Shown piece after piece: positions 1-64,000 of a stretch of 64,000 bases of DNA. The notes beneath the pieces were generated by a model, which worked only from the letters and a program-made list of their open reading frames with translations, was not told where the DNA came from and searched no databases. Position numbers and translations under genes: made by a program. Origin of the DNA: Oscillospiraceae bacterium (GTDB lineage Bacteria > Bacillota > Clostridia > Oscillospirales > Oscillospiraceae); NCBI GenBank assembly GCA_024685535.1, contig JAIKVS010000064.1:1377-65376 (forward strand), given 5' to 3'. The stretch's first letter is position 1. Each line of letters opens with the position of its first letter.

Positions 1-622
1 TACTCTGGCTCATCTCGTTATGATCCACAAGGATCACATTATATCTTGGTGTATTGAGGAAACATCTCCTTGTGACATAGCCAACGTATTCATCACCCCT
101 GAAAACAGCAAGCCCGCGTTTGCTGCCGTTAAGAAAAGCGTTTTTCCCATCCTCAAAAGAGTCGTCTGCCTGCAGCGGCTCTGCCTGTTCCCGCATTATA
201 TCCCTCACTTGCGGTATCTCAGTTATCTCTCCGAAGTCGGCAAGGTTCTTCATCGTCCAAATTGAGATGTCATCTATGCTCAACAGACCGTAGAATTCAC
301 CTTTATCAAATATCGGGAAGGCAGACGGCGTTTTTTCGGTTATAAGTCTTGCGCACTCCGAAAGAGACATATCCGCCTCTGTTTTCATTCCGGACGTCAG
401 CATCACATCGGACACCTTGGGATAAACATTGCGCATATACTCAGGTGCATCGATCTCAAGCACCTGAAGAAGCGTCCTTATATCCTCACCCATATGTGAA
501 CACCGGACAGGGATATAGGTATTATCAGGATCGGTAAGATTCTTGAGATCTGCATATGCAAGCGCGCTGCAAAGGCTGTCAAGATCCGGGTTGCGATGCC
601 CGGTTATATATACTTCGGCCAT
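1..622 (-). CDS. CBS-domain DHH-family (Mn-dependent) inorganic pyrophosphatase, N-terminal ~207 codons; ORF runs off the window start
   Basis: My own minus-strand translation from ATG 622-620 gives MAEVYITGHRNPDLDSLCSALAYADLKNL..., a DHH N-terminal motif. An internal CBS-like segment follows, then VILVDHNE at the window edge. A GGAGGG RBS lies just upstream. It is absent from the ORF track because no stop lies inside the window. Confidence 0.7.
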   Translation of the reverse strand, partial: MAEVYITGHRNPDLDSLCSALAYADLKNLTDPDNTYIPVRCSHMGEDIRTLLQVLEIDAPEYMRNVYPKVSDVMLTSGMKTEADMSLSECARLITEKTPSAFPIFDKGEFYGLLSIDDISIWTMKNLADFGEITEIPQVRDIMREQAEPLQADDSFEDGKNAFLNGSKRGLAVFRGDEYVGYVTRRCFLNTPRYNVILVDHNEMSQS

Positions 623-644
623 TTCACCCTCCTAATCGTTTTTT

Positions 645-656
645 CTGATTATAGCA
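645..656 (-). promoter_or_regulatory. Candidate extended -10 element (TGCTATAATCAG on minus strand) for the pyrophosphatase gene
   Basis: Minus strand reads TGCTATAAT about 25 nt upstream of the ATG at 622. No convincing -35 was found. Confidence 0.3.
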
Positions 657-700
657 CCGGCAATACAAACAATCCATCTTTTTGACTCGTATAATAAATC

Positions 701-722
701 GGGGCGGACAATTTTCCGCCCC
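701..722 (-). terminator. Hairpin GGGGCGGA-N6-TCCGCCCC downstream of the small ORF, followed on the minus strand by a T-rich tract
   Basis: An 8-bp GC-rich inverted repeat at 701-708 and 715-722. The minus strand continues GATTTATTAT. Confidence 0.45.
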
Positions 723-733
723 GAAGCATCTGC

Positions 734-913
734 TCAGATATACTGCCTGCGCTCCAATTTATCGTACCATTTTTCAAAGAAGGGTTCGAGCATTGCCGTG
801 GCCTTCATGTCGAGATTGAAGAAATAGATCGTAAATGTGACTATGAAAAAGCTTAAAGCCGCCGCGACTATGCCTAAAAGCACCTTACCCGCTGTTCTTG
901 CAATTTTTGACAT
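734..913 (-). CDS. Small predicted membrane protein (59 aa), last gene of the dehydratase operon
   Basis: My translation is MSKIARTAGKVLLGIVAAALSFFIVTFTIYFFNLDMKATAMLEPFFEKWYDKLERRQYI, with one hydrophobic helix. It starts 18 nt after the stop of the 931..2529 ORF. It falls below the size cutoff of the ORF track. Confidence 0.4.
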   Translation of the reverse strand: MSKIARTAGKVLLGIVAAALSFFIVTFTIYFFNLDMKATAMLEPFFEKWYDKLERRQYI

Positions 914-930
914 TTTACTGTTCTCCCTTC

Positions 931-2529
931 TTAATATGCCTCATTGTCCGGGATTATCTCAAGTGCAGGGTCCAAAGGCTCTTCACGCATTACAGTCCGC
1001 ATATATGAATTCACCTGATCACGGATCGCCTGACGCGTGAATACCCGCGGATCGCAGAGATCGTGAGATACCCACATGATGTGGATGCCGCGCTCCCTTG
1101 CTTGCTCCTCGAACATACCGTGCATGCCGGTAAGCGCTTTACAGGACATATGCTCCCACATCATCACTATGTCGGCATTCATTTTCTCGCACAGATCCCA
1201 GAGGTCGTCAAGAAGGACTTTATAGCCGCCATGGGTATGGTTTCTCATGATCATTTCCATGTTCAACATCGCCATGTCCCTATATGCCTGCTCACGATTC
1301 TCAGGAGTATCCTCATCCGCTATCATGTCAGTATTGATAACAGAGAGCATGTCCGTGAGAGGGACAACGCCCCAGCACTGCACCATCCAGTAAAGCATAT
1401 CGATGACATACTGCGGCTGCACACCCCATACTATACAGCGGTGGCGGTATTCCTTCGCATACATCCTTTTCGCCTGATAGCCTTTTTCAGCAAGTTCCAA
1501 AAGCTTATGATCTATGGTCACGAAATCCGCGTTGCGGCCGGAGTTGCCCATATAGTTTGTATCGTTATAAAGGCTGAATGCAGCTCCGAAAAACTGCGGA
1601 TACGGAGTGGAGTTTATCTCCATCTGGGCTATGCGGCAGCGTGTGGCATCATTTACGCGTTTTGCAGCATTGAAATAGATATCCCAGTCCCATTTGACCC
1701 CGGTATGCTCTTCAACGAAGGCGATCGCCTTTTTTATTTCTTCCGCAGCATAGTCCAGAACGTCAGGCTCCTTGTGACGCAGAGGAGTTGCAAGCTGGAA
1801 CGTGGGAATACCGTATTCGCGCTCGAGACGTTTTGCGATGATGCCGTTGCCCATCAGTGATCCGTCACATGTCGTGTTGTTCTGGACGGCGCAGCTTCCG
1901 AGAACGCAGAAATCATCTTCTATGGAAATACCGGCCTCAGCCTCGGGCATAGGACAAACATCCCCGGGTATACCATACTGCTGAGCAATATCGAGATAAT
2001 GCATGACATTGAACTGATGGAAAATATTCGATGCGAACATGGTTGGCACTTCGCGGAGAATGGTGTGCACCTTATTGGTATCAAAGCCCATCATGAAGGT
2101 CACCATGGAGTTTTCATCGGTTATGACACAGGCATCGGAATACTTCTTATCGTTACCCACGCGACGGTCTCCACGGAAGCAGTTGGCTATTGCCTGAGTA
2201 ACATCGGCTATAACAAAGTTGAAAGATGTGTGTGCTATGCGGAGAGCTTCGTCCCTAAGGCCTATGGTGAACTTATCCATTCCATGCATAACGAAAAGAT
2301 AGCTCATCATCCAGCGGTAGCGGAAAAAGCCCTTGATGTTGCGGGGCACCGCTATGAATTTCGCTAGTACCGAAACCAGATAGAGCCATCTGGTATAGTC
2401 ATAGAAGGTATCCTTAACGCCGCGCCACTCCCTGCGCTTCCGCACCTTCAGATTCTCATCATATATCCCTGCCGGTGACTGTTCTCCGGCACGTCTGACA
2501 GGATTTACCACTTTCTGTACCGTCTTCAT
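931..2529 (-). CDS. 2-hydroxyacyl-CoA dehydratase / benzoyl-CoA reductase BcrC-BadD-HgdB family protein (large subunit-like, 532 aa)
   Basis: Family-like Cys-containing segments are present (PGDVCPMPEAEAG, NNTTCDGS, WEHMSCKALTG). Its start overlaps the stop of the upstream paralogous subunit by 4 nt. Confidence 0.6.
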   Translation of the reverse strand: MKTVQKVVNPVRRAGEQSPAGIYDENLKVRKRREWRGVKDTFYDYTRWLYLVSVLAKFIAVPRNIKGFFRYRWMMSYLFVMHGMDKFTIGLRDEALRIAHTSFNFVIADVTQAIANCFRGDRRVGNDKKYSDACVITDENSMVTFMMGFDTNKVHTILREVPTMFASNIFHQFNVMHYLDIAQQYGIPGDVCPMPEAEAGISIEDDFCVLGSCAVQNNTTCDGSLMGNGIIAKRLEREYGIPTFQLATPLRHKEPDVLDYAAEEIKKAIAFVEEHTGVKWDWDIYFNAAKRVNDATRCRIAQMEINSTPYPQFFGAAFSLYNDTNYMGNSGRNADFVTIDHKLLELAEKGYQAKRMYAKEYRHRCIVWGVQPQYVIDMLYWMVQCWGVVPLTDMLSVINTDMIADEDTPENREQAYRDMAMLNMEMIMRNHTHGGYKVLLDDLWDLCEKMNADIVMMWEHMSCKALTGMHGMFEEQARERGIHIMWVSHDLCDPRVFTRQAIRDQVNSYMRTVMREEPLDPALEIIPDNEAY

Positions 2530-3740
2530 GATCTCCCGCCTTTCTGAATGGTCTTTATCTCAATGCTCTCAACGAAGGCTTGCACACGGGTGCGCATCTG
2601 GCCAACAGAGGAAGAGACGTTGTAAGGTCTGTCTACCGACAGCACCGGATATCCATAGTCCGCCTGCAGCATTGCTGAGCCCAGAGTTCTCTCATACGCC
2701 CAGGGATCGCAGAACTTTACCTGCTGGTATATGATGCCGTCCGCTCCATACTCCTTCGCAAGATCCGCTACATATTTCTTGCGTCCGTATACTTTGTCCA
2801 TGCTCATCATGCGGGGACACTGGCAGTTTGTGATATAGTGCCGGCAAACCTGGGTGAGCGCATCCTCATCGTCGTTGAGAACTATCTCCGTGCGCCCGGG
2901 ATATGACCCAAAGCAGAAACGGTCGCAGCAAACAAATGCTCCCTGTTCTTCTATGAGTTTGATAAGACCACTGTCGTCTACCTCTGAACCTACGACAAGC
3001 ACACGGGCTCTCCAGGGCTTGTCGTCCGGCTCACGGTTCCTTACCTCTTCTATGGTCTCAGCAAGTTTTTCCTCCACTAGATATTTAGGACACATATAGG
3101 TCGCAAGGCAGAACACGTGGAACTCATATCCGGTGATGCGGGGCTTTGCCTCCTTACGGAACTCTCCGAGTTCACGTACCAGCCTGCAAAGGCGGTTATG
3201 ATCTTCAACGGACTTACGGATCGCAGCATCAGAGACGTCGATTCCATATTTTTCACGCAGCGGATTAAGGATGTGGTTCGTGCACTGCAGCACCGCAAGA
3301 TTTACGTCGTTTTCCGTGTTTTTAAAAGCGATCTCCATATACTCATGGAAGAAGTTTGGATTGTTCTTTCCCATAGTTTTAAGGAGTTCCATGTTCTCAA
3401 CGGCGCGGTTCATCATTGTGCAGCCATCGGGCGTGATCACACAGTCCGCAAAATTGAACCCTCCCTCTATGGCGCGTTCGAGCAGAGCACGGCTCGGCTC
3501 ACAAAGGAGGTTCGTCATATAATATGTAGCAATGTCCAAGGAACCGGTGTTAGGTGCGGAAAGGCGGACCGATACCGCCCTGTCGAGGTTCAGCAACGGC
3601 TCAGGAACGTTCTCACAGGTATAGGCAACACAGACTTTCCCCTCCGCCTTTGCCTGTTCCACAAGTTCGTTATTAGCCTGCTGCAGAAGATCCTCGAAAT
3701 ACTTAAGGTACTTCAAATCTCTCACTAAACAATCCCTCAT
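2526..3740 (-). CDS. 2-hydroxyacyl-CoA dehydratase family protein (second subunit, 404 aa)
   Basis: The C-terminal segment CPRMMSMDKVYGRKKYVADLAKEYGADGIIYQQVKFCDPWAYE is typical of HgdA/HgdB-type D-components. It is translationally coupled to 931..2529. Confidence 0.65.
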   Translation of the reverse strand: MRDCLVRDLKYLKYFEDLLQQANNELVEQAKAEGKVCVAYTCENVPEPLLNLDRAVSVRLSAPNTGSLDIATYYMTNLLCEPSRALLERAIEGGFNFADCVITPDGCTMMNRAVENMELLKTMGKNNPNFFHEYMEIAFKNTENDVNLAVLQCTNHILNPLREKYGIDVSDAAIRKSVEDHNRLCRLVRELGEFRKEAKPRITGYEFHVFCLATYMCPKYLVEEKLAETIEEVRNREPDDKPWRARVLVVGSEVDDSGLIKLIEEQGAFVCCDRFCFGSYPGRTEIVLNDDEDALTQVCRHYITNCQCPRMMSMDKVYGRKKYVADLAKEYGADGIIYQQVKFCDPWAYERTLGSAMLQADYGYPVLSVDRPYNVSSSVGQMRTRVQAFVESIEIKTIQKGGRS

Positions 3741-3938
3741 TTCACAGTGATTTGCTTTATATCACGCCGCAAGGCGCAATGGTCTTTTTAAATTTTACCA
3801 ACTAGTAATTCCACTGTCAACGCGCACGGATATTTTTGTTATACATGTTAAATAGTGCCGCTTTTTTTTGTTCATCATCACAATACCGCGTTCACATGAA
3901 AGTGAACGCGGTATTGTGAACACATCCAGTTATTCGTC

Positions 3939-5522
3939 TCAAAATACCCAGGATCTGCCTGATGAACTGTTCTCGTCATCAGGCAGATCATTTACCGGCA
4001 GTGCGACTGGCGGCTTATACTTCAGCACGAGCGGCAGCAGTTCATCGAACATGTTTTCGCTTACCCTGCACTCATCATCGAACACCATAGTTACCATCCG
4101 GTCCCTGCTACACGGTCTCCATAAAGGCAACCCCTCGGTATTCGGGTCGCCTGTCCTGGCAAAGTTTACAAACGCTCCCGACATCACTTTCTCGAGAAAG
4201 CCGCCGTTTTTCTGGTGACACACAGGGATCAGCTCCGCATTGTGCATAAAGTACGGTATATCTGAACAATGCCATGCTGCACGACCGCCGTCATAATCGA
4301 ATACCTTTGCGAACATATAGCTATAAACAGGCGCACTCGCTTCTTCCGCTTTTTTCTTTACATATCTCACGGTATCCGGAAGGAACATCGTATCTATATC
4401 GCAAAGATACACGGGATCCATACCGGGATATGCCCTTGCAAAGGCTTCGAGGACCGTATCGCCGCCATTTTTGCCATACAGTTTCCGCACCTCCGCGGCG
4501 TCTTTTTCAGCTCCAAAACTGTCTCTGGAACTAAGAGCAGGATCCGTGCCGAACTCGCTGAAAACACTGCCTACCATAGTAGGAACCGTCAGTGAATGAG
4601 GCGTAAAATCTCCGGCCAGAGGGTCACATAGATAATAGCTGTTCGGTTTCGGGCTCCAGTTTACGCTAATGCCCTGCTTTGCATAAAACACCGTTGCTTT
4701 GTTCACAGCCCATATGAACTGAGGCACGGGTACTTTTGCCAGCTTTGTCACACTATGGTCCTTTATCCTAAGATACTCCATTATCTTCAGTGCCAGCTCT
4801 TCCGCTGAACAGCCCGTCTCAAAGCAGTTTTCCGGTATTACCCCGGACATCACAATGCTCTTTGCAAAAAGCCCGTCAGCCTCAGGGATCTGGTTGAGTA
4901 TGGTAGCTTTACCTCCGCCCCCTGACTGTCCAAAGATCGTAACATTGTCGGGATCTCCTCCAAAAGCTGATATATTTTCCTTTACCCACCTCAGTGCTTC
5001 TACAATGTCTGCTATTCCGAGATTTGCCGTATTCCAGTATTCATCGCCGAAATCAGACAGGTCAAGATGTCCGAAAGCGTTCAGCCGGTGATTTATCGAA
5101 ACGAAGACCACATCGTCGAGCTTTGCAAGGTTTGTCCCGTCATAGCACTCCTGCTCTATGGCGGAGCCTGCAAAATATCCTCCCCCATGCATCCAGAACA
5201 ATACCGCCTTTTTTGCACCAGGGTCGAGGCTGGGCGTCCATATATTCAGAAACTGGCAGTGTTCGGATACCGGCCAGAAGCGGTGAGGGCAGATAAGCTC
5301 CGTCTCAGGAACGGGTTCGTTCAGCACGGGGCAGTTTAGCCCGTAATTTGTGGCATCTTTGATGCCATCCCAGCTTCCAGCCGGTTCAGGCATACGGAAT
5401 CTTTCAGCCTTCGCGTAGCGGATACCCTTGAAGATGAACACTCCGTCAAACTTATATCCTCTTATTTTTCCTTTCGGAGTTTCGGCCACCGGGTAATCCG
5501 GCCTGCATATGAACTCTTTCAT
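3939..5522 (-). CDS. Carboxylesterase type B family (para-nitrobenzyl esterase-like)
   Basis: Oxyanion-hole HGGGYFAGS and nucleophile-elbow FGQSGGG motifs are present. The length of 527 aa fits the family. Confidence 0.8.
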   Translation of the reverse strand: MKEFICRPDYPVAETPKGKIRGYKFDGVFIFKGIRYAKAERFRMPEPAGSWDGIKDATNYGLNCPVLNEPVPETELICPHRFWPVSEHCQFLNIWTPSLDPGAKKAVLFWMHGGGYFAGSAIEQECYDGTNLAKLDDVVFVSINHRLNAFGHLDLSDFGDEYWNTANLGIADIVEALRWVKENISAFGGDPDNVTIFGQSGGGGKATILNQIPEADGLFAKSIVMSGVIPENCFETGCSAEELALKIMEYLRIKDHSVTKLAKVPVPQFIWAVNKATVFYAKQGISVNWSPKPNSYYLCDPLAGDFTPHSLTVPTMVGSVFSEFGTDPALSSRDSFGAEKDAAEVRKLYGKNGGDTVLEAFARAYPGMDPVYLCDIDTMFLPDTVRYVKKKAEEASAPVYSYMFAKVFDYDGGRAAWHCSDIPYFMHNAELIPVCHQKNGGFLEKVMSGAFVNFARTGDPNTEGLPLWRPCSRDRMVTMVFDDECRVSENMFDELLPLVLKYKPPVALPVNDLPDDENSSSGRSWVF

Positions 5523-5547
5523 ACTGTCACCTCATTGCATCGTTTTA

Positions 5548-5559
5548 CTGATTATAGCA
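5548..5559 (-). promoter_or_regulatory. Candidate extended -10 element (TGCTATAATCAG on minus strand) for the esterase gene
   Basis: It is the same 12-mer as at 645-656. It lies about 26 nt upstream of the ATG at 5522. Confidence 0.3.
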
Positions 5560-5567
5560 TACTGATT

Positions 5568-5603
5568 ATAAAAGAAGCACGGCATAATCACCGTGCATAC
5601 TTT
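5568..5603 (-). terminator. Intrinsic terminator after the ABC exporter pair (bidirectional shape)
   Basis: Stem GCACGG..CCGTGC at 5577-5596. It is flanked by T-tracts on both strands. Confidence 0.55.
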
Positions 5604-5604
5604 T

Positions 5605-7527
5605 TTATAAAAGTTCGGCTTTTCCGGTGTAGAGCTCATAATAGCGGCCTTTCTGAGCCAGCAGATCATCGTGGTCACCGCGCTCTATGATCTCGCCGTT
5701 TTCAAGCACCATTATGGCATTGGCATTTCTTACCGTAGAGAGCCTGTGGGCTATTACAAAGGTGGTCCTCGTCTTCATGATCCGGTCCATTCCATGCTCG
5801 ATATGGCGTTCTGTCCTAGTGTCAACAGAAGACGTTGCTTCGTCCAGCACAAGGATCGGAGCCTTGGAAATGGCAGCCCTGGCTATATTGAGCAGCTGCC
5901 GCTGCCCCTGTGAAAGATTGGTGCCGTCTCCCTCTATCACAGTGTCATATCCGTTCTCAAGACGCATAATGAAGCTGTGGGCAGAAGCGATCTTCGCCGC
6001 TTCCACCACCTCATCGTCCGACGCATCAAGCCTGCCGTAGCGGATGTTCTCCCTAACCGTTCCGGTGAAGAGATGAGTATCCTGCAGCACCATTGCGATA
6101 TTGCTCCGGAGAACTTCCCTCTTTATAGAACGGATATCCACCCCATCTATCCTGATGCTGCCCTCCTGAACATCATAAAAGCGATTGAGCAGATTTGTCA
6201 CTGTCGTCTTTCCGGCACCTGTTGAACCTACGAAAGCGATCTTCTGGCCCGGGTGCGCATAGAGGCTTATATGCCTGAGCACAGTCTTTTCCGGTACATA
6301 TCCGAAAGTCACATCATCAAGTACAATATCGCCCTTCATATCAGGCATGGGGTCGGCATCATCCGCATCTGGCGGTTCCGGCTCCGTATCCATCACCTCA
6401 AACACACGCTCAGCACCTGCAAGAGCAGAGAAGATGGTTGCCATCTGGGATGCTATCCGGCTTATAGGCATGGAAAACTGTCTCGAATAGCCTGCAAACA
6501 CTGTCAATCCGCCGGGAGTGAGGCGCCCTGCCACCATCAACAGACCTCCCACGCCGACTACAGCAGCGTAGGAAAGCTGTGAAATGTTGCTCATGATGGG
6601 CATCGTCACGCCGCCCCAGAACTGCGCTTTGAACTGAGTATCGCGCATGTCATCGTTGAGAAGATCGAATTCTTCGACACAGTCCGCCTCATGATTGAAA
6701 ACCTTGACGACTTTTGCTCCGGTGACCGTCTCCTCCATATAGCCGTTTATGGCACCGAGGGCAGCCTGCTGACCCCGGTAATACTTGGAGGAGCGCTTAC
6801 CTATTGCGCCAACCGCTACCATTATAAGCGGTATGAACACCACGATCACAACAGTAAGCGCAACATTGGTCGTAAGCATGAATATCATGGTACCTATAAG
6901 AGAAACAACTCCGGATATCACAGACGTGAGCGTATCACCCAGCATCATATCAATATTATCCACATCGTTTGTGAAGCGTGACATTATCTCGCCTGTGGGT
7001 TTGGAGTCAAAATAGCGTACCGGAAGATACTCCAGCTTTTCAAAGAGCCCGTTGCGTATGTTTTCAACGATCTTCTGCGTCGTCTCGACCATGAGACGCT
7101 CCTGCAGATATATCAGCACAACTGCCGTAAGATATATCGCGCCAAGCATAAGCGCTGCCGTCACTATATAGGCCATGGCACCGGCGTCTGCTCCCACTAC
7201 AGAATTTATCATCCTGTCAGCCGCCCGTTCCATCGCGCTCATCCTGATCTCAGCGTTAGGTGCCACGGCAAGAGTGAGCCTGTCTATGATGGGCGCCATA
7301 AAGTAGCCCCCAACCATGGAGCATATAGTGCTGCAGAACATCATCAACAGCACTGCAACAAGCCTGAGCCTGTAATTTTTATAATAGGAGAAGAGCCTTG
7401 CGACTGTCGCACCCATGTTTTTGGGTTTTCCGCTGGCACCTCCGCGTGCCCCGGGACCGTGTCCCATCTGTTTTGCAGAAGCTCTCGTATTATACTGTTC
7501 GCGCAGTTTTTCCAACGTTCTCGCCAC
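5605..7527 (-). CDS. ABC transporter ATP-binding/permease fusion (exporter half-transporter)
   Basis: An N-terminal 6-TM region is followed by Walker A GSTGAGKTT, signature LSQGQRQ and Walker B ILVLDEATS. Confidence 0.85.
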   Translation of the reverse strand: MARTLEKLREQYNTRASAKQMGHGPGARGGASGKPKNMGATVARLFSYYKNYRLRLVAVLLMMFCSTICSMVGGYFMAPIIDRLTLAVAPNAEIRMSAMERAADRMINSVVGADAGAMAYIVTAALMLGAIYLTAVVLIYLQERLMVETTQKIVENIRNGLFEKLEYLPVRYFDSKPTGEIMSRFTNDVDNIDMMLGDTLTSVISGVVSLIGTMIFMLTTNVALTVVIVVFIPLIMVAVGAIGKRSSKYYRGQQAALGAINGYMEETVTGAKVVKVFNHEADCVEEFDLLNDDMRDTQFKAQFWGGVTMPIMSNISQLSYAAVVGVGGLLMVAGRLTPGGLTVFAGYSRQFSMPISRIASQMATIFSALAGAERVFEVMDTEPEPPDADDADPMPDMKGDIVLDDVTFGYVPEKTVLRHISLYAHPGQKIAFVGSTGAGKTTVTNLLNRFYDVQEGSIRIDGVDIRSIKREVLRSNIAMVLQDTHLFTGTVRENIRYGRLDASDDEVVEAAKIASAHSFIMRLENGYDTVIEGDGTNLSQGQRQLLNIARAAISKAPILVLDEATSSVDTRTERHIEHGMDRIMKTRTTFVIAHRLSTVRNANAIMVLENGEIIERGDHDDLLAQKGRYYELYTGKAELL

Positions 7528-7530
7528 AGC

Positions 7531-9267
7531 TCAGGCCTCCTTCCTCATGCCGGACTGGGATTCCCAAATCTCCCGGTATTCAGCATTTGTTTCGAGGAGC
7601 TCCTGGTGGGTGCCAATACCCGTGATCCCGCCTTCGTTCATAACCACTATCATATCCGCTTCCATAACGGAACCTATGCGCTGAGCTATGATTATTTTAG
7701 TGGAATCTTTCAGTTCATTGGAGAATGCTTCTCGTATTTTTGCCTCGGTCGCTGTGTCAACGGCACTTGTCGAGTCATCCAGAATAAGGATCTTCGGCTT
7801 TTTCAGAAGCGCTCTTGCTATGCACAGACGCTGCTTCTGGCCTCCTGAAACATTGGTACCGCCCTGTTCAATTTTCGTTTCATATCCGTTTGCGAAAGAA
7901 TTCACGAATCCGTCCGCCTGAGCAGCCTCTGCTGCAGCTCTCATTTCCTCATCGGATGCGCTCTCATCTCCCCAGCGCAGATTATCCGCTATGGAGCCGG
8001 AGAAAAGCAGATTGTTCTGAAGCACCATTCCCACACCCTCGCGCAGGTTGAACAGGGAATAGTCCTTAACATTCACTCCGTCCACCAGCACCTCACCGCT
8101 GTCGCAGTCATAGAGGCGGGGTATCATTGATACCAGCGTGGTCTTGCCGCTGCCGGTGGACCCAATTATACCAACGGTAGCTTTAGCGGGAATAGTAAGA
8201 TCAATACCGTTGAGCACTTTTTCCTCGCTGCCCTTGTAGTATCGAAAGCTCACGTTTCTGAACTCTATTTCACCGTTTTCAACGGTTCTGTCTTTGCAAG
8301 ATGCGTTTTCATCGGAAATTTCCGGCTGCTCGTCCAGTACCTCTATTATTCTCTTTCCAGAGGCTATGGCGCGTGATGCCATCATAAGGATGAAGTTTAT
8401 CATCATAAGCGACATGAGAATCTGCGTAACATAGGTGACAAAAGCAGAAAGATCTCCAACGGCCATGCCTCCGCCCAGTACTATCGGGCCACCGATCAGA
8501 ATAACAGCAATGATGGTTCCGTTCATGAAAAACGTCATTACAGGTCCCATCCAAATTATCACCCGCATTGCGTTCAGGCTAGCCTGCTTCAGATTGCCGT
8601 TCGCCTCGCGGAATTTATCTATGCTGAACTTCTCACGCACGAAACTCTTTACCACTCTTACGTTCGTAACGTTTTCCTGAACTGTGGAGTTGAGTGCATC
8701 CACCTTTGTCTGCATAATGCCAAAACGCGGAAATGCAGTTCTCGTAATGAAGCTTATGCAAACCATCAGCAACGGCACGCTCACAAGAAACACAACCGAA
8801 AGCGACGGTTTGATAGATATGGCCATGATCAGGGCAGCGATCATCATTCCCGGTGCTCTGAGGGCCATGCGTATCACCATGCCGGTGAAATTCTGAACGC
8901 GTGTCACATCGTTAGTGAGTCTCGTTACAAGCGAACCCGTGGAGAACTTATCCACATTCGCGAACGAAAAGCTCTGCACCTTGGAAAAAACATCTGAGCG
9001 CACATCCGCCCCGAAATTGACGGAGGCTTTAGTGCCGGTATATGAAGCGCCTACACCGCCGGCCATCATAATAAGCGCTGTAAGCATCATCTTCAGCATC
9101 ACACCCACACTCTGCGCATTCGTGAGAGTTCCGGCATTGGCGCTGTTTATCAGCGAAGCCAGAAGCCGCGGCATTATCACTTCACCCGCGACCTCCACGA
9201 GTATAAACACAGGGCAGAGCACGAAGTAAACCCAGTAGGGCTTAATGTACTTGAACCATCTTTTCAT
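7531..9267 (-). CDS. ABC transporter ATP-binding/permease fusion (partner half-transporter)
   Basis: A TM domain is followed by GSTGSGKTT, VSGGQKQR and ILILDDSTSAVD. It ends 3 nt before the downstream paralog, which suggests a heterodimeric exporter. Confidence 0.85.
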   Translation of the reverse strand: MKRWFKYIKPYWVYFVLCPVFILVEVAGEVIMPRLLASLINSANAGTLTNAQSVGVMLKMMLTALIMMAGGVGASYTGTKASVNFGADVRSDVFSKVQSFSFANVDKFSTGSLVTRLTNDVTRVQNFTGMVIRMALRAPGMMIAALIMAISIKPSLSVVFLVSVPLLMVCISFITRTAFPRFGIMQTKVDALNSTVQENVTNVRVVKSFVREKFSIDKFREANGNLKQASLNAMRVIIWMGPVMTFFMNGTIIAVILIGGPIVLGGGMAVGDLSAFVTYVTQILMSLMMINFILMMASRAIASGKRIIEVLDEQPEISDENASCKDRTVENGEIEFRNVSFRYYKGSEEKVLNGIDLTIPAKATVGIIGSTGSGKTTLVSMIPRLYDCDSGEVLVDGVNVKDYSLFNLREGVGMVLQNNLLFSGSIADNLRWGDESASDEEMRAAAEAAQADGFVNSFANGYETKIEQGGTNVSGGQKQRLCIARALLKKPKILILDDSTSAVDTATEAKIREAFSNELKDSTKIIIAQRIGSVMEADMIVVMNEGGITGIGTHQELLETNAEYREIWESQSGMRKEA

Positions 9268-9285
9268 ACAGTTTCCTTTTTCTGA

Positions 9286-10251
9286 TCACAGGCCGTTCAC
9301 TACGTTTACCGGAGCGCCTTCGAGAAATGCCTTAAGGTTTGTCTCACTGCACTCCATGATCCTCATTCTTGCCCCTTTGGGCGCCCAGCTGATATGCGGT
9401 GTTATAAGACAGTTTTTCGCTTTGAGGAGAGGGTTGTCCTTCCTTACCGGTTCCTCTGACACAACATCAAGCCCTGCAGCATACACTTTCCCGGAATTTA
9501 GTGCATCCGCAAGATCCTGTTCAACAATTAGCTGGCCCCGGCTGTTGTTAATAATTATCACGCCGTCCTTCATTTTTGAAATAGTGTCCTTATTAATTAT
9601 TCCCCGTGTTTCCGTGAAAAGCGGACAGTGCAGGGCAATGACATCGGACTTTGAAAGCAGCTCATCCAGGTCAACATATCTAGCTATTTCTCTGCCTTCA
9701 GGTACAGGCCGGCTTCCTGCAGCAAGCACTTCCATACCCATTGCTTTTGCTATGCAGCCTGTGGTTCGGCCGATCCTGCCGAAGCCTATGATTCCCATTG
9801 TCTTTCCCGCAAGCTCTATAAGAGGATAATCCCAGAAACACCAGTCCGGTGAAGAGCTCCACCTGCCTTTGCGGACCTCATCAGAATGATGCTGGACATG
9901 ATGACAGATCTCAAGAAGAAGAGCTATCGCGAACTGTCCTACGGAGGCAGTGCCGTAAGCCGGAATATTCGAAACCGGGATGCCCTTTTCCGCGGCATAT
10001 GCATAATCGACAATATTGTAACCGGTCGCAAGGACAGATATGAATTTCAGATTCGGACATTCGTCGATCGTTTTTCGGGTTATGGGACATTTGTTCGTAA
10101 AAACAATATCAGCATCGCCTATATTCCGGATGATATCCTCATCGTTATACGGCGTTCTGTCATATACCTTCAGCTCACCGTATTTTTCAAGCACACTCCA
10201 GCTCAGATCTCCGGGGTTTTCGGTGAAGCCATCCAAAACAACTATTTTCAT
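9286..10251 (-). CDS. D-isomer-specific 2-hydroxyacid dehydrogenase (glycerate/hydroxypyruvate reductase-like)
   Basis: NAD-binding GIIGFGRIGRTTG is present. The C-terminal segment NCLITPHISW carries the conserved catalytic His context. Confidence 0.8.
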   Translation of the reverse strand: MKIVVLDGFTENPGDLSWSVLEKYGELKVYDRTPYNDEDIIRNIGDADIVFTNKCPITRKTIDECPNLKFISVLATGYNIVDYAYAAEKGIPVSNIPAYGTASVGQFAIALLLEICHHVQHHSDEVRKGRWSSSPDWCFWDYPLIELAGKTMGIIGFGRIGRTTGCIAKAMGMEVLAAGSRPVPEGREIARYVDLDELLSKSDVIALHCPLFTETRGIINKDTISKMKDGVIIINNSRGQLIVEQDLADALNSGKVYAAGLDVVSEEPVRKDNPLLKAKNCLITPHISWAPKGARMRIMECSETNLKAFLEGAPVNVVNGL

Positions 10252-10290
10252 ATTAAGCCCCTTTCTGAATCATCTGTCGATATCACCGGT

Positions 10291-12066
10291 TCACCCGAGC
10301 CTCTCTTCCGGAGTGAGCGCGGTGGCAAAATAGAGCATATCGCTGTATATTCTCTCCCATCCATATGGTGTTACCTGGGTTATCCTCTGATTATCTATCA
10401 GCACCACTGCCGTCTGACCACCGTCGAGAGCGTATGCCTGCCGGCAGCCTTTCTCCCACATGGCATCTCTCACTTCATCCAGTCTGGCATTTCTGGTCGC
10501 ACCTAGACTGTTATCGAGATTCATAACCAACATGAGATAATGGAGCTTATCAATCTGCCCCATGGCAGATCTCGCATATTCGTCCCATATCTCTCCTATT
10601 GGGTAATCATATACATAATTTACCACTCCGTTCTCTATCAACACAGGTCCAAAGGCCATAGAGAACATAATGTCATTATCATCTATGAACTGCTGGGCAG
10701 AAGCCCAGTCATTGAGCTGATACCTGTAGGAAAACATCATGTCACCCGAGCTTGTGATGAAGCATGAGTCAACTGCATTGGAATTAACTCTGAAAAGCTG
10801 ACCGCCGTATGAGATGATTCCGTGGTTTCTGAATGCATACAGATCACCTCCCGTACAAACCACTGCATTAACCTCAGTGCTGATGGGAGTAGCCTCTTCC
10901 CAGAGGTATGTCGGCGGATTGAAGGAATCCGTGACCAGCTTTCTTCTTAGCTGGCTTGCGTCCTGCACTTTTACCTCGGCAAATGTGGCACAGCTGCCGT
11001 TTCTCTCTTCTCTCCATACTATGGCAAGGATAGTGTCGTCGAAATAATAATGTATCTCTGAACCAGGGTAGATCACTATATCCGGATTCCAGCACATTGC
11101 CTGTCCGTCAAGGAGCGCAGCAGCCTGATCGACTACTCTTTGTACTTCCCAGGGATCAGTGGTTACACCGAATCTTGATCTATCCGGCTCCGGACCGACA
11201 GTCTGGGCAAAATCTATCACATAGTGTTTCTGAACGTAACGAGCGGCAAGCCTGGCATTCTCCCTTTCGTCCTTTACCTTCGCATCCAGCATTTCCGGAA
11301 CTGATCTACCGTCAGAATAAGCCAATGCTTTCATCAAAGCATCATATAGCAGCTTATCTGACTGTATCTTCCATGCGCCGTGCTCGCATACGAGTGTAAG
11401 CCTGAACCTCGCCTGTACTATGCCGAGTTCTCCTCCAGCGCAGGAGATAACTGCAGGATCGAAAAATTCCTGCGCCACTGAGGATTTGTAAGTCTTATCA
11501 TCATTATATATAAGGCTCCTGGCTCTGACTCCGCCTGCAGCTTCCATCCCGGATACGGCAAGCTCCTGTGCCGGCTCAAACACATTATAAATATTCGGAA
11601 ACGACATGCTTACATACTGTGAAGCCGTCAGCCAGTCCACCTCAGCTTCACCCTCGGCTGCCATCCTTATGCCACTCAGCAGCGTCTCCAGCAGTTTTTC
11701 AGCTACCGGATCATTACAGTGTTCCTCGAGGAGACTGAATTCACTGTTCCTCACCTTTCCGGCAGCCAGCACGAAAGATCCCTCAGAGACCGCATCGCAA
11801 TAGTATGAAACTGTGTCCTCCGGATCACCGTTGGGAATATTCAGAAAAGCTCTGGCAGGTGGCAGAAGGAAGCATAATACCACAGATGTATAAAGAAACA
11901 CCAGAAATGCAGCAGTTGCCCATACCGGCAGTTTCTTTTTTATAAACAGCCATCCGGCAATCGCGGTGCCCGCAACCGCCAGAAGGATTATCGCAATGAC
12001 CTTTGCAAACATCTGAAACTCCATTTTTCTATATTCACTAAACTTATATTTTATACAATATATCAT
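10291..12066 (-). CDS. Membrane-anchored phosphodiester glycosidase (DUF2233/NAGPA-like) family protein
   Basis: It has an N-terminal TM helix and the C-terminal motif YALDGGQTAVVLIDNQ...YSDMLYFATA. This motif is shared with the paralog at 36671..37837. The true start may be the internal ATG near 12012, which follows a GGAG. Confidence 0.6.
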   Translation of the reverse strand: MIYCIKYKFSEYRKMEFQMFAKVIAIILLAVAGTAIAGWLFIKKKLPVWATAAFLVFLYTSVVLCFLLPPARAFLNIPNGDPEDTVSYYCDAVSEGSFVLAAGKVRNSEFSLLEEHCNDPVAEKLLETLLSGIRMAAEGEAEVDWLTASQYVSMSFPNIYNVFEPAQELAVSGMEAAGGVRARSLIYNDDKTYKSSVAQEFFDPAVISCAGGELGIVQARFRLTLVCEHGAWKIQSDKLLYDALMKALAYSDGRSVPEMLDAKVKDERENARLAARYVQKHYVIDFAQTVGPEPDRSRFGVTTDPWEVQRVVDQAAALLDGQAMCWNPDIVIYPGSEIHYYFDDTILAIVWREERNGSCATFAEVKVQDASQLRRKLVTDSFNPPTYLWEEATPISTEVNAVVCTGGDLYAFRNHGIISYGGQLFRVNSNAVDSCFITSSGDMMFSYRYQLNDWASAQQFIDDNDIMFSMAFGPVLIENGVVNYVYDYPIGEIWDEYARSAMGQIDKLHYLMLVMNLDNSLGATRNARLDEVRDAMWEKGCRQAYALDGGQTAVVLIDNQRITQVTPYGWERIYSDMLYFATALTPEERLG

Positions 12067-12085
12067 TTGATTACAAGAAAAATTA

Positions 12086-12120
12086 ACACCGGATGAATTC
12101 GATCCATCCGGTGTTTTTTA
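12086..12120 (-). terminator. Intrinsic terminator downstream of clpB (bidirectional shape)
   Basis: Stem ACACCGGATG..CATCCGGTGT at 12086-12114, with T-tracts on both strands. Confidence 0.6.
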
Positions 12121-12132
12121 TATTATTCAGAT

Positions 12133-14712
12133 TTACCTGCAGAAGAGCTTTCCATCCTTCTCGTCAACTGTGATAACAGTCCCGGCAGCTATGTCTCCTG
12201 AGAGAATCGTCCTTGCAATTAGTGTCTCCACACTGCTCTGCAGATATCTTCTCAGTGGTCTTGCACCATAGAGCGGATCGTATCCTCGTTCAATGATAAG
12301 GCTCTTCGCGCTATCCGTAATTTCAAGGCTCAGATCCTTTGCAGCCATCCTGCCGCGCAGGCCTTCAACCATAATATCGATAATGCCGTTGAGATTCTCT
12401 CTCGTAAGCGGGCGGAACATTATGGTCTCATCGAGTCTGTTTAGAAATTCAGGCCTGAAAGCTCTGTGGAGCTCCATGTCCACAGCCTGTTTCGCTTCAT
12501 CGGTTATGCTTCCATCCGGTCCTATGCCGTCGAGAAGATACTGACTGCCGAGGTTTGAAGTTAGGATGATGATGGTGTTCTTGAAGTCCACCGTTCTTCC
12601 CTGGGAATCGGTAATGCGCCCGTCGTCAAGGATCTGGAGCAGGATGTTGAATACATCTGGATGTGCCTTCTCGACCTCGTCGAAGAGTATAACACTGTAA
12701 GGTTTACGACGCACGGCTTCTGTCAGCTGGCCGCCTTCATCGTAGCCTACATATCCCGGAGGTGCTCCGATAAGTCTTGATACGGAGAATTTCTCCATAT
12801 ACTCTGTCATGTCTATACGGACAATATTTCGTTCATCGTCAAACAGGCATTCTGCCAGCGCCTTAGCAAGTTCAGTTTTTCCAACACCCGTTGGCCCAAG
12901 GAAGAGGAAAGAGCCTATAGGTCTGTTCGGATCGCTTATTCCGGCTCTTGAACGCAGTATAGCTTCTGTCACTCTCTGCACTGCCTCATCCTGACCTACG
13001 ACTCTCCTGTGGAGCATCACATCGAGATGCAGCAGCTTTTCTCTTTCTCCTTCCATCAGTTTAGATACAGGTATTCCAGTCCATTTGGCAACTATCGAAG
13101 ATATCTCCTCTTCGGTGACGGTATCGTGCACAAGTGTGGAGCGGCTGCGCTCCTCGCTGTTTTTTTCCGCCTCCTCCAGCTTTCTCTCCAGCGCAGGCAG
13201 ATCGGAGTATTTAAGCTTTGCCGCTTTTTCATACTCATATCTGAGCTGGGCATTCTCTATCTCGGAATGAAGTTTCTCCAGCTCCATCTTGAGGTTTTTT
13301 ACCTCGTCAACGCTGCTTTTTTCTGCCTCCCAGCGGGATTTGGTTTCATTGAAGCTGTCTTTGAGGTTAGCAAGTTCCTCCGTGAGCTTTTCCAGCCTTT
13401 CGCGGCTGAGTCTGTCATCCTCCTTCTTCAAGGCCATCTCCTCTATCTCGAGCTGCATTATCCTGCGGCGCATATCATCGAGTTCAGACGGCATGGAATC
13501 AATCTCCGTGCGTATCATAGCACAGGCTTCATCCACAAGGTCTATCGCCTTGTCCGGCAGAAATCTGTCCGTTATATATCTGTTTGAGAGCGTCGCAGCT
13601 GCGACAAGAGCGTTATCGTGGATACGCACGCCGTGGTACACCTCATATCGCTCCTTAAGGCCTCTGAGTATAGAAATAGTGTCTTCCACGGTAGGCTCAT
13701 CAACCTGAACGGGCTGAAAACGTCTCTCAAGAGCCGCATCTTTTTCAATATACTTTCTGTATTCATCGAGAGTAGTCGCCCCGATGCAGTGCAGCTCTCC
13801 CCTTGCCAGCATCGGCTTCAGGAGATTTCCGGCATCCATGCTGCCCTCTGTCTTACCGGCACCTACAATGGTATGCAGCTCATCTATGAAGAGTATTATC
13901 CCGCCTTCGCTCTTTCTTATCTCCTCCAGCACGGCCTTAAGCCTCTCCTCGAATTCGCCTCTGTATTTTGCACCGGCTATAAGCGCACCCATATCCAGTG
14001 AGAAAATCGTCTTGCCTTTAAGCCCTTCGGGTACGTCTCCGCGGACTATCCTCTGGGCAAGCCCCTCAGCTATGGCAGTCTTTCCCACGCCTGGTTCACC
14101 TATAAGCACCGGGTTATTCTTAGTTTTTCTCGAGAGGATCCTGATAACGTTTCTTATCTCGGAATCCCTTCCTATGACAGGGTCTAGTTCATTGTCTCTC
14201 GCCCTCTGCACAAGATCGGTACCATATTTGGCAAGTGCATCATAGGTATCTTCGGGATTGTCTCCCGTGACAGGTGAGGTCTTGACCTTGGAAAGTTCCG
14301 AAAGAAACGCTGACTTTGTGATAGCATGATCTGAGAATATCCGTTTGATGACAGGAGTAGCGGCAGCGAAAATTCCCAGCATCAGATGCTCAACGGAAAT
14401 ATAACCGTCTCCTCCCTCCTTTGCGGCTCTCTCCGCCGCATTTATCACCCTTCCTGTTTCCGGGGACATATATGCTTCCGCTCCCGTGCCTACTTTTGGC
14501 AGTGCGGAAATGGCAGTGTCAAGTTCCGATAGTACTGTATTGCAATCAACTCCCATTTTTCCCAACAGCGACGGTATCAGGCCTCCGTCCTGATCTACCA
14601 GGGCATAGAGGAGATGTTCAGGCATAATGCTGCTGTTCCGGTTCTCCTGCGCCATCGCATTTGCTGTCTGCAGAGCATCTATGCTTTTTTGTGTAAGATT
14701 CTGGGCATTCAT
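12133..14712 (-). CDS. clpB: ATP-dependent chaperone/disaggregase ClpB
   Basis: Clp N-domain, two AAA+ modules (GEPGVGKTA, GPTGVGKTE) and a long coiled-coil middle domain. Length 859 aa. Confidence 0.95.
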   Translation of the reverse strand: MNAQNLTQKSIDALQTANAMAQENRNSSIMPEHLLYALVDQDGGLIPSLLGKMGVDCNTVLSELDTAISALPKVGTGAEAYMSPETGRVINAAERAAKEGGDGYISVEHLMLGIFAAATPVIKRIFSDHAITKSAFLSELSKVKTSPVTGDNPEDTYDALAKYGTDLVQRARDNELDPVIGRDSEIRNVIRILSRKTKNNPVLIGEPGVGKTAIAEGLAQRIVRGDVPEGLKGKTIFSLDMGALIAGAKYRGEFEERLKAVLEEIRKSEGGIILFIDELHTIVGAGKTEGSMDAGNLLKPMLARGELHCIGATTLDEYRKYIEKDAALERRFQPVQVDEPTVEDTISILRGLKERYEVYHGVRIHDNALVAAATLSNRYITDRFLPDKAIDLVDEACAMIRTEIDSMPSELDDMRRRIMQLEIEEMALKKEDDRLSRERLEKLTEELANLKDSFNETKSRWEAEKSSVDEVKNLKMELEKLHSEIENAQLRYEYEKAAKLKYSDLPALERKLEEAEKNSEERSRSTLVHDTVTEEEISSIVAKWTGIPVSKLMEGEREKLLHLDVMLHRRVVGQDEAVQRVTEAILRSRAGISDPNRPIGSFLFLGPTGVGKTELAKALAECLFDDERNIVRIDMTEYMEKFSVSRLIGAPPGYVGYDEGGQLTEAVRRKPYSVILFDEVEKAHPDVFNILLQILDDGRITDSQGRTVDFKNTIIILTSNLGSQYLLDGIGPDGSITDEAKQAVDMELHRAFRPEFLNRLDETIMFRPLTRENLNGIIDIMVEGLRGRMAAKDLSLEITDSAKSLIIERGYDPLYGARPLRRYLQSSVETLIARTILSGDIAAGTVITVDEKDGKLFCR

Positions 14713-15359
14713 TATATGTGCACCTCCGAGTTGATCATCTGTGAATAGTACGCCGCCTCCACCTCATGCTCATCCATCCTGCCTGTGAGATAATTCTTCA
14801 TCATTCTGTCGAACAGCTTGATATACTCGGCAAGGGCTGACGCAAGTTCATCCGTGCTGCAATCTCTGTCCGGCACGGAAATGCTTCTGACGAACTTCCC
14901 GTCATACAATGCATAATCCGCACGCTTCCCGATCACAGGAGCCAGATGCGCGTCTTCTATTCGCTTCCACATGCGGAAGAACTCTGTCATCGCCTCGATA
15001 AGACTGACCGACTGCGTACGGAATATAACAGACAGTTCGCCTATGGATTCGCCGGCGCCTCTGTAAAGCTCCACTTCGTACTTGACAGTAGGCCTGTATT
15101 TATATTCCAGTGAACTTTTGAGCGACATCGAAAAAGTGTTCGGCGCAAAGAACGGCACAAGTTCCCTAGAAGGGGCCATGAGCTGTTCTATTGCAGACAA
15201 AACATCATTGATGCGGCGCTCCGGAGTTGTATAGTCAACATATTCGGCAAGGATCTGGTTGATCAGAGCTGATCTGTTAGTCCCAAGCCTGTGGGCTAGG
15301 ATGTCCACCTCTTTGACGACCTCATCATTCAGCATAAGGCTGTAAAGCGTCTTTTTCAT
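14712..15359 (-). CDS. Ribbon-helix-helix (CopG/Arc-like) N-terminal domain protein of unknown function, co-transcribed with clpB
   Basis: The N-terminus LYSLMLNDEVVKEVDILAHRLGTNRSALINQILAEYV fits a beta-strand/helix/helix RHH pattern. Its stop overlaps the clpB ATG. Confidence 0.5.
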   Translation of the reverse strand: MKKTLYSLMLNDEVVKEVDILAHRLGTNRSALINQILAEYVDYTTPERRINDVLSAIEQLMAPSRELVPFFAPNTFSMSLKSSLEYKYRPTVKYEVELYRGAGESIGELSVIFRTQSVSLIEAMTEFFRMWKRIEDAHLAPVIGKRADYALYDGKFVRSISVPDRDCSTDELASALAEYIKLFDRMMKNYLTGRMDEHEVEAAYYSQMINSEVHI

Positions 15360-15390
15360 ATGATCTCTATCCTTTCATTTTCTATTGCAT

Positions 15391-15419
15391 ATGATATCAT
15401 CACATAAAAAATTTGTCAA
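15391..15419 (-). promoter_or_regulatory. Sigma-A-type promoter for the RHH-clpB operon, with a 10-bp palindrome over the -10
   Basis: Minus strand reads TTGACA, a 17-nt spacer, then TATCAT. The perfect palindrome ATGATATCAT (15391-15400) covers the -10. Confidence 0.5.
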
Positions 15420-15486
15420 GATTTTTATATAAATCTAAATGCAATTTATTTTATACTCCGTGCATTTTTGTTTGTATCTTAACTTC

Positions 15487-15515
15487 TTGATTTTTTACAA
15501 TCTGTTGGTTATAAT
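15487..15515 (+). promoter_or_regulatory. Promoter of tRNA-Ser
   Basis: TTGATT, a 17-nt spacer, then TATAAT. It ends 28 nt upstream of the tRNA 5' end. Confidence 0.6.
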
Positions 15516-15542
15516 TACACAGCGACAAGAAACGACATATAT

Positions 15543-15634
15543 GCAGCGGTATCGAAGAGGTCATAACGGCCCCGACTCGAAATCGGGTAAGCCCTTAACC
15601 GGGCCCGTGGGTTCGAATCCCACCCGCTGCGCCA
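15543..15634 (+). tRNA. tRNA-Ser (anticodon CGA), class II with long variable arm, CCA encoded
   Basis: Acceptor stem GCAGCGG/CCGCTGC. Anticodon stem CCCGA/TCGGG with loop CTCGAAA. Long variable arm and T-arm GGGTTCGAATCCC. Discriminator G followed by CCA. Confidence 0.85.
15612..15634 (+). repeat. attL core (TTCGAATCCCACCCGCTGCGCCA), part of the intact tRNA
   Basis: Identical to 21660-21682. Confidence 0.9.
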
Positions 15635-15638
15635 TTCT

Positions 15639-15678
15639 AAAGCTTTGATTTGTTCGCAAATCAGAGCTTTTTCTTATT
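15639..15678 (+). terminator. Element-borne terminator now serving tRNA-Ser
   Basis: Stem AAAGCTTTGATTTG/CAAATCAGAGCTTT with one mismatch, followed by TTCTTATT. Confidence 0.55.
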
Positions 15679-15715
15679 ATCTGCTGTTTTGTGTTTCAAA
15701 ATGTTCTGCTCGCTC

Positions 15716-15741
15716 AGTTTTTCCTGCTTGTTTTCCTGCTT
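15716..15741 (+). repeat. Candidate integrase arm-type sites (two TTTTCCTGCTT motifs), left arm
   Basis: AGTTTTTCCTGCTTGTTTTCCTGCTT. A near-identical 25-mer in the same orientation lies at 21531-21555. Confidence 0.5.
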
Positions 15742-15742
15742 A

Positions 15743-15775
15743 TAAAAAAATAAACCGTGGAATTAACCACGGTTT
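15743..15775 (-). terminator. Terminator of the integrase gene
   Basis: Stem AAACCGTGG/CCACGGTTT with the int stop codon in the loop. ATTTTTTTAT follows on the minus strand. Confidence 0.6.
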
Positions 15776-16989
15776 ACCGCTATAAGCTGCTCTATAAATG
15801 CCTGTTGCCGTTGTGCGTGTTCTTCTTTCATCCGCTCAGAAACATGACCGTATATATCAAGTGTAAAGGCTGCTGTTGCGTGTCCTAATGCGTCCTGTAC
15901 GGTTTTAAAGTCATCCCCGTTCTGTAAGCTGTCTACTGCGAATGTGTGTCTTAAATCGTGAAAACGGCTATCTGGTGAACCTATTTCGGCAGCAACCTTT
16001 TTGAATCCCTTTCGCAGAGTATCGGCGCACAAATGCTCTCCGTGTTTATCGGTAAAAACAAGTGTTGTTTCCTGTTCTTCCAATGACTGAAAGCCTTTCC
16101 ATAATCCACCCGCTGCGAGTTTATCAAGCTTCTGTTGTGTTTTCTGTTTCGTCAGTATGTCTATTACAAACGGAGAAAGCTTTATTACTCTCGTTTTGCT
16201 GTTCTTTAGCGGGGCAAATGTGTAACCACCATCATTTACAGGACGCTTCTGCAGTTGCCTATATACCTTTAATGTTCCCTTCGTAAAGTCTACACAATCC
16301 CATGTTAACCCGATTGCTTCACCTTGCCGCAAGCCTGTAAAAAGGACTGTAAGCAGCACATACTCATAATCAGTACCCTTCACAGCTTTTATCATGGCTT
16401 TTTGCTGTTCTTCTGTCAGCGGTTCAACTTCTTTCCTTATTACTTTGGCTATCGTGGTATGCTGAGCGGGATTTGATTTAATTAATCCCTGTTCAACTGC
16501 CGTATTTAGGCATTTTTTCAGAATACCGTCAATATTTTTAATTGATTTCGGAGCTAACGGCTTTGATGTTACCTTGTTACCACCCTCAGCAAGCTGATTA
16601 TAAAACTGCTGAATCTGTACTGATGTAAGCTTAGACAGTTTGACCGCTCCCAGACTTCCGCAAATATGATTCTTTCCGAATGATTTATATTGCTGTATTG
16701 TGGCGAATTTCTTATCTTTGCAATATACATCAATCCAAGTATCGAACCATTCTTTTACAGTAAGCTTTGACGGTTCAAAGTAAGAACCTTCATTGACAGA
16801 GACCGCTGCGGCTTGCATCTTCTCCCTTACTTCTTTCTGTGTCTTTCCCGTGAATGTTTTACGTTGCTGCTTGCCGCTGCCTGTATCAGTGCCGATTGTA
16901 ATTTGACCTTCCCAGAAAGTATATGTTTTTCCGTTCCTTGTAACGGTTCTCTTATGCAGCGTTCCGCTGCCTTTAGCTGTTCTTCCCAT
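15763..16989 (-). CDS. int: Tyrosine-type site-specific integrase
   Basis: The C-terminal catalytic region is HDLRHTFAV...LGHATAAFTLDIYGHV (R-H-R-Y family). The N-terminal arm-binding-like domain is GKTYTFWEGQITIG. It lies next to the tRNA att site. Confidence 0.9.
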   Translation of the reverse strand: MGRTAKGSGTLHKRTVTRNGKTYTFWEGQITIGTDTGSGKQQRKTFTGKTQKEVREKMQAAAVSVNEGSYFEPSKLTVKEWFDTWIDVYCKDKKFATIQQYKSFGKNHICGSLGAVKLSKLTSVQIQQFYNQLAEGGNKVTSKPLAPKSIKNIDGILKKCLNTAVEQGLIKSNPAQHTTIAKVIRKEVEPLTEEQQKAMIKAVKGTDYEYVLLTVLFTGLRQGEAIGLTWDCVDFTKGTLKVYRQLQKRPVNDGGYTFAPLKNSKTRVIKLSPFVIDILTKQKTQQKLDKLAAGGLWKGFQSLEEQETTLVFTDKHGEHLCADTLRKGFKKVAAEIGSPDSRFHDLRHTFAVDSLQNGDDFKTVQDALGHATAAFTLDIYGHVSERMKEEHAQRQQAFIEQLIAVNRG

Positions 16990-17294
16990 TATTTGACCTC
17001 TTTTCTATCTCTGTAAAGCCTGTAATAGTACCATGCTTGTTTATTCGCTTGCCGCTCACATTCCTTATCTCGCAGCAAACCATCAACGTGATTGTGTTTT
17101 CTGTCAAAATGATTCATGTATATGTGTGCAAGCTCGTGACCTAATATAAATCGCTGGACTATTGGAGCAGCCGCCCTATCTATCACAATTATGTATTCAT
17201 CAGCGCACACTATGGTAATCCCTCTGAATAACCGTTTAAGCTTTTGCGGTATATCCTCATCCAGCAATACTATTGTTTTCCCTTTGTATGTCAA
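16989..17294 (-). CDS. ImmA/IrrE-family metallopeptidase-like protein (short)
   Basis: HEXXH motif in GHELAHIYMNH. Its stop overlaps the int ATG by 1 nt. I place the start at the TTG at 17294, which follows AGGGGGG. The track start at 17312 would lie at or before the predicted transcription start. Confidence 0.6.
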   Translation of the reverse strand: MTYKGKTIVLLDEDIPQKLKRLFRGITIVCADEYIIVIDRAAAPIVQRFILGHELAHIYMNHFDRKHNHVDGLLRDKECERQANKQAWYYYRLYRDRKEVK

Positions 17295-17317
17295 AGTAAT
17301 TCCCCCCTTCAAATAAC

Positions 17318-17388
17318 ATTATAACCATTAATGTATATTAGTCAAGAAGAAAATAACCATTGATGTTTATATGCTGCTGTGATATACT
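17318..17388. promoter_or_regulatory. Back-to-back promoters with repeated operators (genetic switch of the element)
   Basis: Minus strand has TTGACT (17345-17340), a 16-nt spacer and TATAAT (17323-17318). Plus strand has TTGATG (17360-17365), a 17-nt spacer and TATACT (17383-17388). The 18-mers ATAACCATTAATGTATAT (17321-17338) and ATAACCATTGATGTTTAT (17353-17370) lie 32 bp apart and overlap the two promoters. Confidence 0.6.
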
Positions 17389-17405
17389 CTGACAGAGGTG
17401 ATTAA

Positions 17406-17591
17406 ATGGCAGTATCAGAAGCACACAAGAAAGCGTCAAGAAAATGGGATAGCAGCAGGGATAACATTATGATTCGTCCAGATAAAGAAACAGGCGCAGC
17501 TATAAGAGCTGCTGCCGCTGCCGCTGGTGTTAGTGTTCAGAAATTTATATTGACTGCTGTTGAACACTTTATGAACACAAACAAGAAATAG
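17406..17591 (+). CDS. Ribbon-helix-helix (Arc/CopG-like) DNA-binding protein, candidate element regulator
   Basis: NIMIRPDKETGAAIRAAAAAAGVSVQKFILTAVEHFM fits the RHH fold pattern. GAGGTG lies 6 nt upstream of the ATG. Confidence 0.55.
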   Translation: MAVSEAHKKASRKWDSSRDNIMIRPDKETGAAIRAAAAAAGVSVQKFILTAVEHFMNTNKK

Positions 17592-17618
17592 AATTATTTG
17601 CGGTGGAGCGTTATAAAG

Positions 17619-17771
17619 GTGAATACACAAAATCTTACAAATGAAGAACTCGATAAAATGATTGCCGAGAAATACGGTGAGAACTGGACATTTGACACCG
17701 TAGATTTTGAAGACGAACTGATAAAAGAGTTTATTGACCGCATTTCTACCTCTGGAAATGCCAGACATTAA
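17619..17771 (+). CDS. Small acidic hypothetical protein (50 aa, GTG start)
   Basis: My translation is (M)NTQNLTNEELDKMIAEKYGENWTFDTVDFEDELIKEFIDRISTSGNARH. GGAG lies 10 nt upstream. It sits between the RHH gene and the terminator. Confidence 0.3.
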   Translation: MNTQNLTNEELDKMIAEKYGENWTFDTVDFEDELIKEFIDRISTSGNARH

Positions 17772-17834
17772 CTCAGTGTATAAAACGTGTATAAACCACC
17801 ATATAAAAACAAAGATAATAGTGTTTAATTGCAT

Positions 17835-17850
17835 TATACATTAATGTATA
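17835..17850. promoter_or_regulatory. Perfect 16-bp palindrome TATACATTAATGTATA, a third copy of the operator core
   Basis: It shares CATTAATGTATAT with the operator at 17321-17338. Confidence 0.45.
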
Positions 17851-17873
17851 TTTATACTATTTTACTTTTGTAA

Positions 17874-17924
17874 AAAGAAAGTTGCAGATTTTAGGTGAAA
17901 CACCTATTTTCTGCAACTTTTTTC
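17874..17924. terminator. Bidirectional terminator between the convergent RHH unit and the sigma-like gene
   Basis: Stem AAGTTGCAGA..TCTGCAACTT with inner TAGGTG/CACCTA. T-tracts follow on both strands. Confidence 0.65.
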
Positions 17925-18040
17925 GTCTTTCATATTCTGGATAATCTCGCATAATAAATATTGAACGAGATATATCGCTGTTTTGCATGGCTAATAGCAC
18001 TTATCTGTGTATAATCTTTGTATATTGCGTGCATCTCTTT

Positions 18041-18346
18041 CTATGGTCTGTAACCTACTCCATGCCGCAGCCGTAGCAGCTTATCTATAGCATTTTCTTT
18101 GATTTCAAAGACTTGTCTTGACGTTAAATCTGTATCTACTGATATTGCCGTTGCTCTTTCCCTTTTTATAACTAAGCGTTCAATTACAATCCTCTCTTGT
18201 TCTTCAAGCTGGGAGAGCAGCCGCTCAATGTCTGCTATGTGTCTTTGCTTATAGTCATATACGAGCGGATTATTGATAATTTCAAGTTCTTTTCGGTCTG
18301 CTGGTAGTGCTCTCAAATCCTCTATAAGCCATGCCATATAATTCAT
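18041..18346 (-). CDS. Sigma-70 region-4-like / ArpU-RinA-like small transcriptional regulator
   Basis: The C-terminal HTH segment is ERIVIERLVIKRERATAISVDTDLTSRQVFEIKENAIDKLLRL. The size of 101 aa is typical of phage or ICE late-gene activators. Confidence 0.5.
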   Translation of the reverse strand: MNYMAWLIEDLRALPADRKELEIINNPLVYDYKQRHIADIERLLSQLEEQERIVIERLVIKRERATAISVDTDLTSRQVFEIKENAIDKLLRLRHGVGYRP

Positions 18347-18364
18347 ATCATAACGCCTTTTACC

Positions 18365-18585
18365 TTGTGTTTTCAGTCTTTACATGATATAATTAACATG
18401 CCCAGATAATATCAGAAGCACTTGTTATTATCAGTGTAGATAGTGACATTAAAGCAGTTATGTCGCTGTCTGGCGGATTCTCAGTCTTTGTAGTATCTAA
18501 TTTTCAGTCTTTTTACTGCCCTTTTCTTTTTTATCCCAACTTCGGCATGTTGTACGGAGCTCCATAACGGAGCTCCGTTTTTTTA
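18365..18585 (+). ncRNA. Candidate orphan transcription unit (promoter to terminator, ~185 nt) with no convincing ORF
   Basis: TTGTGT (18365-18370), a 17-nt spacer and TATAAT (18388-18393). The terminator is ACGGAGCTCC-ATAAC-GGAGCTCCGT plus T7 (18554-18585). Inside are three copies of T(T/C)TCAGTCTTT and a 35-codon ORF (18460-18567) that lacks an RBS. Confidence 0.3.
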
Positions 18586-19146
18586 TCCTTCATCTGTGAA
18601 GTATTCTTCCAGCTCTTTATCAATCCCAGAGAAGTCGATTTCTTTCTCTGGGTCTGCTCCAGCGGAATAATATAGAAAATCCCCGAGCTTCTGCTGAAAG
18701 TCTTTTCCCTTGCTTGCTTCTTTTGCCGCTTCGTCTGCTATCACGGCATATTCATATAACAAGTTTGATTCAAAGACTTTTTTCAAGAATTTCAATTCTT
18801 CTGCTTTACCTTTGAAAGCGTCAAGCATTGCAGAGACAGCGGCTTCTGGTAGCTTATTTCCAGCCGCATTGATGAAGTTGAGAGCTTCAAGCATTTTCGG
18901 ATTTGTATAGTCAAACGGGTCTGGCTGGAAATTCATTTCACTGAGAGCATCTTCTGACTTTAGCTTGATACTGTTCAGCCTTTCAATAGCCTTTTCTCTT
19001 GCAACAACCCGCTGCTGGATTTTATATTCAGAGCTCCACATATTGTTGTCGGTTATCTCTGAAAGTTCTTTACGGAGCTCTGCTTTAACGGCGTTTATCT
19101 CGTTGAACAATCCTCTGATAATGGCTTTTTTTGTTGTATTCTTCAT
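18583..19146 (-). CDS. Hypothetical helical acidic protein (187 aa from the internal ATG)
   Basis: AAGGAGAAAAAAATG precedes MKNTTKKAIIRGL. The track start at 19182 would overlap the upstream gene. I recognise no motif. Confidence 0.5.
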   Translation of the reverse strand: MKNTTKKAIIRGLFNEINAVKAELRKELSEITDNNMWSSEYKIQQRVVAREKAIERLNSIKLKSEDALSEMNFQPDPFDYTNPKMLEALNFINAAGNKLPEAAVSAMLDAFKGKAEELKFLKKVFESNLLYEYAVIADEAAKEASKGKDFQQKLGDFLYYSAGADPEKEIDFSGIDKELEEYFTDEG

Positions 19147-19159
19147 TTTTTTCTCCTTT

Positions 19160-19399
19160 TCACTTTTTTGTTCTGTTCTCATACTTACCTTTGATTTCTT
19201 TTAGCTTTGATAGGTACTGCGCATAACTGGTTTTAGATAGTCTACATTCAAGAGTTTTCTTCATTTCCTTGTGCAGCTCATTTGCATCGGCGTGGCTTAC
19301 ATTTGGTATTATCTCGCTGAAAAAGCGGTAAGCCTGTTCTGCGTCCATATCATAGAAACAGCGTAATAGCTGCAGCATTTCATCTCGCATACTCACCAT
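19160..19399 (-). CDS. Hypothetical protein (79 aa)
   Basis: It is tightly packed in the operon and its start overlaps the upstream stop. I recognise no motif. Confidence 0.4.
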   Translation of the reverse strand: MVSMRDEMLQLLRCFYDMDAEQAYRFFSEIIPNVSHADANELHKEMKKTLECRLSKTSYAQYLSKLKEIKGKYENRTKK

Positions 19400-19755
19400 A
19401 TTATGTTATACGGGCTGTTTTCTTCACGCTCTCTCGCTGCAGCAGACTGTAACCGTGTCACTGTTGTAATAATGGCTTGTGCTGCGTTCAGTCGCACTTG
19501 CGGGGCATTGTTTATATCGTCCATGATTTCAGCCATAGTTGAAACAGATTTCAGCAGCATCCGTTGCGCCTGTTCAAGACACTTAGCGAATATAACTGCT
19601 TTAGCATCAGAAAACGCCCTCTGAAACGCATCTGATTTCATCCGTTTATATAGATAGCTTTCACTTATTCCCAGCTCTGAGGCTGCAGCGGCGTTTGTGT
19701 CATTAGTAAGCAGAGCAGTTATTATACTGTCGTTTGTTAGCGTCATTGTAAGCAC
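19393..19755 (-). CDS. HTH protein resembling phage small-terminase/packaging HTH proteins
   Basis: The pattern is ALLTNDTNAAAASELGISESYLYKRMKSDAFQRAF...NAPQVRLNAAQAII. An N-terminal HTH followed by a helical tail recurs in small phage proteins found upstream of terminases. The assignment is by resemblance only. Confidence 0.35.
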   Translation of the reverse strand: MLTMTLTNDSIITALLTNDTNAAAASELGISESYLYKRMKSDAFQRAFSDAKAVIFAKCLEQAQRMLLKSVSTMAEIMDDINNAPQVRLNAAQAIITTVTRLQSAAAREREENSPYNIIW

Positions 19756-19870
19756 CCCCTTTCATGTACTTTTCTCGAACTTTTCGGTGTATATAATGCG
19801 CTCTGTCGCTCGTTCTCTATTAGTTGATAGCATAGAGAAAACGGGGGCGGCGGTTAGTATCCTTATGCTA

Positions 19871-20019
19871 TGGCAATATATATTGTATATGTGTGCCAAA
19901 TAGACACCATTAATCTGACCGTTAACGCCCTGTTTTAGTGCCAACTGGACACCATAAACCGCTTTCCCGTTTCTGTTATAGTGTCCTCTTTGCATCAAAC
20001 AGACACCTTTATAGTGTCA
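19871..20019. repeat. Iteron cluster with an AT-rich tract; candidate replication origin
   Basis: Direct repeats are GTGCCAAATAGACACCATTAA (19893-19913), GTGCCAACTGGACACCATAAA (19938-19958) and GCATCAAACAGACACCTTTAT (19992-20012). Inverted half-sites TATAGTGTCC (19977-19986) and TATAGTGTCA (20010-20019) are also present. The AT-rich tract is ATATATATTGTATATGTGT. Confidence 0.55.
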
Positions 20020-20036
20020 AAATGGCATAGCGGAAA

Positions 20037-20405
20037 TTACTCTTTCGCTTCTCTGTCTTTCCAGTCATAGACAAACTCATATACGTTAGCTTGCCGTGTA
20101 TATAGAGCATGATTGCACTTGATAAATCCCTGTTCTTCGAGTTCTTCTATGAATCTTCGAGCAGTTCTGACTGGAAAAGAATACTTTTTCATAGTAGAGT
20201 TCGGAAACTTAAAGGATTTCTGCCCGCCAGCTTCAAGAGCCATACACAGATAGAGCATCTGAGCGCCATAGCTTAAATTCTTGTGAAAGACTTCTGACAG
20301 CAGAAACGAGTTTGACACTTGAATGAATCTGCCCTCATCCCTGTTCGTTTTCTTTGCCGTCAGCCATAGCAGAAACTGACAGTTTACCGCTGCTTTATGT
20401 CTTGC
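20037..20405 (-). CDS. Replication-initiator-like winged-helix protein
   Basis: FIQVSNSFLL...YGAQMLYLCMALEAGG...RTARRFIEELEEQGFI resembles Rep/replisome-organizer N-terminal wHTH domains. It sits directly next to the iterons. I place the start at ATG 20405, which follows GGAGAGGG. Confidence 0.45.
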   Translation of the reverse strand, partial: ARHKAAVNCQFLLWLTAKKTNRDEGRFIQVSNSFLLSEVFHKNLSYGAQMLYLCMALEAGGQKSFKFPNSTMKKYSFPVRTARRFIEELEEQGFIKCNHALYTRQANVYEFVYDWKDREAKE

Positions 20406-20781
20406 CATTGGCTGCCCTCTCCAGTGCTCTTGCTGTCTCGTGAATCTCACCAGCTCGGAGTTGGAGAGCTGCTACGCATCTCAAGAGTTCTTCCCGTGAA
20501 TCAGCTAACCAGTAACCGCACTCAGAATCACTCAAAATCGGCGTTCCATTTCGTCTTTCTCGCTGGATGGTTCTCCGTACCTCTCTGGGCGAAATATCTA
20601 ACAGGCGTGATAATTCACGGCATGTAGTAGCGTTGTTTCGTCCATGCGAGAGCATACTTGCTATTGTGCCTTTGTTCGGTGTATAATCTGATAAGGGCAG
20701 ATTGCTGAATCCCTCAATATTCATCTGCTTGCCGCTGTCGAAAGTACCAGTTTCGGCGGCGGTTCTTCTTTTCCCGTTCAT
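20395..20781 (-). CDS. Winged-helix DNA-binding protein, function unknown
   Basis: TCRELSRLLDISPREVRRTIQRERRNGTPILS is HTH-like. It lies in the operon between the excisionase-like and Rep-like genes. Confidence 0.45.
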   Translation of the reverse strand: MNGKRRTAAETGTFDSGKQMNIEGFSNLPLSDYTPNKGTIASMLSHGRNNATTCRELSRLLDISPREVRRTIQRERRNGTPILSDSECGYWLADSREELLRCVAALQLRAGEIHETARALERAANGKT

Positions 20782-20996
20782 TTTTCCCCCTCAGTCTGTC
20801 TGTTAATCCACGCTTCAAGCTTTTCACGATTGATTAACCGTCTGCCGCCAATCATAAAGGCAAAGTCACAGTCATCCCGCTTTATAAGCTCGTACATTTT
20901 CGTTTTGCTTATCCCTATTGCAGCCGCAGCATCAATAACACTCATAGCTATTGGTGTAGCTTCAAATTTTGGTCTACCAGCTCTAACTAATTCCAT
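20778..20996 (-). CDS. xis: Excisionase-family (MerR-like HTH) DNA-binding protein
   Basis: MSVIDAAAAIGISKTKMYELIKRDDCDFAFMIGGRRLINREKLEAWI matches the excisionase-family HTH pattern. Confidence 0.65.
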   Translation of the reverse strand: MELVRAGRPKFEATPIAMSVIDAAAAIGISKTKMYELIKRDDCDFAFMIGGRRLINREKLEAWINRQTEGEK

Positions 20997-21167
20997 TTAA
21001 CCTTTTTCTCCTTTGTCAGTACTGTTGCTCTGTTTTTCAGTCTCTTTTGTGAGTCTGTTTTCCCAGTATCTTCGGTTGTTTTCCTTAACCTTGTCTGGAT
21101 TTCGCTTACGCCACGCTCGATAATAGGCATTTCTGAGTTCACGAGCTGCATTGCTTATCTCTGTCAA
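20997..21167 (-). CDS. Small basic hypothetical protein (first gene of the element operon; TTG start)
   Basis: AAAGGGGGTGAAGTTTTG precedes TEISNAARELRNAYYRAWRKRNPDKVKENNRRYWENRL. The track ATG at 21215 lies inside the leader hairpin. Confidence 0.4.
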   Translation of the reverse strand: MTEISNAARELRNAYYRAWRKRNPDKVKENNRRYWENRLTKETEKQSNSTDKGEKG

Positions 21168-21184
21168 AACTTCACCCCCTTTCA

Positions 21185-21262
21185 ATAAAAAAACCGCAAA
21201 ATGAAAAAAGAACAATGACCTTAGAAACCTAAGGTATTGTCCTTTCTACCTTCATTATGCGG
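21185..21262 (-). terminator. Long imperfect hairpin plus U7, a terminator-like structure in the leader of the element operon
   Basis: Minus strand reads CCGCATAATGAAGG..ACAATACCTTAGG TTT CTAAGGTCATTGT..TTCATTTTGCGG followed by TTTTTTTAT. This lies immediately before the RBS at about 21180. Confidence 0.5.
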
Positions 21263-21337
21263 ATTTAAAAGAAACGAATAGTTGCCGCCAGCCGTTTCTT
21301 TATCTGATTATAATTGTAAGCCTCGAAATACACTAAA

Positions 21338-21504
21338 GTCAATCGACAAAAAGTGGAATCTTTCCCCTACTCTCTACGATAGATAATAAGAAAGATAAAC
21401 GGATAAGTCAATGACATAAAAGTGACATCTGTTCCCCCTGTTTTTCTACGATAGATTATAAGGAAGATAAACAATAATGTCAATGAAATAAAAGTGAAAT
21501 CCCG
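21338..21504. repeat. Tandem 69-72 bp repeats, 2.4 copies, near attR
   Basis: Units start with GTCAAT at 21338, 21407 and 21479. They share GTCAATGACATAAAAGTGA.ATCT..TTCCCC...TCTACGATAGAT.ATAAG.AAGATAAAC. Confidence 0.7.
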
Positions 21505-21530
21505 TTAAATAAATATCAATAATGCTCTGT

Positions 21531-21555
21531 AGTTTTCCTGCTATTTTTCCTGCTT
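21531..21555 (+). repeat. Candidate integrase arm-type sites, right arm
   Basis: AGTTTTCCTGCTATTTTTCCTGCTT. This is the partner of 15716-15741. Confidence 0.5.
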
Positions 21556-21659
21556 AACGCTTTGCCGTTTCTGTTTTGTATATAACTGCATCGGAAAAAA
21601 TCCCTTACAAATCGGCTATAAAGAACCGCAATTACCTGTATCGGAAGTATATTTTGTAA

Positions 21660-21682
21660 TTCGAATCCCACCCGCTGCGCCA
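21660..21682 (+). repeat. attR core, a 23-bp duplicate of the tRNA-Ser 3' end
   Basis: TTCGAATCCCACCCGCTGCGCCA is identical to 15612-15634. There is no upstream tRNA body. Confidence 0.9.
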
Positions 21683-21688
21683 AATAGT

Positions 21689-21735
21689 GAAGCATCCTCT
21701 ATTCCATACTGATAGGGGATGCTTCCTGTGTTTTC
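21689..21735 (+). terminator. Probable original tRNA-Ser terminator, displaced by the insertion
   Basis: Stem GAAGCATCC..GGATGCTTC followed by CTGTGTTTTC. It begins 7 nt after attR. Confidence 0.55.
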
Positions 21736-21884
21736 AAATAATCTGCCAATCGCGTGCTTTGACATAAAACACGGTAATTCTGATAGAATTGCTGTGCTTT
21801 ACTATTTATGCTATGATAATTTCATACTTGGAATAATGGTTTTGCGTCATCAGTCAAAATATCAGTTATATCTGGAGAATTGAG

Positions 21885-22709
21885 ATGGAAAGCAGAAACT
21901 GCTGTACAAAATACCCTGTATTAATGATCCATGGCGTCGGCTTCAGAGACCTGAGATGGCCTTTGTATTGGGGCAGAATACCCGCTGTTATTGCCAGTAC
22001 AGGAACTGTATTATTCTACGGGCAGCAGGACTGCTGGGCGCGTATAGAAGATAACGCACGGTCGATAAAGGCAAGGATCAGACAGATCCTGGATGAAACA
22101 GATGCCGAAAAAGTGAATATCATTGCACATTCAAAAGGCGGCCTGGAAGCCCGGATGGCTGCCTCCTCTCTGGGAATGGGAAACAGCATTGCAAGCATCA
22201 CAACAATCGGGACGCCGCACCGCGGTTCAAAAACGATAGACAAGCTGTTGAAAGCGCCGGATTCATTATTTAATATAGCATCCTTTGCTGTAGATAACTG
22301 GATAGGTCTCATTGGCGATACAAAACTGGATTTCTACGCTGTATGTAAAGATTTCTCCACCGAATACGCGGAAAGATTCAACAGGGAAAACCCGGATGTT
22401 CCTGGTGTCTATTATCAGAGCTATGCCGGTGTAATGAAAACCCCGCTTTCGGATATCAATCTTTCGACAGCAAATGTGATCGTCAGGCTGATAGAAGGCG
22501 ATAATGACGGGCTTGTAAGTGTTGAATCTGCAAAGTGGGGTGACTCTTTCACTCTGCTTACCGGCCGTACAAACAGGGGCGTTTCTCATTACGATGAGAT
22601 CGATTTCAGGCGTGCCCCTCTCACATCAAAAAAATACGGAGATGGTGTAGCCGATATTTGTGATGTATATCTGTCGATTATAAACGGTCTTGTAAAATGC
22701 GGTTTTTGA
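21885..22709 (+). CDS. Alpha/beta-hydrolase, lipase/esterase-like
   Basis: MIHGVGFRD is oxyanion-region-like and the nucleophile elbow is AHSKGG. Confidence 0.65.
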   Translation: MESRNCCTKYPVLMIHGVGFRDLRWPLYWGRIPAVIASTGTVLFYGQQDCWARIEDNARSIKARIRQILDETDAEKVNIIAHSKGGLEARMAASSLGMGNSIASITTIGTPHRGSKTIDKLLKAPDSLFNIASFAVDNWIGLIGDTKLDFYAVCKDFSTEYAERFNRENPDVPGVYYQSYAGVMKTPLSDINLSTANVIVRLIEGDNDGLVSVESAKWGDSFTLLTGRTNRGVSHYDEIDFRRAPLTSKKYGDGVADICDVYLSIINGLVKCGF

Positions 22710-22775
22710 TTCAAATTCAAAATAAGCCTTATGAAGTAATAAATTATACTACGGGAGTTTTTCAAAGGAGAATCT

Positions 22776-23411
22776 ATGAAAGCATTAATACTAAACGGAA
22801 GCCCAAGAAAAAACCGCAATACCGCCATGATGCTCAGGTCTGTGCAGAAAGGTGCTGAATCTGTCGGTGCTGAAACGGAATACATAGATCTTTACGATCT
22901 GCAGTACACAGGCTGCCGCAGCTGCATGCTCTGCAAAAGAAAAGGTGCAGAGCGGTGCAGATGCTACTGGAAAGATGACCTTTCTCCTTTGATCGACCGA
23001 ATTTTTGCCGCAAATGCGCTGTTTATAGGCTCGCCCATCTATCTTGGCGACATTATAAGCCAGGTCCACGCCCTGATAGAACGGCTCCATTTCTGCGCAC
23101 TTTCCTATGACGATTATTCAAACTACTTTAAAGGCAGGATCAATGTAGGCCTTATATTTACAATGAATGCGCCGCAGTCGTATTTTGATAACTTCTATAA
23201 ATCAGAATGTAATGCTCTTTCAGAAACTTTCAGTTTCATGAATGGCTCAGTAGGGATATGCACGAGCTGTGATACTCTTCAGGTTGACGATTACAGCAAA
23301 TACAGCATGGCTGGCTTTGATGAAGCTCACAAAAAGGAGATGCATGACAAACAGTTTCCAAGGGACCTTGAGGCCGCCTTCATTTTTGGATCAAAACTTT
23401 GCACGAAATAA
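22776..23411 (+). CDS. Flavodoxin-like NAD(P)H-dependent FMN reductase / iron-sulfur flavoprotein family
   Basis: N-terminus MKALILNGSPRKNRNT and a Cys cluster CRSCMLC. Confidence 0.65.
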   Translation: MKALILNGSPRKNRNTAMMLRSVQKGAESVGAETEYIDLYDLQYTGCRSCMLCKRKGAERCRCYWKDDLSPLIDRIFAANALFIGSPIYLGDIISQVHALIERLHFCALSYDDYSNYFKGRINVGLIFTMNAPQSYFDNFYKSECNALSETFSFMNGSVGICTSCDTLQVDDYSKYSMAGFDEAHKKEMHDKQFPRDLEAAFIFGSKLCTK

Positions 23412-23448
23412 CGGCGGTAAGTATACGTATCACAGCGAGGAAAAAACA

Positions 23449-24228
23449 TTGATCGACAGGGAAATCGTAACCCGGGCTTTTGACCAATATACAGCCTTAT
23501 ATAATGCGAATGATCCCAAAATCAAACTGAAAATCGACCACACATACAGGGTAGCTGCTCTGTGTGCAAAAATCGCCCGTTCAACCAGTATTCGTAATGT
23601 CGATATGGCCTGGTTGAGCGGTATGCTACACGATATCGGCCGCTTTGAACAGGTTAAGCGTTATAACACCTTCGTTGACGCTGATTCAGTAGATCACGCA
23701 CAGCTAGGAGCAGATATGCTGTTTCACGATGGACTTTTGGAGCAGTTTAAAGTTGGCTTATCCAAAACTGAAAAGCATATTCTGGAATTGTGTATTCGCA
23801 GCCACAGTGCTTACCGTCTAAGCGTAGGTCTTAATGAGACAGAAACATCATATTGCAACGTGCTTCGCGATGCTGACAAGATCGATATTTTTCGTGTAAA
23901 CTGCGATACTCCGCCGGAGGAGATATATAATGTTTCCTCAGAGGAACTGAAAACCTCTGCGGTAAGTGAAGAAGTAAAGGATTGCTTCCGCAATCATACC
24001 GCTGTTATGCGGAAGCTGAAAAAAACCGCAATTGACTATATAGTGGGCCATGTGTGTCTTGCGTTCGAGCTTGTTTATCCGGTCAGCCGGGAAATTGCAC
24101 GGGAGCAGGGATATGTGGACAGGCTTCTCTCTTTTGAATCTGATAATCCGGATACAAAAAACTGGTTTGAATATATGAAAAACAACATCTGGTCACCAGT
24201 GGAACAAGAAACAGATTCATGTCAATAA
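23449..24228 (+). CDS. HD-domain phosphohydrolase
   Basis: HDIGRFEQ and RDADKIDIF motifs. I prefer the in-frame TTG at 23449, which follows GAGGAAAAAACA. The track start at 23269 overlaps the upstream gene by 143 nt. Confidence 0.6.
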   Translation: MIDREIVTRAFDQYTALYNANDPKIKLKIDHTYRVAALCAKIARSTSIRNVDMAWLSGMLHDIGRFEQVKRYNTFVDADSVDHAQLGADMLFHDGLLEQFKVGLSKTEKHILELCIRSHSAYRLSVGLNETETSYCNVLRDADKIDIFRVNCDTPPEEIYNVSSEELKTSAVSEEVKDCFRNHTAVMRKLKKTAIDYIVGHVCLAFELVYPVSREIAREQGYVDRLLSFESDNPDTKNWFEYMKNNIWSPVEQETDSCQ

Positions 24229-24569
24229 ATATGAAACCGCATCATAAAGACAATATAAATCACAGGAACAGCACGTATATTGCGGGCGCATCCTATGTTT
24301 CAGTGACTCCAACACATATGGCTTTGATCCCCCGGACCCTTTGAGAAACCGCTATCCTTCTTCTGAAAGATGGCCAGATTTCCTGCAAGACCTGTATCCA
24401 CTCCCAGTCATGCACTGCCTTAGATCACACCGCTTATTATCTTTTCACTTGTTATCAGTGATGCTGTCATACATCAACCCTCGCTTTCATGCTGACAATA
24501 TCATTGAAACAGGCTGATTTCAACGGAAACAATACTTAACTCCAGCAATAATTGCTTCAGCATACTATT

Positions 24570-24610
24570 AAAGACATCCGCAGTATCAAATTACTGCGGA
24601 TGTCTTTTTT
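24570..24610. terminator. Strong hairpin terminator (16-bp stem) with T6 on the plus strand
   Basis: AAAGACATCCGCAGTA..TACTGCGGATGTCTTT followed by TTTTTTC. It also lies just after the stop of the minus-strand Cys-rich ORF. Confidence 0.7.
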
Positions 24611-24774
24611 CATTTCTTTTCTTTTTTGCAGCAGTTCATGCTGCATGCGCTGCAGTTGCCGCAGCATGATCCTCCCGAAGAGCAGCTGCAGCTTCCGCTC
24701 TTTATCCATACCCTTACGGCTATGACTATCAAAGCGGCTACACCAGCAAGGATGAGCCAGTCAATAATTCTCAT
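24610..24774 (-). CDS. FeoB-associated Cys-rich small membrane protein
   Basis: MRIIDWLILAGVAALIVIAVRVWIKSGSCSCSSGGSCCGNCSACSMNCCKKEKK. Its ATG overlaps the feoB TGA (ATGA). The longer form in the track is unlikely. Confidence 0.7.
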   Translation of the reverse strand: MRIIDWLILAGVAALIVIAVRVWIKSGSCSCSSGGSCCGNCSACSMNCCKKEKK

Positions 24775-26780
24775 GTGAAAAGCCCTCCAATATTGTAAAC
24801 CAGAAACGCGACTATCCACGCGACTGAGCACTGTGCTATGACTATGAACACTGTCTTAGGTGCTGAGCCGTACTCTCTCCTGATAGTGGCCACAGCCGCG
24901 GCACAGGGTGTATATAGCAGAGTGAAGGCAAGGAATGAAGCTGCTGAAAGCGGGGTAAACAATGATTTGAGAACAGGGGTTAAATTCTCTGCACCGGTAT
25001 TCATTATCACAGAGAGCGTGGAGACTACAGCCTCCTTAGCAGTAATACCCGTGACTAGAGCGGAGACCATTCTCCAGTCACCGAATCCGAGAGGTCTGAA
25101 TACCGGTGAAACGACCATGCCTATCAAGGCAAGCAGGCTCTGCGACTGATCTTCAACTACGTTCAGCCTCGTATCAAAGGTGCGGAGAAACCAGATTATG
25201 ACGGTTGCAAGGAAGATTATGGTAAAGGCTCGCTGCAGGAAATCCTTTGCCTTATCCCACAGGAGGAGTCCGGTATTCTTTGCGGAGGGAAGTCTGTAGT
25301 TTGGAAGCTCCATCACAAAGGGAACAGGCTCGCCTTTAAACAAAGTGAGCTTCAGTACTGATGCCACAATAACTCCTGTAACTATGCCTGTCAGATATAT
25401 GATTATCATGGCAAGAGCACTCTGTCTTCCGAAAAAAGCCGCTACAAACACCGAATAGATCGGTATCTTTGCGGAACAGCTCATATACGGAATTAGGAGT
25501 ATGGTCATCTTCCTGTCTCTCTCAGATGATGACGTCCGTGTTGCCATTATTGCCGGTACCGAACAACCGAAGCCGATGAGCATAGGCACGAAACTTTTTC
25601 CGGAGAGTCCAAGCTTTCTGAGAATCTTGTCCATAAAGAACGCTATCCTTGCCATATAGCCTGTATCCTCAAGTATGGAAAGGAAGAAGAACATCACCAC
25701 AATCACAGGTAAAAAGCTCAGAACAGAGCCCACCCCTGCAAAAATCCCGTCTATTACCAGGGAATGTACAACAGGGTTTATTCCATAGGATGTGAGTGCT
25801 GCATCGACAACACTTGAAAGCCAGTCAATACCTGAACTGAGCAGATCCTGGAGCCATGCTCCGATCACATTGAATGTCAGGTAGAAAATGAGACCCATAA
25901 TGCCGATGAAAACCGGAATCGCGGTATATTTACCGGTAAGCACCCTGTCTATTCTTTCAGACCTTGCATGCTCCTTGCTCTCCTGAGGCTTTACCACCGA
26001 TTCAGCCACTGCGCCTTCTATGAAAGCATATCTCATATCAGCCAGAGCTGCATTTCTGTCGAGACCTGTCTCAGTTTCCATCTGCACTATGCAGTGCTCG
26101 AGGAGCTCACGTTCGTTATCATCAAGCCCCAGCATGTCTTCCATGCCGGAATCGCCCTCGATCAGCTTAGTTGTGCAAAACCTCGATGATATGCCTATTC
26201 TGTCCGCGTGATCCTGGATAAGGTGTATGACGGCATGTACGCACCGATGTACCTGTGAATCGTTTTCACAAAAGTCCGTCACTGACGGGAGGATCTTATT
26301 GGACGCCACTTCTACTGCCCTTGCAGTGAGTTCGCTCACACCTTTGTTCTGTATAGCAGAGATCGGGATGACCGGGACTCCAAGCGACGTGCTCAGTTTA
26401 TCTATATCGACTGTTCCGCTGTTGGCTGTTATCTCATCCATCATGTTCAGCGCAATCACCATCGGAATGCGAAGCTCGAGCAACTGGAGGGTGAGATAAA
26501 GATTTCTCTCGATATTGGTTGCGTCAACTATGTTTATTATCCCGTCCGGGTGATTATTAAGGATAAAGTCGCGGGAAACCCTCTCCTCCTGAGTATATGT
26601 ACGAAGAGAGTATATTCCGGGAAGATCGACCACTTCACAGTTTTTCATGCCCTTGATCCCGCCAGATTTCTGATCCACTGTGACTCCCGGGAAGTTGCCT
26701 ACGTGCTGGTTTGATCCCGTAAGGGCATTAAAGAGGGTCGTCTTCCCGCTGTTCTGGTTGCCTGCCAAAGCGAATATCAT
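24771..26780 (-). CDS. feoB: Ferrous iron transporter FeoB
   Basis: The N-terminal G-domain begins AGNQNSGKTTLFNALTG. A polytopic membrane domain follows. Confidence 0.95.
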   Translation of the reverse strand: MIFALAGNQNSGKTTLFNALTGSNQHVGNFPGVTVDQKSGGIKGMKNCEVVDLPGIYSLRTYTQEERVSRDFILNNHPDGIINIVDATNIERNLYLTLQLLELRIPMVIALNMMDEITANSGTVDIDKLSTSLGVPVIPISAIQNKGVSELTARAVEVASNKILPSVTDFCENDSQVHRCVHAVIHLIQDHADRIGISSRFCTTKLIEGDSGMEDMLGLDDNERELLEHCIVQMETETGLDRNAALADMRYAFIEGAVAESVVKPQESKEHARSERIDRVLTGKYTAIPVFIGIMGLIFYLTFNVIGAWLQDLLSSGIDWLSSVVDAALTSYGINPVVHSLVIDGIFAGVGSVLSFLPVIVVMFFFLSILEDTGYMARIAFFMDKILRKLGLSGKSFVPMLIGFGCSVPAIMATRTSSSERDRKMTILLIPYMSCSAKIPIYSVFVAAFFGRQSALAMIIIYLTGIVTGVIVASVLKLTLFKGEPVPFVMELPNYRLPSAKNTGLLLWDKAKDFLQRAFTIIFLATVIIWFLRTFDTRLNVVEDQSQSLLALIGMVVSPVFRPLGFGDWRMVSALVTGITAKEAVVSTLSVIMNTGAENLTPVLKSLFTPLSAASFLAFTLLYTPCAAAVATIRREYGSAPKTVFIVIAQCSVAWIVAFLVYNIGGLFT

Positions 26781-27004
26781 TCAGCTGCCTCCAGTTCTAT
26801 CTTCTCTGCATCTTCCTTGCGAAGGGTGAGTTCATATCCTCTTATGGAGATCTGGAGAGGATCTCCGAGCGGCGCCACCTTTATTTTTTTTACTATTGTA
26901 CGCGGGATAAGACCCATGTCCAGAAAACGGCATCTAAGCGGCCCGTTTCCTCCGACTGTCTTTATAACGCCGCTTTCTCCCACTGCGAGTTCATCAAGTG
27001 TCAT
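26777..27004 (-). CDS. feoA: FeoA family protein
   Basis: A 75-aa SH3-like FeoA pattern (GESGVIKTV...LGDPLQI). It overlaps the feoB start. Confidence 0.85.
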   Translation of the reverse strand: MTLDELAVGESGVIKTVGGNGPLRCRFLDMGLIPRTIVKKIKVAPLGDPLQISIRGYELTLRKEDAEKIELEAAE

Positions 27005-27066
27005 TTAGTTCTCTCCTTCTGTTGCAGCGGCCAACTGTTAAGCAACTCTAACTCTGATCGATTATT

Positions 27067-27094
27067 ATTATAAACGCAAAACACCACTTGTCAA
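27067..27094 (-). promoter_or_regulatory. Promoter of feoAB
   Basis: Minus strand reads TTGACA, a 16-nt spacer, then TATAAT. Confidence 0.5.
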
Positions 27095-27120
27095 TGGTCC
27101 ATGCCGTAAAGTCTTTAATA

Positions 27121-27151
27121 TGAAAAAAGCAGCGCTCTAAAAGCGCTGCTT
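27121..27151 (-). terminator. Terminator after the 27159..27656 gene
   Basis: AAGCAGCGC..GCGCTGCTT followed by TTTTTTC on the minus strand. Confidence 0.65.
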
Positions 27152-27158
27152 TTACGGT

Positions 27159-27656
27159 TTACAGCCCAGCCAGATCTTTCACAACGTATTTCCACAGCAG
27201 CATCCAAACTACAAAAACCAGTGCCAGTGTAAGGATGAGGCCTGTAAGTGTCCAGCGTTCTCTTATGAGGCGCCGTGCTTTTTTGCCATAGATTATCCTC
27301 CGAAGAATGCGGAGTATCACATCTATAAGGATTGCTGGCGCGAGGAGCATCGTGGCATACTGTGTGATATGCTGGAGTAAGCCTTTTCCCGGAAGTTCTG
27401 TCCAAAGCCTTATACATGTAAGGACTGACCACCCGACATAGACAATATACATTATCGCCCGGATTATCTTATACGCCATCCTTCCGGATCCGGAACCGCT
27501 TTCCTCTTTCTTTTCAGCTGACGGTACTGGTTCATAAACGCGCTGCGAGTCTGCGGCAGGAGCAGAAGTCGGGTAACTGACAGCAGGTCTGTTCATTCCC
27601 TCAGACTGACTGCTATCCTTCATTGTTTCAGGAAAAAAATTGCTTTTATCTTCCAT
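27159..27656 (-). CDS. Hypothetical membrane protein with a Pro/Ser-rich N-terminus
   Basis: Hydrophobic helices in the C-terminal half. AAGAAAGGGGGAACTATG provides an RBS. Confidence 0.5.
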   Translation of the reverse strand: MEDKSNFFPETMKDSSQSEGMNRPAVSYPTSAPAADSQRVYEPVPSAEKKEESGSGSGRMAYKIIRAIMYIVYVGWSVLTCIRLWTELPGKGLLQHITQYATMLLAPAILIDVILRILRRIIYGKKARRLIRERWTLTGLILTLALVFVVWMLLWKYVVKDLAGL

Positions 27657-27719
27657 AGTTCCCCCTTTCTTGATAAGCCAGTTTACATCCCGGCATTTTC
27701 TCAGTTCATACTCCTACTG

Positions 27720-29192
27720 TTATTCGTAATCATCTATGCGGAACTCGTAAAACCAATGCCCTTCATTCGGATCGGCTCGGAAAACTATTTTTGTTGTCTC
27801 ATGTGGCGGAAGAACAGTGCTTACTTCATCTTCATTGGCAAGTTCACCATTTTCGTTGTAATCGGAAAACCAGATAGTAATACTGACTTTATAGTCTGTG
27901 TTGTTTGGTAGTTCGATATACTGCTCGGTCTCAGATTCCAGTTTTGAATCCCTGACGCCTTTAAACCCTTTGGAAATCTGATCAATAACCGTTATAAACC
28001 CGTTCCAGCGTTCGGAAGATTCAAAAAATCGACTTATCTCTTCCCAGTCCCCACTATCAAACGGATACATCTCATTTATAATCTCAAGGCATTCGCTTTC
28101 AAGGGCATAGTATTTATAAATGCCTTTCTGATACTCCTCGTATGCCACAGAATCGTACGTTTCCTCTGCTGTGCATTCTCCGCGGAAGGCATTTATCAGT
28201 TCTTCTGCAAAAAAGGCAAGTTCAGAGTCGTTAAAGAGTTTGTCCGAGTATCCCGCCAGCTTATCAGCCGCATCTATAATACTTTCTGCAGCGGCTTCTT
28301 TTGCTATGATGTCAAGGCAGGCATCTTTCAAATCGCAGAGAAAAGCATAGTCCACAGAATTTCTGAAATAACACTCCCCGCGAAGATCATCGCTGTCAGC
28401 AAAGCTTGTCTGGTCAAACTGAGCGATTGCCTCCTCATACTTTCCTTCATCCATCAGCACAACACCATAGCTGTATCGGTATTCAGAAAGAAGATCTTCC
28501 GATAATTCGAATGAATTGTTCTCCAACAGAGCTATAGCAGATTCGAATTCCTCATTCTCAGCTGCCTCCATCGCAAGATAATATCCCGCTTCGTCTGAAA
28601 GTTTCTTAGCTTCTCTACCCTCTATGTCCCTGAGGCATTCTACGGCTCCCTGCCAGTCTTTCTCCGCAATTGCTTCCTTTGCGAGAACGATGGCAGCCTT
28701 TTGCGCAAGGTTTTCAGCTTCAGCGCTACTCTCGGGAACACTTTTTGCATACATCAGTGCCTTATCTGCATCTCCGGCACTCAAAGCATACAACGACGCC
28801 TGAGTGTATGCTTCGGTGCTTTTGTCTCCACTGCGGCTGAGATACTTCTCATAGCTTTCAAAAGCTCCGATATAATCTCCGGCTCCGGCTTTTGAAGTGG
28901 CCATCATCTTATCGAGATTACCAGTAAAGAGAAGAATCGCTCCGGCAAATATAATAAGTGTGAGAAGGACAAGCGCTAACAAGAGACCATACTTTTTCTT
29001 TTTAGGCTGAATCTGCGGGGCAGCCGTTGCATGAACTGTTGAATCTCCAGTCTCAGCAACAGATGCTCCTTGCTCCGCGCCCTGAGTTGAAAGAAATGTC
29101 TCATCAGGGAATTTATTCCCGCATTCGGTGCAAAACCTGGTTCCGGTCTCGTTCTGAGCACCGCATTCTGGACAGTATTTAACGCTCATCAC
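27720..29192 (-). CDS. Zinc-ribbon domain protein with a TM anchor and TPR-like extracytoplasmic region
   Basis: N-terminal CPECG...CTECG, a TM helix YGLLLALVLLTLIIFAGAILLF, and repeated Ala/Tyr-rich helical pairs. Confidence 0.6.
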   Translation of the reverse strand: MMSVKYCPECGAQNETGTRFCTECGNKFPDETFLSTQGAEQGASVAETGDSTVHATAAPQIQPKKKKYGLLLALVLLTLIIFAGAILLFTGNLDKMMATSKAGAGDYIGAFESYEKYLSRSGDKSTEAYTQASLYALSAGDADKALMYAKSVPESSAEAENLAQKAAIVLAKEAIAEKDWQGAVECLRDIEGREAKKLSDEAGYYLAMEAAENEEFESAIALLENNSFELSEDLLSEYRYSYGVVLMDEGKYEEAIAQFDQTSFADSDDLRGECYFRNSVDYAFLCDLKDACLDIIAKEAAAESIIDAADKLAGYSDKLFNDSELAFFAEELINAFRGECTAEETYDSVAYEEYQKGIYKYYALESECLEIINEMYPFDSGDWEEISRFFESSERWNGFITVIDQISKGFKGVRDSKLESETEQYIELPNNTDYKVSITIWFSDYNENGELANEDEVSTVLPPHETTKIVFRADPNEGHWFYEFRIDDYE

Positions 29193-29260
29193 ATACCTCC
29201 TTTTTCATGTCTTTTTTAAGTATAACTTCTGCAACTTTCCAATTCAAGAATAATCGATGA

Positions 29261-29297
29261 ACAATAAAAGCCGCGTACAGCATCGTGTACACGGCTT
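29261..29297 (-). terminator. Terminator after the oxidoreductase gene
   Basis: AGCCGTGTAC..GTACGCGGCT with one mismatch, followed by TTTATTGTT on the minus strand. Confidence 0.45.
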
Positions 29298-29316
29298 CTG
29301 TTATGTTATGTTGATA

Positions 29317-30459
29317 TCAGTATTCGATTGGATCCGGACGTTCGCAGGTGGTCTTCATGAAATACTGCATGCCTGTGGCAGCGCTCTTGGAAAAACCTGT
29401 TATCGCCTCAGTGATATGTCTGGACATGTACATGCTGCATCTTGGTTTTGCTCCGTGGAGAATGCACTCTGCCATGTCGTTTATACCCATGCCTCTGTGG
29501 TTTTCTCCGATAGGTTTGGGAGTAGGGATGTCCTTATAGAGTTCCATGGGTGCAGGAGAATCGATATAGGCTACTCTGTCCCAGTAGTCGGGAATTGCAA
29601 GAGCCTTCTCCTTAAGATCCTCATATTTGATCAGTCTGAGTCCGTCTTTGTAGGTATTCGGGTCGGGACATATGAGCGCTCCCTTTGTGCCATATATCTC
29701 AAAATACGGCTGTCTGGCATGTACAACGTCGAAACTGAGGTTTATATTGCCTATTACCCCGTTTTTGAGTCTTAACACTCCGCAGCAGTTCGTATCAATC
29801 TCAACATCCACTACGTGGTCCTGAATAGGTCTCTGATCGAAAGCGCGGTTGGTGTAGCAGAAAATGCTCTCGATGGGCCCGAGAATAGAAACCAGGGCAG
29901 AAAGATAGTACGGTGCCATATCCATAACGGGGCCGCCGCCTCTCTTATAGTAGAAATCCCCTGTAGGATGCCAAAGATCCGGGCCGGGGCCAACGAAGTT
30001 GATAGTCATGCCGTTAACCTTACCTATCTCCCCTTCATCAATCAGACTGCGAGCTGTCTGCAGACCGCAGTCCAGGAAAGTGTCGGGAGCGTTGGCAACA
30101 AACAGTCCGTGAGCAGCTGCGTATTCCACTATCTCATCCGCCTGTTCAAAAGTGAGTGCCATGGGTTTTTCACAGTATACATGCTTACCGGCTTTAAGCG
30201 CCTGCATAGTAAGAGGATAGTGGGAACCGGGGCCTGTAACGATAACCGCGATATCCACTTCCGGGTCTGCAAGAAGCTCCTCCGTAGTACATGGATGGGG
30301 CACACCCCATTCTTTTGCGATTTTATTTGCTCTATCCATGTCTATATCCGAGCAGGCTACCACCTTCACGTTTTTATAGACCGGTCCAAGAGTTTTAAGG
30401 TATTCAGTACAGAACGTACCGCAGCCGATTATTCCCGCGCCGAGAACATCTTTAGCCAT
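29317..30459 (-). CDS. Gfo/Idh/MocA family oxidoreductase
   Basis: An N-terminal Rossmann segment GAGIIGCGTFCTEYL and a family-typical length of 380 aa. Confidence 0.75.
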   Translation of the reverse strand: MAKDVLGAGIIGCGTFCTEYLKTLGPVYKNVKVVACSDIDMDRANKIAKEWGVPHPCTTEELLADPEVDIAVIVTGPGSHYPLTMQALKAGKHVYCEKPMALTFEQADEIVEYAAAHGLFVANAPDTFLDCGLQTARSLIDEGEIGKVNGMTINFVGPGPDLWHPTGDFYYKRGGGPVMDMAPYYLSALVSILGPIESIFCYTNRAFDQRPIQDHVVDVEIDTNCCGVLRLKNGVIGNINLSFDVVHARQPYFEIYGTKGALICPDPNTYKDGLRLIKYEDLKEKALAIPDYWDRVAYIDSPAPMELYKDIPTPKPIGENHRGMGINDMAECILHGAKPRCSMYMSRHITEAITGFSKSAATGMQYFMKTTCERPDPIEY

Positions 30460-30663
30460 AATCTTTCTCCTTTTTACATTTATCAGACTGATATCATGAA
30501 TCTGAACGATGTTATTGATGTTATTATATTAATATAAAAGTGAACAAACAGCAATATAAAAGCAAAGGCTGCACAGACAAATTCATCAATTTTCCCTTTA
30601 ACAATTATCTGTTATCTGATATTATTTTTAAAGTATCTTGGAAAGAGGGGGGACGCGCCGCCT

Positions 30664-31725
30664 GTGAAAAAACTTTTGCTAATAATCCTGTTCGCAGCGA
30701 TGCTGACGGTATTGCTATGCTCATGCGGTCTGCCCGGCGGTGCAAACTATTCCCCAAACACTATCAGAGCCGATGCAGTGACCTCAGCCGGCAGCTATAA
30801 CAGCATACCTGCAACGGATGTTTCCGTGCCCGAAACGCAGTCTCTGATCGATGGAACCGCACTTTTTATCACTAAAGAACCAACCGATGAAACAGTACCC
30901 GTCGGTGAAGGAGCATGGTTCGTAGCAAGAGCGCAGAACCAGTTATCAATGAGATGGGAATTCATCGATAATTATGGTTCTGTCCATTCCCCTGAGGAGA
31001 CCTGCCAGCTCAACGGTGAACTCGCCATCTCCTATCAGGGTGATGACACTATTGCTCTCAATACTATTCCGCTCTCTCTCGACGGTTGGTCGGTGAGGGC
31101 AGTATTTGAAGGTGAGGGCGGACCTCTCGCAGGAAGGGCCGCTAAAATAACGGTTATAGATTATGAAAACCCCTATTCAACCATTATCATGCGCTACAGT
31201 AAAGCTTTCAAATTCGGTGTCCCGTCCACTGATTACTGCAAGACAAACGGAATAAGTACTCGCGCTGCAGAGTGTTATTCCGCAGGATATGCCCTCTACG
31301 ATATTGATGAAAACGGTATGGATGAACTGTTCATCGCCGCTTACGACACAGCCGCATACGGGTATCAGCGCAAAATGATATTCGAGCTTTATACGGTGGT
31401 TGACAATGAGCCCTACCGTATATACTGCTCAAAAAACGGCAACGAGATGTATCTTATAGATGAAGGCAGACTTCTTTCGATAAGCAATGCTCCGGGCATG
31501 ACATCCCATGGCATTTATCATCTTGCCAACGATTTTCTCATATACGAAGAAGTCTATACGGAGGAAAACAGCAATGAAAACCCGAATGAGACCATATGGA
31601 GACACCGGCTGGACAACAGTATCGGTTATTCTGATGATGAGCCGATAAGTACCGCAGAAGCGCAAGAGGCTATAGATATACTTCACAGTCTCATTTGTCT
31701 GCCATATCTAAATCCGATCGGATGA
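30664..31725 (+). CDS. Hypothetical lipoprotein
   Basis: Signal peptide with lipobox LLCSCG. I recognise no catalytic motif. Confidence 0.5.
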   Translation: MKKLLLIILFAAMLTVLLCSCGLPGGANYSPNTIRADAVTSAGSYNSIPATDVSVPETQSLIDGTALFITKEPTDETVPVGEGAWFVARAQNQLSMRWEFIDNYGSVHSPEETCQLNGELAISYQGDDTIALNTIPLSLDGWSVRAVFEGEGGPLAGRAAKITVIDYENPYSTIIMRYSKAFKFGVPSTDYCKTNGISTRAAECYSAGYALYDIDENGMDELFIAAYDTAAYGYQRKMIFELYTVVDNEPYRIYCSKNGNEMYLIDEGRLLSISNAPGMTSHGIYHLANDFLIYEEVYTEENSNENPNETIWRHRLDNSIGYSDDEPISTAEAQEAIDILHSLICLPYLNPIG

Positions 31726-31759
31726 ACGTGATATGGAGGCAATGCAGGGAGGAACATCA

Positions 31760-32197
31760 ATGCTTGAAAACTACCTTATAGTACACAAAAATATACTTCC
31801 GGATTACTATGACAAAGTAATCGCGGCAAGACGTCTGATTGAGTCCGGAAAAGTTAAAGAGGTGAGCCAGGCTGTAAAAATGGCCGGCATATCCCGCAGT
31901 ACATACTATAAATACAAGGATTTCATCATGGAGCCCGGCGAGATAGCCGGAGGCCGCAAAGCAGTATTCTCCATGCTTTTGACCCATGAGCCAGGTGTAT
32001 TGAGCGCTTTGCTGAACAAAATATCCTCTGCCGGCTTCAGCGTACTGACCATAACACAAAGTCCCCCTATTCATGACATAGCCAGTGTAACACTTTCTCT
32101 GGATCTGAGTTCTGCAACGTCGTCTGTTTCAGAGCTTCTGTCCTCAATGGCAGAAACAAAGGGGATAGAAAACGTTAAACTCATCGCCATCGAATAG
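31760..32197 (+). CDS. ACT-domain protein (UPF0735 / PheB-like)
   Basis: MLENYLIVHKNILPDYYDKV...ISRSTYYKYKD followed by an ACT-like C-terminus. I place the start at ATG 31760, which follows GGGAGG. Confidence 0.65.
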   Translation: MLENYLIVHKNILPDYYDKVIAARRLIESGKVKEVSQAVKMAGISRSTYYKYKDFIMEPGEIAGGRKAVFSMLLTHEPGVLSALLNKISSAGFSVLTITQSPPIHDIASVTLSLDLSSATSSVSELLSSMAETKGIENVKLIAIE

Positions 32198-32347
32198 TAT
32201 CTGGCTGTAAGTTTTAACAAATATTAAAATAATTGTTTCGCGGATATTGATTGACAGGATCAATTCTGCTACTATTGTTATAGGATGTAATATATATCCC
32301 CATATATCCCCTATTTCAGAAACGATTTATGAAAGGAAACCATAAAA

Positions 32348-32869
32348 ATGAATGAAACAGTAAAAGTTATCCTTGAGCGCTCTTCTGCCAGAAAATACCG
32401 CAACGAACATGTCAGTAAGGAAGATCTTGAACTTATTGTGCAGGCTGGCCTCAAGGCTCCCTCAGGTGGTAACAAGCAGACCCCGAGGTTCGTCATCATC
32501 ACCAATAAGGCTGTACGTGACCGTCTTATGGTAATGAACGCCCAGGTCGCTGGTGCCCCCGAAGGATTCGACGTGTTTTACGGAGCGCAGGATGTAATAG
32601 CAGTCGTAGCAAAGAAGGAAGGCGACTGGGTATGCGACGGTTCCCTCGCCATGGGCAACATGCTCAATGCTGCTTACGCCATGGGCCTCGGTGCCAGATG
32701 GATCAATCGTGCCCGTCAGGTTTTCGATACTGAAGAGGGCAAAAAGATCCTTGCCGATGCGGGGCTCACCGAAGATGTGGAAGGAATAGGCTTCTGCATA
32801 GTCGGTGTTCCCGATGAGGAGCTTTCCCCGAAACCCATAGTCCCAGGAAGAGTGTACTACATAGAGTAA
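32348..32869 (+). CDS. Nitroreductase family protein
   Basis: ILERSSARKY...APSGGNKQ motif. Length 173 aa. Confidence 0.8.
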   Translation: MNETVKVILERSSARKYRNEHVSKEDLELIVQAGLKAPSGGNKQTPRFVIITNKAVRDRLMVMNAQVAGAPEGFDVFYGAQDVIAVVAKKEGDWVCDGSLAMGNMLNAAYAMGLGARWINRARQVFDTEEGKKILADAGLTEDVEGIGFCIVGVPDEELSPKPIVPGRVYYIE

Positions 32870-32991
32870 AAACATTCTAGTTTTTGACCGGCGGCTGCAG
32901 ATTGCGGCCGCCGGTTGCTTTACAGTTGAAAATGTATTATATTTATTATTCATGTAATCCCTTGCGAATCGATCAGTCAGGCAGGTAGTGG

Positions 32992-34287
32992 ATGAACGCT
33001 TCACAGAGTTTTGAAAATAAAAAAGAAAGGGCTGTGTTAGCCGGCCTGAGTGCTGCTAGCATGGATGAAAGCGAGCGCTCCACCGAAACATCCATGGAAG
33101 AATTGCAAGCGCTCGTTGAGACTGCCGGCGGCGAAACTGAAGCCGTAATGATCCAGGCCCTTCCTACTCCGAATCCCAGGTGCTTCATCGGTGAGGGGAA
33201 GGTAAAGGAACTTAAGGATCTTGTTTCCGCAAACGAGTGTGACCTCGTAGTCTTTGACAATGAGCTTACGCCTTCTCAGATGCGGGCCTTGAGCGAAGAT
33301 CTCGGAGTAAAGGTGATGGACAGGTCCGGTTTGATCCTGGATATCTTCGCTCAGCGGGCAAAAAGCCGTGAAGGGCAGCTTCAGGTAGAACTTGCACAGT
33401 ACAAGTATCTGTTGCCCAGACTGACCGGCATGTGGTCACATCTGGTGCGTCAGACTGCTTCCGGCGGCGCTTCTCCAATAGGAACGCGCGGTCCAGGTGA
33501 AACCCAGCTTGAAACAGACAGGCGCCATATACGCCGAAAAATACAAAAACTCGAAGAAGAGCTCGCAGATGTGCGCCGCATACGCGGCACCCAGAGAAAA
33601 CTCAGGCAGAAAAACAAGATACCCACTGCTGCACTGGTGGGATATACCAATGCCGGCAAATCCACTCTTCTAAACTGTCTGACTGGTTCTGACATTCCAG
33701 CTAACGACAGGCTGTTCGACACACTGGACACCACCACTAGACGTTTCAGGATAGATGAGATGACTGAAGTGCTGCTGAGCGACACAGTCGGCTTCATAAG
33801 AAAACTCCCGACCCATCTTATAGAGGCGTTCAAAGCTACTCTTGAGGAGCTAAGCTATGCAGATGTTCTCCTGCATGTTATCGACATCTCAAACCCCGAA
33901 TGGGAAGAGCAGGCCAGAATCGTTGACGCTCTCATATGCCAGCTTGGAGCCGAGGCGACTCCATGTATCCGCGTATTCAACAAATGTGACAGGTATGCAG
34001 GAATCCTGCCTCACGGTGAAAACAATATATGTATCAGCGCGATAAGCGGAGAAGGATCTGCTCAGCTGGTTGATGCTCTTCAGAAACTGCTCTCTGCAGA
34101 CCGCAGGGAATACGTGCTTGCTATACCGTATAAGGATGCAGGAATCGTTGATCTTCTCAAGAGAGAGGCTGCTATTAGGTCCATTGACTTTGACAATGAT
34201 GCGATCAGGCTCAGAGCAATTGTTAACCCTGAGATCTACGGAAGGATAAAACCATTTATTATCGATGACGGCGAAATCCGGGAGTGA
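32992..34287 (+). CDS. hflX: GTPase HflX
   Basis: An HflX N-domain is followed by the G-domain VGYTNAGKSTLLN...DTVGFI...NKCD. Confidence 0.9.
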   Translation: MNASQSFENKKERAVLAGLSAASMDESERSTETSMEELQALVETAGGETEAVMIQALPTPNPRCFIGEGKVKELKDLVSANECDLVVFDNELTPSQMRALSEDLGVKVMDRSGLILDIFAQRAKSREGQLQVELAQYKYLLPRLTGMWSHLVRQTASGGASPIGTRGPGETQLETDRRHIRRKIQKLEEELADVRRIRGTQRKLRQKNKIPTAALVGYTNAGKSTLLNCLTGSDIPANDRLFDTLDTTTRRFRIDEMTEVLLSDTVGFIRKLPTHLIEAFKATLEELSYADVLLHVIDISNPEWEEQARIVDALICQLGAEATPCIRVFNKCDRYAGILPHGENNICISAISGEGSAQLVDALQKLLSADRREYVLAIPYKDAGIVDLLKREAAIRSIDFDNDAIRLRAIVNPEIYGRIKPFIIDDGEIRE

Positions 34288-34928
34288 AGAACTTGGTCAA
34301 CAATACCGAATATTACATTCCTACCAGCTCCGGGAGAGCTGTATATGAGGAGAAGCGATCCCGTTTTATCTCATATCTGGAAATGGTGGAAACTGAAGAG
34401 CAGGCAAAAGCGTTCATTGCCGACATAAAAAAGAAGAATTATGATGCCCGTCACAACTGTTGGTGCTATATAATTAAAGACGGTCCGGAGCGTTACTCCG
34501 ACGACGGAGAACCGCAGGGGACGGCAGGCATACCCATGCTTGAGGTATTCAGGCATGAGGAAATCACAAACGTAGTTTGCGTAGTGACCCGATATTTCGG
34601 GGGCGTACTTCTTGGGACCGGCGGCCTTGCGCGAGCTTATACGAAAGCAGCTAAAGATGCGCTTACTGATGCCGGGATTTCTGTTGTCCGCAGGTGGATA
34701 GAATGCAACATAAGCTGCCCATATCCTATTTATGACAGGATACGTGTTGAAGCAACTTATTGCGGCGGGATAGTTACAGAGACGAACTACGGTAAGGATA
34801 TCTCAATTACTATGCTTATACCCAAAGAAGCCTATGAATCATTCAAAAGGACTGTTTCAGACATCAGTTCCGGCAGTCTAGAGACTAAATTTTTAAATGT
34901 TGTCTATAAAGCCGCGCCCGTCAAATAA
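34284..34928 (+). CDS. yigZ: YigZ / IMPACT-family protein
   Basis: EKRSRFISYL...ARHNCWCY...DDGEPQGTAGIPML pattern. It overlaps the hflX stop by 4 nt. Confidence 0.8.
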   Translation: MKNLVNNTEYYIPTSSGRAVYEEKRSRFISYLEMVETEEQAKAFIADIKKKNYDARHNCWCYIIKDGPERYSDDGEPQGTAGIPMLEVFRHEEITNVVCVVTRYFGGVLLGTGGLARAYTKAAKDALTDAGISVVRRWIECNISCPYPIYDRIRVEATYCGGIVTETNYGKDISITMLIPKEAYESFKRTVSDISSGSLETKFLNVVYKAAPVK

Positions 34929-34947
34929 TTAGTTGTTTGGAGTTATC

Positions 34948-36645
34948 ATGACAAGGACTTTACATGTTTTCAAATTATTACTGGCTTCTATACTTTTTGT
35001 ATCATCACTATTCCATTTATCAGAAATACCGCATGCCTATGCAGAAGAACCTGCCGCTGAAGATGAGTCTGCATCAGGATATGAAGACTGGGACAGCCTT
35101 ATTGAAGCATTTCTAACGGAAAACAAATGCTATAACAACAATGCAGTTGCTATCGGTTATTATAATACCGTCACCGGCGAGGAGCATTACTACCGTGGAG
35201 ATGTCTATATGGAAACCGGAAGTCTGTATAAGGTGCCTCTGAATATGGTATATGCCGAGAGGATATACAAAGGAGAGATGGATTTTGATACAAAGATAAA
35301 CGGCACTTATTACAGTACTCTCCAACGCGGTTCTCTTACTTATTCAAACAACGGGGATGCAACCACACTTTGGAGAAATCTGGGTGGATATCATTATTTC
35401 CGCGAACTTATTGCCCCGTATATGGGCGTTGATCCGGATACTGTGGATCATATCTACTATAAAAACAGGTATTTTACAGCAGAACAGGTAATACACTGCC
35501 TGCGCATATTATATGAAGACCAGGAACGTTTCCCCGGAATAATCGACTGTTTGCTTGAGGCTGAGCCGAGCAATTATTTCAATTATCATCCTCAAGAGTA
35601 TCAGATAGCTCACAAATACGGCTACATTAAGGATGATGCCGGTTTTTCCATATGTGACTGCGGGATATGCTATACGGATGAGCCTATCCTTATTACCATG
35701 TTCACTTCGAACGTTCGGCACCCCAACCATCTCCTTGCAGACTTCTGTACATTGGCATGCAATTACGCACAGCAATCATATACAGCTCGTCAGGAAGCAA
35801 TTCCTGAAGCAATTCCTACAGAAACTGAACAAACAATTGAACCCGAGATTCCTGAACCGAGCACAACGCCGGAGCCAATACTATTTGAAGACGAGTTTCC
35901 GGATGATGCCAACACCGTTTCCGATACCCATATCTTTTCCGATAGCCGCAACGTAAAACTGTTTGTCTTAATCTCCATTCTTGCAGCAGCTGCAATAGTT
36001 GCCGTCTTCATTATGGCGTTTAAAAAGAAGCTTAACCTCTTTTGGGGGATAATGGCAGTCCTGTTTGCATATGCTGCAGCAGGGGCTTGTATCATAGGCA
36101 TGACGGACGGTACGCTTTATACCAAGACGGAAGGTAACCCGCAGGATACTGTAGTATCATATCTTGACAATTATATATCCGGCAATTATTCCATTGCCTC
36201 CGAATATTTAACTGATCACTCTGTAATCGGATTTATCTCAGACTCAGCAGATCCGAATTCGGTCAGACTGCTCGAATGTCTGAAAAACAGCTATTCCTAC
36301 CAGCTTTATGGGGACTGCCGAATTGATGGATTAGAAGCCAAACAGAGAATAGTGCTGACTTATCTGAAACTGTCTGATATAAAAAGTGATCTCTTGGCTA
36401 AAACTAATGAGACAGCTCAGAAACTGGTCGAAGAACTTCCTTCTGCAAAGATCTATGATGAAAACGGCAACTATCTTGAATCTTTTACAAATGCCGCATA
36501 TGATCAGGCACTAGATGAGGTACTTTCGGACTGTGAAAAGTATTATACAACTGTACCGATTGACCTGACTCTTTCATATTCAGATAAACAATGGCAGCTC
36601 AACATGTCTCCCGAATTGCTGTCCGCTTTATGCGGCGGAGAATAA
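34948..36645 (+). CDS. Serine hydrolase (class A beta-lactamase-like fold) with a mid-protein TM segment and a C-terminal extracellular domain
   Basis: SxxK motif in GSLYKVPLNMVYAE. Signal/TM at the N-terminus and a TM pair around residues 340-390. I place the start at ATG 34948, which follows GGAG. Confidence 0.5.
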   Translation: MTRTLHVFKLLLASILFVSSLFHLSEIPHAYAEEPAAEDESASGYEDWDSLIEAFLTENKCYNNNAVAIGYYNTVTGEEHYYRGDVYMETGSLYKVPLNMVYAERIYKGEMDFDTKINGTYYSTLQRGSLTYSNNGDATTLWRNLGGYHYFRELIAPYMGVDPDTVDHIYYKNRYFTAEQVIHCLRILYEDQERFPGIIDCLLEAEPSNYFNYHPQEYQIAHKYGYIKDDAGFSICDCGICYTDEPILITMFTSNVRHPNHLLADFCTLACNYAQQSYTARQEAIPEAIPTETEQTIEPEIPEPSTTPEPILFEDEFPDDANTVSDTHIFSDSRNVKLFVLISILAAAAIVAVFIMAFKKKLNLFWGIMAVLFAYAAAGACIIGMTDGTLYTKTEGNPQDTVVSYLDNYISGNYSIASEYLTDHSVIGFISDSADPNSVRLLECLKNSYSYQLYGDCRIDGLEAKQRIVLTYLKLSDIKSDLLAKTNETAQKLVEELPSAKIYDENGNYLESFTNAAYDQALDEVLSDCEKYYTTVPIDLTLSYSDKQWQLNMSPELLSALCGGE

Positions 36646-36670
36646 TAAGCAGGAAGGAGGGGTTTAAGAT

Positions 36671-37837
36671 ATGCCCACAGACGCTAATATGCAAAACCCT
36701 AGCCATACTGATACCCGCAAGTCAGTAACCATTCTACTGTTTATTGTTTACTCGCTGATACTGATTATTTCTACCGCATGGATACTGTTTTCGATCCACC
36801 CTGATATCCCAGAACGTAAAACAGTTCATGCCGAAACATCTGTCAACGATTTATCTCAGCATCTTGATCTCACGGCTTGCAATCTGAAAAGCGATGCTCT
36901 CTCGGACATAGTATATATCAGAAAACAATATAAGATCCCTGAAGATTCTTCGACTGCCCCTGTTCCTGATAAGTCCAGGTTCGGAGAAACTTCTGATCCA
37001 GCAGTTGTTCAAGCTGTGATCGATGATTCCTCAGAACTTCTTGAAGGTCAACATTTTGCATGGAATCAGGACAGGCATTTCTTCGCGGGGTCAAAAATCA
37101 GTTATTATTCTGATGATACTATACTTGCAGTCACTTGGAAGGAGAAAGTCGGAAACAGGGTATTGACTTTTGCAGAGGTGAAAGTCGCAGACGGTTCTCA
37201 GCTCAGACGCGCTCTTGCAGGAGATTCATACAGTTCCAGCATCCAGCTCAAAGCGTCTGATATGGCAAAAGCCGTTAATGCCGTAGTAGCTATAAACGGT
37301 GATTTCTATGCTTTCAGAAAGCTCGGCGTAGTGGTATATAAAAGGAATCTTTACAGATTTTCCCCCTCCTCGCTCGACACATGCTTTTTCACTGCGTCAG
37401 GTGATATGATATTCTCACATGCCAAAAAACTGCATTCTTCTGAAGAGACCGAAAAGTTCATTGCTGATAACGATATTATTTTTTCCACCTCTTTTGGCCC
37501 GATACTTGTTGAAAACGGTGAGATATATCACACAGAGTACTATCCAGTCGGAGAAATATCCAACATATATGCCCGATCTGCAATAGGATTAATCGATAAT
37601 CTGCACTATCTTCTGATGGTAACAAGTTCCGAAACAGCCACGTCAGGTATGCGAGCCTCAGATGCCGCAAAAATAATGCATGACAACGGTTGCTACATGG
37701 CCTATGAGCTTGACGGAGGTCAGACTGCAGTAATAGTTTTTAACGGCGTACCTGCAAACAAAATCGTATTTGGCTCTGAAAGAACTATGAGCGATATAAT
37801 TTATTTTGCTTCGGCAATTCCAAGCACGGGGGACTGA
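36671..37837 (+). CDS. Phosphodiester glycosidase (DUF2233/NAGPA-like) family protein, paralog of 10291..12066
   Basis: Shared blocks with the paralog are FAEVKVADGSQLRR, NGDFYAFR, CFFTASGDM, FGPILVENGE, YELDGGQTAV and SDIIYFASA. Confidence 0.6.
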   Translation: MPTDANMQNPSHTDTRKSVTILLFIVYSLILIISTAWILFSIHPDIPERKTVHAETSVNDLSQHLDLTACNLKSDALSDIVYIRKQYKIPEDSSTAPVPDKSRFGETSDPAVVQAVIDDSSELLEGQHFAWNQDRHFFAGSKISYYSDDTILAVTWKEKVGNRVLTFAEVKVADGSQLRRALAGDSYSSSIQLKASDMAKAVNAVVAINGDFYAFRKLGVVVYKRNLYRFSPSSLDTCFFTASGDMIFSHAKKLHSSEETEKFIADNDIIFSTSFGPILVENGEIYHTEYYPVGEISNIYARSAIGLIDNLHYLLMVTSSETATSGMRASDAAKIMHDNGCYMAYELDGGQTAVIVFNGVPANKIVFGSERTMSDIIYFASAIPSTGD

Positions 37838-37839
37838 CA

Positions 37840-38847
37840 ATGAATCCTATCGCTTTAAGTCTCGGCAATATTTCCATATATTACAGTGGCATTGTTATTG
37901 CTTTCGGCACCGCCTCGTGCCTTTGTTTGACCTGGGCACTTTTTGTTTCCCATGAAGGGCAGCGGAAAAACATATGCCTGTTTGTCCCTATCGCACTAAC
38001 CCTTTCTGTTTTTCTTTCACGAGTATTACACTGGTACTGCCACACGGAACAGTACATGAGCTTTATCAGTGCTGTGACCGATTACGGAACAGGCGATTTT
38101 GTCCTTTCCGGGGTATTTATAGGGCTGATGATAACATATGCTCTTCTTTCGATATTCTGTAATAAGGATCAGCTTTCCCTGCTGCTTGACTGTCTTGCAC
38201 TGGGTATTGATACATTCATAATCTCTGTAAGGCTGTCTTGCATCTTCAATTCAGCTTTTAGAAGCAAAATTTCAGTCAATGAGCCATCATTTCAGCATCT
38301 TCCGCTGGCAGCAGTTTTTTATAATTCATCGGGATCAGTGGAATACAGACTCGCGGCATTTTTCATAGAAGCTATACTGCTAGCTCTTCTGCTGATATTA
38401 CTACTGGTGTTTTTTTCAAAGATAAGAAATACTCCCGCCAAAAAAGGAATGAGCAACAGCGGGGGTGTCTGGCTTATGTTTATTCTTTGGTACAGCGTCA
38501 TAGAAGTCGTGATGGACAGTACCAGATATGATTCAAGTTTTGTCCCTTTCAACGGATTCGTCAGCGTGGTACAGACTTTCTGCGGTGCGATGATGCTGGC
38601 AGTACTGATATATTACAGTATTAGATCTGCTAAAGCCGACGGACTTAAGTTATATCACTGGCTCATCTGGGCAGGATGGTTCATTTCGCTAGGAGGAGCA
38701 GGGATAAGCGAGTATCTTGTTCAGAGGCATGGCGACTGGTATCTTTCCTGTTATTTCCTTATGAGCATCTGCCTTGTGATAATGGCTGTACTCACTGTAA
38801 GTATGTACAAATATCAGTGCAATATACATTCGTCTGAAGAGACATAA
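37840..38847 (+). CDS. Polytopic membrane protein of unknown function
   Basis: About 8 hydrophobic segments. It starts 2 nt after the upstream stop. The N-terminus vaguely recalls Lgt, but I could not find the Lgt signature motifs. Confidence 0.45.
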   Translation: MNPIALSLGNISIYYSGIVIAFGTASCLCLTWALFVSHEGQRKNICLFVPIALTLSVFLSRVLHWYCHTEQYMSFISAVTDYGTGDFVLSGVFIGLMITYALLSIFCNKDQLSLLLDCLALGIDTFIISVRLSCIFNSAFRSKISVNEPSFQHLPLAAVFYNSSGSVEYRLAAFFIEAILLALLLILLLVFFSKIRNTPAKKGMSNSGGVWLMFILWYSVIEVVMDSTRYDSSFVPFNGFVSVVQTFCGAMMLAVLIYYSIRSAKADGLKLYHWLIWAGWFISLGGAGISEYLVQRHGDWYLSCYFLMSICLVIMAVLTVSMYKYQCNIHSSEET

Positions 38848-38854
38848 TCATAAT

Positions 38855-38898
38855 AAGCAGCACACCGGAAGGACTGTGGTCCATCCGGTGTGCTGCTT
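38855..38898. terminator. 15-bp-stem hairpin between convergent genes
   Basis: AAGCAGCACACCGGA..TCCGGTGTGCTGCTT. Confidence 0.6.
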
Positions 38899-38911
38899 AT
38901 TATGTCATTAT

Positions 38912-40558
38912 TCAAAAATCATCCTCTGAAATACGCGATGTAGACAAATTGCCTCCGGCAACTGTATACAGCGTGATGGTGTAAGTCTGGTAATAAATAT
39001 AATTTCCACTCCTGCTGGTGCTCATATCCAGTGTGGTATCTGCGGAATAGAATCTTGTATCGCTTCCGAAAAGGTCCTTGCTCCCGTACCATTTGCTGCC
39101 AGTAGCATATTTCAATGTATACTCACCGTTCTTTATGTGCACAGTGGCACTCTTGTTAGCACGAACATATATCGAGACAAAATTATTCGGATCTGCAACA
39201 CTGACTACTTTAACAAATACAGGTGTATCTCCTGCCTTGACCTGGAGCGTACAGTATCCGCCCTTGGCTTTTGAAGTGAATATCTTCCCGTTCGCAGGTT
39301 CCGCAATGGCTTTTTTCAGCGTATTGAGTGCCTTGTTCACATCTGTCATGTCAGTGCCGGAATAACGTTCCTTGCAGTCTTTCAGCAATTTTTCTGCTGT
39401 CTCATAGCTGGATTTCTTCATGAGTGCGTTTGCCTTTGCCACATATGCTTTAACAGCATTTTTAACCACGCTTCCCTGAACATCTTCAGCTTTGCGGTCC
39501 CCTATATATTCCTCGGCAAAAGCAATGGCATCATCATACTTTTTATCATCGATAAGCTTCTTCACCTGTGATGATGCAGCTTTATCTTTAAGACCTTGAA
39601 GGGTATATTCCGCTTTGTCTATTAAATCGGCAGTCTCGACAAGTTCTCGGATATCCTCCGGAAGCTGTTCAAACTGCTCACGCACCTTCTGAACTGCTTC
39701 TTCACTCTCCTCAGTTATATTTCCAAGCGTTGCGATGATTGCATCCATTTCTTCAGCCTGAACTTTTTTCCCGAGATATCCCAGCATTTCCTCGGCTTCC
39801 GTGAGAGTTGACAGACTGGAAACCTCAGCTTTTATCTCCTCTTCCGCATGATCATATGCTGAGCGGGCTGCTTTTATACTCTCGCCGCTTTCGAGGGTCA
39901 CTTCTCCGATCTCAGCAATAAGAGCATCGATCTCTTCTGCAGCCTTCTCGACCTCAAGCCTGTGAAACGTCTTCTCTGACTTTTCAAGTTCAGGAAGCAT
40001 CTGAACAGCAGTCTGCACTTCCCGATCAGCCGCGTCGTATGCAGAGCGGGCAGCATCAATAAGCTCACCACTCTCTAAAGTAACCTCTCCAACAGACTCG
40101 ATAAGCTCATCTATCTCATCTGCGGCCTGCTGCACAAGAATAACATGGTACCTCTCTTCCGCAGCAGACAATTCTTCTGCATTTGCAACAAGAGCACGTG
40201 CATTTGCCTCCAGCGCATCATACGCAGTACGGGCTGCTTCGATCTTGTCCCCGCTCTCCACTGAAACAGTGCCTATAGCGTGGATCAGAGAATCCACCTC
40301 TCCGGCCAGGTATTTTGCCTCAGCCTGCGCAAACTGTTCATAGTATTCAAGTTCTGCTTTTTCTTCAGATGAAAGCCCTGCATATGCCTCCCGCGCTTTG
40401 GCAACAGCTTCTCCGTCTGGTGCTTCAACATTCAGTTTTTCAAACAGTCTGTCTGTTGCTGCAGCCTCTCTGCTTTTGCATCCACTCAGCAGGACACAAA
40501 AAGCAAGCATAATGCTTAGAACAAGTATAAGAGTTTTTGCTGCCAGATTACTCTTCAT
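38912..40558 (-). CDS. Lipoprotein with four to five ~60-aa helical repeats and a beta-rich C-terminal domain
   Basis: Lipobox LLSGC. The repeat (V/I)DxLIxxIGxVTLESGxxIxAARxAYDxA occurs at residues ~86-325. Confidence 0.6.
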   Translation of the reverse strand: MKSNLAAKTLILVLSIMLAFCVLLSGCKSREAAATDRLFEKLNVEAPDGEAVAKAREAYAGLSSEEKAELEYYEQFAQAEAKYLAGEVDSLIHAIGTVSVESGDKIEAARTAYDALEANARALVANAEELSAAEERYHVILVQQAADEIDELIESVGEVTLESGELIDAARSAYDAADREVQTAVQMLPELEKSEKTFHRLEVEKAAEEIDALIAEIGEVTLESGESIKAARSAYDHAEEEIKAEVSSLSTLTEAEEMLGYLGKKVQAEEMDAIIATLGNITEESEEAVQKVREQFEQLPEDIRELVETADLIDKAEYTLQGLKDKAASSQVKKLIDDKKYDDAIAFAEEYIGDRKAEDVQGSVVKNAVKAYVAKANALMKKSSYETAEKLLKDCKERYSGTDMTDVNKALNTLKKAIAEPANGKIFTSKAKGGYCTLQVKAGDTPVFVKVVSVADPNNFVSIYVRANKSATVHIKNGEYTLKYATGSKWYGSKDLFGSDTRFYSADTTLDMSTSRSGNYIYYQTYTITLYTVAGGNLSTSRISEDDF

Positions 40559-40815
40559 CTTAATCAGCTCCTCAAAAAAAATGAATCTATAATTTAAATG
40601 TATGAATATTGCGGAAAACCAAACTGAAAACTGCTGTATTGTTGCAATTTCATACTAGCATATGCTTTTTTTTAATGCAATAAAAACAGATGGCCATATA
40701 CATATCCTGCTTTGAAACAGATGCCGTGCAGATGGGATAGGTTTTTCTTGTATCCCCTAATCGCAATATGATATACTGATTCAGCCATTATCAAATAACG
40801 GAGGCATTCTAAATA

Positions 40816-41340
40816 ATGAAAAAAGTTGAAGACTATGTAAAAAGCATCCCTGATTTTCCGGAACCGGGAATCATATTCCGTGATGTAACATCCGTTGTTC
40901 AAGATCCGGATGGACTTAAGCTGGCTATAGACGGTCTTGTAGGATTTCTCGACGGACTTGACTTTGATCTGATAGCAGGCACCGAATCTCGCGGATTCAT
41001 ATTCGGTATGCCTGTTGCCTATCTGCTGAACAAGGGATTCGTCATGGTCCGCAAAAAAGGCAAGCTTCCTCGTGAGACCGTTTCCCGCAGCTATGCTCTT
41101 GAATACGGCACTGCAACTATAGAGATCCACAAGGATGCGATACAACCCGGTCAGAGAGTGGTGCTGGTGGATGATCTGATTGCAACAGGCGGCTCCGCTG
41201 AAGCGGCTTGCAAGCTGATTGAAGAGCTGGGCGGAACGGTAGTCAAAGCGGTTTTCCTTATGGAGCTTGCTGGGCTGAAAGGTCGTGAGAAGCTCAAAGG
41301 ATATGATGTTGACAGCCTTATAATCTACGATGGCAAATAA
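40816..41340 (+). CDS. apt: Adenine phosphoribosyltransferase
   Basis: FPEPGIIFRDVT and the PRPP motif VVLVDDLIATGGS. Length 174 aa. Confidence 0.92.
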   Translation: MKKVEDYVKSIPDFPEPGIIFRDVTSVVQDPDGLKLAIDGLVGFLDGLDFDLIAGTESRGFIFGMPVAYLLNKGFVMVRKKGKLPRETVSRSYALEYGTATIEIHKDAIQPGQRVVLVDDLIATGGSAEAACKLIEELGGTVVKAVFLMELAGLKGREKLKGYDVDSLIIYDGK

Positions 41341-41364
41341 AACCTGTGCTCTTGAAAACAGCTG

Positions 41365-42768
41365 ATGAAATCGGATAACAAATCATTCGGGCATACCTTC
41401 TTTACGGTCCTGGGACTGATAATACTAGCCATCATCATAACTTCATTTATTCTGTTTTTCGTATGCAGAGCTAAGATGGCAAATGCAGAACTACATCTTG
41501 ACGATATTTTGAGTTATGCCCAGTCTGAGCCCGACGGCCGAACGCAGCATCTATCGTTTTCACCCGAAGCGAAAATGACCATTACTTTGGATAAAAGCGA
41601 CATATGGTTTTTTCTTTACAGATATTATGGAGAAAAATGGCTTGATGACACCAATGAGACTCTCTCCACGCTGAATCTGAAACTTACCGGTATGGGGATG
41701 GATATAGATGAGGACGGAATCATTTTCGATGTTGAGATGTATCACAAAAAAACTCGTCTCGCATTCAGTGTCTCTTGCAAGGCTTCATGCGCCGACGATG
41801 TGATCACGGTAAGGCCGACAGATCTGATCGTATTGGGACACAGGGTATCTTTAGCAAGGTTTACTTCGACAAAGCTTGCAAAGCTTCTGCGGATCACCAA
41901 GCAAAATATGGAATTTACCTATACTCCTGAGCTCACTTTTATCAAGGGGATAAATACTATTGCTCTTGGAAACGGGACATTGAGCCTTACCGGCGAAATG
42001 GCAACGGATTACCTTGAGCAGAACGTTATATCGAGCCTCAGGATCATGATAATGAGGTTTGCCCAGAAAGAATGCTGCTATATAGCGCCGGTGCTGGAAA
42101 ACTACTGTGATGATCCTCTGGTCTGCTATTCCTCTCTTCTACCTTATCTTCAGGCAGACCCTTCTGTATTCACCATTTTCCTCGATCAGTATTTCTCGCT
42201 CAAGTCCCCCAAATTATTTGAGCTTGAGAAGAAAAACGAGGGAATCATCTACAGGTGGTTCCCAGAATTTAAGGAAGACTATACCGAGGCATCTTTCGAG
42301 GTAAGGGAAAGTTACGAACTTTCCTATAAAGTACTGAAAAGCGCAGCAGACTACACCTCAAGTGCTTTCACTGTGAAAAATATTTCCATTGCCAAGGGCA
42401 AACTGAAATACAAAAAATCTGCATTCAGCTTCAATTCATTTTACGGCGGAAACTATGGCATGTACTGTTCGATCATGGATCTTGAAAACAGCCGGCCTTG
42501 TTTGTATATCCGATCGACCGTAGGATACGGTAGCTATCCCCCTATATCAAAAATAATCGATTCGAAAAAAAGCCTTTCAACTACTGATATTGAAGCTGAA
42601 TTCGGTTACGCTCCGGGTATACTTCTCAGAGGAGCCGACAATTATCCGTATGTTCTTGCCTTCACTGGAGGAGAGGACTATGAGGCAATTGTTCTTGATG
42701 AAGCTTATTTTCACGAACTTATGGAGGCAGAAGCTTTCCCGGTAGTCGACATCAGACCGGTTCCCTGA
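41365..42768 (+). CDS. Hypothetical membrane-anchored protein
   Basis: It has a single N-terminal TM helix. I recognise no motif. Confidence 0.45.
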   Translation: MKSDNKSFGHTFFTVLGLIILAIIITSFILFFVCRAKMANAELHLDDILSYAQSEPDGRTQHLSFSPEAKMTITLDKSDIWFFLYRYYGEKWLDDTNETLSTLNLKLTGMGMDIDEDGIIFDVEMYHKKTRLAFSVSCKASCADDVITVRPTDLIVLGHRVSLARFTSTKLAKLLRITKQNMEFTYTPELTFIKGINTIALGNGTLSLTGEMATDYLEQNVISSLRIMIMRFAQKECCYIAPVLENYCDDPLVCYSSLLPYLQADPSVFTIFLDQYFSLKSPKLFELEKKNEGIIYRWFPEFKEDYTEASFEVRESYELSYKVLKSAADYTSSAFTVKNISIAKGKLKYKKSAFSFNSFYGGNYGMYCSIMDLENSRPCLYIRSTVGYGSYPPISKIIDSKKSLSTTDIEAEFGYAPGILLRGADNYPYVLAFTGGEDYEAIVLDEAYFHELMEAEAFPVVDIRPVP

Positions 42769-42840
42769 GTCTAATAAACAGATAACAAAAAACAGCATGG
42801 AGTCTACTACAACTCTCCATGCTGTTTTTATTTTGCCGGA

Positions 42841-43830
42841 TCACCGCTCTTCCCTGAAATATGCAAGGCCGAGTGATGCAGGTGGCTGATTCTCCCTCTT
42901 TTTCTTTATGCTCGAAAGGACAAGTACTATTATTGTGACCACATACGGCAGCATTTTGTATAGTTCCTTAATGGCAAAGTTGCTGCTTGGGATGAAAAGA
43001 TAAAGGATGTACAGGCCACCGAAAAGTATTGATGCCAGTATCCCCACATTCGGCCGCCAGATAGTGAATATGACCAGCGCGATAGCAAGCCAACCTCTGT
43101 CACCGAAGGCATTGTTAGACCATACTCCGTTGGCATAGTCCATAACATAGTATAGGCCGCCCAAGCCTGCCACCATGCTGCCTGTGCATGTAGCAACATA
43201 CTTATATCTATTAACATTGATACCTGCGGCATCTGCCGTAGCCGGGCTTTCTCCCACAGCGCGAAGCTGAAGTCCGCTTCTGGTCCTCTTCAGGAAATAA
43301 GAACTTACAAGAGCGATCACTATGGCAAGATAGGCAAGAAATCCATAGGAAAGGAAGATTTTCCCAAACCACCCCGAACCTGTTGAAAGACTGATAGATC
43401 TTCTGAAGAAATTACTTGTTGAAGAAAGGGCAATTGAAGGTACTGCCGCTCCGGTAAGCTTTATGAGCGAGCCACCGAAAAAGTTTCCGAAACCTACGCC
43501 GAATGTGGTGAGAGCAAGACCTGTTACGTTCTGATTCGCTCTGAGTGTAACGGTAAGAAAGCAATACAGAAGTCCCATCAGAAGTGATCCTATGAGGCAG
43601 CACATAAGCGGTATGGACACTGCCAGGAAGCCGTTCATCTGACCAGGAACTGTATTATTTTCATATAAAAACGCTCCTATCACCCCGCAGATGCCGCCAA
43701 CATACATGACGCCGGCAGTACCGAGGTTCAGGTTTCCAGATTTTTCCGTAATGGTCTCACCTGTGCACCCCAGCATAAGCGGGACACCCTGCATTACCGC
43801 TCTCGGGATAAAAGATACAAAATCGAACAT
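42841..43830 (-). CDS. ABC transporter permease (nucleoside/sugar BMP-system, NupQ/RnsD-like)
   Basis: A polytopic permease that is the last gene of the BMP operon. Its start abuts the upstream permease stop. Confidence 0.75.
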   Translation of the reverse strand: MFDFVSFIPRAVMQGVPLMLGCTGETITEKSGNLNLGTAGVMYVGGICGVIGAFLYENNTVPGQMNGFLAVSIPLMCCLIGSLLMGLLYCFLTVTLRANQNVTGLALTTFGVGFGNFFGGSLIKLTGAAVPSIALSSTSNFFRRSISLSTGSGWFGKIFLSYGFLAYLAIVIALVSSYFLKRTRSGLQLRAVGESPATADAAGINVNRYKYVATCTGSMVAGLGGLYYVMDYANGVWSNNAFGDRGWLAIALVIFTIWRPNVGILASILFGGLYILYLFIPSSNFAIKELYKMLPYVVTIIVLVLSSIKKKRENQPPASLGLAYFREER

Positions 43831-44942
43831 TATCTGTCCTCCTTTGCCGCCTTGCGGAAGTTTATCTTATACTGGATGAAGAATTCACTTCCAATGATAA
43901 AAAACAAGATGATACCGGTCAGTATGTCTGAAAACGACTTGTTCAATCCGAAGTTTGTTGATATCTCGCCCGCGCCCCTATCAAGGAGAACAAGAAGAAA
44001 ACTAGTCAGCACCATAGTAATCGGATTGAACTTTGCAAGCCATGACACCATTACCGCAGTAAATCCACGTCCGCCGGCTATAGAGGTCGTAATGGTATGA
44101 TCCGTGCCGCCTACCAGCAAAAGTCCAGCGATGCCGCAGATTGCTCCGGACAGGAGCATGGTCCTAAGGATCACATTTTCGACCTTGATGCCTATATATC
44201 TGGCCGTGCGCTCGCTTTCACCAACTACGGATATCTCATATCCGTGCTTTGAATACCTGAGATATATGAACATAGCCACAGTGATAACAGCTACTACAAT
44301 TATATTAAGGAGGTACTTGCTTGAACCAATCTGCGGCAGCCATCCGACCTGGCTGTTTTGATTTATGATGCCTATCTGACCTGCTCCCTTGGGAACCTCC
44401 CAGAGTATTACGAAAAACGCTACCAGCTGCGTGGCGACGTAATTCATCATAAGAGTGAAAAGCGTTTCATTGGTATTGAATCTGGCTTTGAAGAATGCCG
44501 GGATCCCTGCCCAAATTGCACCGGCCAGCACAGAGAATATGACCATAAGCAGGATAACCAGCCAGTTGGGAAGCGTGTTTCCAAGCAGTATCATACATGA
44601 AGCAGAGGCAAGCCCTCCTATCAGCACCTGGCCTTCCGCTCCCAGATTCCAGCATCTCATCTTGAATGCCGGTGTAACAGCCAGAGACACGCACAGCAGT
44701 ATTGCGAGGTTCTGGAACAGCATCCATACTTTTCTTGTAGTCCCGAAAGCACCCTGAAAGATAGACGCGAACACAGCGACTGGGTTTATACCCGTAGTAA
44801 GCGTGGTTACCACGGCGCACACCAGCATTGCGCATACTATAGCCGCAACGCGTACAGCCCAGGCGCCGGCAGTTGAGATATTCCCTCTTTTGGTAATGTG
44901 GATAAGAGGCTCTTTAGTCTTTTCCATCGTTTTGTCCTCCAA
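43830..44942 (-). CDS. ABC transporter permease (NupP/RnsC-like)
   Basis: A polytopic permease whose start overlaps the ATPase gene end. Confidence 0.75.
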   Translation of the reverse strand: MEDKTMEKTKEPLIHITKRGNISTAGAWAVRVAAIVCAMLVCAVVTTLTTGINPVAVFASIFQGAFGTTRKVWMLFQNLAILLCVSLAVTPAFKMRCWNLGAEGQVLIGGLASASCMILLGNTLPNWLVILLMVIFSVLAGAIWAGIPAFFKARFNTNETLFTLMMNYVATQLVAFFVILWEVPKGAGQIGIINQNSQVGWLPQIGSSKYLLNIIVVAVITVAMFIYLRYSKHGYEISVVGESERTARYIGIKVENVILRTMLLSGAICGIAGLLLVGGTDHTITTSIAGGRGFTAVMVSWLAKFNPITMVLTSFLLVLLDRGAGEISTNFGLNKSFSDILTGIILFFIIGSEFFIQYKINFRKAAKEDR

Positions 44943-46449
44943 CTTTGGTCATCATAGCCCCTATCTCACGTTTGTCTGTATGTCTCCCATCAACTATCCC
45001 GCTAACCTTTCCTCCGCACAGAACAAGAATCCTGTCACACAGCTCGACGAGCACATCAAGGTCCTCTCCGACATATATAACAGCCACACCTTTCTGCTTC
45101 TGCGAAGTTATGGTATCGTAAATCTGATAGGATGAATTTATGTCAAGACCTCTTGTAGCATAAGCTGTGAGGAGCACCTTTGGCGCGTTGACTATTTCCC
45201 TTCCAACCAGTACCTTCTGCACATTCCCGCCGGAAAGTTTTCTCACCTGTGTTTCGACTGAGGGAGTAGCAACGTCGAAAAACTCCACTATGTTTCTGGC
45301 TACTCCGTAGGACTTTTTTCTGTCGGTGAATGCTCCTCGCCCCTCGCTGTATGATCTGAGCAGAACGTTATCGCCGATATCCATGGAGCCCACGAGCCCC
45401 ATACCCAGTCTGTCCTCGGGAACAAACGAAAGAGCTACTCCCAGTTTCTTTATGTCAAGAGGATCCTTGTCTATCAGGCTTTCAGCTGTACCGTCATCTT
45501 CAATATAGCTTATATCACCTGAATCGACCTTCTGGAGCCCTGCAATTGCTTCCAGAAGCTCCTTCTGTCCACATCCTGAAATCCCCGCTATTCCCAGGAT
45601 TTCACCTGTGTATGCCGTGAAGCTAACATCGTCGAGTTTCAAAGTGCCCTCTATATCGCGCACGGTTACGCCCTCAACCTTGATCTTGGGTCTGGGATTT
45701 TCTGGTTCCGTTCTTTTTATATCCAGCACAACGGGATGCCCTACCATCATGTTAGTCATCTCCTGCGCATTGGTATCTTTTGTAAGCATGTCGCCTGTGA
45801 ACTGGCCTTTTCTCAAAACAGCAACGCGGTCGGAGAGATCCTCCACCTCGTGCATCTTGTGTGTGATAATCACTATTGCTTTACCGTCGTCGCGCATGTT
45901 GCGCAGGACATCGAAAAGCCGGTCTGTCTCCTGCGGTGTGAGGACAGCAGTAGGTTCATCCAGAATCAATATATCCGCTCCTCTGTACAGGACCTTGACT
46001 ATTTCTACCGTCTGCTTCTGAGAAACAGACATATCATATATTTTCATATCAGGGTCCACATTGAACCCGTATCTGTCGCATATCTCACAGATCCTGGCAG
46101 AAGCGGCCTTTATATCCAGCCTGCCCGGAAGTCCGAGGATAATATTCTCAGCCGCAGTGAACACATCAACAAGCTTGTAATGCTGATGTATCATGCCGAT
46201 GCCAAGATCAAAGGCATCTTTTGGGGAAGCGATGATAACTTCCCTGCCGTCTATGGCAATGGTGCCTTCATCGGGAAAGTAGATTCCCGAGAGCATATTC
46301 ATCAGTGTTGTTTTGCCTGAGCCGTTTTCTCCAAGAAGCGCTAGTATCTCGCCTCTGTAGATGTCCAGCCAGCATTTGTCATTTGCAGTAACTGTTCCGA
46401 AGCGTTTTGTTATGTCCCGCATTTTTACTGCGGGGATCCGGTCATCCAT
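44914..46449 (-). CDS. ABC transporter ATP-binding protein with two fused ABC domains (NupO/RnsA-like)
   Basis: GENGSGKTT, signature-like VSQKQTVE, ILILDEPTA, and a second degenerate ABC domain with LSGGNVQK. Confidence 0.85.
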   Translation of the reverse strand: MDDRIPAVKMRDITKRFGTVTANDKCWLDIYRGEILALLGENGSGKTTLMNMLSGIYFPDEGTIAIDGREVIIASPKDAFDLGIGMIHQHYKLVDVFTAAENIILGLPGRLDIKAASARICEICDRYGFNVDPDMKIYDMSVSQKQTVEIVKVLYRGADILILDEPTAVLTPQETDRLFDVLRNMRDDGKAIVIITHKMHEVEDLSDRVAVLRKGQFTGDMLTKDTNAQEMTNMMVGHPVVLDIKRTEPENPRPKIKVEGVTVRDIEGTLKLDDVSFTAYTGEILGIAGISGCGQKELLEAIAGLQKVDSGDISYIEDDGTAESLIDKDPLDIKKLGVALSFVPEDRLGMGLVGSMDIGDNVLLRSYSEGRGAFTDRKKSYGVARNIVEFFDVATPSVETQVRKLSGGNVQKVLVGREIVNAPKVLLTAYATRGLDINSSYQIYDTITSQKQKGVAVIYVGEDLDVLVELCDRILVLCGGKVSGIVDGRHTDKREIGAMMTKVGGQNDGKD

Positions 46450-46530
46450 AATAAGCCTCCGCTTTTGCTAAGTACCAAAGAAAGCCCTGCAAATGCAGGG
46501 CTTTCTTCAATTAAAGATCAATATGAGCGA

Positions 46531-47727
46531 TCAGAATGCGACATCAAGGAGATCAATTCCGTCTATCTGAAGATCGAAGTAAGGAGCTGAACGGAACTCA
46601 GACTCATGGAAGTAGCCATTTGCCACAACTTCGGTGTCTGGAGTATAGGCAGGATCGGTATCGACATCAGCTTTGTAGCTGTTGACAGCCTCGCCGCCGA
46701 CAGTGAAGAAGGAAGTATCGAATACATGGAGAGATCCGTTCTCAAGGGCAGCCTGAACTTCAGCGATCTTTTCAACAGTGCCGGCAGCTGCAACATCGGT
46801 GTTCACTTCGGTGAGCAGTACGGACTTGGTATCGATAGTGCCGGTCCAGTCAGCAGGGATGGCCTCACCATTCTGTGTTGCCTTGATTGCATACTCGAAG
46901 TAAGGAGTCCAGTCGATCCTGGAGGAAACGATGAAGGTGTTGGGGGCAACAGCCTTTGTGGAACCGTTATAGGAAACATTGGGGACTCCGGCGTTCTCAC
47001 AGGCAGTGGGAGCACCCATGGAGTCGGCATGCTGGGAAATAAGTACGCAGTTGTCATTGATGAGCTTTGTGGCGCCTTCCTTTTCGGCAGTCTCATCATA
47101 CCAGGAACCGGTGAAGGTAACTTCCATTGTGGTGGAGGGGCAGATGTACTTTGCGCCGAGATAGAAGGAGGTGTAGCCGGAAATGACTTCAGCATAGGTG
47201 AATGCACCGATGTAGCCCATCTTGGCCTGCTCGGCGGTGATATTTCCGCTATCGATCATCTCATTAAGCTTCATACCAGCAGCAACACCGGCGAGGAAAC
47301 GGCCTTCATAAATGGATGCGAAAGCATTGTGATAGTTGGCAAGGCCTTCAGTGTGGGCCTTAGTGCCTGTGGCATGGCAGAACTGAACGTTCGGGAACTC
47401 CTTTGCAGCCTGGATCATATAATCCTCATGGCCAAAGCTGTCTGCAAAAATCACGGAGCAACCGGCGTCGACAAGTTCGGCAGCAGCTTCATAGCATTCC
47501 TGACCCTCGGGGATGTTAGTCTTCAGTATGCCGGTAACCCCGAGATTCGCGCAGGCAGCATTTGCAGCGTTGATGAAGTTTGCATCGTAAGTGGAGTTCT
47601 CATCGTGCAGGAAAATAAACCCCGCTTTGAATTCAGGAGCGGCACTGCCGCTGTCTGAAGACTTCCCGCAGGCGCAGAGTGCAAATACCATAACAGTAGC
47701 GAGAAGCAAAGCTATAATCTTTTTCAT
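46531..47727 (-). CDS. BMP-family (basic membrane protein) substrate-binding lipoprotein, nucleoside-binding type
   Basis: Lipobox FALCACG. BMP/PnrA-like blocks are present (FIFLHDENSTYD, VIFADSFGH, ISQHADS). Confidence 0.8.
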   Translation of the reverse strand: MKKIIALLLATVMVFALCACGKSSDSGSAAPEFKAGFIFLHDENSTYDANFINAANAACANLGVTGILKTNIPEGQECYEAAAELVDAGCSVIFADSFGHEDYMIQAAKEFPNVQFCHATGTKAHTEGLANYHNAFASIYEGRFLAGVAAGMKLNEMIDSGNITAEQAKMGYIGAFTYAEVISGYTSFYLGAKYICPSTTMEVTFTGSWYDETAEKEGATKLINDNCVLISQHADSMGAPTACENAGVPNVSYNGSTKAVAPNTFIVSSRIDWTPYFEYAIKATQNGEAIPADWTGTIDTKSVLLTEVNTDVAAAGTVEKIAEVQAALENGSLHVFDTSFFTVGGEAVNSYKADVDTDPAYTPDTEVVANGYFHESEFRSAPYFDLQIDGIDLLDVAF

Positions 47728-47835
47728 TTTATATCTCCCAATCTTAAATATTTATCAAACCAAAAAGGTGTTGATACAAAAACAAAAAGCCGAAGTCCGT
47801 AAAAGGCGTCTCACGGATCCCGGCAAACCTGAATG

Positions 47836-47867
47836 AAAAACAAAAAGCGCAGATCTTCCTGCGCTTT
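47836..47867 (-). terminator. Expression-platform terminator of the purine riboswitch
   Basis: Minus strand reads AAGCGCAG-GAAGAT-CTGCGCTT followed by TTTTGTTTTT. Confidence 0.75.
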
Positions 47868-47885
47868 CGACATTCAAACTGATCA

Positions 47886-47950
47886 TCCGATAGTCCGGCA
47901 TTTACGGCGCCGGGTAGAGACGCAAAACCATATCTTTTGCTTATATCGAA
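47886..47950 (-). ncRNA. Purine riboswitch aptamer, guanine type (C at the specificity position)
   Basis: Minus strand reads UUCGAUA UAAGCAAAAGAUAUGGUUUUGCGUCUCUACCCGGCGCCGUAAAUGCCGGAC UAUCGGA. It aligns block-for-block with the B. subtilis xpt G-box (UAUAA..AUAUGG..UCUAC..CCGUAAAU..ACUAU). The P1, P2 and P3 pairings are intact. Confidence 0.9.
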
Positions 47951-47985
47951 AGCCTATATAAAATTGCATCGGCAATGACACTTAT

Positions 47986-48013
47986 ACAATATCATAACCG
48001 GTGGAAAAGTCAA
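47986..48013 (-). promoter_or_regulatory. Promoter of the riboswitch-controlled nucleoside ABC operon
   Basis: Minus strand reads TTGACT, a 16-nt spacer, then TATTGT with a TG extension. Confidence 0.4.
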
Positions 48014-48064
48014 GTATCTATTTATTTGATTTTACTATTTTTAGGGGCTATTTTTTGTCTACTA

Positions 48065-48634
48065 TCAACAAAACTCTAAACCAGCATCCGTCATAGATGC
48101 TATCCTTGCAAGTGATTCTATCCTCAACCCTTCGGATCTCAGCCTGTCTCCACCGCCCTGGAACACTTTTTCAATGGATATGGCAGCTCCAACCACCTCC
48201 GCACCTGCCTGACAGCAGATATCTCTGAGTCCGATGAGCGCAGCACCAGTTGCAAGGAAATCGTCGATTATGAGAACTTTGTCGCTGTCAGAGAGGTAGC
48301 TTTTTGAAACCATCAGCATATTTGTGTTGCCATGAGTGAAGGATTGCACCCGAGCAGTATAAACATCAGCGGATATGTTGCTGGTCCTGCTTTTCTTTGC
48401 AAAGACCATCGGGCATCTCATGACAAAGCCCGCCATTCCTGCAAGTGCTATTCCGGAAGCTTCCACCGTAAGGATCTTGTTCACTCCGCAGCCTTCAAAA
48501 AGCCTGCTGATCTCGACTGCCATATCGTGAAGCAGGGTTGTGTCTATCATGTGGTTCAGAAATCCGTCCACCTTCAGTACTCCTCCAGGCAGAACCCTGC
48601 CCTCTGACAGTATCCTTTCTTCAAGCTCTTTCAT
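48065..48634 (-). CDS. xpt: Xanthine phosphoribosyltransferase
   Basis: MKELEERILSEGRVLPGGVLKVDGFLNH... and the PRPP motif VLIIDDFLATGAA. I place the start at ATG 48634, which follows AAAGGGGAAT. Confidence 0.9.
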   Translation of the reverse strand: MKELEERILSEGRVLPGGVLKVDGFLNHMIDTTLLHDMAVEISRLFEGCGVNKILTVEASGIALAGMAGFVMRCPMVFAKKSRTSNISADVYTARVQSFTHGNTNMLMVSKSYLSDSDKVLIIDDFLATGAALIGLRDICCQAGAEVVGAAISIEKVFQGGGDRLRSEGLRIESLARIASMTDAGLEFC

Positions 48635-48717
48635 ATAATTCCCCTTTACAACCGAAAAAAGCCCGGTCGGTTCATTCAAAACTGACAGGCTTCAATCGGG
48701 TAATTCATTATTTCAGA

Positions 48718-48906
48718 TTACACAGCGCGGGTGACCTTACCGCTGCGAAGGCAACGGGTGCAGACATAAACATGCTGCGGTGTTCCGTCCACAATGGCCT
48801 TGACGCGCTTCACATTCGGCTTCCAGGTACGGTTCGAGCGTCTGTGAGAGTGGCTTACTTTGATTCCGAATGCCACATCCTTATCACAAAACTGACACTT
48901 TGCCAT
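48718..48906 (-). CDS. rpmB: 50S ribosomal protein L28
   Basis: MAKCQFCDKDVAFGIKVSHSHRRSNRTWKPNVKRV. Length 62 aa. Confidence 0.95.
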   Translation of the reverse strand: MAKCQFCDKDVAFGIKVSHSHRRSNRTWKPNVKRVKAIVDGTPQHVYVCTRCLRSGKVTRAV

Positions 48907-49123
48907 ATAGTTGAAGCACCTCCTTGCTTGTGTTTGGCTGTCTTTGCAAAACAGCTTTTATATAATAGCAGAACGTTTTTACGAATGCAAGGATAATTTT
49001 CGGCAAAATGCATTTTTCGGTGAATCAGTATCAGAAACAGCCTTATAAGAAAAGCATTGCCAAAAGCAGCCAAAGTGACTAATATAATATAGAAAGATTA
49101 TGCCCGCCTGAATGGAGGTATTT

Positions 49124-50065
49124 ATGGATAACAGAAAATACAGGGTAAAACTCAGCCGAATAGTTGAGGAGAACAAGCTGGAATTCATCCATAAGTCATC
49201 AAACTATGAAGAAACATATCTGACCACTGCCGATGTCAACCGGCCGGCACTGCAGCTCACCGGTTTTTACGATTATTTCGACCCTGAGCGGCTCCAGGTA
49301 CTAGGTATAGTCGAAACTACATATTTAAAAACACTCACTACGGAGCAGCGCCTTGAGGCATTTGAAGAATACATGAGATATGACTTCCCTGCACTGATAC
49401 TCTGCCACGAAGTGGAAGTACTTCCCGAATGTGTTGAAATGGCAGAAAAATATGACAGGAACGTACTTGTCACCAATGAGGACACTTCAAATTTCCAGGC
49501 GAACGTGATAACAGCCCTGCATAAATACCTTGCTCCGAGAATAACAACCCACGGCGTGCTGGTCGAAGTCTACGGCGAAGGAATGCTCATCCTCGGAGAC
49601 AGCGGTATAGGTAAAAGCGAAACGGCTCTTGAGCTTATAAAGCGAGGCCACCGCCTTATCGCGGATGACGCTGTTGAGATAAGAAGAATTGACAGCAATA
49701 CCCTGCTCGGCAGCGCTCCCGACAACATCAGGTACTATATGGAGCTTCGCGGCATAGGTATAATAAACGTCAGGTATCTTTACGGCATGGGAGCGGTAAA
49801 GGGCGCTTCCATGGTCGAAATGATCGTGAATCTTGAGCCTTGGGAAGACGGAAAAGCTTATGACCGTCTAGGTATCGTTCAGGATTATGAAGAGATCCTC
49901 GGCATCTCACTCCCTTCCATTACCATCCCAGTTCGGCCGGGGCGTAACCTCGCAGTGATACTGGAAGTCGCAGCAATGAATAACCGTCAGAAAAAAGCCG
50001 GTTACAATGCCGCTGAAGCTCTTGCTTCTGCCATAGATGCCGAGGTTGACGGAGGATTCTTCTGA
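49124..50065 (+). CDS. hprK: HPr kinase/phosphorylase
   Basis: Walker-type GDSGIGKSETALELIKRGHRLIADD. I place the start at ATG 49124, which follows GGAGG. Confidence 0.9.
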   Translation: MDNRKYRVKLSRIVEENKLEFIHKSSNYEETYLTTADVNRPALQLTGFYDYFDPERLQVLGIVETTYLKTLTTEQRLEAFEEYMRYDFPALILCHEVEVLPECVEMAEKYDRNVLVTNEDTSNFQANVITALHKYLAPRITTHGVLVEVYGEGMLILGDSGIGKSETALELIKRGHRLIADDAVEIRRIDSNTLLGSAPDNIRYYMELRGIGIINVRYLYGMGAVKGASMVEMIVNLEPWEDGKAYDRLGIVQDYEEILGISLPSITIPVRPGRNLAVILEVAAMNNRQKKAGYNAAEALASAIDAEVDGGFF

Positions 50066-50066
50066 C

Positions 50067-51083
50067 ATGGATATTTTCGATCCCGTAATCAAAGAGATAC
50101 GTGAGATACTGCCTTCACTTCCTCTTTTTGAGAATGAACCCATGGCCAAGCATTCTTCCTTTAAGATAGGCGGCCCCGCAAGAGCATTTGCTGTTCCTGA
50201 GGATATCACTGCTTTTTCACGTATCACTCACATTCTGAAAAAACACAAACTGATGCCCTTTATCACAGGCAACTGCACGAATATACTCTTTCCTGATGAA
50301 GGTCTGAAAGAGCTTTTTATCATCTCTACAGAACGGATGAACAGAATGTTTCTGCTCCCCGACGGCAGCATCTATGCCGAAGCTGGGGTATCCCTTTCAA
50401 AGCTATCCAGCTTTGCCTGCCAGAATTCCCTTACCGGACTGGAATTTGCTTCAGGTATACCTGGAACGGTCGGAGGTGGTATCCTTATGAATGCCGGTGC
50501 CTACGGCGGTGAGATGAAAGATGTTGTCGAAAGCGTCGTTATTTACTATCTCCCGGAACAGAAACTTTATGAAACGCTCAAAGAGAACTGCGGATTCGGA
50601 TACAGGAAAAGCGCTTTCCAGAATATTGCCGGCTGTGCTATAGTCAGTGCAGTGTTCCGTCTTGAACGCGGATATAAGGAAGCTATTGCAGCAAAAATGA
50701 AGGAACTTAATGAAAAGCGCCGCGACAAGCAACCGCTCGATCTGCCTTCAGCAGGCAGCGCTTTCAAACGTCCGGAGGGAAATTTTGCGGCAAAGCTTAT
50801 TGAAGAATGCGGTCTGAAGGGGTATGCCGTCGGGGGAGCGATGGTATCTGATAAGCACGCAGGTTTTGTTGTAAATACCGGAAATGCCTGCTCACATGAT
50901 GTATATGACCTTATGATGCATGTCCGTAACACAGTCTGGCTGCAGAAAGGGGTAGAACTGGTGCCGGAAATAATCATCCTGCCGCCAGACTATAAGCTCA
51001 GCGATAACACCCCCGACGCTCCGCTACATGTAATCAGCGGAGGTGCAGCTTCAGATGATACTGATTTCAAGGAGCAGAACTGA
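50067..51083 (+). CDS. murB: UDP-N-acetylenolpyruvoylglucosamine reductase
   Basis: FAD-binding-domain blocks are present (HSSFKIGGPA, GNCTNILF, GIPGTVGG, SAGSAFKRP). The ATG lies 1 nt after the hprK stop. Confidence 0.9.
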   Translation: MDIFDPVIKEIREILPSLPLFENEPMAKHSSFKIGGPARAFAVPEDITAFSRITHILKKHKLMPFITGNCTNILFPDEGLKELFIISTERMNRMFLLPDGSIYAEAGVSLSKLSSFACQNSLTGLEFASGIPGTVGGGILMNAGAYGGEMKDVVESVVIYYLPEQKLYETLKENCGFGYRKSAFQNIAGCAIVSAVFRLERGYKEAIAAKMKELNEKRRDKQPLDLPSAGSAFKRPEGNFAAKLIEECGLKGYAVGGAMVSDKHAGFVVNTGNACSHDVYDLMMHVRNTVWLQKGVELVPEIIILPPDYKLSDNTPDAPLHVISGGAASDDTDFKEQN

Positions 51084-51941
51084 ATGGAATTCCTGATTAT
51101 AACCGGCCTTTCCGGTGCCGGCAAAAGCCGGGCGGCCGATGTGCTTGAAGATCTTGATTATTACTGCGTGGACAATATGCCCGTCGCTCTGCTCGGCAGA
51201 TTCGCTGAATTCTGCATAGCTGCAGGAGGGAGATACGAAAAAGTTGCCCTTGTCACGGATGTGCGTGAGAACAAGGATTTCAGCGAACTTCTGAAAACTC
51301 TGGATGAACTGCGTTCGACAGGACTTAACTGCAGGATCCTTTATATGGATGCAGACGAAAGCACCATAATTCGCAGATATAAGGAAAGCAGACGCCCTCA
51401 TCCTTTAGCTCAGAACGGCCAGTCCATCGAGGAATCTGTCAAAAAGGAGATCGATCTTCTTGCCCCTGTACGTGACAGGGCAGATCACATCGTCAATACA
51501 TCCGGCCTGACTCTCGGCATGCTCCAAAACAGGATCTTTGCTCTCTTTGCGGAGGGCGGGCAGAAAAGAGAACTCAATATTCCCGTAATCTCTTTCGGTT
51601 ATAAACACGGGATACCGATGGATGCCGATCTTGTTTTTGATGTACGCTTTCTTCCTAATCCTTTCTATGTAGATGAACTCAGGCCACTTACCGGGCTTGA
51701 TCTTCCTGTTGCCGAATATGTGTTCGGGCATCGTCAGGCAAGGGAATTCATGGAGAAGCTTGAGGATATGATCGAATTCCTTATCCCCATGTATATAGAG
51801 GAGGGAAAGCTGAGTCTGACAGTAGCAGTAGGCTGTACCGGCGGGCGGCATCGCTCTGTTGCAATAGCAAAGGCACTTTCAGATCATCTGCGCGCCCGCG
51901 GTTTTATTTCAGAAAATATCAACAGAGATCTGGAGAAGTGA
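51084..51941 (+). CDS. rapZ: RNase adapter / nucleotide-binding protein RapZ (YvcJ)
   Basis: ITGLSGAGKS P-loop and the C-terminal segment GCTGGRHRSV. Confidence 0.9.
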   Translation: MEFLIITGLSGAGKSRAADVLEDLDYYCVDNMPVALLGRFAEFCIAAGGRYEKVALVTDVRENKDFSELLKTLDELRSTGLNCRILYMDADESTIIRRYKESRRPHPLAQNGQSIEESVKKEIDLLAPVRDRADHIVNTSGLTLGMLQNRIFALFAEGGQKRELNIPVISFGYKHGIPMDADLVFDVRFLPNPFYVDELRPLTGLDLPVAEYVFGHRQAREFMEKLEDMIEFLIPMYIEEGKLSLTVAVGCTGGRHRSVAIAKALSDHLRARGFISENINRDLEK

Positions 51942-51948
51942 TCTGAAC

Positions 51949-52869
51949 ATGTCTTTTTCATCTGATGCAAAAGCTGAAATGTGCAGGACCAGGCTGGAAA
52001 ACGACAGTTGTGTTCTTGCCGAATGCTATGGTGCTCTCCTTTTCTGCAGTACTTTCAATTCATCGGAGATCCGCATTTCTACGTCCAGCACTGAATTCAT
52101 TTCAAGACTGATTTCCGGATTCAAACGAGCATTCCGCATATCCTTTGACAGTCTGCCCGGCCTGGAAGTGAAAGGACGCTTCACTCTCCGTATCACTGAT
52201 CCTGGCAAGATCAACACTGTTTTTGACAGATTTGGTATTTCTTCCCGCCACAGTATCTCACATCACATCAATCTTGCTGTACTTGAGGAAGACAGCAGCC
52301 GTCCTGCTTTTATACGCGGGGCATTCCTGTCAGGCGGCACCGTAAATGATCCGGATAAATCCTTCCATATTGAGCTTTCCACCTCTCACAGGAGCGTTTG
52401 CCGGGAAGCATGCTCAATTCTCTCAGAAATGGGTTTCTCACCTAAGACTTCCGAGCGGAATAATAACAGTCTCCTTTATTTCAAACAGGCAGATTCCATA
52501 GCGGACCTGCTGACCACCATCGGTGCACCGTCTGCTGCCATGAAGGTGATGACGGCCAAGGTGGAAAAGGAAATGAGAAACACCATAACTCGGCGTGTCA
52601 ACTGTGACACCGCAAACGCAGACAAGATAGTTTTTGCTTCTCAGGAGCAGATAGACGCCATTCACAGATATGCGTCGCGATTCGGTCTGGACAGCCTGCC
52701 TGAAGCTTTAAAAGCAACTGCTCTGCTCAGAATAACCAACCCTGAGGCAAGTCTAGCAGATCTTGCTTTACTTTCGGTCCCTAAGGTATCAAAAAGCTGC
52801 CTTTCCCACAGGCTTAAAAAGATCCAGGAACTCGCCGATGGAGAAGCGAACATTGAAATCGAGGAATAA
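51949..52869 (+). CDS. whiA: DNA-binding protein WhiA
   Basis: The N-terminal FSSDAKAE and the LAGLIDADG-like repeats and C-terminal HTH typical of WhiA are present. Length 306 aa. Confidence 0.85.
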   Translation: MSFSSDAKAEMCRTRLENDSCVLAECYGALLFCSTFNSSEIRISTSSTEFISRLISGFKRAFRISFDSLPGLEVKGRFTLRITDPGKINTVFDRFGISSRHSISHHINLAVLEEDSSRPAFIRGAFLSGGTVNDPDKSFHIELSTSHRSVCREACSILSEMGFSPKTSERNNNSLLYFKQADSIADLLTTIGAPSAAMKVMTAKVEKEMRNTITRRVNCDTANADKIVFASQEQIDAIHRYASRFGLDSLPEALKATALLRITNPEASLADLALLSVPKVSKSCLSHRLKKIQELADGEANIEIEE

Positions 52870-52871
52870 CG

Positions 52872-55800
52872 ATGGCATTCGTACACCTTCACGTACACAG
52901 TGAATATTCTCTGCTTGACGGAGCGTGCCGTATAGATAAAGCTGCGAAACGCGCCCGAGAGATGGGTCAGACTGCTCTTGCAATAACTGATCACGGTGTA
53001 ATGTACGGGGCTGTTGCCTTCTATAAAGCATGCAGATCTGCAGGAATCAAACCCATCATCGGATGTGAAGTATATGTTGCCCCGAGGAGCATGGATCTCA
53101 AAGATCACGGTACTGACAGCAACTATTCCCATCTTATCCTTCTGTGCAGGGACGAGACCGGATACCGTAATCTGAGCTGTTTGGTAAGCGAGGCATTCAC
53201 ACGAGGGTTTTATAACAAGCCAAGGATAGACTGGCAGCTCCTCAGCTCACATGCTGAAGGTCTGATTTGCCTCTCCGGCTGTCTGGCCGGTGAGATCCCT
53301 CAAGCTCTGATTCACGGTGATTATGAAGCTGCGAAAAAACGTGCAGTGCAGCTCAGGGAAGTTTTCGGTGAGGATGGTTTTTATCTGGAAATACAGAAGC
53401 ACGGTATAGCAGACGAGGATCGAGTGGCAACGGATCTGATCCGTCTGCACAACGATACCGAGATTCCGTTGGTGCTTACAAACGACGCTCATTATGTTGA
53501 AAAGCAGGATGCATATTATCAGGACGTTCTGATGTGCATACAGATGCAGAAAACGCTGGATGATCCTTACCGTCTACGTTTTGAGACAGACGAGTTTTAC
53601 CTTAAATCAGAAGAAGAGATGCGCAGTCTGTTCCCGGAGCTTTCGGATGCCGCCGACAACACAGTCAAGATAGCTGAAAAATGCAACTTTGACTTCGAAT
53701 TCGGTCATTACCACCTGCCCCGTTTCAAGTTGCCTGCCGGCTGCATCGACAGTTTTGAATATCTTCGCAGTCTTTGTGAAAAAGGCTTTGCAGAGCGTTT
53801 TCCGGACAGGCCTGAGGTCCATGAACAGCTGGACTATGAACTCAACATGATCCGCAAGATGGGTTTTGTTGATTATTTCCTTATTGTTTCCGACTTTATA
53901 GCATATGCGAAAAACAACGGCATACCTGTCGGCCCCGGACGTGGAAGCGCCGCTGGCAGCGTCGTATCTTACTGTCTGCATATTACAGATGTAGATCCGG
54001 TCAAATACAGCCTGTTCTTTGAACGCTTCCTCAACCCGGAGCGCGTGTCAATGCCGGATATAGACGTTGATTTCTGCGTTAACCGCAGAGGCGAAGTTAT
54101 CGACTATGTGAACCGTCTCTACGGCAGCGACCACGTGGCCCAGATAGTCACTTTCGGTACTCTTGCAGCTCGCGGAGCGATACGTGACGTGGGCAGGGTT
54201 CTTTCAATGAGTTATGCGGATACAGATGCCGTGGCAAAACAGGTGCCTATGGCGTTGAACATGACTCTCGACGAAGCTCTTTCCATCTCAAAGCCGCTCA
54301 GAGATATGTATGAGGGCGATGAGAAGGTAAAGCGCCTTATCGACGTTTCCAAAGCTCTCGAAGGTATGCCAAGACATGCCTCCACTCACGCAGCAGGTGT
54401 TGTTATAACGGAAAACCCCGTGATGGAATATGTACCGCTGGCGAAAAACGATGAATCCGTCGTCTGTCAGTACCCAATGACCACGCTTGAAGAGCTCGGT
54501 CTGTTGAAAATGGATTTTCTGGGGCTGAGAAACCTTACTGTCCTTGAGGATGCGGCGAAGCTTGTACGGGAAAAAATACCCGGCTTTTCAGTTGAAAAAA
54601 TCCCGGAGGATGATGCTCCAACATTCGAAATGCTTGCCGATGGACACACAAGCGGCGTGTTCCAGCTTGAAAGTACGGGGATGACTGGCGTTTGCACCAG
54701 CATAAGGGCAAAGAGCATAGAAGATATAAGCGCTGTTATTGCATTATACAGACCCGGTCCGATGGATTCGATCCCCAGATTCGTTGAATGCTCGCAGCAT
54801 CCCGAAAGGGTAACATACAAGCATGAGCTGCTGCGGCCGATCCTTGAAGTCACATATGGATGTATAGTTTATCAGGAACAGGTCATAGAAATATTCCGAA
54901 AGCTCGCCGGTTTTTCTCTCGGTCAGGCTGACATGATACGAAGGGCAATTTCAAAGAAAAAGCACGCCGTTATAGACTCGGAGCGCGTGGCCTTTGTATA
55001 TGGTGATCCTTCGCGCTCTATCCCCGGAGCTGTTGCAAACGGAGTGTCCGAAGACGTTGCCAACAGCATTTATGATGAGATAATAGCTTTCGCGAGTTAT
55101 GCATTCAATAAGGCACATGCTGTAAGTTACGCCGTTGTATGCTACCGAACGGCATACATGAAAAAGCATTTCCCTCAGGAATATATGGCAGCGCTTCTGA
55201 CGAGTGTACTTGAAAACAGCGTGAAGATCGCCGAATATATATCAGAGTGCCGCAGTATGGGCATCTCCCTCCTTCCGCCTGATATCAATGGATCAGGCCC
55301 AGACTTCACGGTCGCCGGCCAGGATATACGTTTCGGTCTGGTCGCTGTAAAGGGCATCGGTCGAAATGTGGTCAAATCACTTGTTGAAGAGCGAAACGCC
55401 CGAGGCCCGTTCGTTTCCTTTGAAGATTTCTGCGGAAGAATGTATTCATCGGACATGAACAAGCGCACAATAGAAAACCTGATAAAGGCCGGGGCTTTTG
55501 ACAGCCTCGGATGCAACCGCAAAGCAATTTTCACTGCTGCTCCAGCAATACTTGACGGACTTTCACGAGAGGCCAAATCCAATATAGACGGTCAGCTGGA
55601 TCTTTTCGGAGACGCAGGCGACGTATCTGTTTCCGTTGAAGTACCGGACATCCCGGATTATTCACAGAAGGAGAAAATGGCAATGGAGAAGGAAATAACC
55701 GGTTTGTACTTCTCCGGCCATCCTATGGATGAATACAGAGAAAAGATAAAAAGATTCGGCACAGTGCCTATTGGCGCAATCATAGGTGATTTTGCATCTG

Positions 55801-56423
55801 ATGGACAGAACCGTTTTTATGACAGCCAAAGAGTTAGAATCGCCGGAGTAGTCTCTTCATCCAGAACAAGACCTACAAGAAACAACTCTCTGATGTGCTA
55901 TGTTCAGTTTGAGGACGACACCGGCAGTATAGAACTGGTGGTATTTCAGAAAGTGCTCGACACCTGCGGAGGATACATCGCAAACAATGCTGCTCTCATG
56001 GTGTCAGGCAGGATATCTGTGAGAGATGAAAAAGAACCGCAGATAACAGTTGACGACCTCGCGCCGATCGACAGTTATATAAGCCCTGCTCCTGGTACTG
56101 TGCAGGAAGGCGCAGTTCTCAAGTCAGAACAGGTTCGGTATTCCGCTACCTCTGAGCATGAGCAGGGTGATGTCTCCAGCCTGAGGCAAAAAAATACTTG
56201 GGAAAATCTGACGGATAAAACACTGTATATCCGCGTCAGTTCAGCCGGAGACAGTATAATGCACAGAATAGAACTGCTTCTCACTATGTTTCCCGGTACG
56301 GGAAAACTTGTTATCTGGTGTGAAAAAGAGAAAAAACGCGTAGGGGCAAAGTGCCTGCTGCATCCGGCTCTTTTCGAAGAGCTTATTGATCTTCTCGGAA
56401 ATGAAAACGTTGTAATTAAATAA
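52872..56423 (+). CDS. dnaE: DNA polymerase III alpha subunit (DnaE type)
   Basis: PHP-domain start FVHLHVHSEYSLLDG. Polymerase core blocks are present. Length 1183 aa. Confidence 0.95.
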   Translation: MAFVHLHVHSEYSLLDGACRIDKAAKRAREMGQTALAITDHGVMYGAVAFYKACRSAGIKPIIGCEVYVAPRSMDLKDHGTDSNYSHLILLCRDETGYRNLSCLVSEAFTRGFYNKPRIDWQLLSSHAEGLICLSGCLAGEIPQALIHGDYEAAKKRAVQLREVFGEDGFYLEIQKHGIADEDRVATDLIRLHNDTEIPLVLTNDAHYVEKQDAYYQDVLMCIQMQKTLDDPYRLRFETDEFYLKSEEEMRSLFPELSDAADNTVKIAEKCNFDFEFGHYHLPRFKLPAGCIDSFEYLRSLCEKGFAERFPDRPEVHEQLDYELNMIRKMGFVDYFLIVSDFIAYAKNNGIPVGPGRGSAAGSVVSYCLHITDVDPVKYSLFFERFLNPERVSMPDIDVDFCVNRRGEVIDYVNRLYGSDHVAQIVTFGTLAARGAIRDVGRVLSMSYADTDAVAKQVPMALNMTLDEALSISKPLRDMYEGDEKVKRLIDVSKALEGMPRHASTHAAGVVITENPVMEYVPLAKNDESVVCQYPMTTLEELGLLKMDFLGLRNLTVLEDAAKLVREKIPGFSVEKIPEDDAPTFEMLADGHTSGVFQLESTGMTGVCTSIRAKSIEDISAVIALYRPGPMDSIPRFVECSQHPERVTYKHELLRPILEVTYGCIVYQEQVIEIFRKLAGFSLGQADMIRRAISKKKHAVIDSERVAFVYGDPSRSIPGAVANGVSEDVANSIYDEIIAFASYAFNKAHAVSYAVVCYRTAYMKKHFPQEYMAALLTSVLENSVKIAEYISECRSMGISLLPPDINGSGPDFTVAGQDIRFGLVAVKGIGRNVVKSLVEERNARGPFVSFEDFCGRMYSSDMNKRTIENLIKAGAFDSLGCNRKAIFTAAPAILDGLSREAKSNIDGQLDLFGDAGDVSVSVEVPDIPDYSQKEKMAMEKEITGLYFSGHPMDEYREKIKRFGTVPIGAIIGDFASDGQNRFYDSQRVRIAGVVSSSRTRPTRNNSLMCYVQFEDDTGSIELVVFQKVLDTCGGYIANNAALMVSGRISVRDEKEPQITVDDLAPIDSYISPAPGTVQEGAVLKSEQVRYSATSEHEQGDVSSLRQKNTWENLTDKTLYIRVSSAGDSIMHRIELLLTMFPGTGKLVIWCEKEKKRVGAKCLLHPALFEELIDLLGNENVVIK

Positions 56424-56473
56424 CTATTGGATATTATGTATTAAACTTTCCTCGATATTAAGGAGCAAGACCC

Positions 56474-58369
56474 ATGACAGAAAACCAAACCCGTCTGTTT
56501 ACCCTGAATGAAACCGGATCGGCAGAGGATTACCCGGTCTCTATCTCAGGAGGATATCTATATAAGGATGATGCCTCTAACAGCATAAAAGCATGCCTGC
56601 AGATCAGCAACAAATCAGGAAAAGAGTTAAAGTCTCTCAGATTCCGTCTGCATCCTATCGACAAAGACGGCAAATTGCTTGCATTTGACGAAGAGCTTGA
56701 CCGTAACGGACCGTTTAAAGCAGATGAACCTATTGAGTTGGAAGATATCATGCTCCCGTTCATAACAGCTTCATTCAAGGCAGAACTTGTAAAGGCTGAA
56801 ACTGCAGATGGCAGTAAACTGGATCTGCAGGGTATGCCTGCCGTTAAAGAACAGTCTGAGCAAAAATCAGAAGACAATACCGAGTCTTCTTCCGGAGAAA
56901 AAACTTCAAAAGAAAGTGTCCAAGAGCAAAACAGCGATAATGCAAAAGAAGTGCGTACCGGAAATGATGATGCCAAACCTGCGTCTGCCGAAAAGGAAGA
57001 GGTGTCATCCGACGAAGTAACTGTGAACAAGGTTCAGCAGGCAAAACAAGAAGTTAAACCAAGCCAAAGAACGGTTTTTAAAAAGCTTATCGTGGTACTC
57101 ATCCCCGCCATATTGATACTGAGCGGACTTGCAATCATCTTTATCGGAGCCTATCTTCCTGAACGGCGTTATTTAAAGGCAGTTGACCTTTTCAACACCG
57201 GGGAATTCATTCCTGCAATAAATGCCTTTGAAAAAATGAACGGTTATAAAGACAGTGCCACGTATATAAACACTGCCGAGACCATGCTTTCATATCAGGC
57301 AGCGGCATCGGCTTTTGAAGCGGGAGACTATGAGACAGCTTACACTGAATTCAATAAACTTAAGGGATTCGGTGACAGTACCGAGCGGGCATCAGCATCT
57401 CTTGAGCAGATAAGAGCAATAGCCTACGCCGAAGCAGATTCACTGCTTAGAAAAGGCAGACTTCTAGATGCTGCAGGCGCTTTTTACCGGATGAAAGATT
57501 ACTCTGATTCATGGAACCGCTGCTTCGATGTATGGGGCAGGATCACAGACCGTAACACAATATCCGCAGGAGGCCATACGGTATGTCTGAAAAAAGACGG
57601 AGAAATCCTCACTGCCGGCAGTAACGACGATGGTGAGCTTGATCTTACTGCCTGGGAAAACATCAGTGACATCTCAGCAGGGAACGGCTTCACCGTCGGT
57701 CTCAAGCCGGACGGAACCGTCGTTGCTGCCGGAAATAATGATTATGGCCAGTGCGATGTCGAAGAATGGGAAGACATCGTATCGGTATATGCCGGATATT
57801 GGAGCACTGTCGGAATAAAGGCGGACGGTACTGTGGTACTTGCAGGCCGGGACAGTGATGTCGGATGGTGGAAGAATATCAAATCAGTCAATTCCAGCAT
57901 TTTCCATACAGTCGGTCTGCTGACCGATGGCACGGTTGTCGCCGCCGAGACTAAGGATATATCCGGAGCCACACATAACTACGGTCAGTTCGATGTATCA
58001 GGGTGGAAAGATATCACCGCTGTCTCAACAGGCGTTTCGTTTACTGTCGGCCTTAAAAAGGACGGAACAGTAGTCGCTGTTGGAGATAACACGTATGGGC
58101 AGTGTGACATTGAGGAATGGGAAGATATTGTCGCAATATCAGCAAACGGCTGGCATGTTGTGGGATTGAAATCTGACGGTACGGTTGTCGCTGCAGGCTG
58201 GAATGAAAACGGCGAATGCGATGTTGAAGAATGGGAAGATATTGTCGCAATATCTACCGGCACTTCGCATACTATAGGTCTGAAAGCAGACGGAACTGTT
58301 GTTGCAGCAGGCAACAACAAGGATGGCCGCTGCGAGGTTGAAGGCTGGTCTGGTGTCAGGACCAGATGA
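56474..58369 (+). CDS. Membrane-anchored protein with TPR-like linker and a seven-blade RCC1-like beta-propeller
   Basis: Seven repeats of the form GxxHTVGLKxDGTVVAAGxNxxGQCDVEEWEDIV. A TM helix LIVVLIPAILILSGLAIIFIGAYL lies mid-protein. Confidence 0.7.
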   Translation: MTENQTRLFTLNETGSAEDYPVSISGGYLYKDDASNSIKACLQISNKSGKELKSLRFRLHPIDKDGKLLAFDEELDRNGPFKADEPIELEDIMLPFITASFKAELVKAETADGSKLDLQGMPAVKEQSEQKSEDNTESSSGEKTSKESVQEQNSDNAKEVRTGNDDAKPASAEKEEVSSDEVTVNKVQQAKQEVKPSQRTVFKKLIVVLIPAILILSGLAIIFIGAYLPERRYLKAVDLFNTGEFIPAINAFEKMNGYKDSATYINTAETMLSYQAAASAFEAGDYETAYTEFNKLKGFGDSTERASASLEQIRAIAYAEADSLLRKGRLLDAAGAFYRMKDYSDSWNRCFDVWGRITDRNTISAGGHTVCLKKDGEILTAGSNDDGELDLTAWENISDISAGNGFTVGLKPDGTVVAAGNNDYGQCDVEEWEDIVSVYAGYWSTVGIKADGTVVLAGRDSDVGWWKNIKSVNSSIFHTVGLLTDGTVVAAETKDISGATHNYGQFDVSGWKDITAVSTGVSFTVGLKKDGTVVAVGDNTYGQCDIEEWEDIVAISANGWHVVGLKSDGTVVAAGWNENGECDVEEWEDIVAISTGTSHTIGLKADGTVVAAGNNKDGRCEVEGWSGVRTR

Positions 58370-58395
58370 GTTACAATCAAAACATATAACAGCAG

Positions 58396-58435
58396 AAAAG
58401 ACACCGCAGAGCGTTCGCTCTGCGGTGTCTTTTCT
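58396..58435. terminator. Bidirectional terminator between convergent genes
   Basis: GACACCGCAGAGCG..CGCTCTGCGGTGTC flanked by AAAA and TTTTCT. Confidence 0.7.
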
Positions 58436-58443
58436 ATAAAAAA

Positions 58444-59196
58444 TTACTGCTCTCTTCTTGTCCTTGAAAGGAAATCCCGGGTTCTGTCCTGTTGAGGGTG
58501 TTCGAATATCTGCTCGGGAGTTCCCTGTTCGCAGATTACCCCATCCGCCATATATACCACTCTGTTAGAAACCTCTCTCGCAAAACCCATCTCATGGGTA
58601 ACAACAAGCATCGTCATACCGTCATCTGCTATTGTTCGCATGGCATTTAGCACTTCTCCAACCATTTCGGGATCCAGGGCGGACGTTGGCTCATCGAATA
58701 GAAGTACTTCAGGATTCATGGCCAGTGCCCTCGCTATCGCCACACGCTGCTTCTGACCGCCGGAGATCTGGCGGGGTTTTGCGTTGATATAGGGACCCAT
58801 ACCAACTTTGGTGAGGTACTGTAAAGCGTTGCTCTTTGCCTCTTCTCTGTTTCGACGCAGCACCTTCATCTGACCGATAACACAGTTTTCCAGAACTGAA
58901 AGATTGCTGAACAGATTGAATGTCTGGAAAACCATACCGACTTTTGCTCTGTAGGCAGGCACATTGGCTCCCCTGCGCGCCACATCCTCTCCATGGAAGA
59001 GGATCTCCCCTCCGCTGGGAGTCTCAAGGAGGTTTATGCAGCGCAGAAGCGTGGATTTCCCGGAGCCTGACGCCCCGATTATGCTTATGACATCGCCTCT
59101 GCTGACGGTAAAGTCTATGTCCTTCAGGACCTCATTATTACCGAAGGTCTTGGAAAGATGGTTTACCTGAAGAATGAGTTCATCCATACAGTTCAC
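58444..59196 (-). CDS. Amino-acid ABC transporter ATP-binding protein (GlnQ-like)
   Basis: [24 protein letters not shown] and [11 protein letters not shown]. Confidence 0.9.
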
Positions 59197-60041
59197 CTCT
59201 TCCCTTCCGTATACTCTGTGCTGCGCTCATCGAAGGGACTTCCCTTGGCGGGATGATTATAAGTGCCGGCAGTCATCACAAGCTGATCGTCGTTGACAAG
59301 CTCGTAACTGTCGGACCCGTCCATCTTCTTCTCTACCCATCGCAGTATAAACGAGGCAAGAAGCGTCATGCACAGATATCCCGCCATCTCTACCGTCGCA
59401 CTTGGAAAATACTTGAAGGTCGCCCCGGCAGCCATTTTATGCACCGCAAAAAACTCAATGAAGCCGATTATGAACATGACGGACGTGTCCTTGACGTTTA
59501 TGATATAGTTGTTTCCTATCTGCGGCATGATGTTTCTCAATGCCTGCGGTAGGATGATGTTCACCATCGTCTGGAAATGAGTCATTCCTATTGCTTTTGC
59601 AGCCTCGGTTTGACCCGGATCTATAGAGAGGATGCCGCCCCTGACCGATTCTGACATATACGCACCAGTATTGATGGAGACAACAAGTATTGCAACTCCC
59701 CATATGCTTGAAAACTGCATCCGGTTACCTGAGAAGTAAGGAAGACCATAATAGATGAACACCGCCTGAAGTATCATCGGAGTGCCGCGGAACACCTCTA
59801 CATATATCCGGATAATGACACGAATTACACCGAGCAGGAACCGCTTAACGGCGCCGTCTCCGGGATTAAGAGGTATGGTCTGAAGTATGCCGCAGACAAA
59901 ACCTATCACACAGCCTATAAAAGTAGCGACTATGGCAAGCAGAAGGGTACTCCCGGCGCCTTTGAGATAAGCTCCGCCGTACGTACCCATCAGGGCGGCA
60001 ATATCTTTGAATAACAGGGAAACGCGTTCAGCGAACATCAC
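59193..60041 (-). CDS. Amino-acid ABC transporter permease
   Basis: A polar amino-acid permease pattern with an EAA-like loop ([24 protein letters not shown]). Confidence 0.85.
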
Positions 60042-60084
60042 TATCCTCCCGGTGGATCGGAATCAGTTATAAATACTATGGATC

Positions 60085-60975
60085 TCAGCCGATGGGCTGG
60101 ATGGCGGTTGCCTGAGCCATAAGAGCATTAAAATCATCAGCGGTCTTCGTGCTGAGCACCGCGTTCATCGCATCGAGAAGAACAGTGTTGCCCTTAGCAA
60201 CTGAAATACCGATGTTTACCTCTTCCTCGCTGACTTCAAAATCGTCACCGCTGCCAGCAAAGTCCAGAATCACCATATCCGGATAGACTATCAGGGCACC
60301 CTGTGCAGTGGGCATATCGGTGCAGACGAAGTCCACCGTTCCGCTTTCCAGAGCCATAAGCATAGACGGAGCATCTGCTGCGGCAGTGGCAATGTTCGCT
60401 CCTTCGATCTGAGGCAGGCATGAATCATACCAGATGGTTCCGCTCTGGCTTGTGGCTGTGCCGCCGGAGAGATCTGACTTGCCCTGTGCAGAAGCAAATG
60501 GGCTGTTCTGGAGAGTGAGGCAGACAATGGACGCATAGAGATACGGGCCAGCGAAATCAACGGATTCCATTCTTTCAGAAGTCATGGACTGACCAGCAAT
60601 GACCGCATCGACTGTTCCTGCCATAACAGCTGGAATAAGGCTGTCCCATTCGAGCTGAACGATCTCAAGCTGCCAGCCGTTTGCTTCACAGATCTGCTTT
60701 GCTGTCATAACATCATATCCGTTTGCAAACATGTTCGTGCCCTTGATTGGAACGGCTCCGTTGGAGTCATCGGACTGTGCCCAGTTATATGGTGCATATG
60801 CACATTCCATTGCAACCGTCAGAACTCCGTCTTCTACGCCGGATGGTACGGATGCAGCAGAAGCATCTGCCGGTGAAGCCGCTGCCGGAGCTGAGTTGCC
60901 GCATGCGGCAAGACCGAGAAGCATTACCAGTGAGAGTATTGCTGCAAAGATTCTTGTTGTGCGATTCATTTTCAT
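60085..60975 (-). CDS. Amino-acid ABC transporter substrate-binding lipoprotein; lysine specificity predicted from the upstream L-box
   Basis: Lipobox LAACG and an SBP family-3-like sequence. It is the first gene after the lysine riboswitch. Confidence 0.75.
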   Translation of the reverse strand: MKMNRTTRIFAAILSLVMLLGLAACGNSAPAAASPADASAASVPSGVEDGVLTVAMECAYAPYNWAQSDDSNGAVPIKGTNMFANGYDVMTAKQICEANGWQLEIVQLEWDSLIPAVMAGTVDAVIAGQSMTSERMESVDFAGPYLYASIVCLTLQNSPFASAQGKSDLSGGTATSQSGTIWYDSCLPQIEGANIATAAADAPSMLMALESGTVDFVCTDMPTAQGALIVYPDMVILDFAGSGDDFEVSEEEVNIGISVAKGNTVLLDAMNAVLSTKTADDFNALMAQATAIQPIG

Positions 60976-60995
60976 TTTCTCCTTCCCTTAACGGG

Positions 60996-61030
60996 CAAAA
61001 AATTTGGCCGAAGCGTTGTGCTTCGGCCGC
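60996..61030 (-). terminator. Expression-platform terminator of the lysine riboswitch
   Basis: Minus strand reads GGCCGAAGC-ACAAC-GCTTCGGCC followed by AAATTTTTTG. Confidence 0.75.
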
Positions 61031-61076
61031 TTACATTCAAAAAAAGAATACTGGCGCGAACAATAGCACTCCGCAT

Positions 61077-61228
61077 CTCTGCGACAGTCGTCAGGATATT
61101 CTCCAGCCGCCCAGCTTCGAACCTCTCAAACGGATCTCCGCTTCGGCGAAACACCCTTTCCCGCATCCTCAAAGGCCTTTGAGAACCTCAGAAACGGTAC
61201 TTATGAGCTTCGCGCCTCTATTATTGCT
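61077..61228 (-). ncRNA. Lysine riboswitch (L-box) aptamer
   Basis: Minus strand contains, in canonical order, AAUAGAGGCGCGAAGCUCAUAAGUACC, GGGAAAGGGUGUUUCGCCGAAG, GCUGGGCGGCUGGAG and GACUGUCGCAGAG. These match the conserved L-box blocks of B. subtilis lysC (AGAGGUGC..GAGUA..GAAAGGGG..GUCGCCGAAG..CUGG..CUGUCA). Confidence 0.85.
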
Positions 61229-61241
61229 TCGGTTGTGCAAT

Positions 61242-61270
61242 AATTTAGCATACTAAATCACTGCTGTCAA
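61242..61270 (-). promoter_or_regulatory. Promoter of the L-box-controlled operon
   Basis: Minus strand reads TTGACA, a 17-nt spacer, then TAAATT. Confidence 0.45.
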
Positions 61271-61324
61271 TCAGCTATTATAACGAATTAAATATAAGTC
61301 CCTTCGAGGGATATTGTGGATTAT

Positions 61325-62731
61325 TTACACCTGTTGCTGCATCAATACCGCATTCTCTTCCGTTTCAGCTGAATCTATCATCTTCTTTATACTTATCATC
61401 GCCGGTATCGCAAGCGCAAGTGTCAGGACATCTGCAACCGCCTGAACCGAAGCTATTCCCTCCGCTCCGAATATACGTGACATCGGGTAAAGGATCGGAA
61501 TAAAGCAGCTGCCCTGTCTTGCGGTTGCAAGTAGAAGCGCTATCTTTGCCTTGCCGAGTCCTCCGGCCAAATGGTTAACTATAGCGACCCAGGCATGTAT
61601 CGGCAAAGCAAGCGCCTGCAACCTGATACAGAGGGTGCCTAACCTAACAAGTTCCGGATCTCCGCTGGAAAACCAGCCTATAATCTGCGGCGCAAACAGA
61701 GCCATAGCAAGCCCCATTACTCCTCCGCCGATAAGAGCAGTCCTTGAAGAGAAACGAAAACTTCCCCTTACTCTGTCATATCTTTTTGCGCCCCAGTTGA
61801 AACCGGCCACAGGTTGGAAACCTGATCCGAATCCCAGTATAATGCTGAAGCAAAACATCATGCATTTGTTCGTCACACCTATGCTGGCAAGAGCAGCGTC
61901 GGATATTAACCCAGCTTCCTTGTTAATAAGTATTCCCGACAGTATGTTCAGAAGCGTGCGGAACATGGAAGAAGAGCCAACTGCAATGACTTCCTTTATC
62001 ATTCCGAAATCAAAAATAACATTCCTGATACTCAGCATTAAAAGGCTGTGCCCGCGAACATAAGGATATAGCAGCACAAAGAAGCTGATCATCTTTGAAA
62101 GTGCCGTTGCAAGAGAAGCTCCTGCAACACCCATATTCAATCCCCACGGAAGGATGAACACCGGATCAAGGAAACAGTTGATTACACCTCCGATTCCCAT
62201 TCCTATCATTGAATAAAGCGCGCTCCCTTCAGAACGCAGGCACTGGTTCATAACAAAATTCGCAGCCATGAAAGGAGCCGCATACAGAACATAGGACGCA
62301 TAGTCCATTGCATACTTTTCGCATGTGTCCGTGGCTCCGAAAAGCCTCACCATCGGCCTTCTGAAGCAGACTCCCAGGATCATTATCGCCGCCCCCAATG
62401 CCATGGCAAAGAAAAATGACGATGAGAGTGTCTTGCTGGCACGCTCCTTATTACCGGCACCGAGCAGTCTTGCCACATAGCTGCTGGCACCTACGGCAAA
62501 AAGACTTCCAGCTACCATTATTAGGCTGTCAAGCGATGAATTTACACTGACTGCCGCGGTGGCATTCGTTCCCAGAGAGCTTACAAAATAAATGTCGGCC
62601 ATGCTGTATATGGATGTTATCAGAAAAGCGATGATGGTCGGATACGCCATCGTCAGTATGACTTTCGGCAACGGTTCGGCGAGCATCATGCTCTCACGTG
62701 CCTGCTGTCTGTTCATTTTGCCTTCAGCCAC
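61325..62731 (-). CDS. MATE family efflux transporter
   Basis: A 12-TM pattern, a length of 468 aa and a MATE-typical N-terminus (LPKVILTMAYPTIIAFLITSIYSMADIYFVS). Confidence 0.8.
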   Translation of the reverse strand: MAEGKMNRQQARESMMLAEPLPKVILTMAYPTIIAFLITSIYSMADIYFVSSLGTNATAAVSVNSSLDSLIMVAGSLFAVGASSYVARLLGAGNKERASKTLSSSFFFAMALGAAIMILGVCFRRPMVRLFGATDTCEKYAMDYASYVLYAAPFMAANFVMNQCLRSEGSALYSMIGMGIGGVINCFLDPVFILPWGLNMGVAGASLATALSKMISFFVLLYPYVRGHSLLMLSIRNVIFDFGMIKEVIAVGSSSMFRTLLNILSGILINKEAGLISDAALASIGVTNKCMMFCFSIILGFGSGFQPVAGFNWGAKRYDRVRGSFRFSSRTALIGGGVMGLAMALFAPQIIGWFSSGDPELVRLGTLCIRLQALALPIHAWVAIVNHLAGGLGKAKIALLLATARQGSCFIPILYPMSRIFGAEGIASVQAVADVLTLALAIPAMISIKKMIDSAETEENAVLMQQQV

Positions 62732-62966
62732 TTATCCTCAGCTTCTTTCGGATTTATTCTTTTTTATTTGATAAGTATATCATCTGTCATTCATGTCAGT
62801 AAAGATGTTTTTACACAGCAAGCCTTTTCCTCTTACAAGATTTTGTATATTTCATCAAAAGCTGTCACATCAGGTAGTGTTTTTTATTAAAAAATTGTCG
62901 GAGCTGACGATTGCTTTTTGCCGTTGCCTGATATATAATCCAACACAGAAAACAGATTTTTAAAAA

Positions 62967-63621
<655 letters not shown>

Positions 63622-63673
63622 CAGCCGCTCATTCCATATATATTTTCATTTAAGATTATTTAGAAAGGTAACA

Positions 63674-64000
63674 ATGAAAATGGCAAAAGAGAAAAAAGCA
63701 CTCACCGACGAACCGATTTATGACGCCAGGACCCTCGGAACTCCGAGAATGCTCGTCCTCGGCGTGCAGCACCTGTTCGCCATGTTCGGCGCAACGGTCC
63801 TCGTTCCCATCCTCACCGGCCTGAGCGTTTCCGCAACGCTGCTCTTCGCCGGCCTCGCCACGCTGTTCATGCACCTGATCACCAAGAGAAAGGTCCCCGT
63901 GTTCCTGGGCTCCTCCTTCGCCTTCCTCGGCGGATACTTCGCCGTCGTCGCCTCCGGCGCCGAGCTCGGCCTCTCCCAGGCTGAATCCCTGCCCTATGCC
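63674..64000 (+). CDS. pyrP: Uracil permease (NCS2 family), N-terminal 109 codons; runs off the window end
   Basis: My translation is [50 protein letters not shown]...FLGSSFAF, a uracil/xanthine permease signature region. It lies directly downstream of pyrR, as in Bacillus. Confidence 0.8.

Follow-up and report, generated by a model that had tools for sequence, protein, structure and literature searches.

A 6-kb insertion in tRNA-Ser(CGA) of an Oscillospiraceae bacterium: probably a minimal phage satellite from a previously unnoticed family of islands

What kind of element occupies the tRNA-Ser(CGA) gene of this gut or rumen Oscillospiraceae bacterium, and how might it spread with neither structural nor transfer genes of its own?

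A discrete insertion at the 3' end of tRNA-Ser(CGA)

In the window, by which we mean the whole 64,000-nucleotide stretch analysed, the sole tRNA called by ARAGORN is an intact tRNA-Ser(cga) at 15543-15634 on the plus strand (Rfam tRNA, 48 bits). The 23-bp sequence TTCGAATCCCACCCGCTGCGCCA is present in exactly two plus-strand copies, at 15612-15634 (attL core), where it forms the 3' end of the tRNA, and at 21660-21682 (attR core), where ARAGORN and Rfam find no tRNA body; the number of matches expected by chance is 0, also when two mismatches are tolerated. Exact matching and ARAGORN thereby confirm the perfect repeat and its tRNA-less second copy reported in a preliminary description of this locus. 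Between the repeats lies a low-GC insert of 6,048 bp, the GC content being 0.39-0.41 within the element versus 0.46-0.50 in the flanks. The same description had predicted an empty site in which the tRNA is followed by the terminator at 21689, and this site is present in metagenome contig L002, which joins window positions 10813-15634 (99.5% identity) straight to 21660-29781 (99.1%), with a precise junction at the repeat; it is an otherwise 99% identical chromosome that lacks the element. In L002, as in a second empty-site contig (L001), the hairpin at 21689..21735 (+) lies directly 3' of the tRNA and is thus the original tRNA terminator, shifted 6 kb by the insertion. The element carries its own terminator-like hairpin at 15639..15678 (+), with a 14-pair stem and a T-rich tail, which now stands 3' of the tRNA. 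The hairpins themselves span 15639-15670 and 21689-21725. Since the flanks of the empty site are about 99% identical, the element is discrete and recently mobile, and a larger prophage or ICE of which it might be the edge is excluded. The sequence shows directly that one discrete unit of 6,048 bp has inserted at the 3'-terminal 23 bp of tRNA-Ser(CGA).

Both enzymes expected for integration and excision are well supported, as had been claimed. Adjoining the tRNA is an intact 408-aa tyrosine integrase (15763..16989, minus strand; Phage_integrase 3e-26, SAM_3 2e-11), in the translation of which the residues R..HxxR..Y are recognisable, and integrases 44-59% identical to it are found in related elements. 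The 72-aa product of 20778..20996 (-) is an excisionase or AlpA-type HTH_17 protein (HTH_17 4e-10, Tn916-Xis 2e-4, phrog_66 3e-6) with homologs of 46-55% identity in three relatives (L009, L013 and L021). By motif count, four of the five occurrences of TTTTCCTGC in the 64 kb, against 0.9 expected, form two plus-strand pairs just within attL (15719..15739, 12 bp apart) and attR (21533..21553), and these are candidate arm-type integrase sites. The motif region has a 26-bp match at 96% in L009, and GCGGGAAA-type motifs adjoin the att of L022.

Gene content: packaging-like, replication and regulatory genes

When all 13 ORFs were scanned against Pfam and PHROG, no capsid, portal, large terminase (TerL), tail, lysis, relaxase or coupling-protein family was found, which bears out the earlier statement that structural and transfer genes are absent. 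There is, on the other hand, a small-terminase (TerS)-like protein of 117 aa with an N-terminal HTH and a helical hairpin, encoded at 19393..19746 on the minus strand; its most likely start is 19746 and not 19755 as given before. It matches the TerS families phrog_2538 (8e-7) and phrog_7344 (8e-6), the former being matched by 39 of the 50 members of its family, and the top PDB sequence match of the family profile is the small terminase of PaP3 (6w7t, E 5e-4), over the oligomerisation hairpin. The AF2 model (pLDDT 81) shows the HTH and hairpin; its top Foldseek match is 2ao9, a phBC6A51 phage protein, and its BFVD matches include named TerS proteins, although the homology is remote (Foldseek against PDB E ~0.1, TM 0.45). 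Relatives that are 33-35% identical lie directly upstream of a 465-aa TerL (phrog_3717 7e-45) in IMG/VR contigs predicted to be viral. The TerS assignment is therefore supported with added evidence from PHROG, 6w7t, 2ao9 and the TerL neighbours, and the ORF is not assigned to unrelated families. After this gene come orf79 (19160..19399, -) and orf199 (18583..19182, -; 187 aa from the annotated start), neither with a significant Pfam or PHROG family. The latter is an all-helical ORFan with no relatives besides itself among 5.8e9 clusters, an AF2 model of pLDDT 66 and no Foldseek match under E 0.7; tblastn of it and of the TerS-like protein against 50,697 phage records gave no match. Also without a family are orf57 (17598..17771, +) and orf72 (20997..21215, -), the first gene of the long operon, where three orphans had been counted before; homologs of orf72 are found in L014 and L019.

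The Rep-like winged-helix protein encoded at 20037..20408 on the minus strand (123 aa, the start most likely being 20408 rather than the earlier 20405) matches the N-terminal part of the DnaD-like helicase loaders of phrog_186 (7e-7). Its homologs are 39-84% identical, and none was found among 72,556 plasmids. The region 19756..20036 (repeat family D3) is a putative origin with an AT-rich motif ACATATACAATATATATTGCCAT and three 21-nt iterons at 19893-19913, 19938-19958 and 19992-20012, the core of which is GTGYCnnnnTTGGCAC; the ORF at 19762-19998, which overlaps these iterons, is unlikely to be a gene. In 13 of 13 loci this arrangement recurs downstream of the Rep-like gene and the sequence of the iterons co-varies with the protein, so that the proposed pairing of a Rep-like protein with iterons stands. 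As the protein consists of the DNA-binding domain only, it could also act at operators to regulate the genes that follow it. A second winged-helix protein, orf128 (20395..20781, -; phrog_2113 7e-12, HTH_11 1.5e-4), is a core gene of the family, with homologs of 38-49% identity in four loci and more distant members in three others.

Co-transcribed with int is an ImmA/IrrE-like M78 metalloprotease of 107 aa (16989..17312, -) whose earlier assignment as an ImmA-like HEXXH protease is well supported (HELAH in the sequence; Peptidase_M78 9e-8; phrog_87 metallo-protease 5e-7), and a 37% identical homolog occurs in L003. The adjoining divergent promoter region (17313..17405; repeats D7, I2 and I15) has two operator-like half-palindromes, AACCATT(A/G)ATGT(A/T)TAT, and promoter-like sites on the minus strand (17345 to 17318, 11/12) and the plus strand (17360-17388), where a divergent promoter switch had been proposed. 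The ribbon-helix-helix (RHH) assignment of the 61-aa candidate repressor at this switch (17406..17591, +) is weak (phrog_13890 3e-5, HicB/TacA RHH ~3e-3, Arc-like 0.024); a 61% identical homolog has an equal position and strand in L021-L024, and phrog_13890 also matches the RHH protein of L010. A perfect 16-bp palindrome, TATACATTAATGTATA, the second operator copy, is followed by a bidirectional terminator hairpin (17835..17923; repeats I11, I2 and I1; terminator scan). The assignment of orf101 (18041..18346, -) as a sigma/ArpU-like regulator is likewise weak, at E ~1e-3 (phrog_36 9e-4, phrog_1740 sigma factor 2e-3, phrog_248 activator 0.014). In relatives the corresponding position is taken by phrog_36 regulators or by full sigma-70 genes, and no direct similarity of orf101 to these was found. 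Antisense to the orf199-orf101 intergenic region is a candidate structured RNA of ~190 nt (18396..18586, +) with an extended -10, TGATATAAT, read from the sequence at 18384-18392, a plus-strand terminator at 18554-18585 and an MFE of -58.7 kcal/mol (z = -6.4); it has no Rfam family and no conservation in relatives. Finally, three tandem units of 69-72 bp (21325..21501, -; repeats D1 and D4) each have a sigma-70-like promoter directed towards the operon, at 21483 (12/12), 21411 and 21342 (10/12).

Related islands in Oscillospirales

A search with the Rep-like profile yields 10 loci in genomes and one in IMG/VR, and in eight of these the gene lies within an element of 6.2-9.9 kb bounded by a 23-46-bp repeat of a tRNA 3' end. 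At least 11 related tRNA-bounded islands of 5-10 kb are present in Oscillospirales genomes and metagenomes, in different tRNAs and different genera, with intact reading frames and att repeats, and they have int, a repressor, xis, an orf128 homolog, the Rep-like gene and the TerS-like gene in common. The closest TerS-like relative belongs to a 4,993-bp element in tRNA-Gln with the gene order and orientation seen here (identities: xis 46%, TerS 50%, RHH 61%, int 53%), so that the main operon pointing towards int, remarked on before, is real and is common to both. This element is present in one copy in L022 and in two 100% identical tandem copies at the same locus in L021. Three further close TerS-like relatives are int-bearing islands of ~6-7.5 kb that lack TerL, and the ORFan cargo directly after the TerS-like gene varies between relatives.

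A probable minimal satellite and the alternatives

We consider the element, with a probability of roughly 0.6, to be a minimal PICI-type phage satellite that bears an integrase, one of a family of islands that integrate into tRNA genes of Oscillospirales from the gut and rumen. Most of the gene calls and the empty site agree with the SaPI/PICI logic suggested at the outset; the satellite behaviour itself we infer. In the resting state the RHH protein would sit on shared TATACATTAATGTATA-type operators and keep the element silent; the three tandem promoters by attR would be those of the long operon, orf72-xis-orf128-rep-(ori)-terS-orf79-orf199. A helper-phage or SOS signal, possibly acting via the ImmA-like protease, would lift repression. 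Xis and Int would then excise a circle, and the 123-aa initiator, on the three iterons just 3' of its own gene, would recruit replication proteins of the host or helper, since the element itself encodes neither primase nor helicase. The TerS-like protein may bind element DNA and pass it to the helper's large terminase, most likely for headful packaging of several copies joined in a concatemer, because a capsid holds far more than 6 kb and none of the genes is recognisable as one for capsid remodelling; Int would re-insert the element at tRNA-Ser of a new host. Satellites of ~6 kb packaged as concatemers are known from PICMIs (PMC10803314) and marine VEIMEs (PMC9618062), to which this element would be nearest in function. 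Counted against the satellite reading are the remote TerS homology, the 57% identical TerS-like homolog of L003, which is followed by RusA and HNH and not by TerL, the lack of the usual XRE-type partner of the ImmA-like protease and the fact that tandem dimers can also form by routes other than concatemer transfer. The search of IMG/VR yielded neither the circular attP junction nor the virome copy looked for, nor anything closely related to the TerS-like protein or the integrase, and no helper phage was identifiable, the window holding no prophage-like paralogs.

Could the element instead be an excisable remnant of a temperate phage, reduced to integration, regulation and early-replication genes and with no dedicated transfer route? 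This we regard as unlikely. It would account for the Rep-like gene and iterons adjoining tail genes in L004, for xis-orf128-rep behind an XRE repressor in L009, for the TerS-like relatives next to TerL in L025-L030 and for the L003 homolog of the TerS-like protein, which lies within a primase/helicase/RusA/HNH early region. However, at least 11 independent intact elements have the same reduced gene set, and this favours a maintained lifestyle over random decay; the identical tandem dimer, the single/dimer polymorphism and the empty site show recent activity, and TerS kept without TerL is the signature of a hijacker and not of decay. Somewhat less probable still is an integrative mobilizable element, which would use a co-resident conjugative system and an unrecognised oriT, or else transformation or vesicles, as a small replicating circle with the TerS-like protein as an HTH regulator or accessory DNA-binding protein. 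Its small size, integrase, excisionase and plasmid-like initiator with iterons fit this, as does the want of particle evidence in the IMG/VR searches, and satellites of Streptococcus thermophilus are able to transfer through competence (PMC13376191). Yet no ORF belongs to a relaxase, MOB, coupling-protein or T4SS family in Pfam or PHROG, the initiator is without a plasmid homolog, the recognisable homologies are all to phage families, and in predicted viral contigs members of the TerS-like family are found beside TerL, where a TerS gene would lie. That the island serves mainly in anti-phage defence, the TerS-like protein, orf199, orf79 and orf57 hindering phage packaging or expression and mobility being secondary, seems improbable. 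Host protection is common among satellites (PMC10803314, PMC13376191), and the variable cargo after the TerS-like gene would suit such a role, but no defence family was seen in the ORFs with Pfam or PHROG, and defence is compatible with a satellite life cycle and so no true alternative to it.

Returning to the satellite reading, the suggestion of an undescribed minimal satellite holds for the family and not for the kind of element, as minimal satellites have already been described as PICMIs (PMC10803314) and VEIMEs (PMC9618062). The family of Oscillospirales islands is previously unnoticed, and with a DNA-packaging recognition protein of its own and no virus shell genes, the element most likely spreads by hijacking phages.

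The insertion at tRNA-Ser(CGA) and the empty site

The single tRNA that ARAGORN called in the window is tRNA-Ser(cga) at 15543-15634, and the 23-mer TTCGAATCCCACCCGCTGCGCCA occurs exactly twice in the window, at the 3' end of this tRNA (15612-15634, attL) and at 21660-21682 (attR), compared to 0 copies expected by chance. The host record is an Oscillospiraceae MAG (locus tags K5771_03100-03110). The GC content is 39-41% within the element compared to 46-50% in its flanks, and a terminator-like hairpin is located after each of the repeat copies (15639-15670 and 21689-21725). When metagenome contigs were searched with the 3' end of the tRNA joined directly to the sequence right of attR, two contigs matched this predicted junction, and thus the empty site that the preliminary description had asked for does exist. 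In one of these contigs, L002, the window sequence 10813-15634 at 99.5% identity runs unbroken into 21660-29781 at 99.1%, and the right-hand junction in the other, L001, is the same. Since L002 joins the tRNA side directly to the sequence right of attR, the element is a discrete insertion of 6,048 bp that is polymorphic among near-identical chromosomes. The alternative that the insert is the edge of a larger prophage or ICE is ruled out by this clean 6,048-bp difference and by the absence of paralogs of the element genes from the window. The earlier claim of a mobile element in tRNA-Ser is therefore borne out by the tRNA call, the exact repeats, the GC dip and the empty-site contig, and we have very high confidence that the element is a real mobile one; it is shown to be site-specific, recently mobile and non-autonomous.

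On one flank of the element lie clpB and an RHH gene, and on the opposite flank a hydrolase gene. The RHH gene (14712-15359, minus strand), which lies directly upstream of the tRNA and overlaps the start of clpB, encodes 215 aa with an N-terminal RHH_1 (CopG) domain, and it is chromosomal and outside the element because it is present in the empty-site contig L002. In L001 the 2.3 kb upstream of the tRNA (1-2305) are without any match to the window, the tRNA and everything rightward being common to L001 and the window, which indicates another rearrangement or insertion upstream of the tRNA in that strain.

The predicted attP junction reads …TTTGTAA-core-TTCTAAAG…, and this pattern is absent from IMG/VR. 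The motif TTTTCCTGC occurs five times in the 64 kb where 0.9 would be expected, and four of the five copies form two 12-bp-spaced pairs, one of them some 85 bp inward from attL and the other some 107 bp inward from attR. The attL-side pair is 96% conserved in L009, another locus with relatives, and GCGGGAAA motifs hold the matching place in L022, a contig of a tRNA-Gln locus. The TTTTCCTGC pairs are thus candidate arm-type integrase sites.

Gene content, the TerS-like protein and the putative origin

Next to the tRNA lies the tyrosine integrase gene (15763-16989, minus strand; Phage_integrase, 3e-26), followed on the same strand by a gene for an M78/ImmA-like metalloprotease of 107 aa with an HELAH motif (16989-17312; Peptidase_M78, 9e-8; phrog_87, a PHROG phage protein family). 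Two genes are on the plus strand, one for an RHH protein (17406-17591; phrog_13890, 3e-5; Arc-like, 0.024) and orf57 (17598-17771), which has no significant family. The remaining genes are all on the minus strand and comprise orf101 (18041-18346), orf199 (18583-19182), orf79 (19160-19399; no significant family), the genes for the TerS-like protein (19393-19746) and the Rep-like protein (20037-20408; 123 aa), orf128 (20395-20781; a wHTH protein, phrog_2113, 7e-12), the gene for an HTH_17 excisionase (20778-20996; HTH_17, 4e-10; Tn916-Xis, 2e-4) and orf72 (20997-21215; no family). Pfam and PHROG scans of the element ORFs found no capsid, portal, large terminase, tail, lysis, holin or other structural genes and no relaxase, MOB or coupling-protein families; a primase or helicase family was found in none of the ORFs, and no capsid-morphogenesis or size-redirection gene was recognised among them. 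The sigma/ArpU-like assignment proposed earlier for orf101 stays weak, as its regulator and sigma matches are about 1e-3, and when compared directly with the phrog_36 regulator of L003, a contig with a TerS-like homolog, it showed no similarity. The orf199 product is an ORFan that matched only itself among 5.8 billion clusters; it has no similarity to the roughly 170-245-aa proteins neighbouring TerS-like genes in relatives, and its poor AF2 single-sequence model (pLDDT 66) gave only generic helical-repeat matches in Foldseek and no fold match. An ORF at 19762-19998 was rejected as a gene: it sits on iterons and its only similarities go back to iteron DNA.

Three tandem units of 69-72 bp at 21325-21501 each carry a strong sigma-70-like promoter directed toward the long operon. 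The intergenic region between int/ImmA and the RHH gene contains divergent promoter-like sites and two operator-like half-palindromes, and a perfect operator copy, TATACATTAATGTATA, is located at 17835-17850 before a bidirectional terminator. The obvious candidate for a repressor acting at TATACATTAATGTATA-type operators would be the RHH protein. Between orf199 and orf101, on the opposite strand, there is also a candidate structured RNA of about 190 nt (18396-18586, plus strand), with an extended -10 promoter TGATATAAT at 18384-18392, an intrinsic terminator at 18554-18585 and an MFE of -58.7 kcal/mol (z = -6.4); the Rfam scan, which found the tRNA only, assigned it to no family, and it is not conserved in the relatives.

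The assignment of the 19393-19746 product (117 aa) as TerS-like, made in the preliminary description, is backed by several independent lines, from PHROG, PDB sequence, fold and gene position, each of which is modest alone and all of which indicate remote homology only. The protein matched the TerS families phrog_2538 (8e-7) and phrog_7344 (8e-6). An exhaustive HMMER search gave 2,031 cluster representatives as relatives at E <= 1e-3, nearly all of the best 150 of them being 110-135 aa long, and when 50 relatives were scanned singly phrog_2538 was matched by 39 (best 2e-11) and phrog_7344 by 22. The alignment of 50 such sequences was too divergent for locus scanning. When a six-member profile was compared to all PDB sequences the best match was the small terminase 6w7t (E 5e-4), in a helical hairpin with an RLxAA motif, and a second TerS, 7joq, was at E 0.11. 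In the AlphaFold model (pLDDT 81) residues 5-36 form a three-helix HTH and residues 39-109 a long helical hairpin. The eight best PDB fold matches of the model are all 2ao9 chains (E 0.1, prob 0.7-0.96, TM about 0.45); 2ao9 is a protein of phage phBC6A51 and is regarded as a prophage small terminase. Against BFVD the best match was at E 7e-4 and TM 0.68, and several named small terminases were listed. In six IMG/VR contigs (L025-L030) a 33-35% identical relative is immediately upstream of a TerL of 460-465 aa (phrog_3717, 7e-45). Such adjacency is not demonstrable for every member of the group, because the 57% identical homolog in L003 is followed by RusA and an HNH gene and then by the contig end. 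Judged from its sequence and predicted model, the protein appears to have what is expected of the TerS family, namely an N-terminal HTH, a putative central helical oligomerisation domain and, in the relatives from L025-L030, a gene adjacent to terL.

The Rep-like protein corresponds to the N-terminal portion of DnaD-like loaders (phrog_186, 7e-7). Among 72,556 plasmids it had no homolog, and its one weak match in the phage collection is an unannotated 5.3-kb fecal scaffold. Three 21-nt iterons, starting at 19893, 19938 and 19992, lie between the Rep-like and the TerS-like genes. When the region downstream of the Rep-like gene was compared from 12 further loci, 3-5 copies of a palindromic TGCCAnnnnTGGCA-type site were found in all 12, and a conserved AT-rich motif, TATACAATATATTGCCA, adjoins these iteron-type sites. 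The site is GTGCCAAAATGGCA in L004 and L005, CCCCATTTTGGGG in L011, L012 and L015, GTCAAnTTGAC in L013 and GCGCCAAATTGGCGC in L016, and thus its sequence varies together with the Rep-like protein across the loci. This joint change of site and protein is good evidence that the Rep-like protein is an iteron binder. An initiator gene followed by iterons and an AT-rich stretch is the arrangement of a putative origin. The iterons could also be an operator array for the downstream genes. In L004 (9393-13842) a Rep-like gene and iterons are directly followed by tail terminator, Neck1 and TMP (tape measure protein) genes.

Neither the integrase nor the TerS-like protein, queried at both 120 and 117 aa, had a match in exact-protein look-ups, and single-protein scans of IMG/VR found no close relative of these two proteins or of P0012, the closest TerS-like relative. 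When the whole element was compared by blastn to GenBank phages, just one match was found, of 530 bp in the integrase, to an unverified fecal scaffold. In the 50,697 phage genomes from GenBank there was no match for a helper phage and no tblastn match for orf199 or the TerS-like protein. A Rep-like homolog in L031 (MT838430.1) and a 58% identical integrase in L032 (MT839419.1) are on unverified 'Bacteriophage sp.' scaffolds from human faecal samples from Mexico, both of which are fragments without a tRNA or terminal repeats.

Related islands in other genomes and metagenomes

When species-representative genomes and IMG/VR were searched with a Rep-like profile, 10 loci were found in the former and one in the latter, and their hosts include Flavonifractor, Pseudoflavonifractor, Faecousia and Oscillospiraceae, Ruminococcaceae and Lachnospiraceae MAGs. 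Relatives are present in the genome records of Flavonifractor sp. AGMB03687 and Pseudoflavonifractor gallinarum. The Rep-like gene is, in eight of the loci, within an element bounded by a tRNA 3'-end direct repeat, and the tRNAs are Thr (L014, 6.2 kb; L019, about 9.6 kb), Pro (L020, 6.7 kb), Ser-GGA (L011, 7.5 kb; L012, 8.4 kb), Ser-GCT (L013, 7.7 kb; L015, 8.9 kb) and Met (L010, 9.9 kb). Clustering and HMM searches showed that the recurrent gene set of the related islands is an integrase, present in all, with xis, an orf128 homolog and the Rep-like gene. An XRE-type repressor is beside int in seven of them and the window element has none. The TerS-like gene is present in the window element and in L010, L011, L012, L013 and L014, and a full sigma-70 gene in the others. 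It was also observed that in many family members a full-length sigma-70-type factor of 210-270 aa is directly upstream of the TerS-like gene; such genes are at 4088-4891 in L034 and 3492-4313 in L037, two further loci with relatives, and in L010, L015, L019 and L020 (family F6). At this position the window element has the short orf101 only. A satellite-borne sigma factor could redirect late-gene transcription of a helper.

The closest TerS-like relative, P0012 (50% identity), is encoded in a 4,993-bp element in tRNA-Gln(ctg) on bovine-rumen contigs, with the order xis, DUF6291, TerS-like, orf223, RHH (opposite strand, 61%) and int (53%) adjoining the tRNA, and this gene order and orientation are those of the window element. 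At one chromosomal locus it is present singly in L022 (2909-7920) and in tandem in L021 (1067-11075), where the two copies are 100% identical and a 23-bp repeat, present three times, delimits them; the tandem form is from one sample and the single form from others. The 4,993-bp element occurs in JAEEGL/JAEEGI-type samples and in the bovine PRJEB23561 samples. In L023 (1-2989) a second, different element is in tandem with the 4,993-bp element at the tRNA-Gln locus; it has a helicase-like gene (AAA_25), and its integrase shares 45% identity with that of the window, so that unrelated islands have accreted at a single att site. A further three close TerS-like relatives are in int-bearing islands of roughly 6-7.5 kb, with the order int, repressor, small HTH, orf128 homolog (43-49%), DUF6291 (in one of the three), sigma-70, a ~180-aa protein and TerS-like; no more than about 1.5 kb beyond the TerS-like gene come host genes or a tRNA, and TerL is absent.

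In most relatives (L011-L013, L034, L037) int and the repressor diverge from the xis-rep-terS operon. That the main operon points toward int, as noted in the preliminary description, is real and is common to the 4,993-bp relative: in both elements att is placed between int and the operon promoter, and hence the operon is read in the direction of int. Once the element is circular, this layout amounts only to another position of attP.

Some related small elements, L004 (see above) among them, carry a TMP gene and have no recognisable head genes. In L010 the element (about 7216-17120), which is bounded by tRNA-Met and 9.9 kb long, contains sigma, TerS-like and 639-aa TMP genes (the last at about 13406-15325), and the IMG/VR contigs L025-L030 (L026 10052-15484) contain TerS-like, TerL, two phrog_36 regulators and an 821-aa TMP. 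Such elements may be satellites supplying their own TMP or tail-only defective elements.

Comparison with known satellites and a proposed life cycle

PICIs of Gram-positive bacteria (SaPIs, EfCIV583 and StCIs), as modelled in SatelliteFinder, have five core components, which are an integrase, alpA/merR/stl regulation, a primase-replicase, TerS and capsid morphogenesis (PMC10085698). The window element resembles them in its site-specific integrase (Phage_integrase, 3e-26) with 23-bp att repeats and an empty site, in what may be a repressor/antirepressor-type switch, in an excisionase, in an initiator gene with a putative ori immediately downstream, in its own TerS homolog, remote as this homology is, and in the absence of structural and lysis genes, and most relatives (L011-L013, L034, L037) also have the classical divergent layout. 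It differs in size, being at most half as large (5-6 kb compared to the 7-20 kb given for satellites; PMC13376191), in having no primase-replicase, just a 123-aa wHTH initiator-like protein with iterons, and no recognisable capsid-size or interference genes, and in the location of att between int and the operon promoter, shared with the 4,993-bp relative. Of the PICI regulation module an HTH_17/AlpA-type protein is present, whereas the RHH protein and the ImmA-like protease take the place of an Stl/XRE-type repressor, which is absent.

With PICMIs of Vibrionaceae the element shares a size of about 6 kb, minimal gene content, int with a PF12728/AlpA-type regulator and the lack of capsid remodelling genes (PMC10803314), and by analogy their multi-copy concatemer packaging in full-size helper capsids would be the best functional parallel. 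In PICMIs, however, int, alpA and a DUF3987/DUF5906 primase are mandatory, integration is next to fis, the helper phages are virulent and the paper mentions no terminase gene (0 occurrences of 'terminase'; PMC10803314), whereas the window element has no primase, is in tRNA-Ser(CGA) and not at fis, has a TerS-like gene and is from a Firmicutes host. The marine VEIMEs are likewise small integrase-bearing elements, some of which have AlpA, an excisionase and TerS homologs whose closest counterparts are in co-occurring phages, and they are found as concatemers in phage particles and defined by recovery from virions (PMC9618062). The window element, unlike VEIMEs, is known from assembled contigs alone, and its habitat, hosts and gene families differ. 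No gene families shared with PICMIs were detected beyond int and HTH_17.

ICEBs1 and phage phi105 have an ImmR-ImmA-Int regulatory cassette in which ImmR is an XRE repressor. As in these, the ImmA-like M78 gene is directly upstream of int and would be co-transcribed with it, and the operon faces a divergent promoter. In contrast, there is no ImmR (XRE) gene before ImmA, the protease is a truncated one of 107 aa, the gene across the divergent promoter encodes the RHH protein, and Xis is beyond att and not at the divergent promoter. As to an integrative mobilizable element (IME), which would have a relaxase and/or an oriT, the ORFs gave no relaxase or MOB family, and an oriT may be present in the sequence. 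The window element may thus function like a PICI or a PICMI, yet it should not be filed in either, because it lacks a primase, which both have, the capsid-morphogenesis gene of PICIs and the fis target of PICMIs; the family is outside the PICI core set because that set includes a primase-replicase. The concept of a minimal satellite already exists and the family is what is undescribed, and we place the window element with high confidence in an undescribed family of 5-10 kb tRNA-integrating islands.

A probable life cycle would be that the RHH protein represses the element and the ImmA-like protease possibly relieves this repression, Int and Xis then excise the element, and it replicates in an iteron-dependent manner with enzymes borrowed from the host or the helper. 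The element's own TerS would recognise element DNA and then recruit the TerL of the helper, and concatemers would be packaged by headful in full-size helper capsids. The last step is the most economical proposal given a unit of about 6 kb and the lack of a recognisable size-redirection gene, and concatemer packaging has been demonstrated in marine VEIMEs (PMC9618062) and in the 6.1-kb PICMI115, of which 8 copies are packaged (PMC10803314). The tandem dimer of the 4,993-bp relative fits the integration of multimers and is suggestive at most. That the window element is a phage satellite using its own TerS we hold with moderate confidence (probability about 0.6). Somewhat short of even odds is the broader reading of a widespread undescribed family of satellites, 5-10 kb in size and encoding TerS, in strictly anaerobic Oscillospirales of the gut and rumen, which would replicate by a 120-aa iteron-binding initiator alone and travel as multi-copy concatemers in helper capsids, giving tandem arrays after integration, and in which relatives would have added a sigma factor, or even a TMP or large terminase, to manipulate the helper.

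Staphylococci, enterobacteria and vibrios have well-studied phage satellites, and to our knowledge such satellites are almost unknown in the anaerobic Clostridia, which dominate gut and rumen communities; a literature search found no paper on satellites of Oscillospiraceae or of gut and rumen anaerobic Clostridia, or on satellites of the rumen. The very small and tractable set of int, xis, a wHTH initiator with iterons and TerS could reveal how little a satellite needs, and the sigma-factor and tape-measure variants hint at hijacking strategies so far undescribed. If packaging is confirmed, these islands would be a new route of gene flow in gut and rumen microbiomes and would offer a compact vehicle for delivering DNA to anaerobes that are hard to transform. 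The family opens satellite biology in gut and rumen anaerobes.
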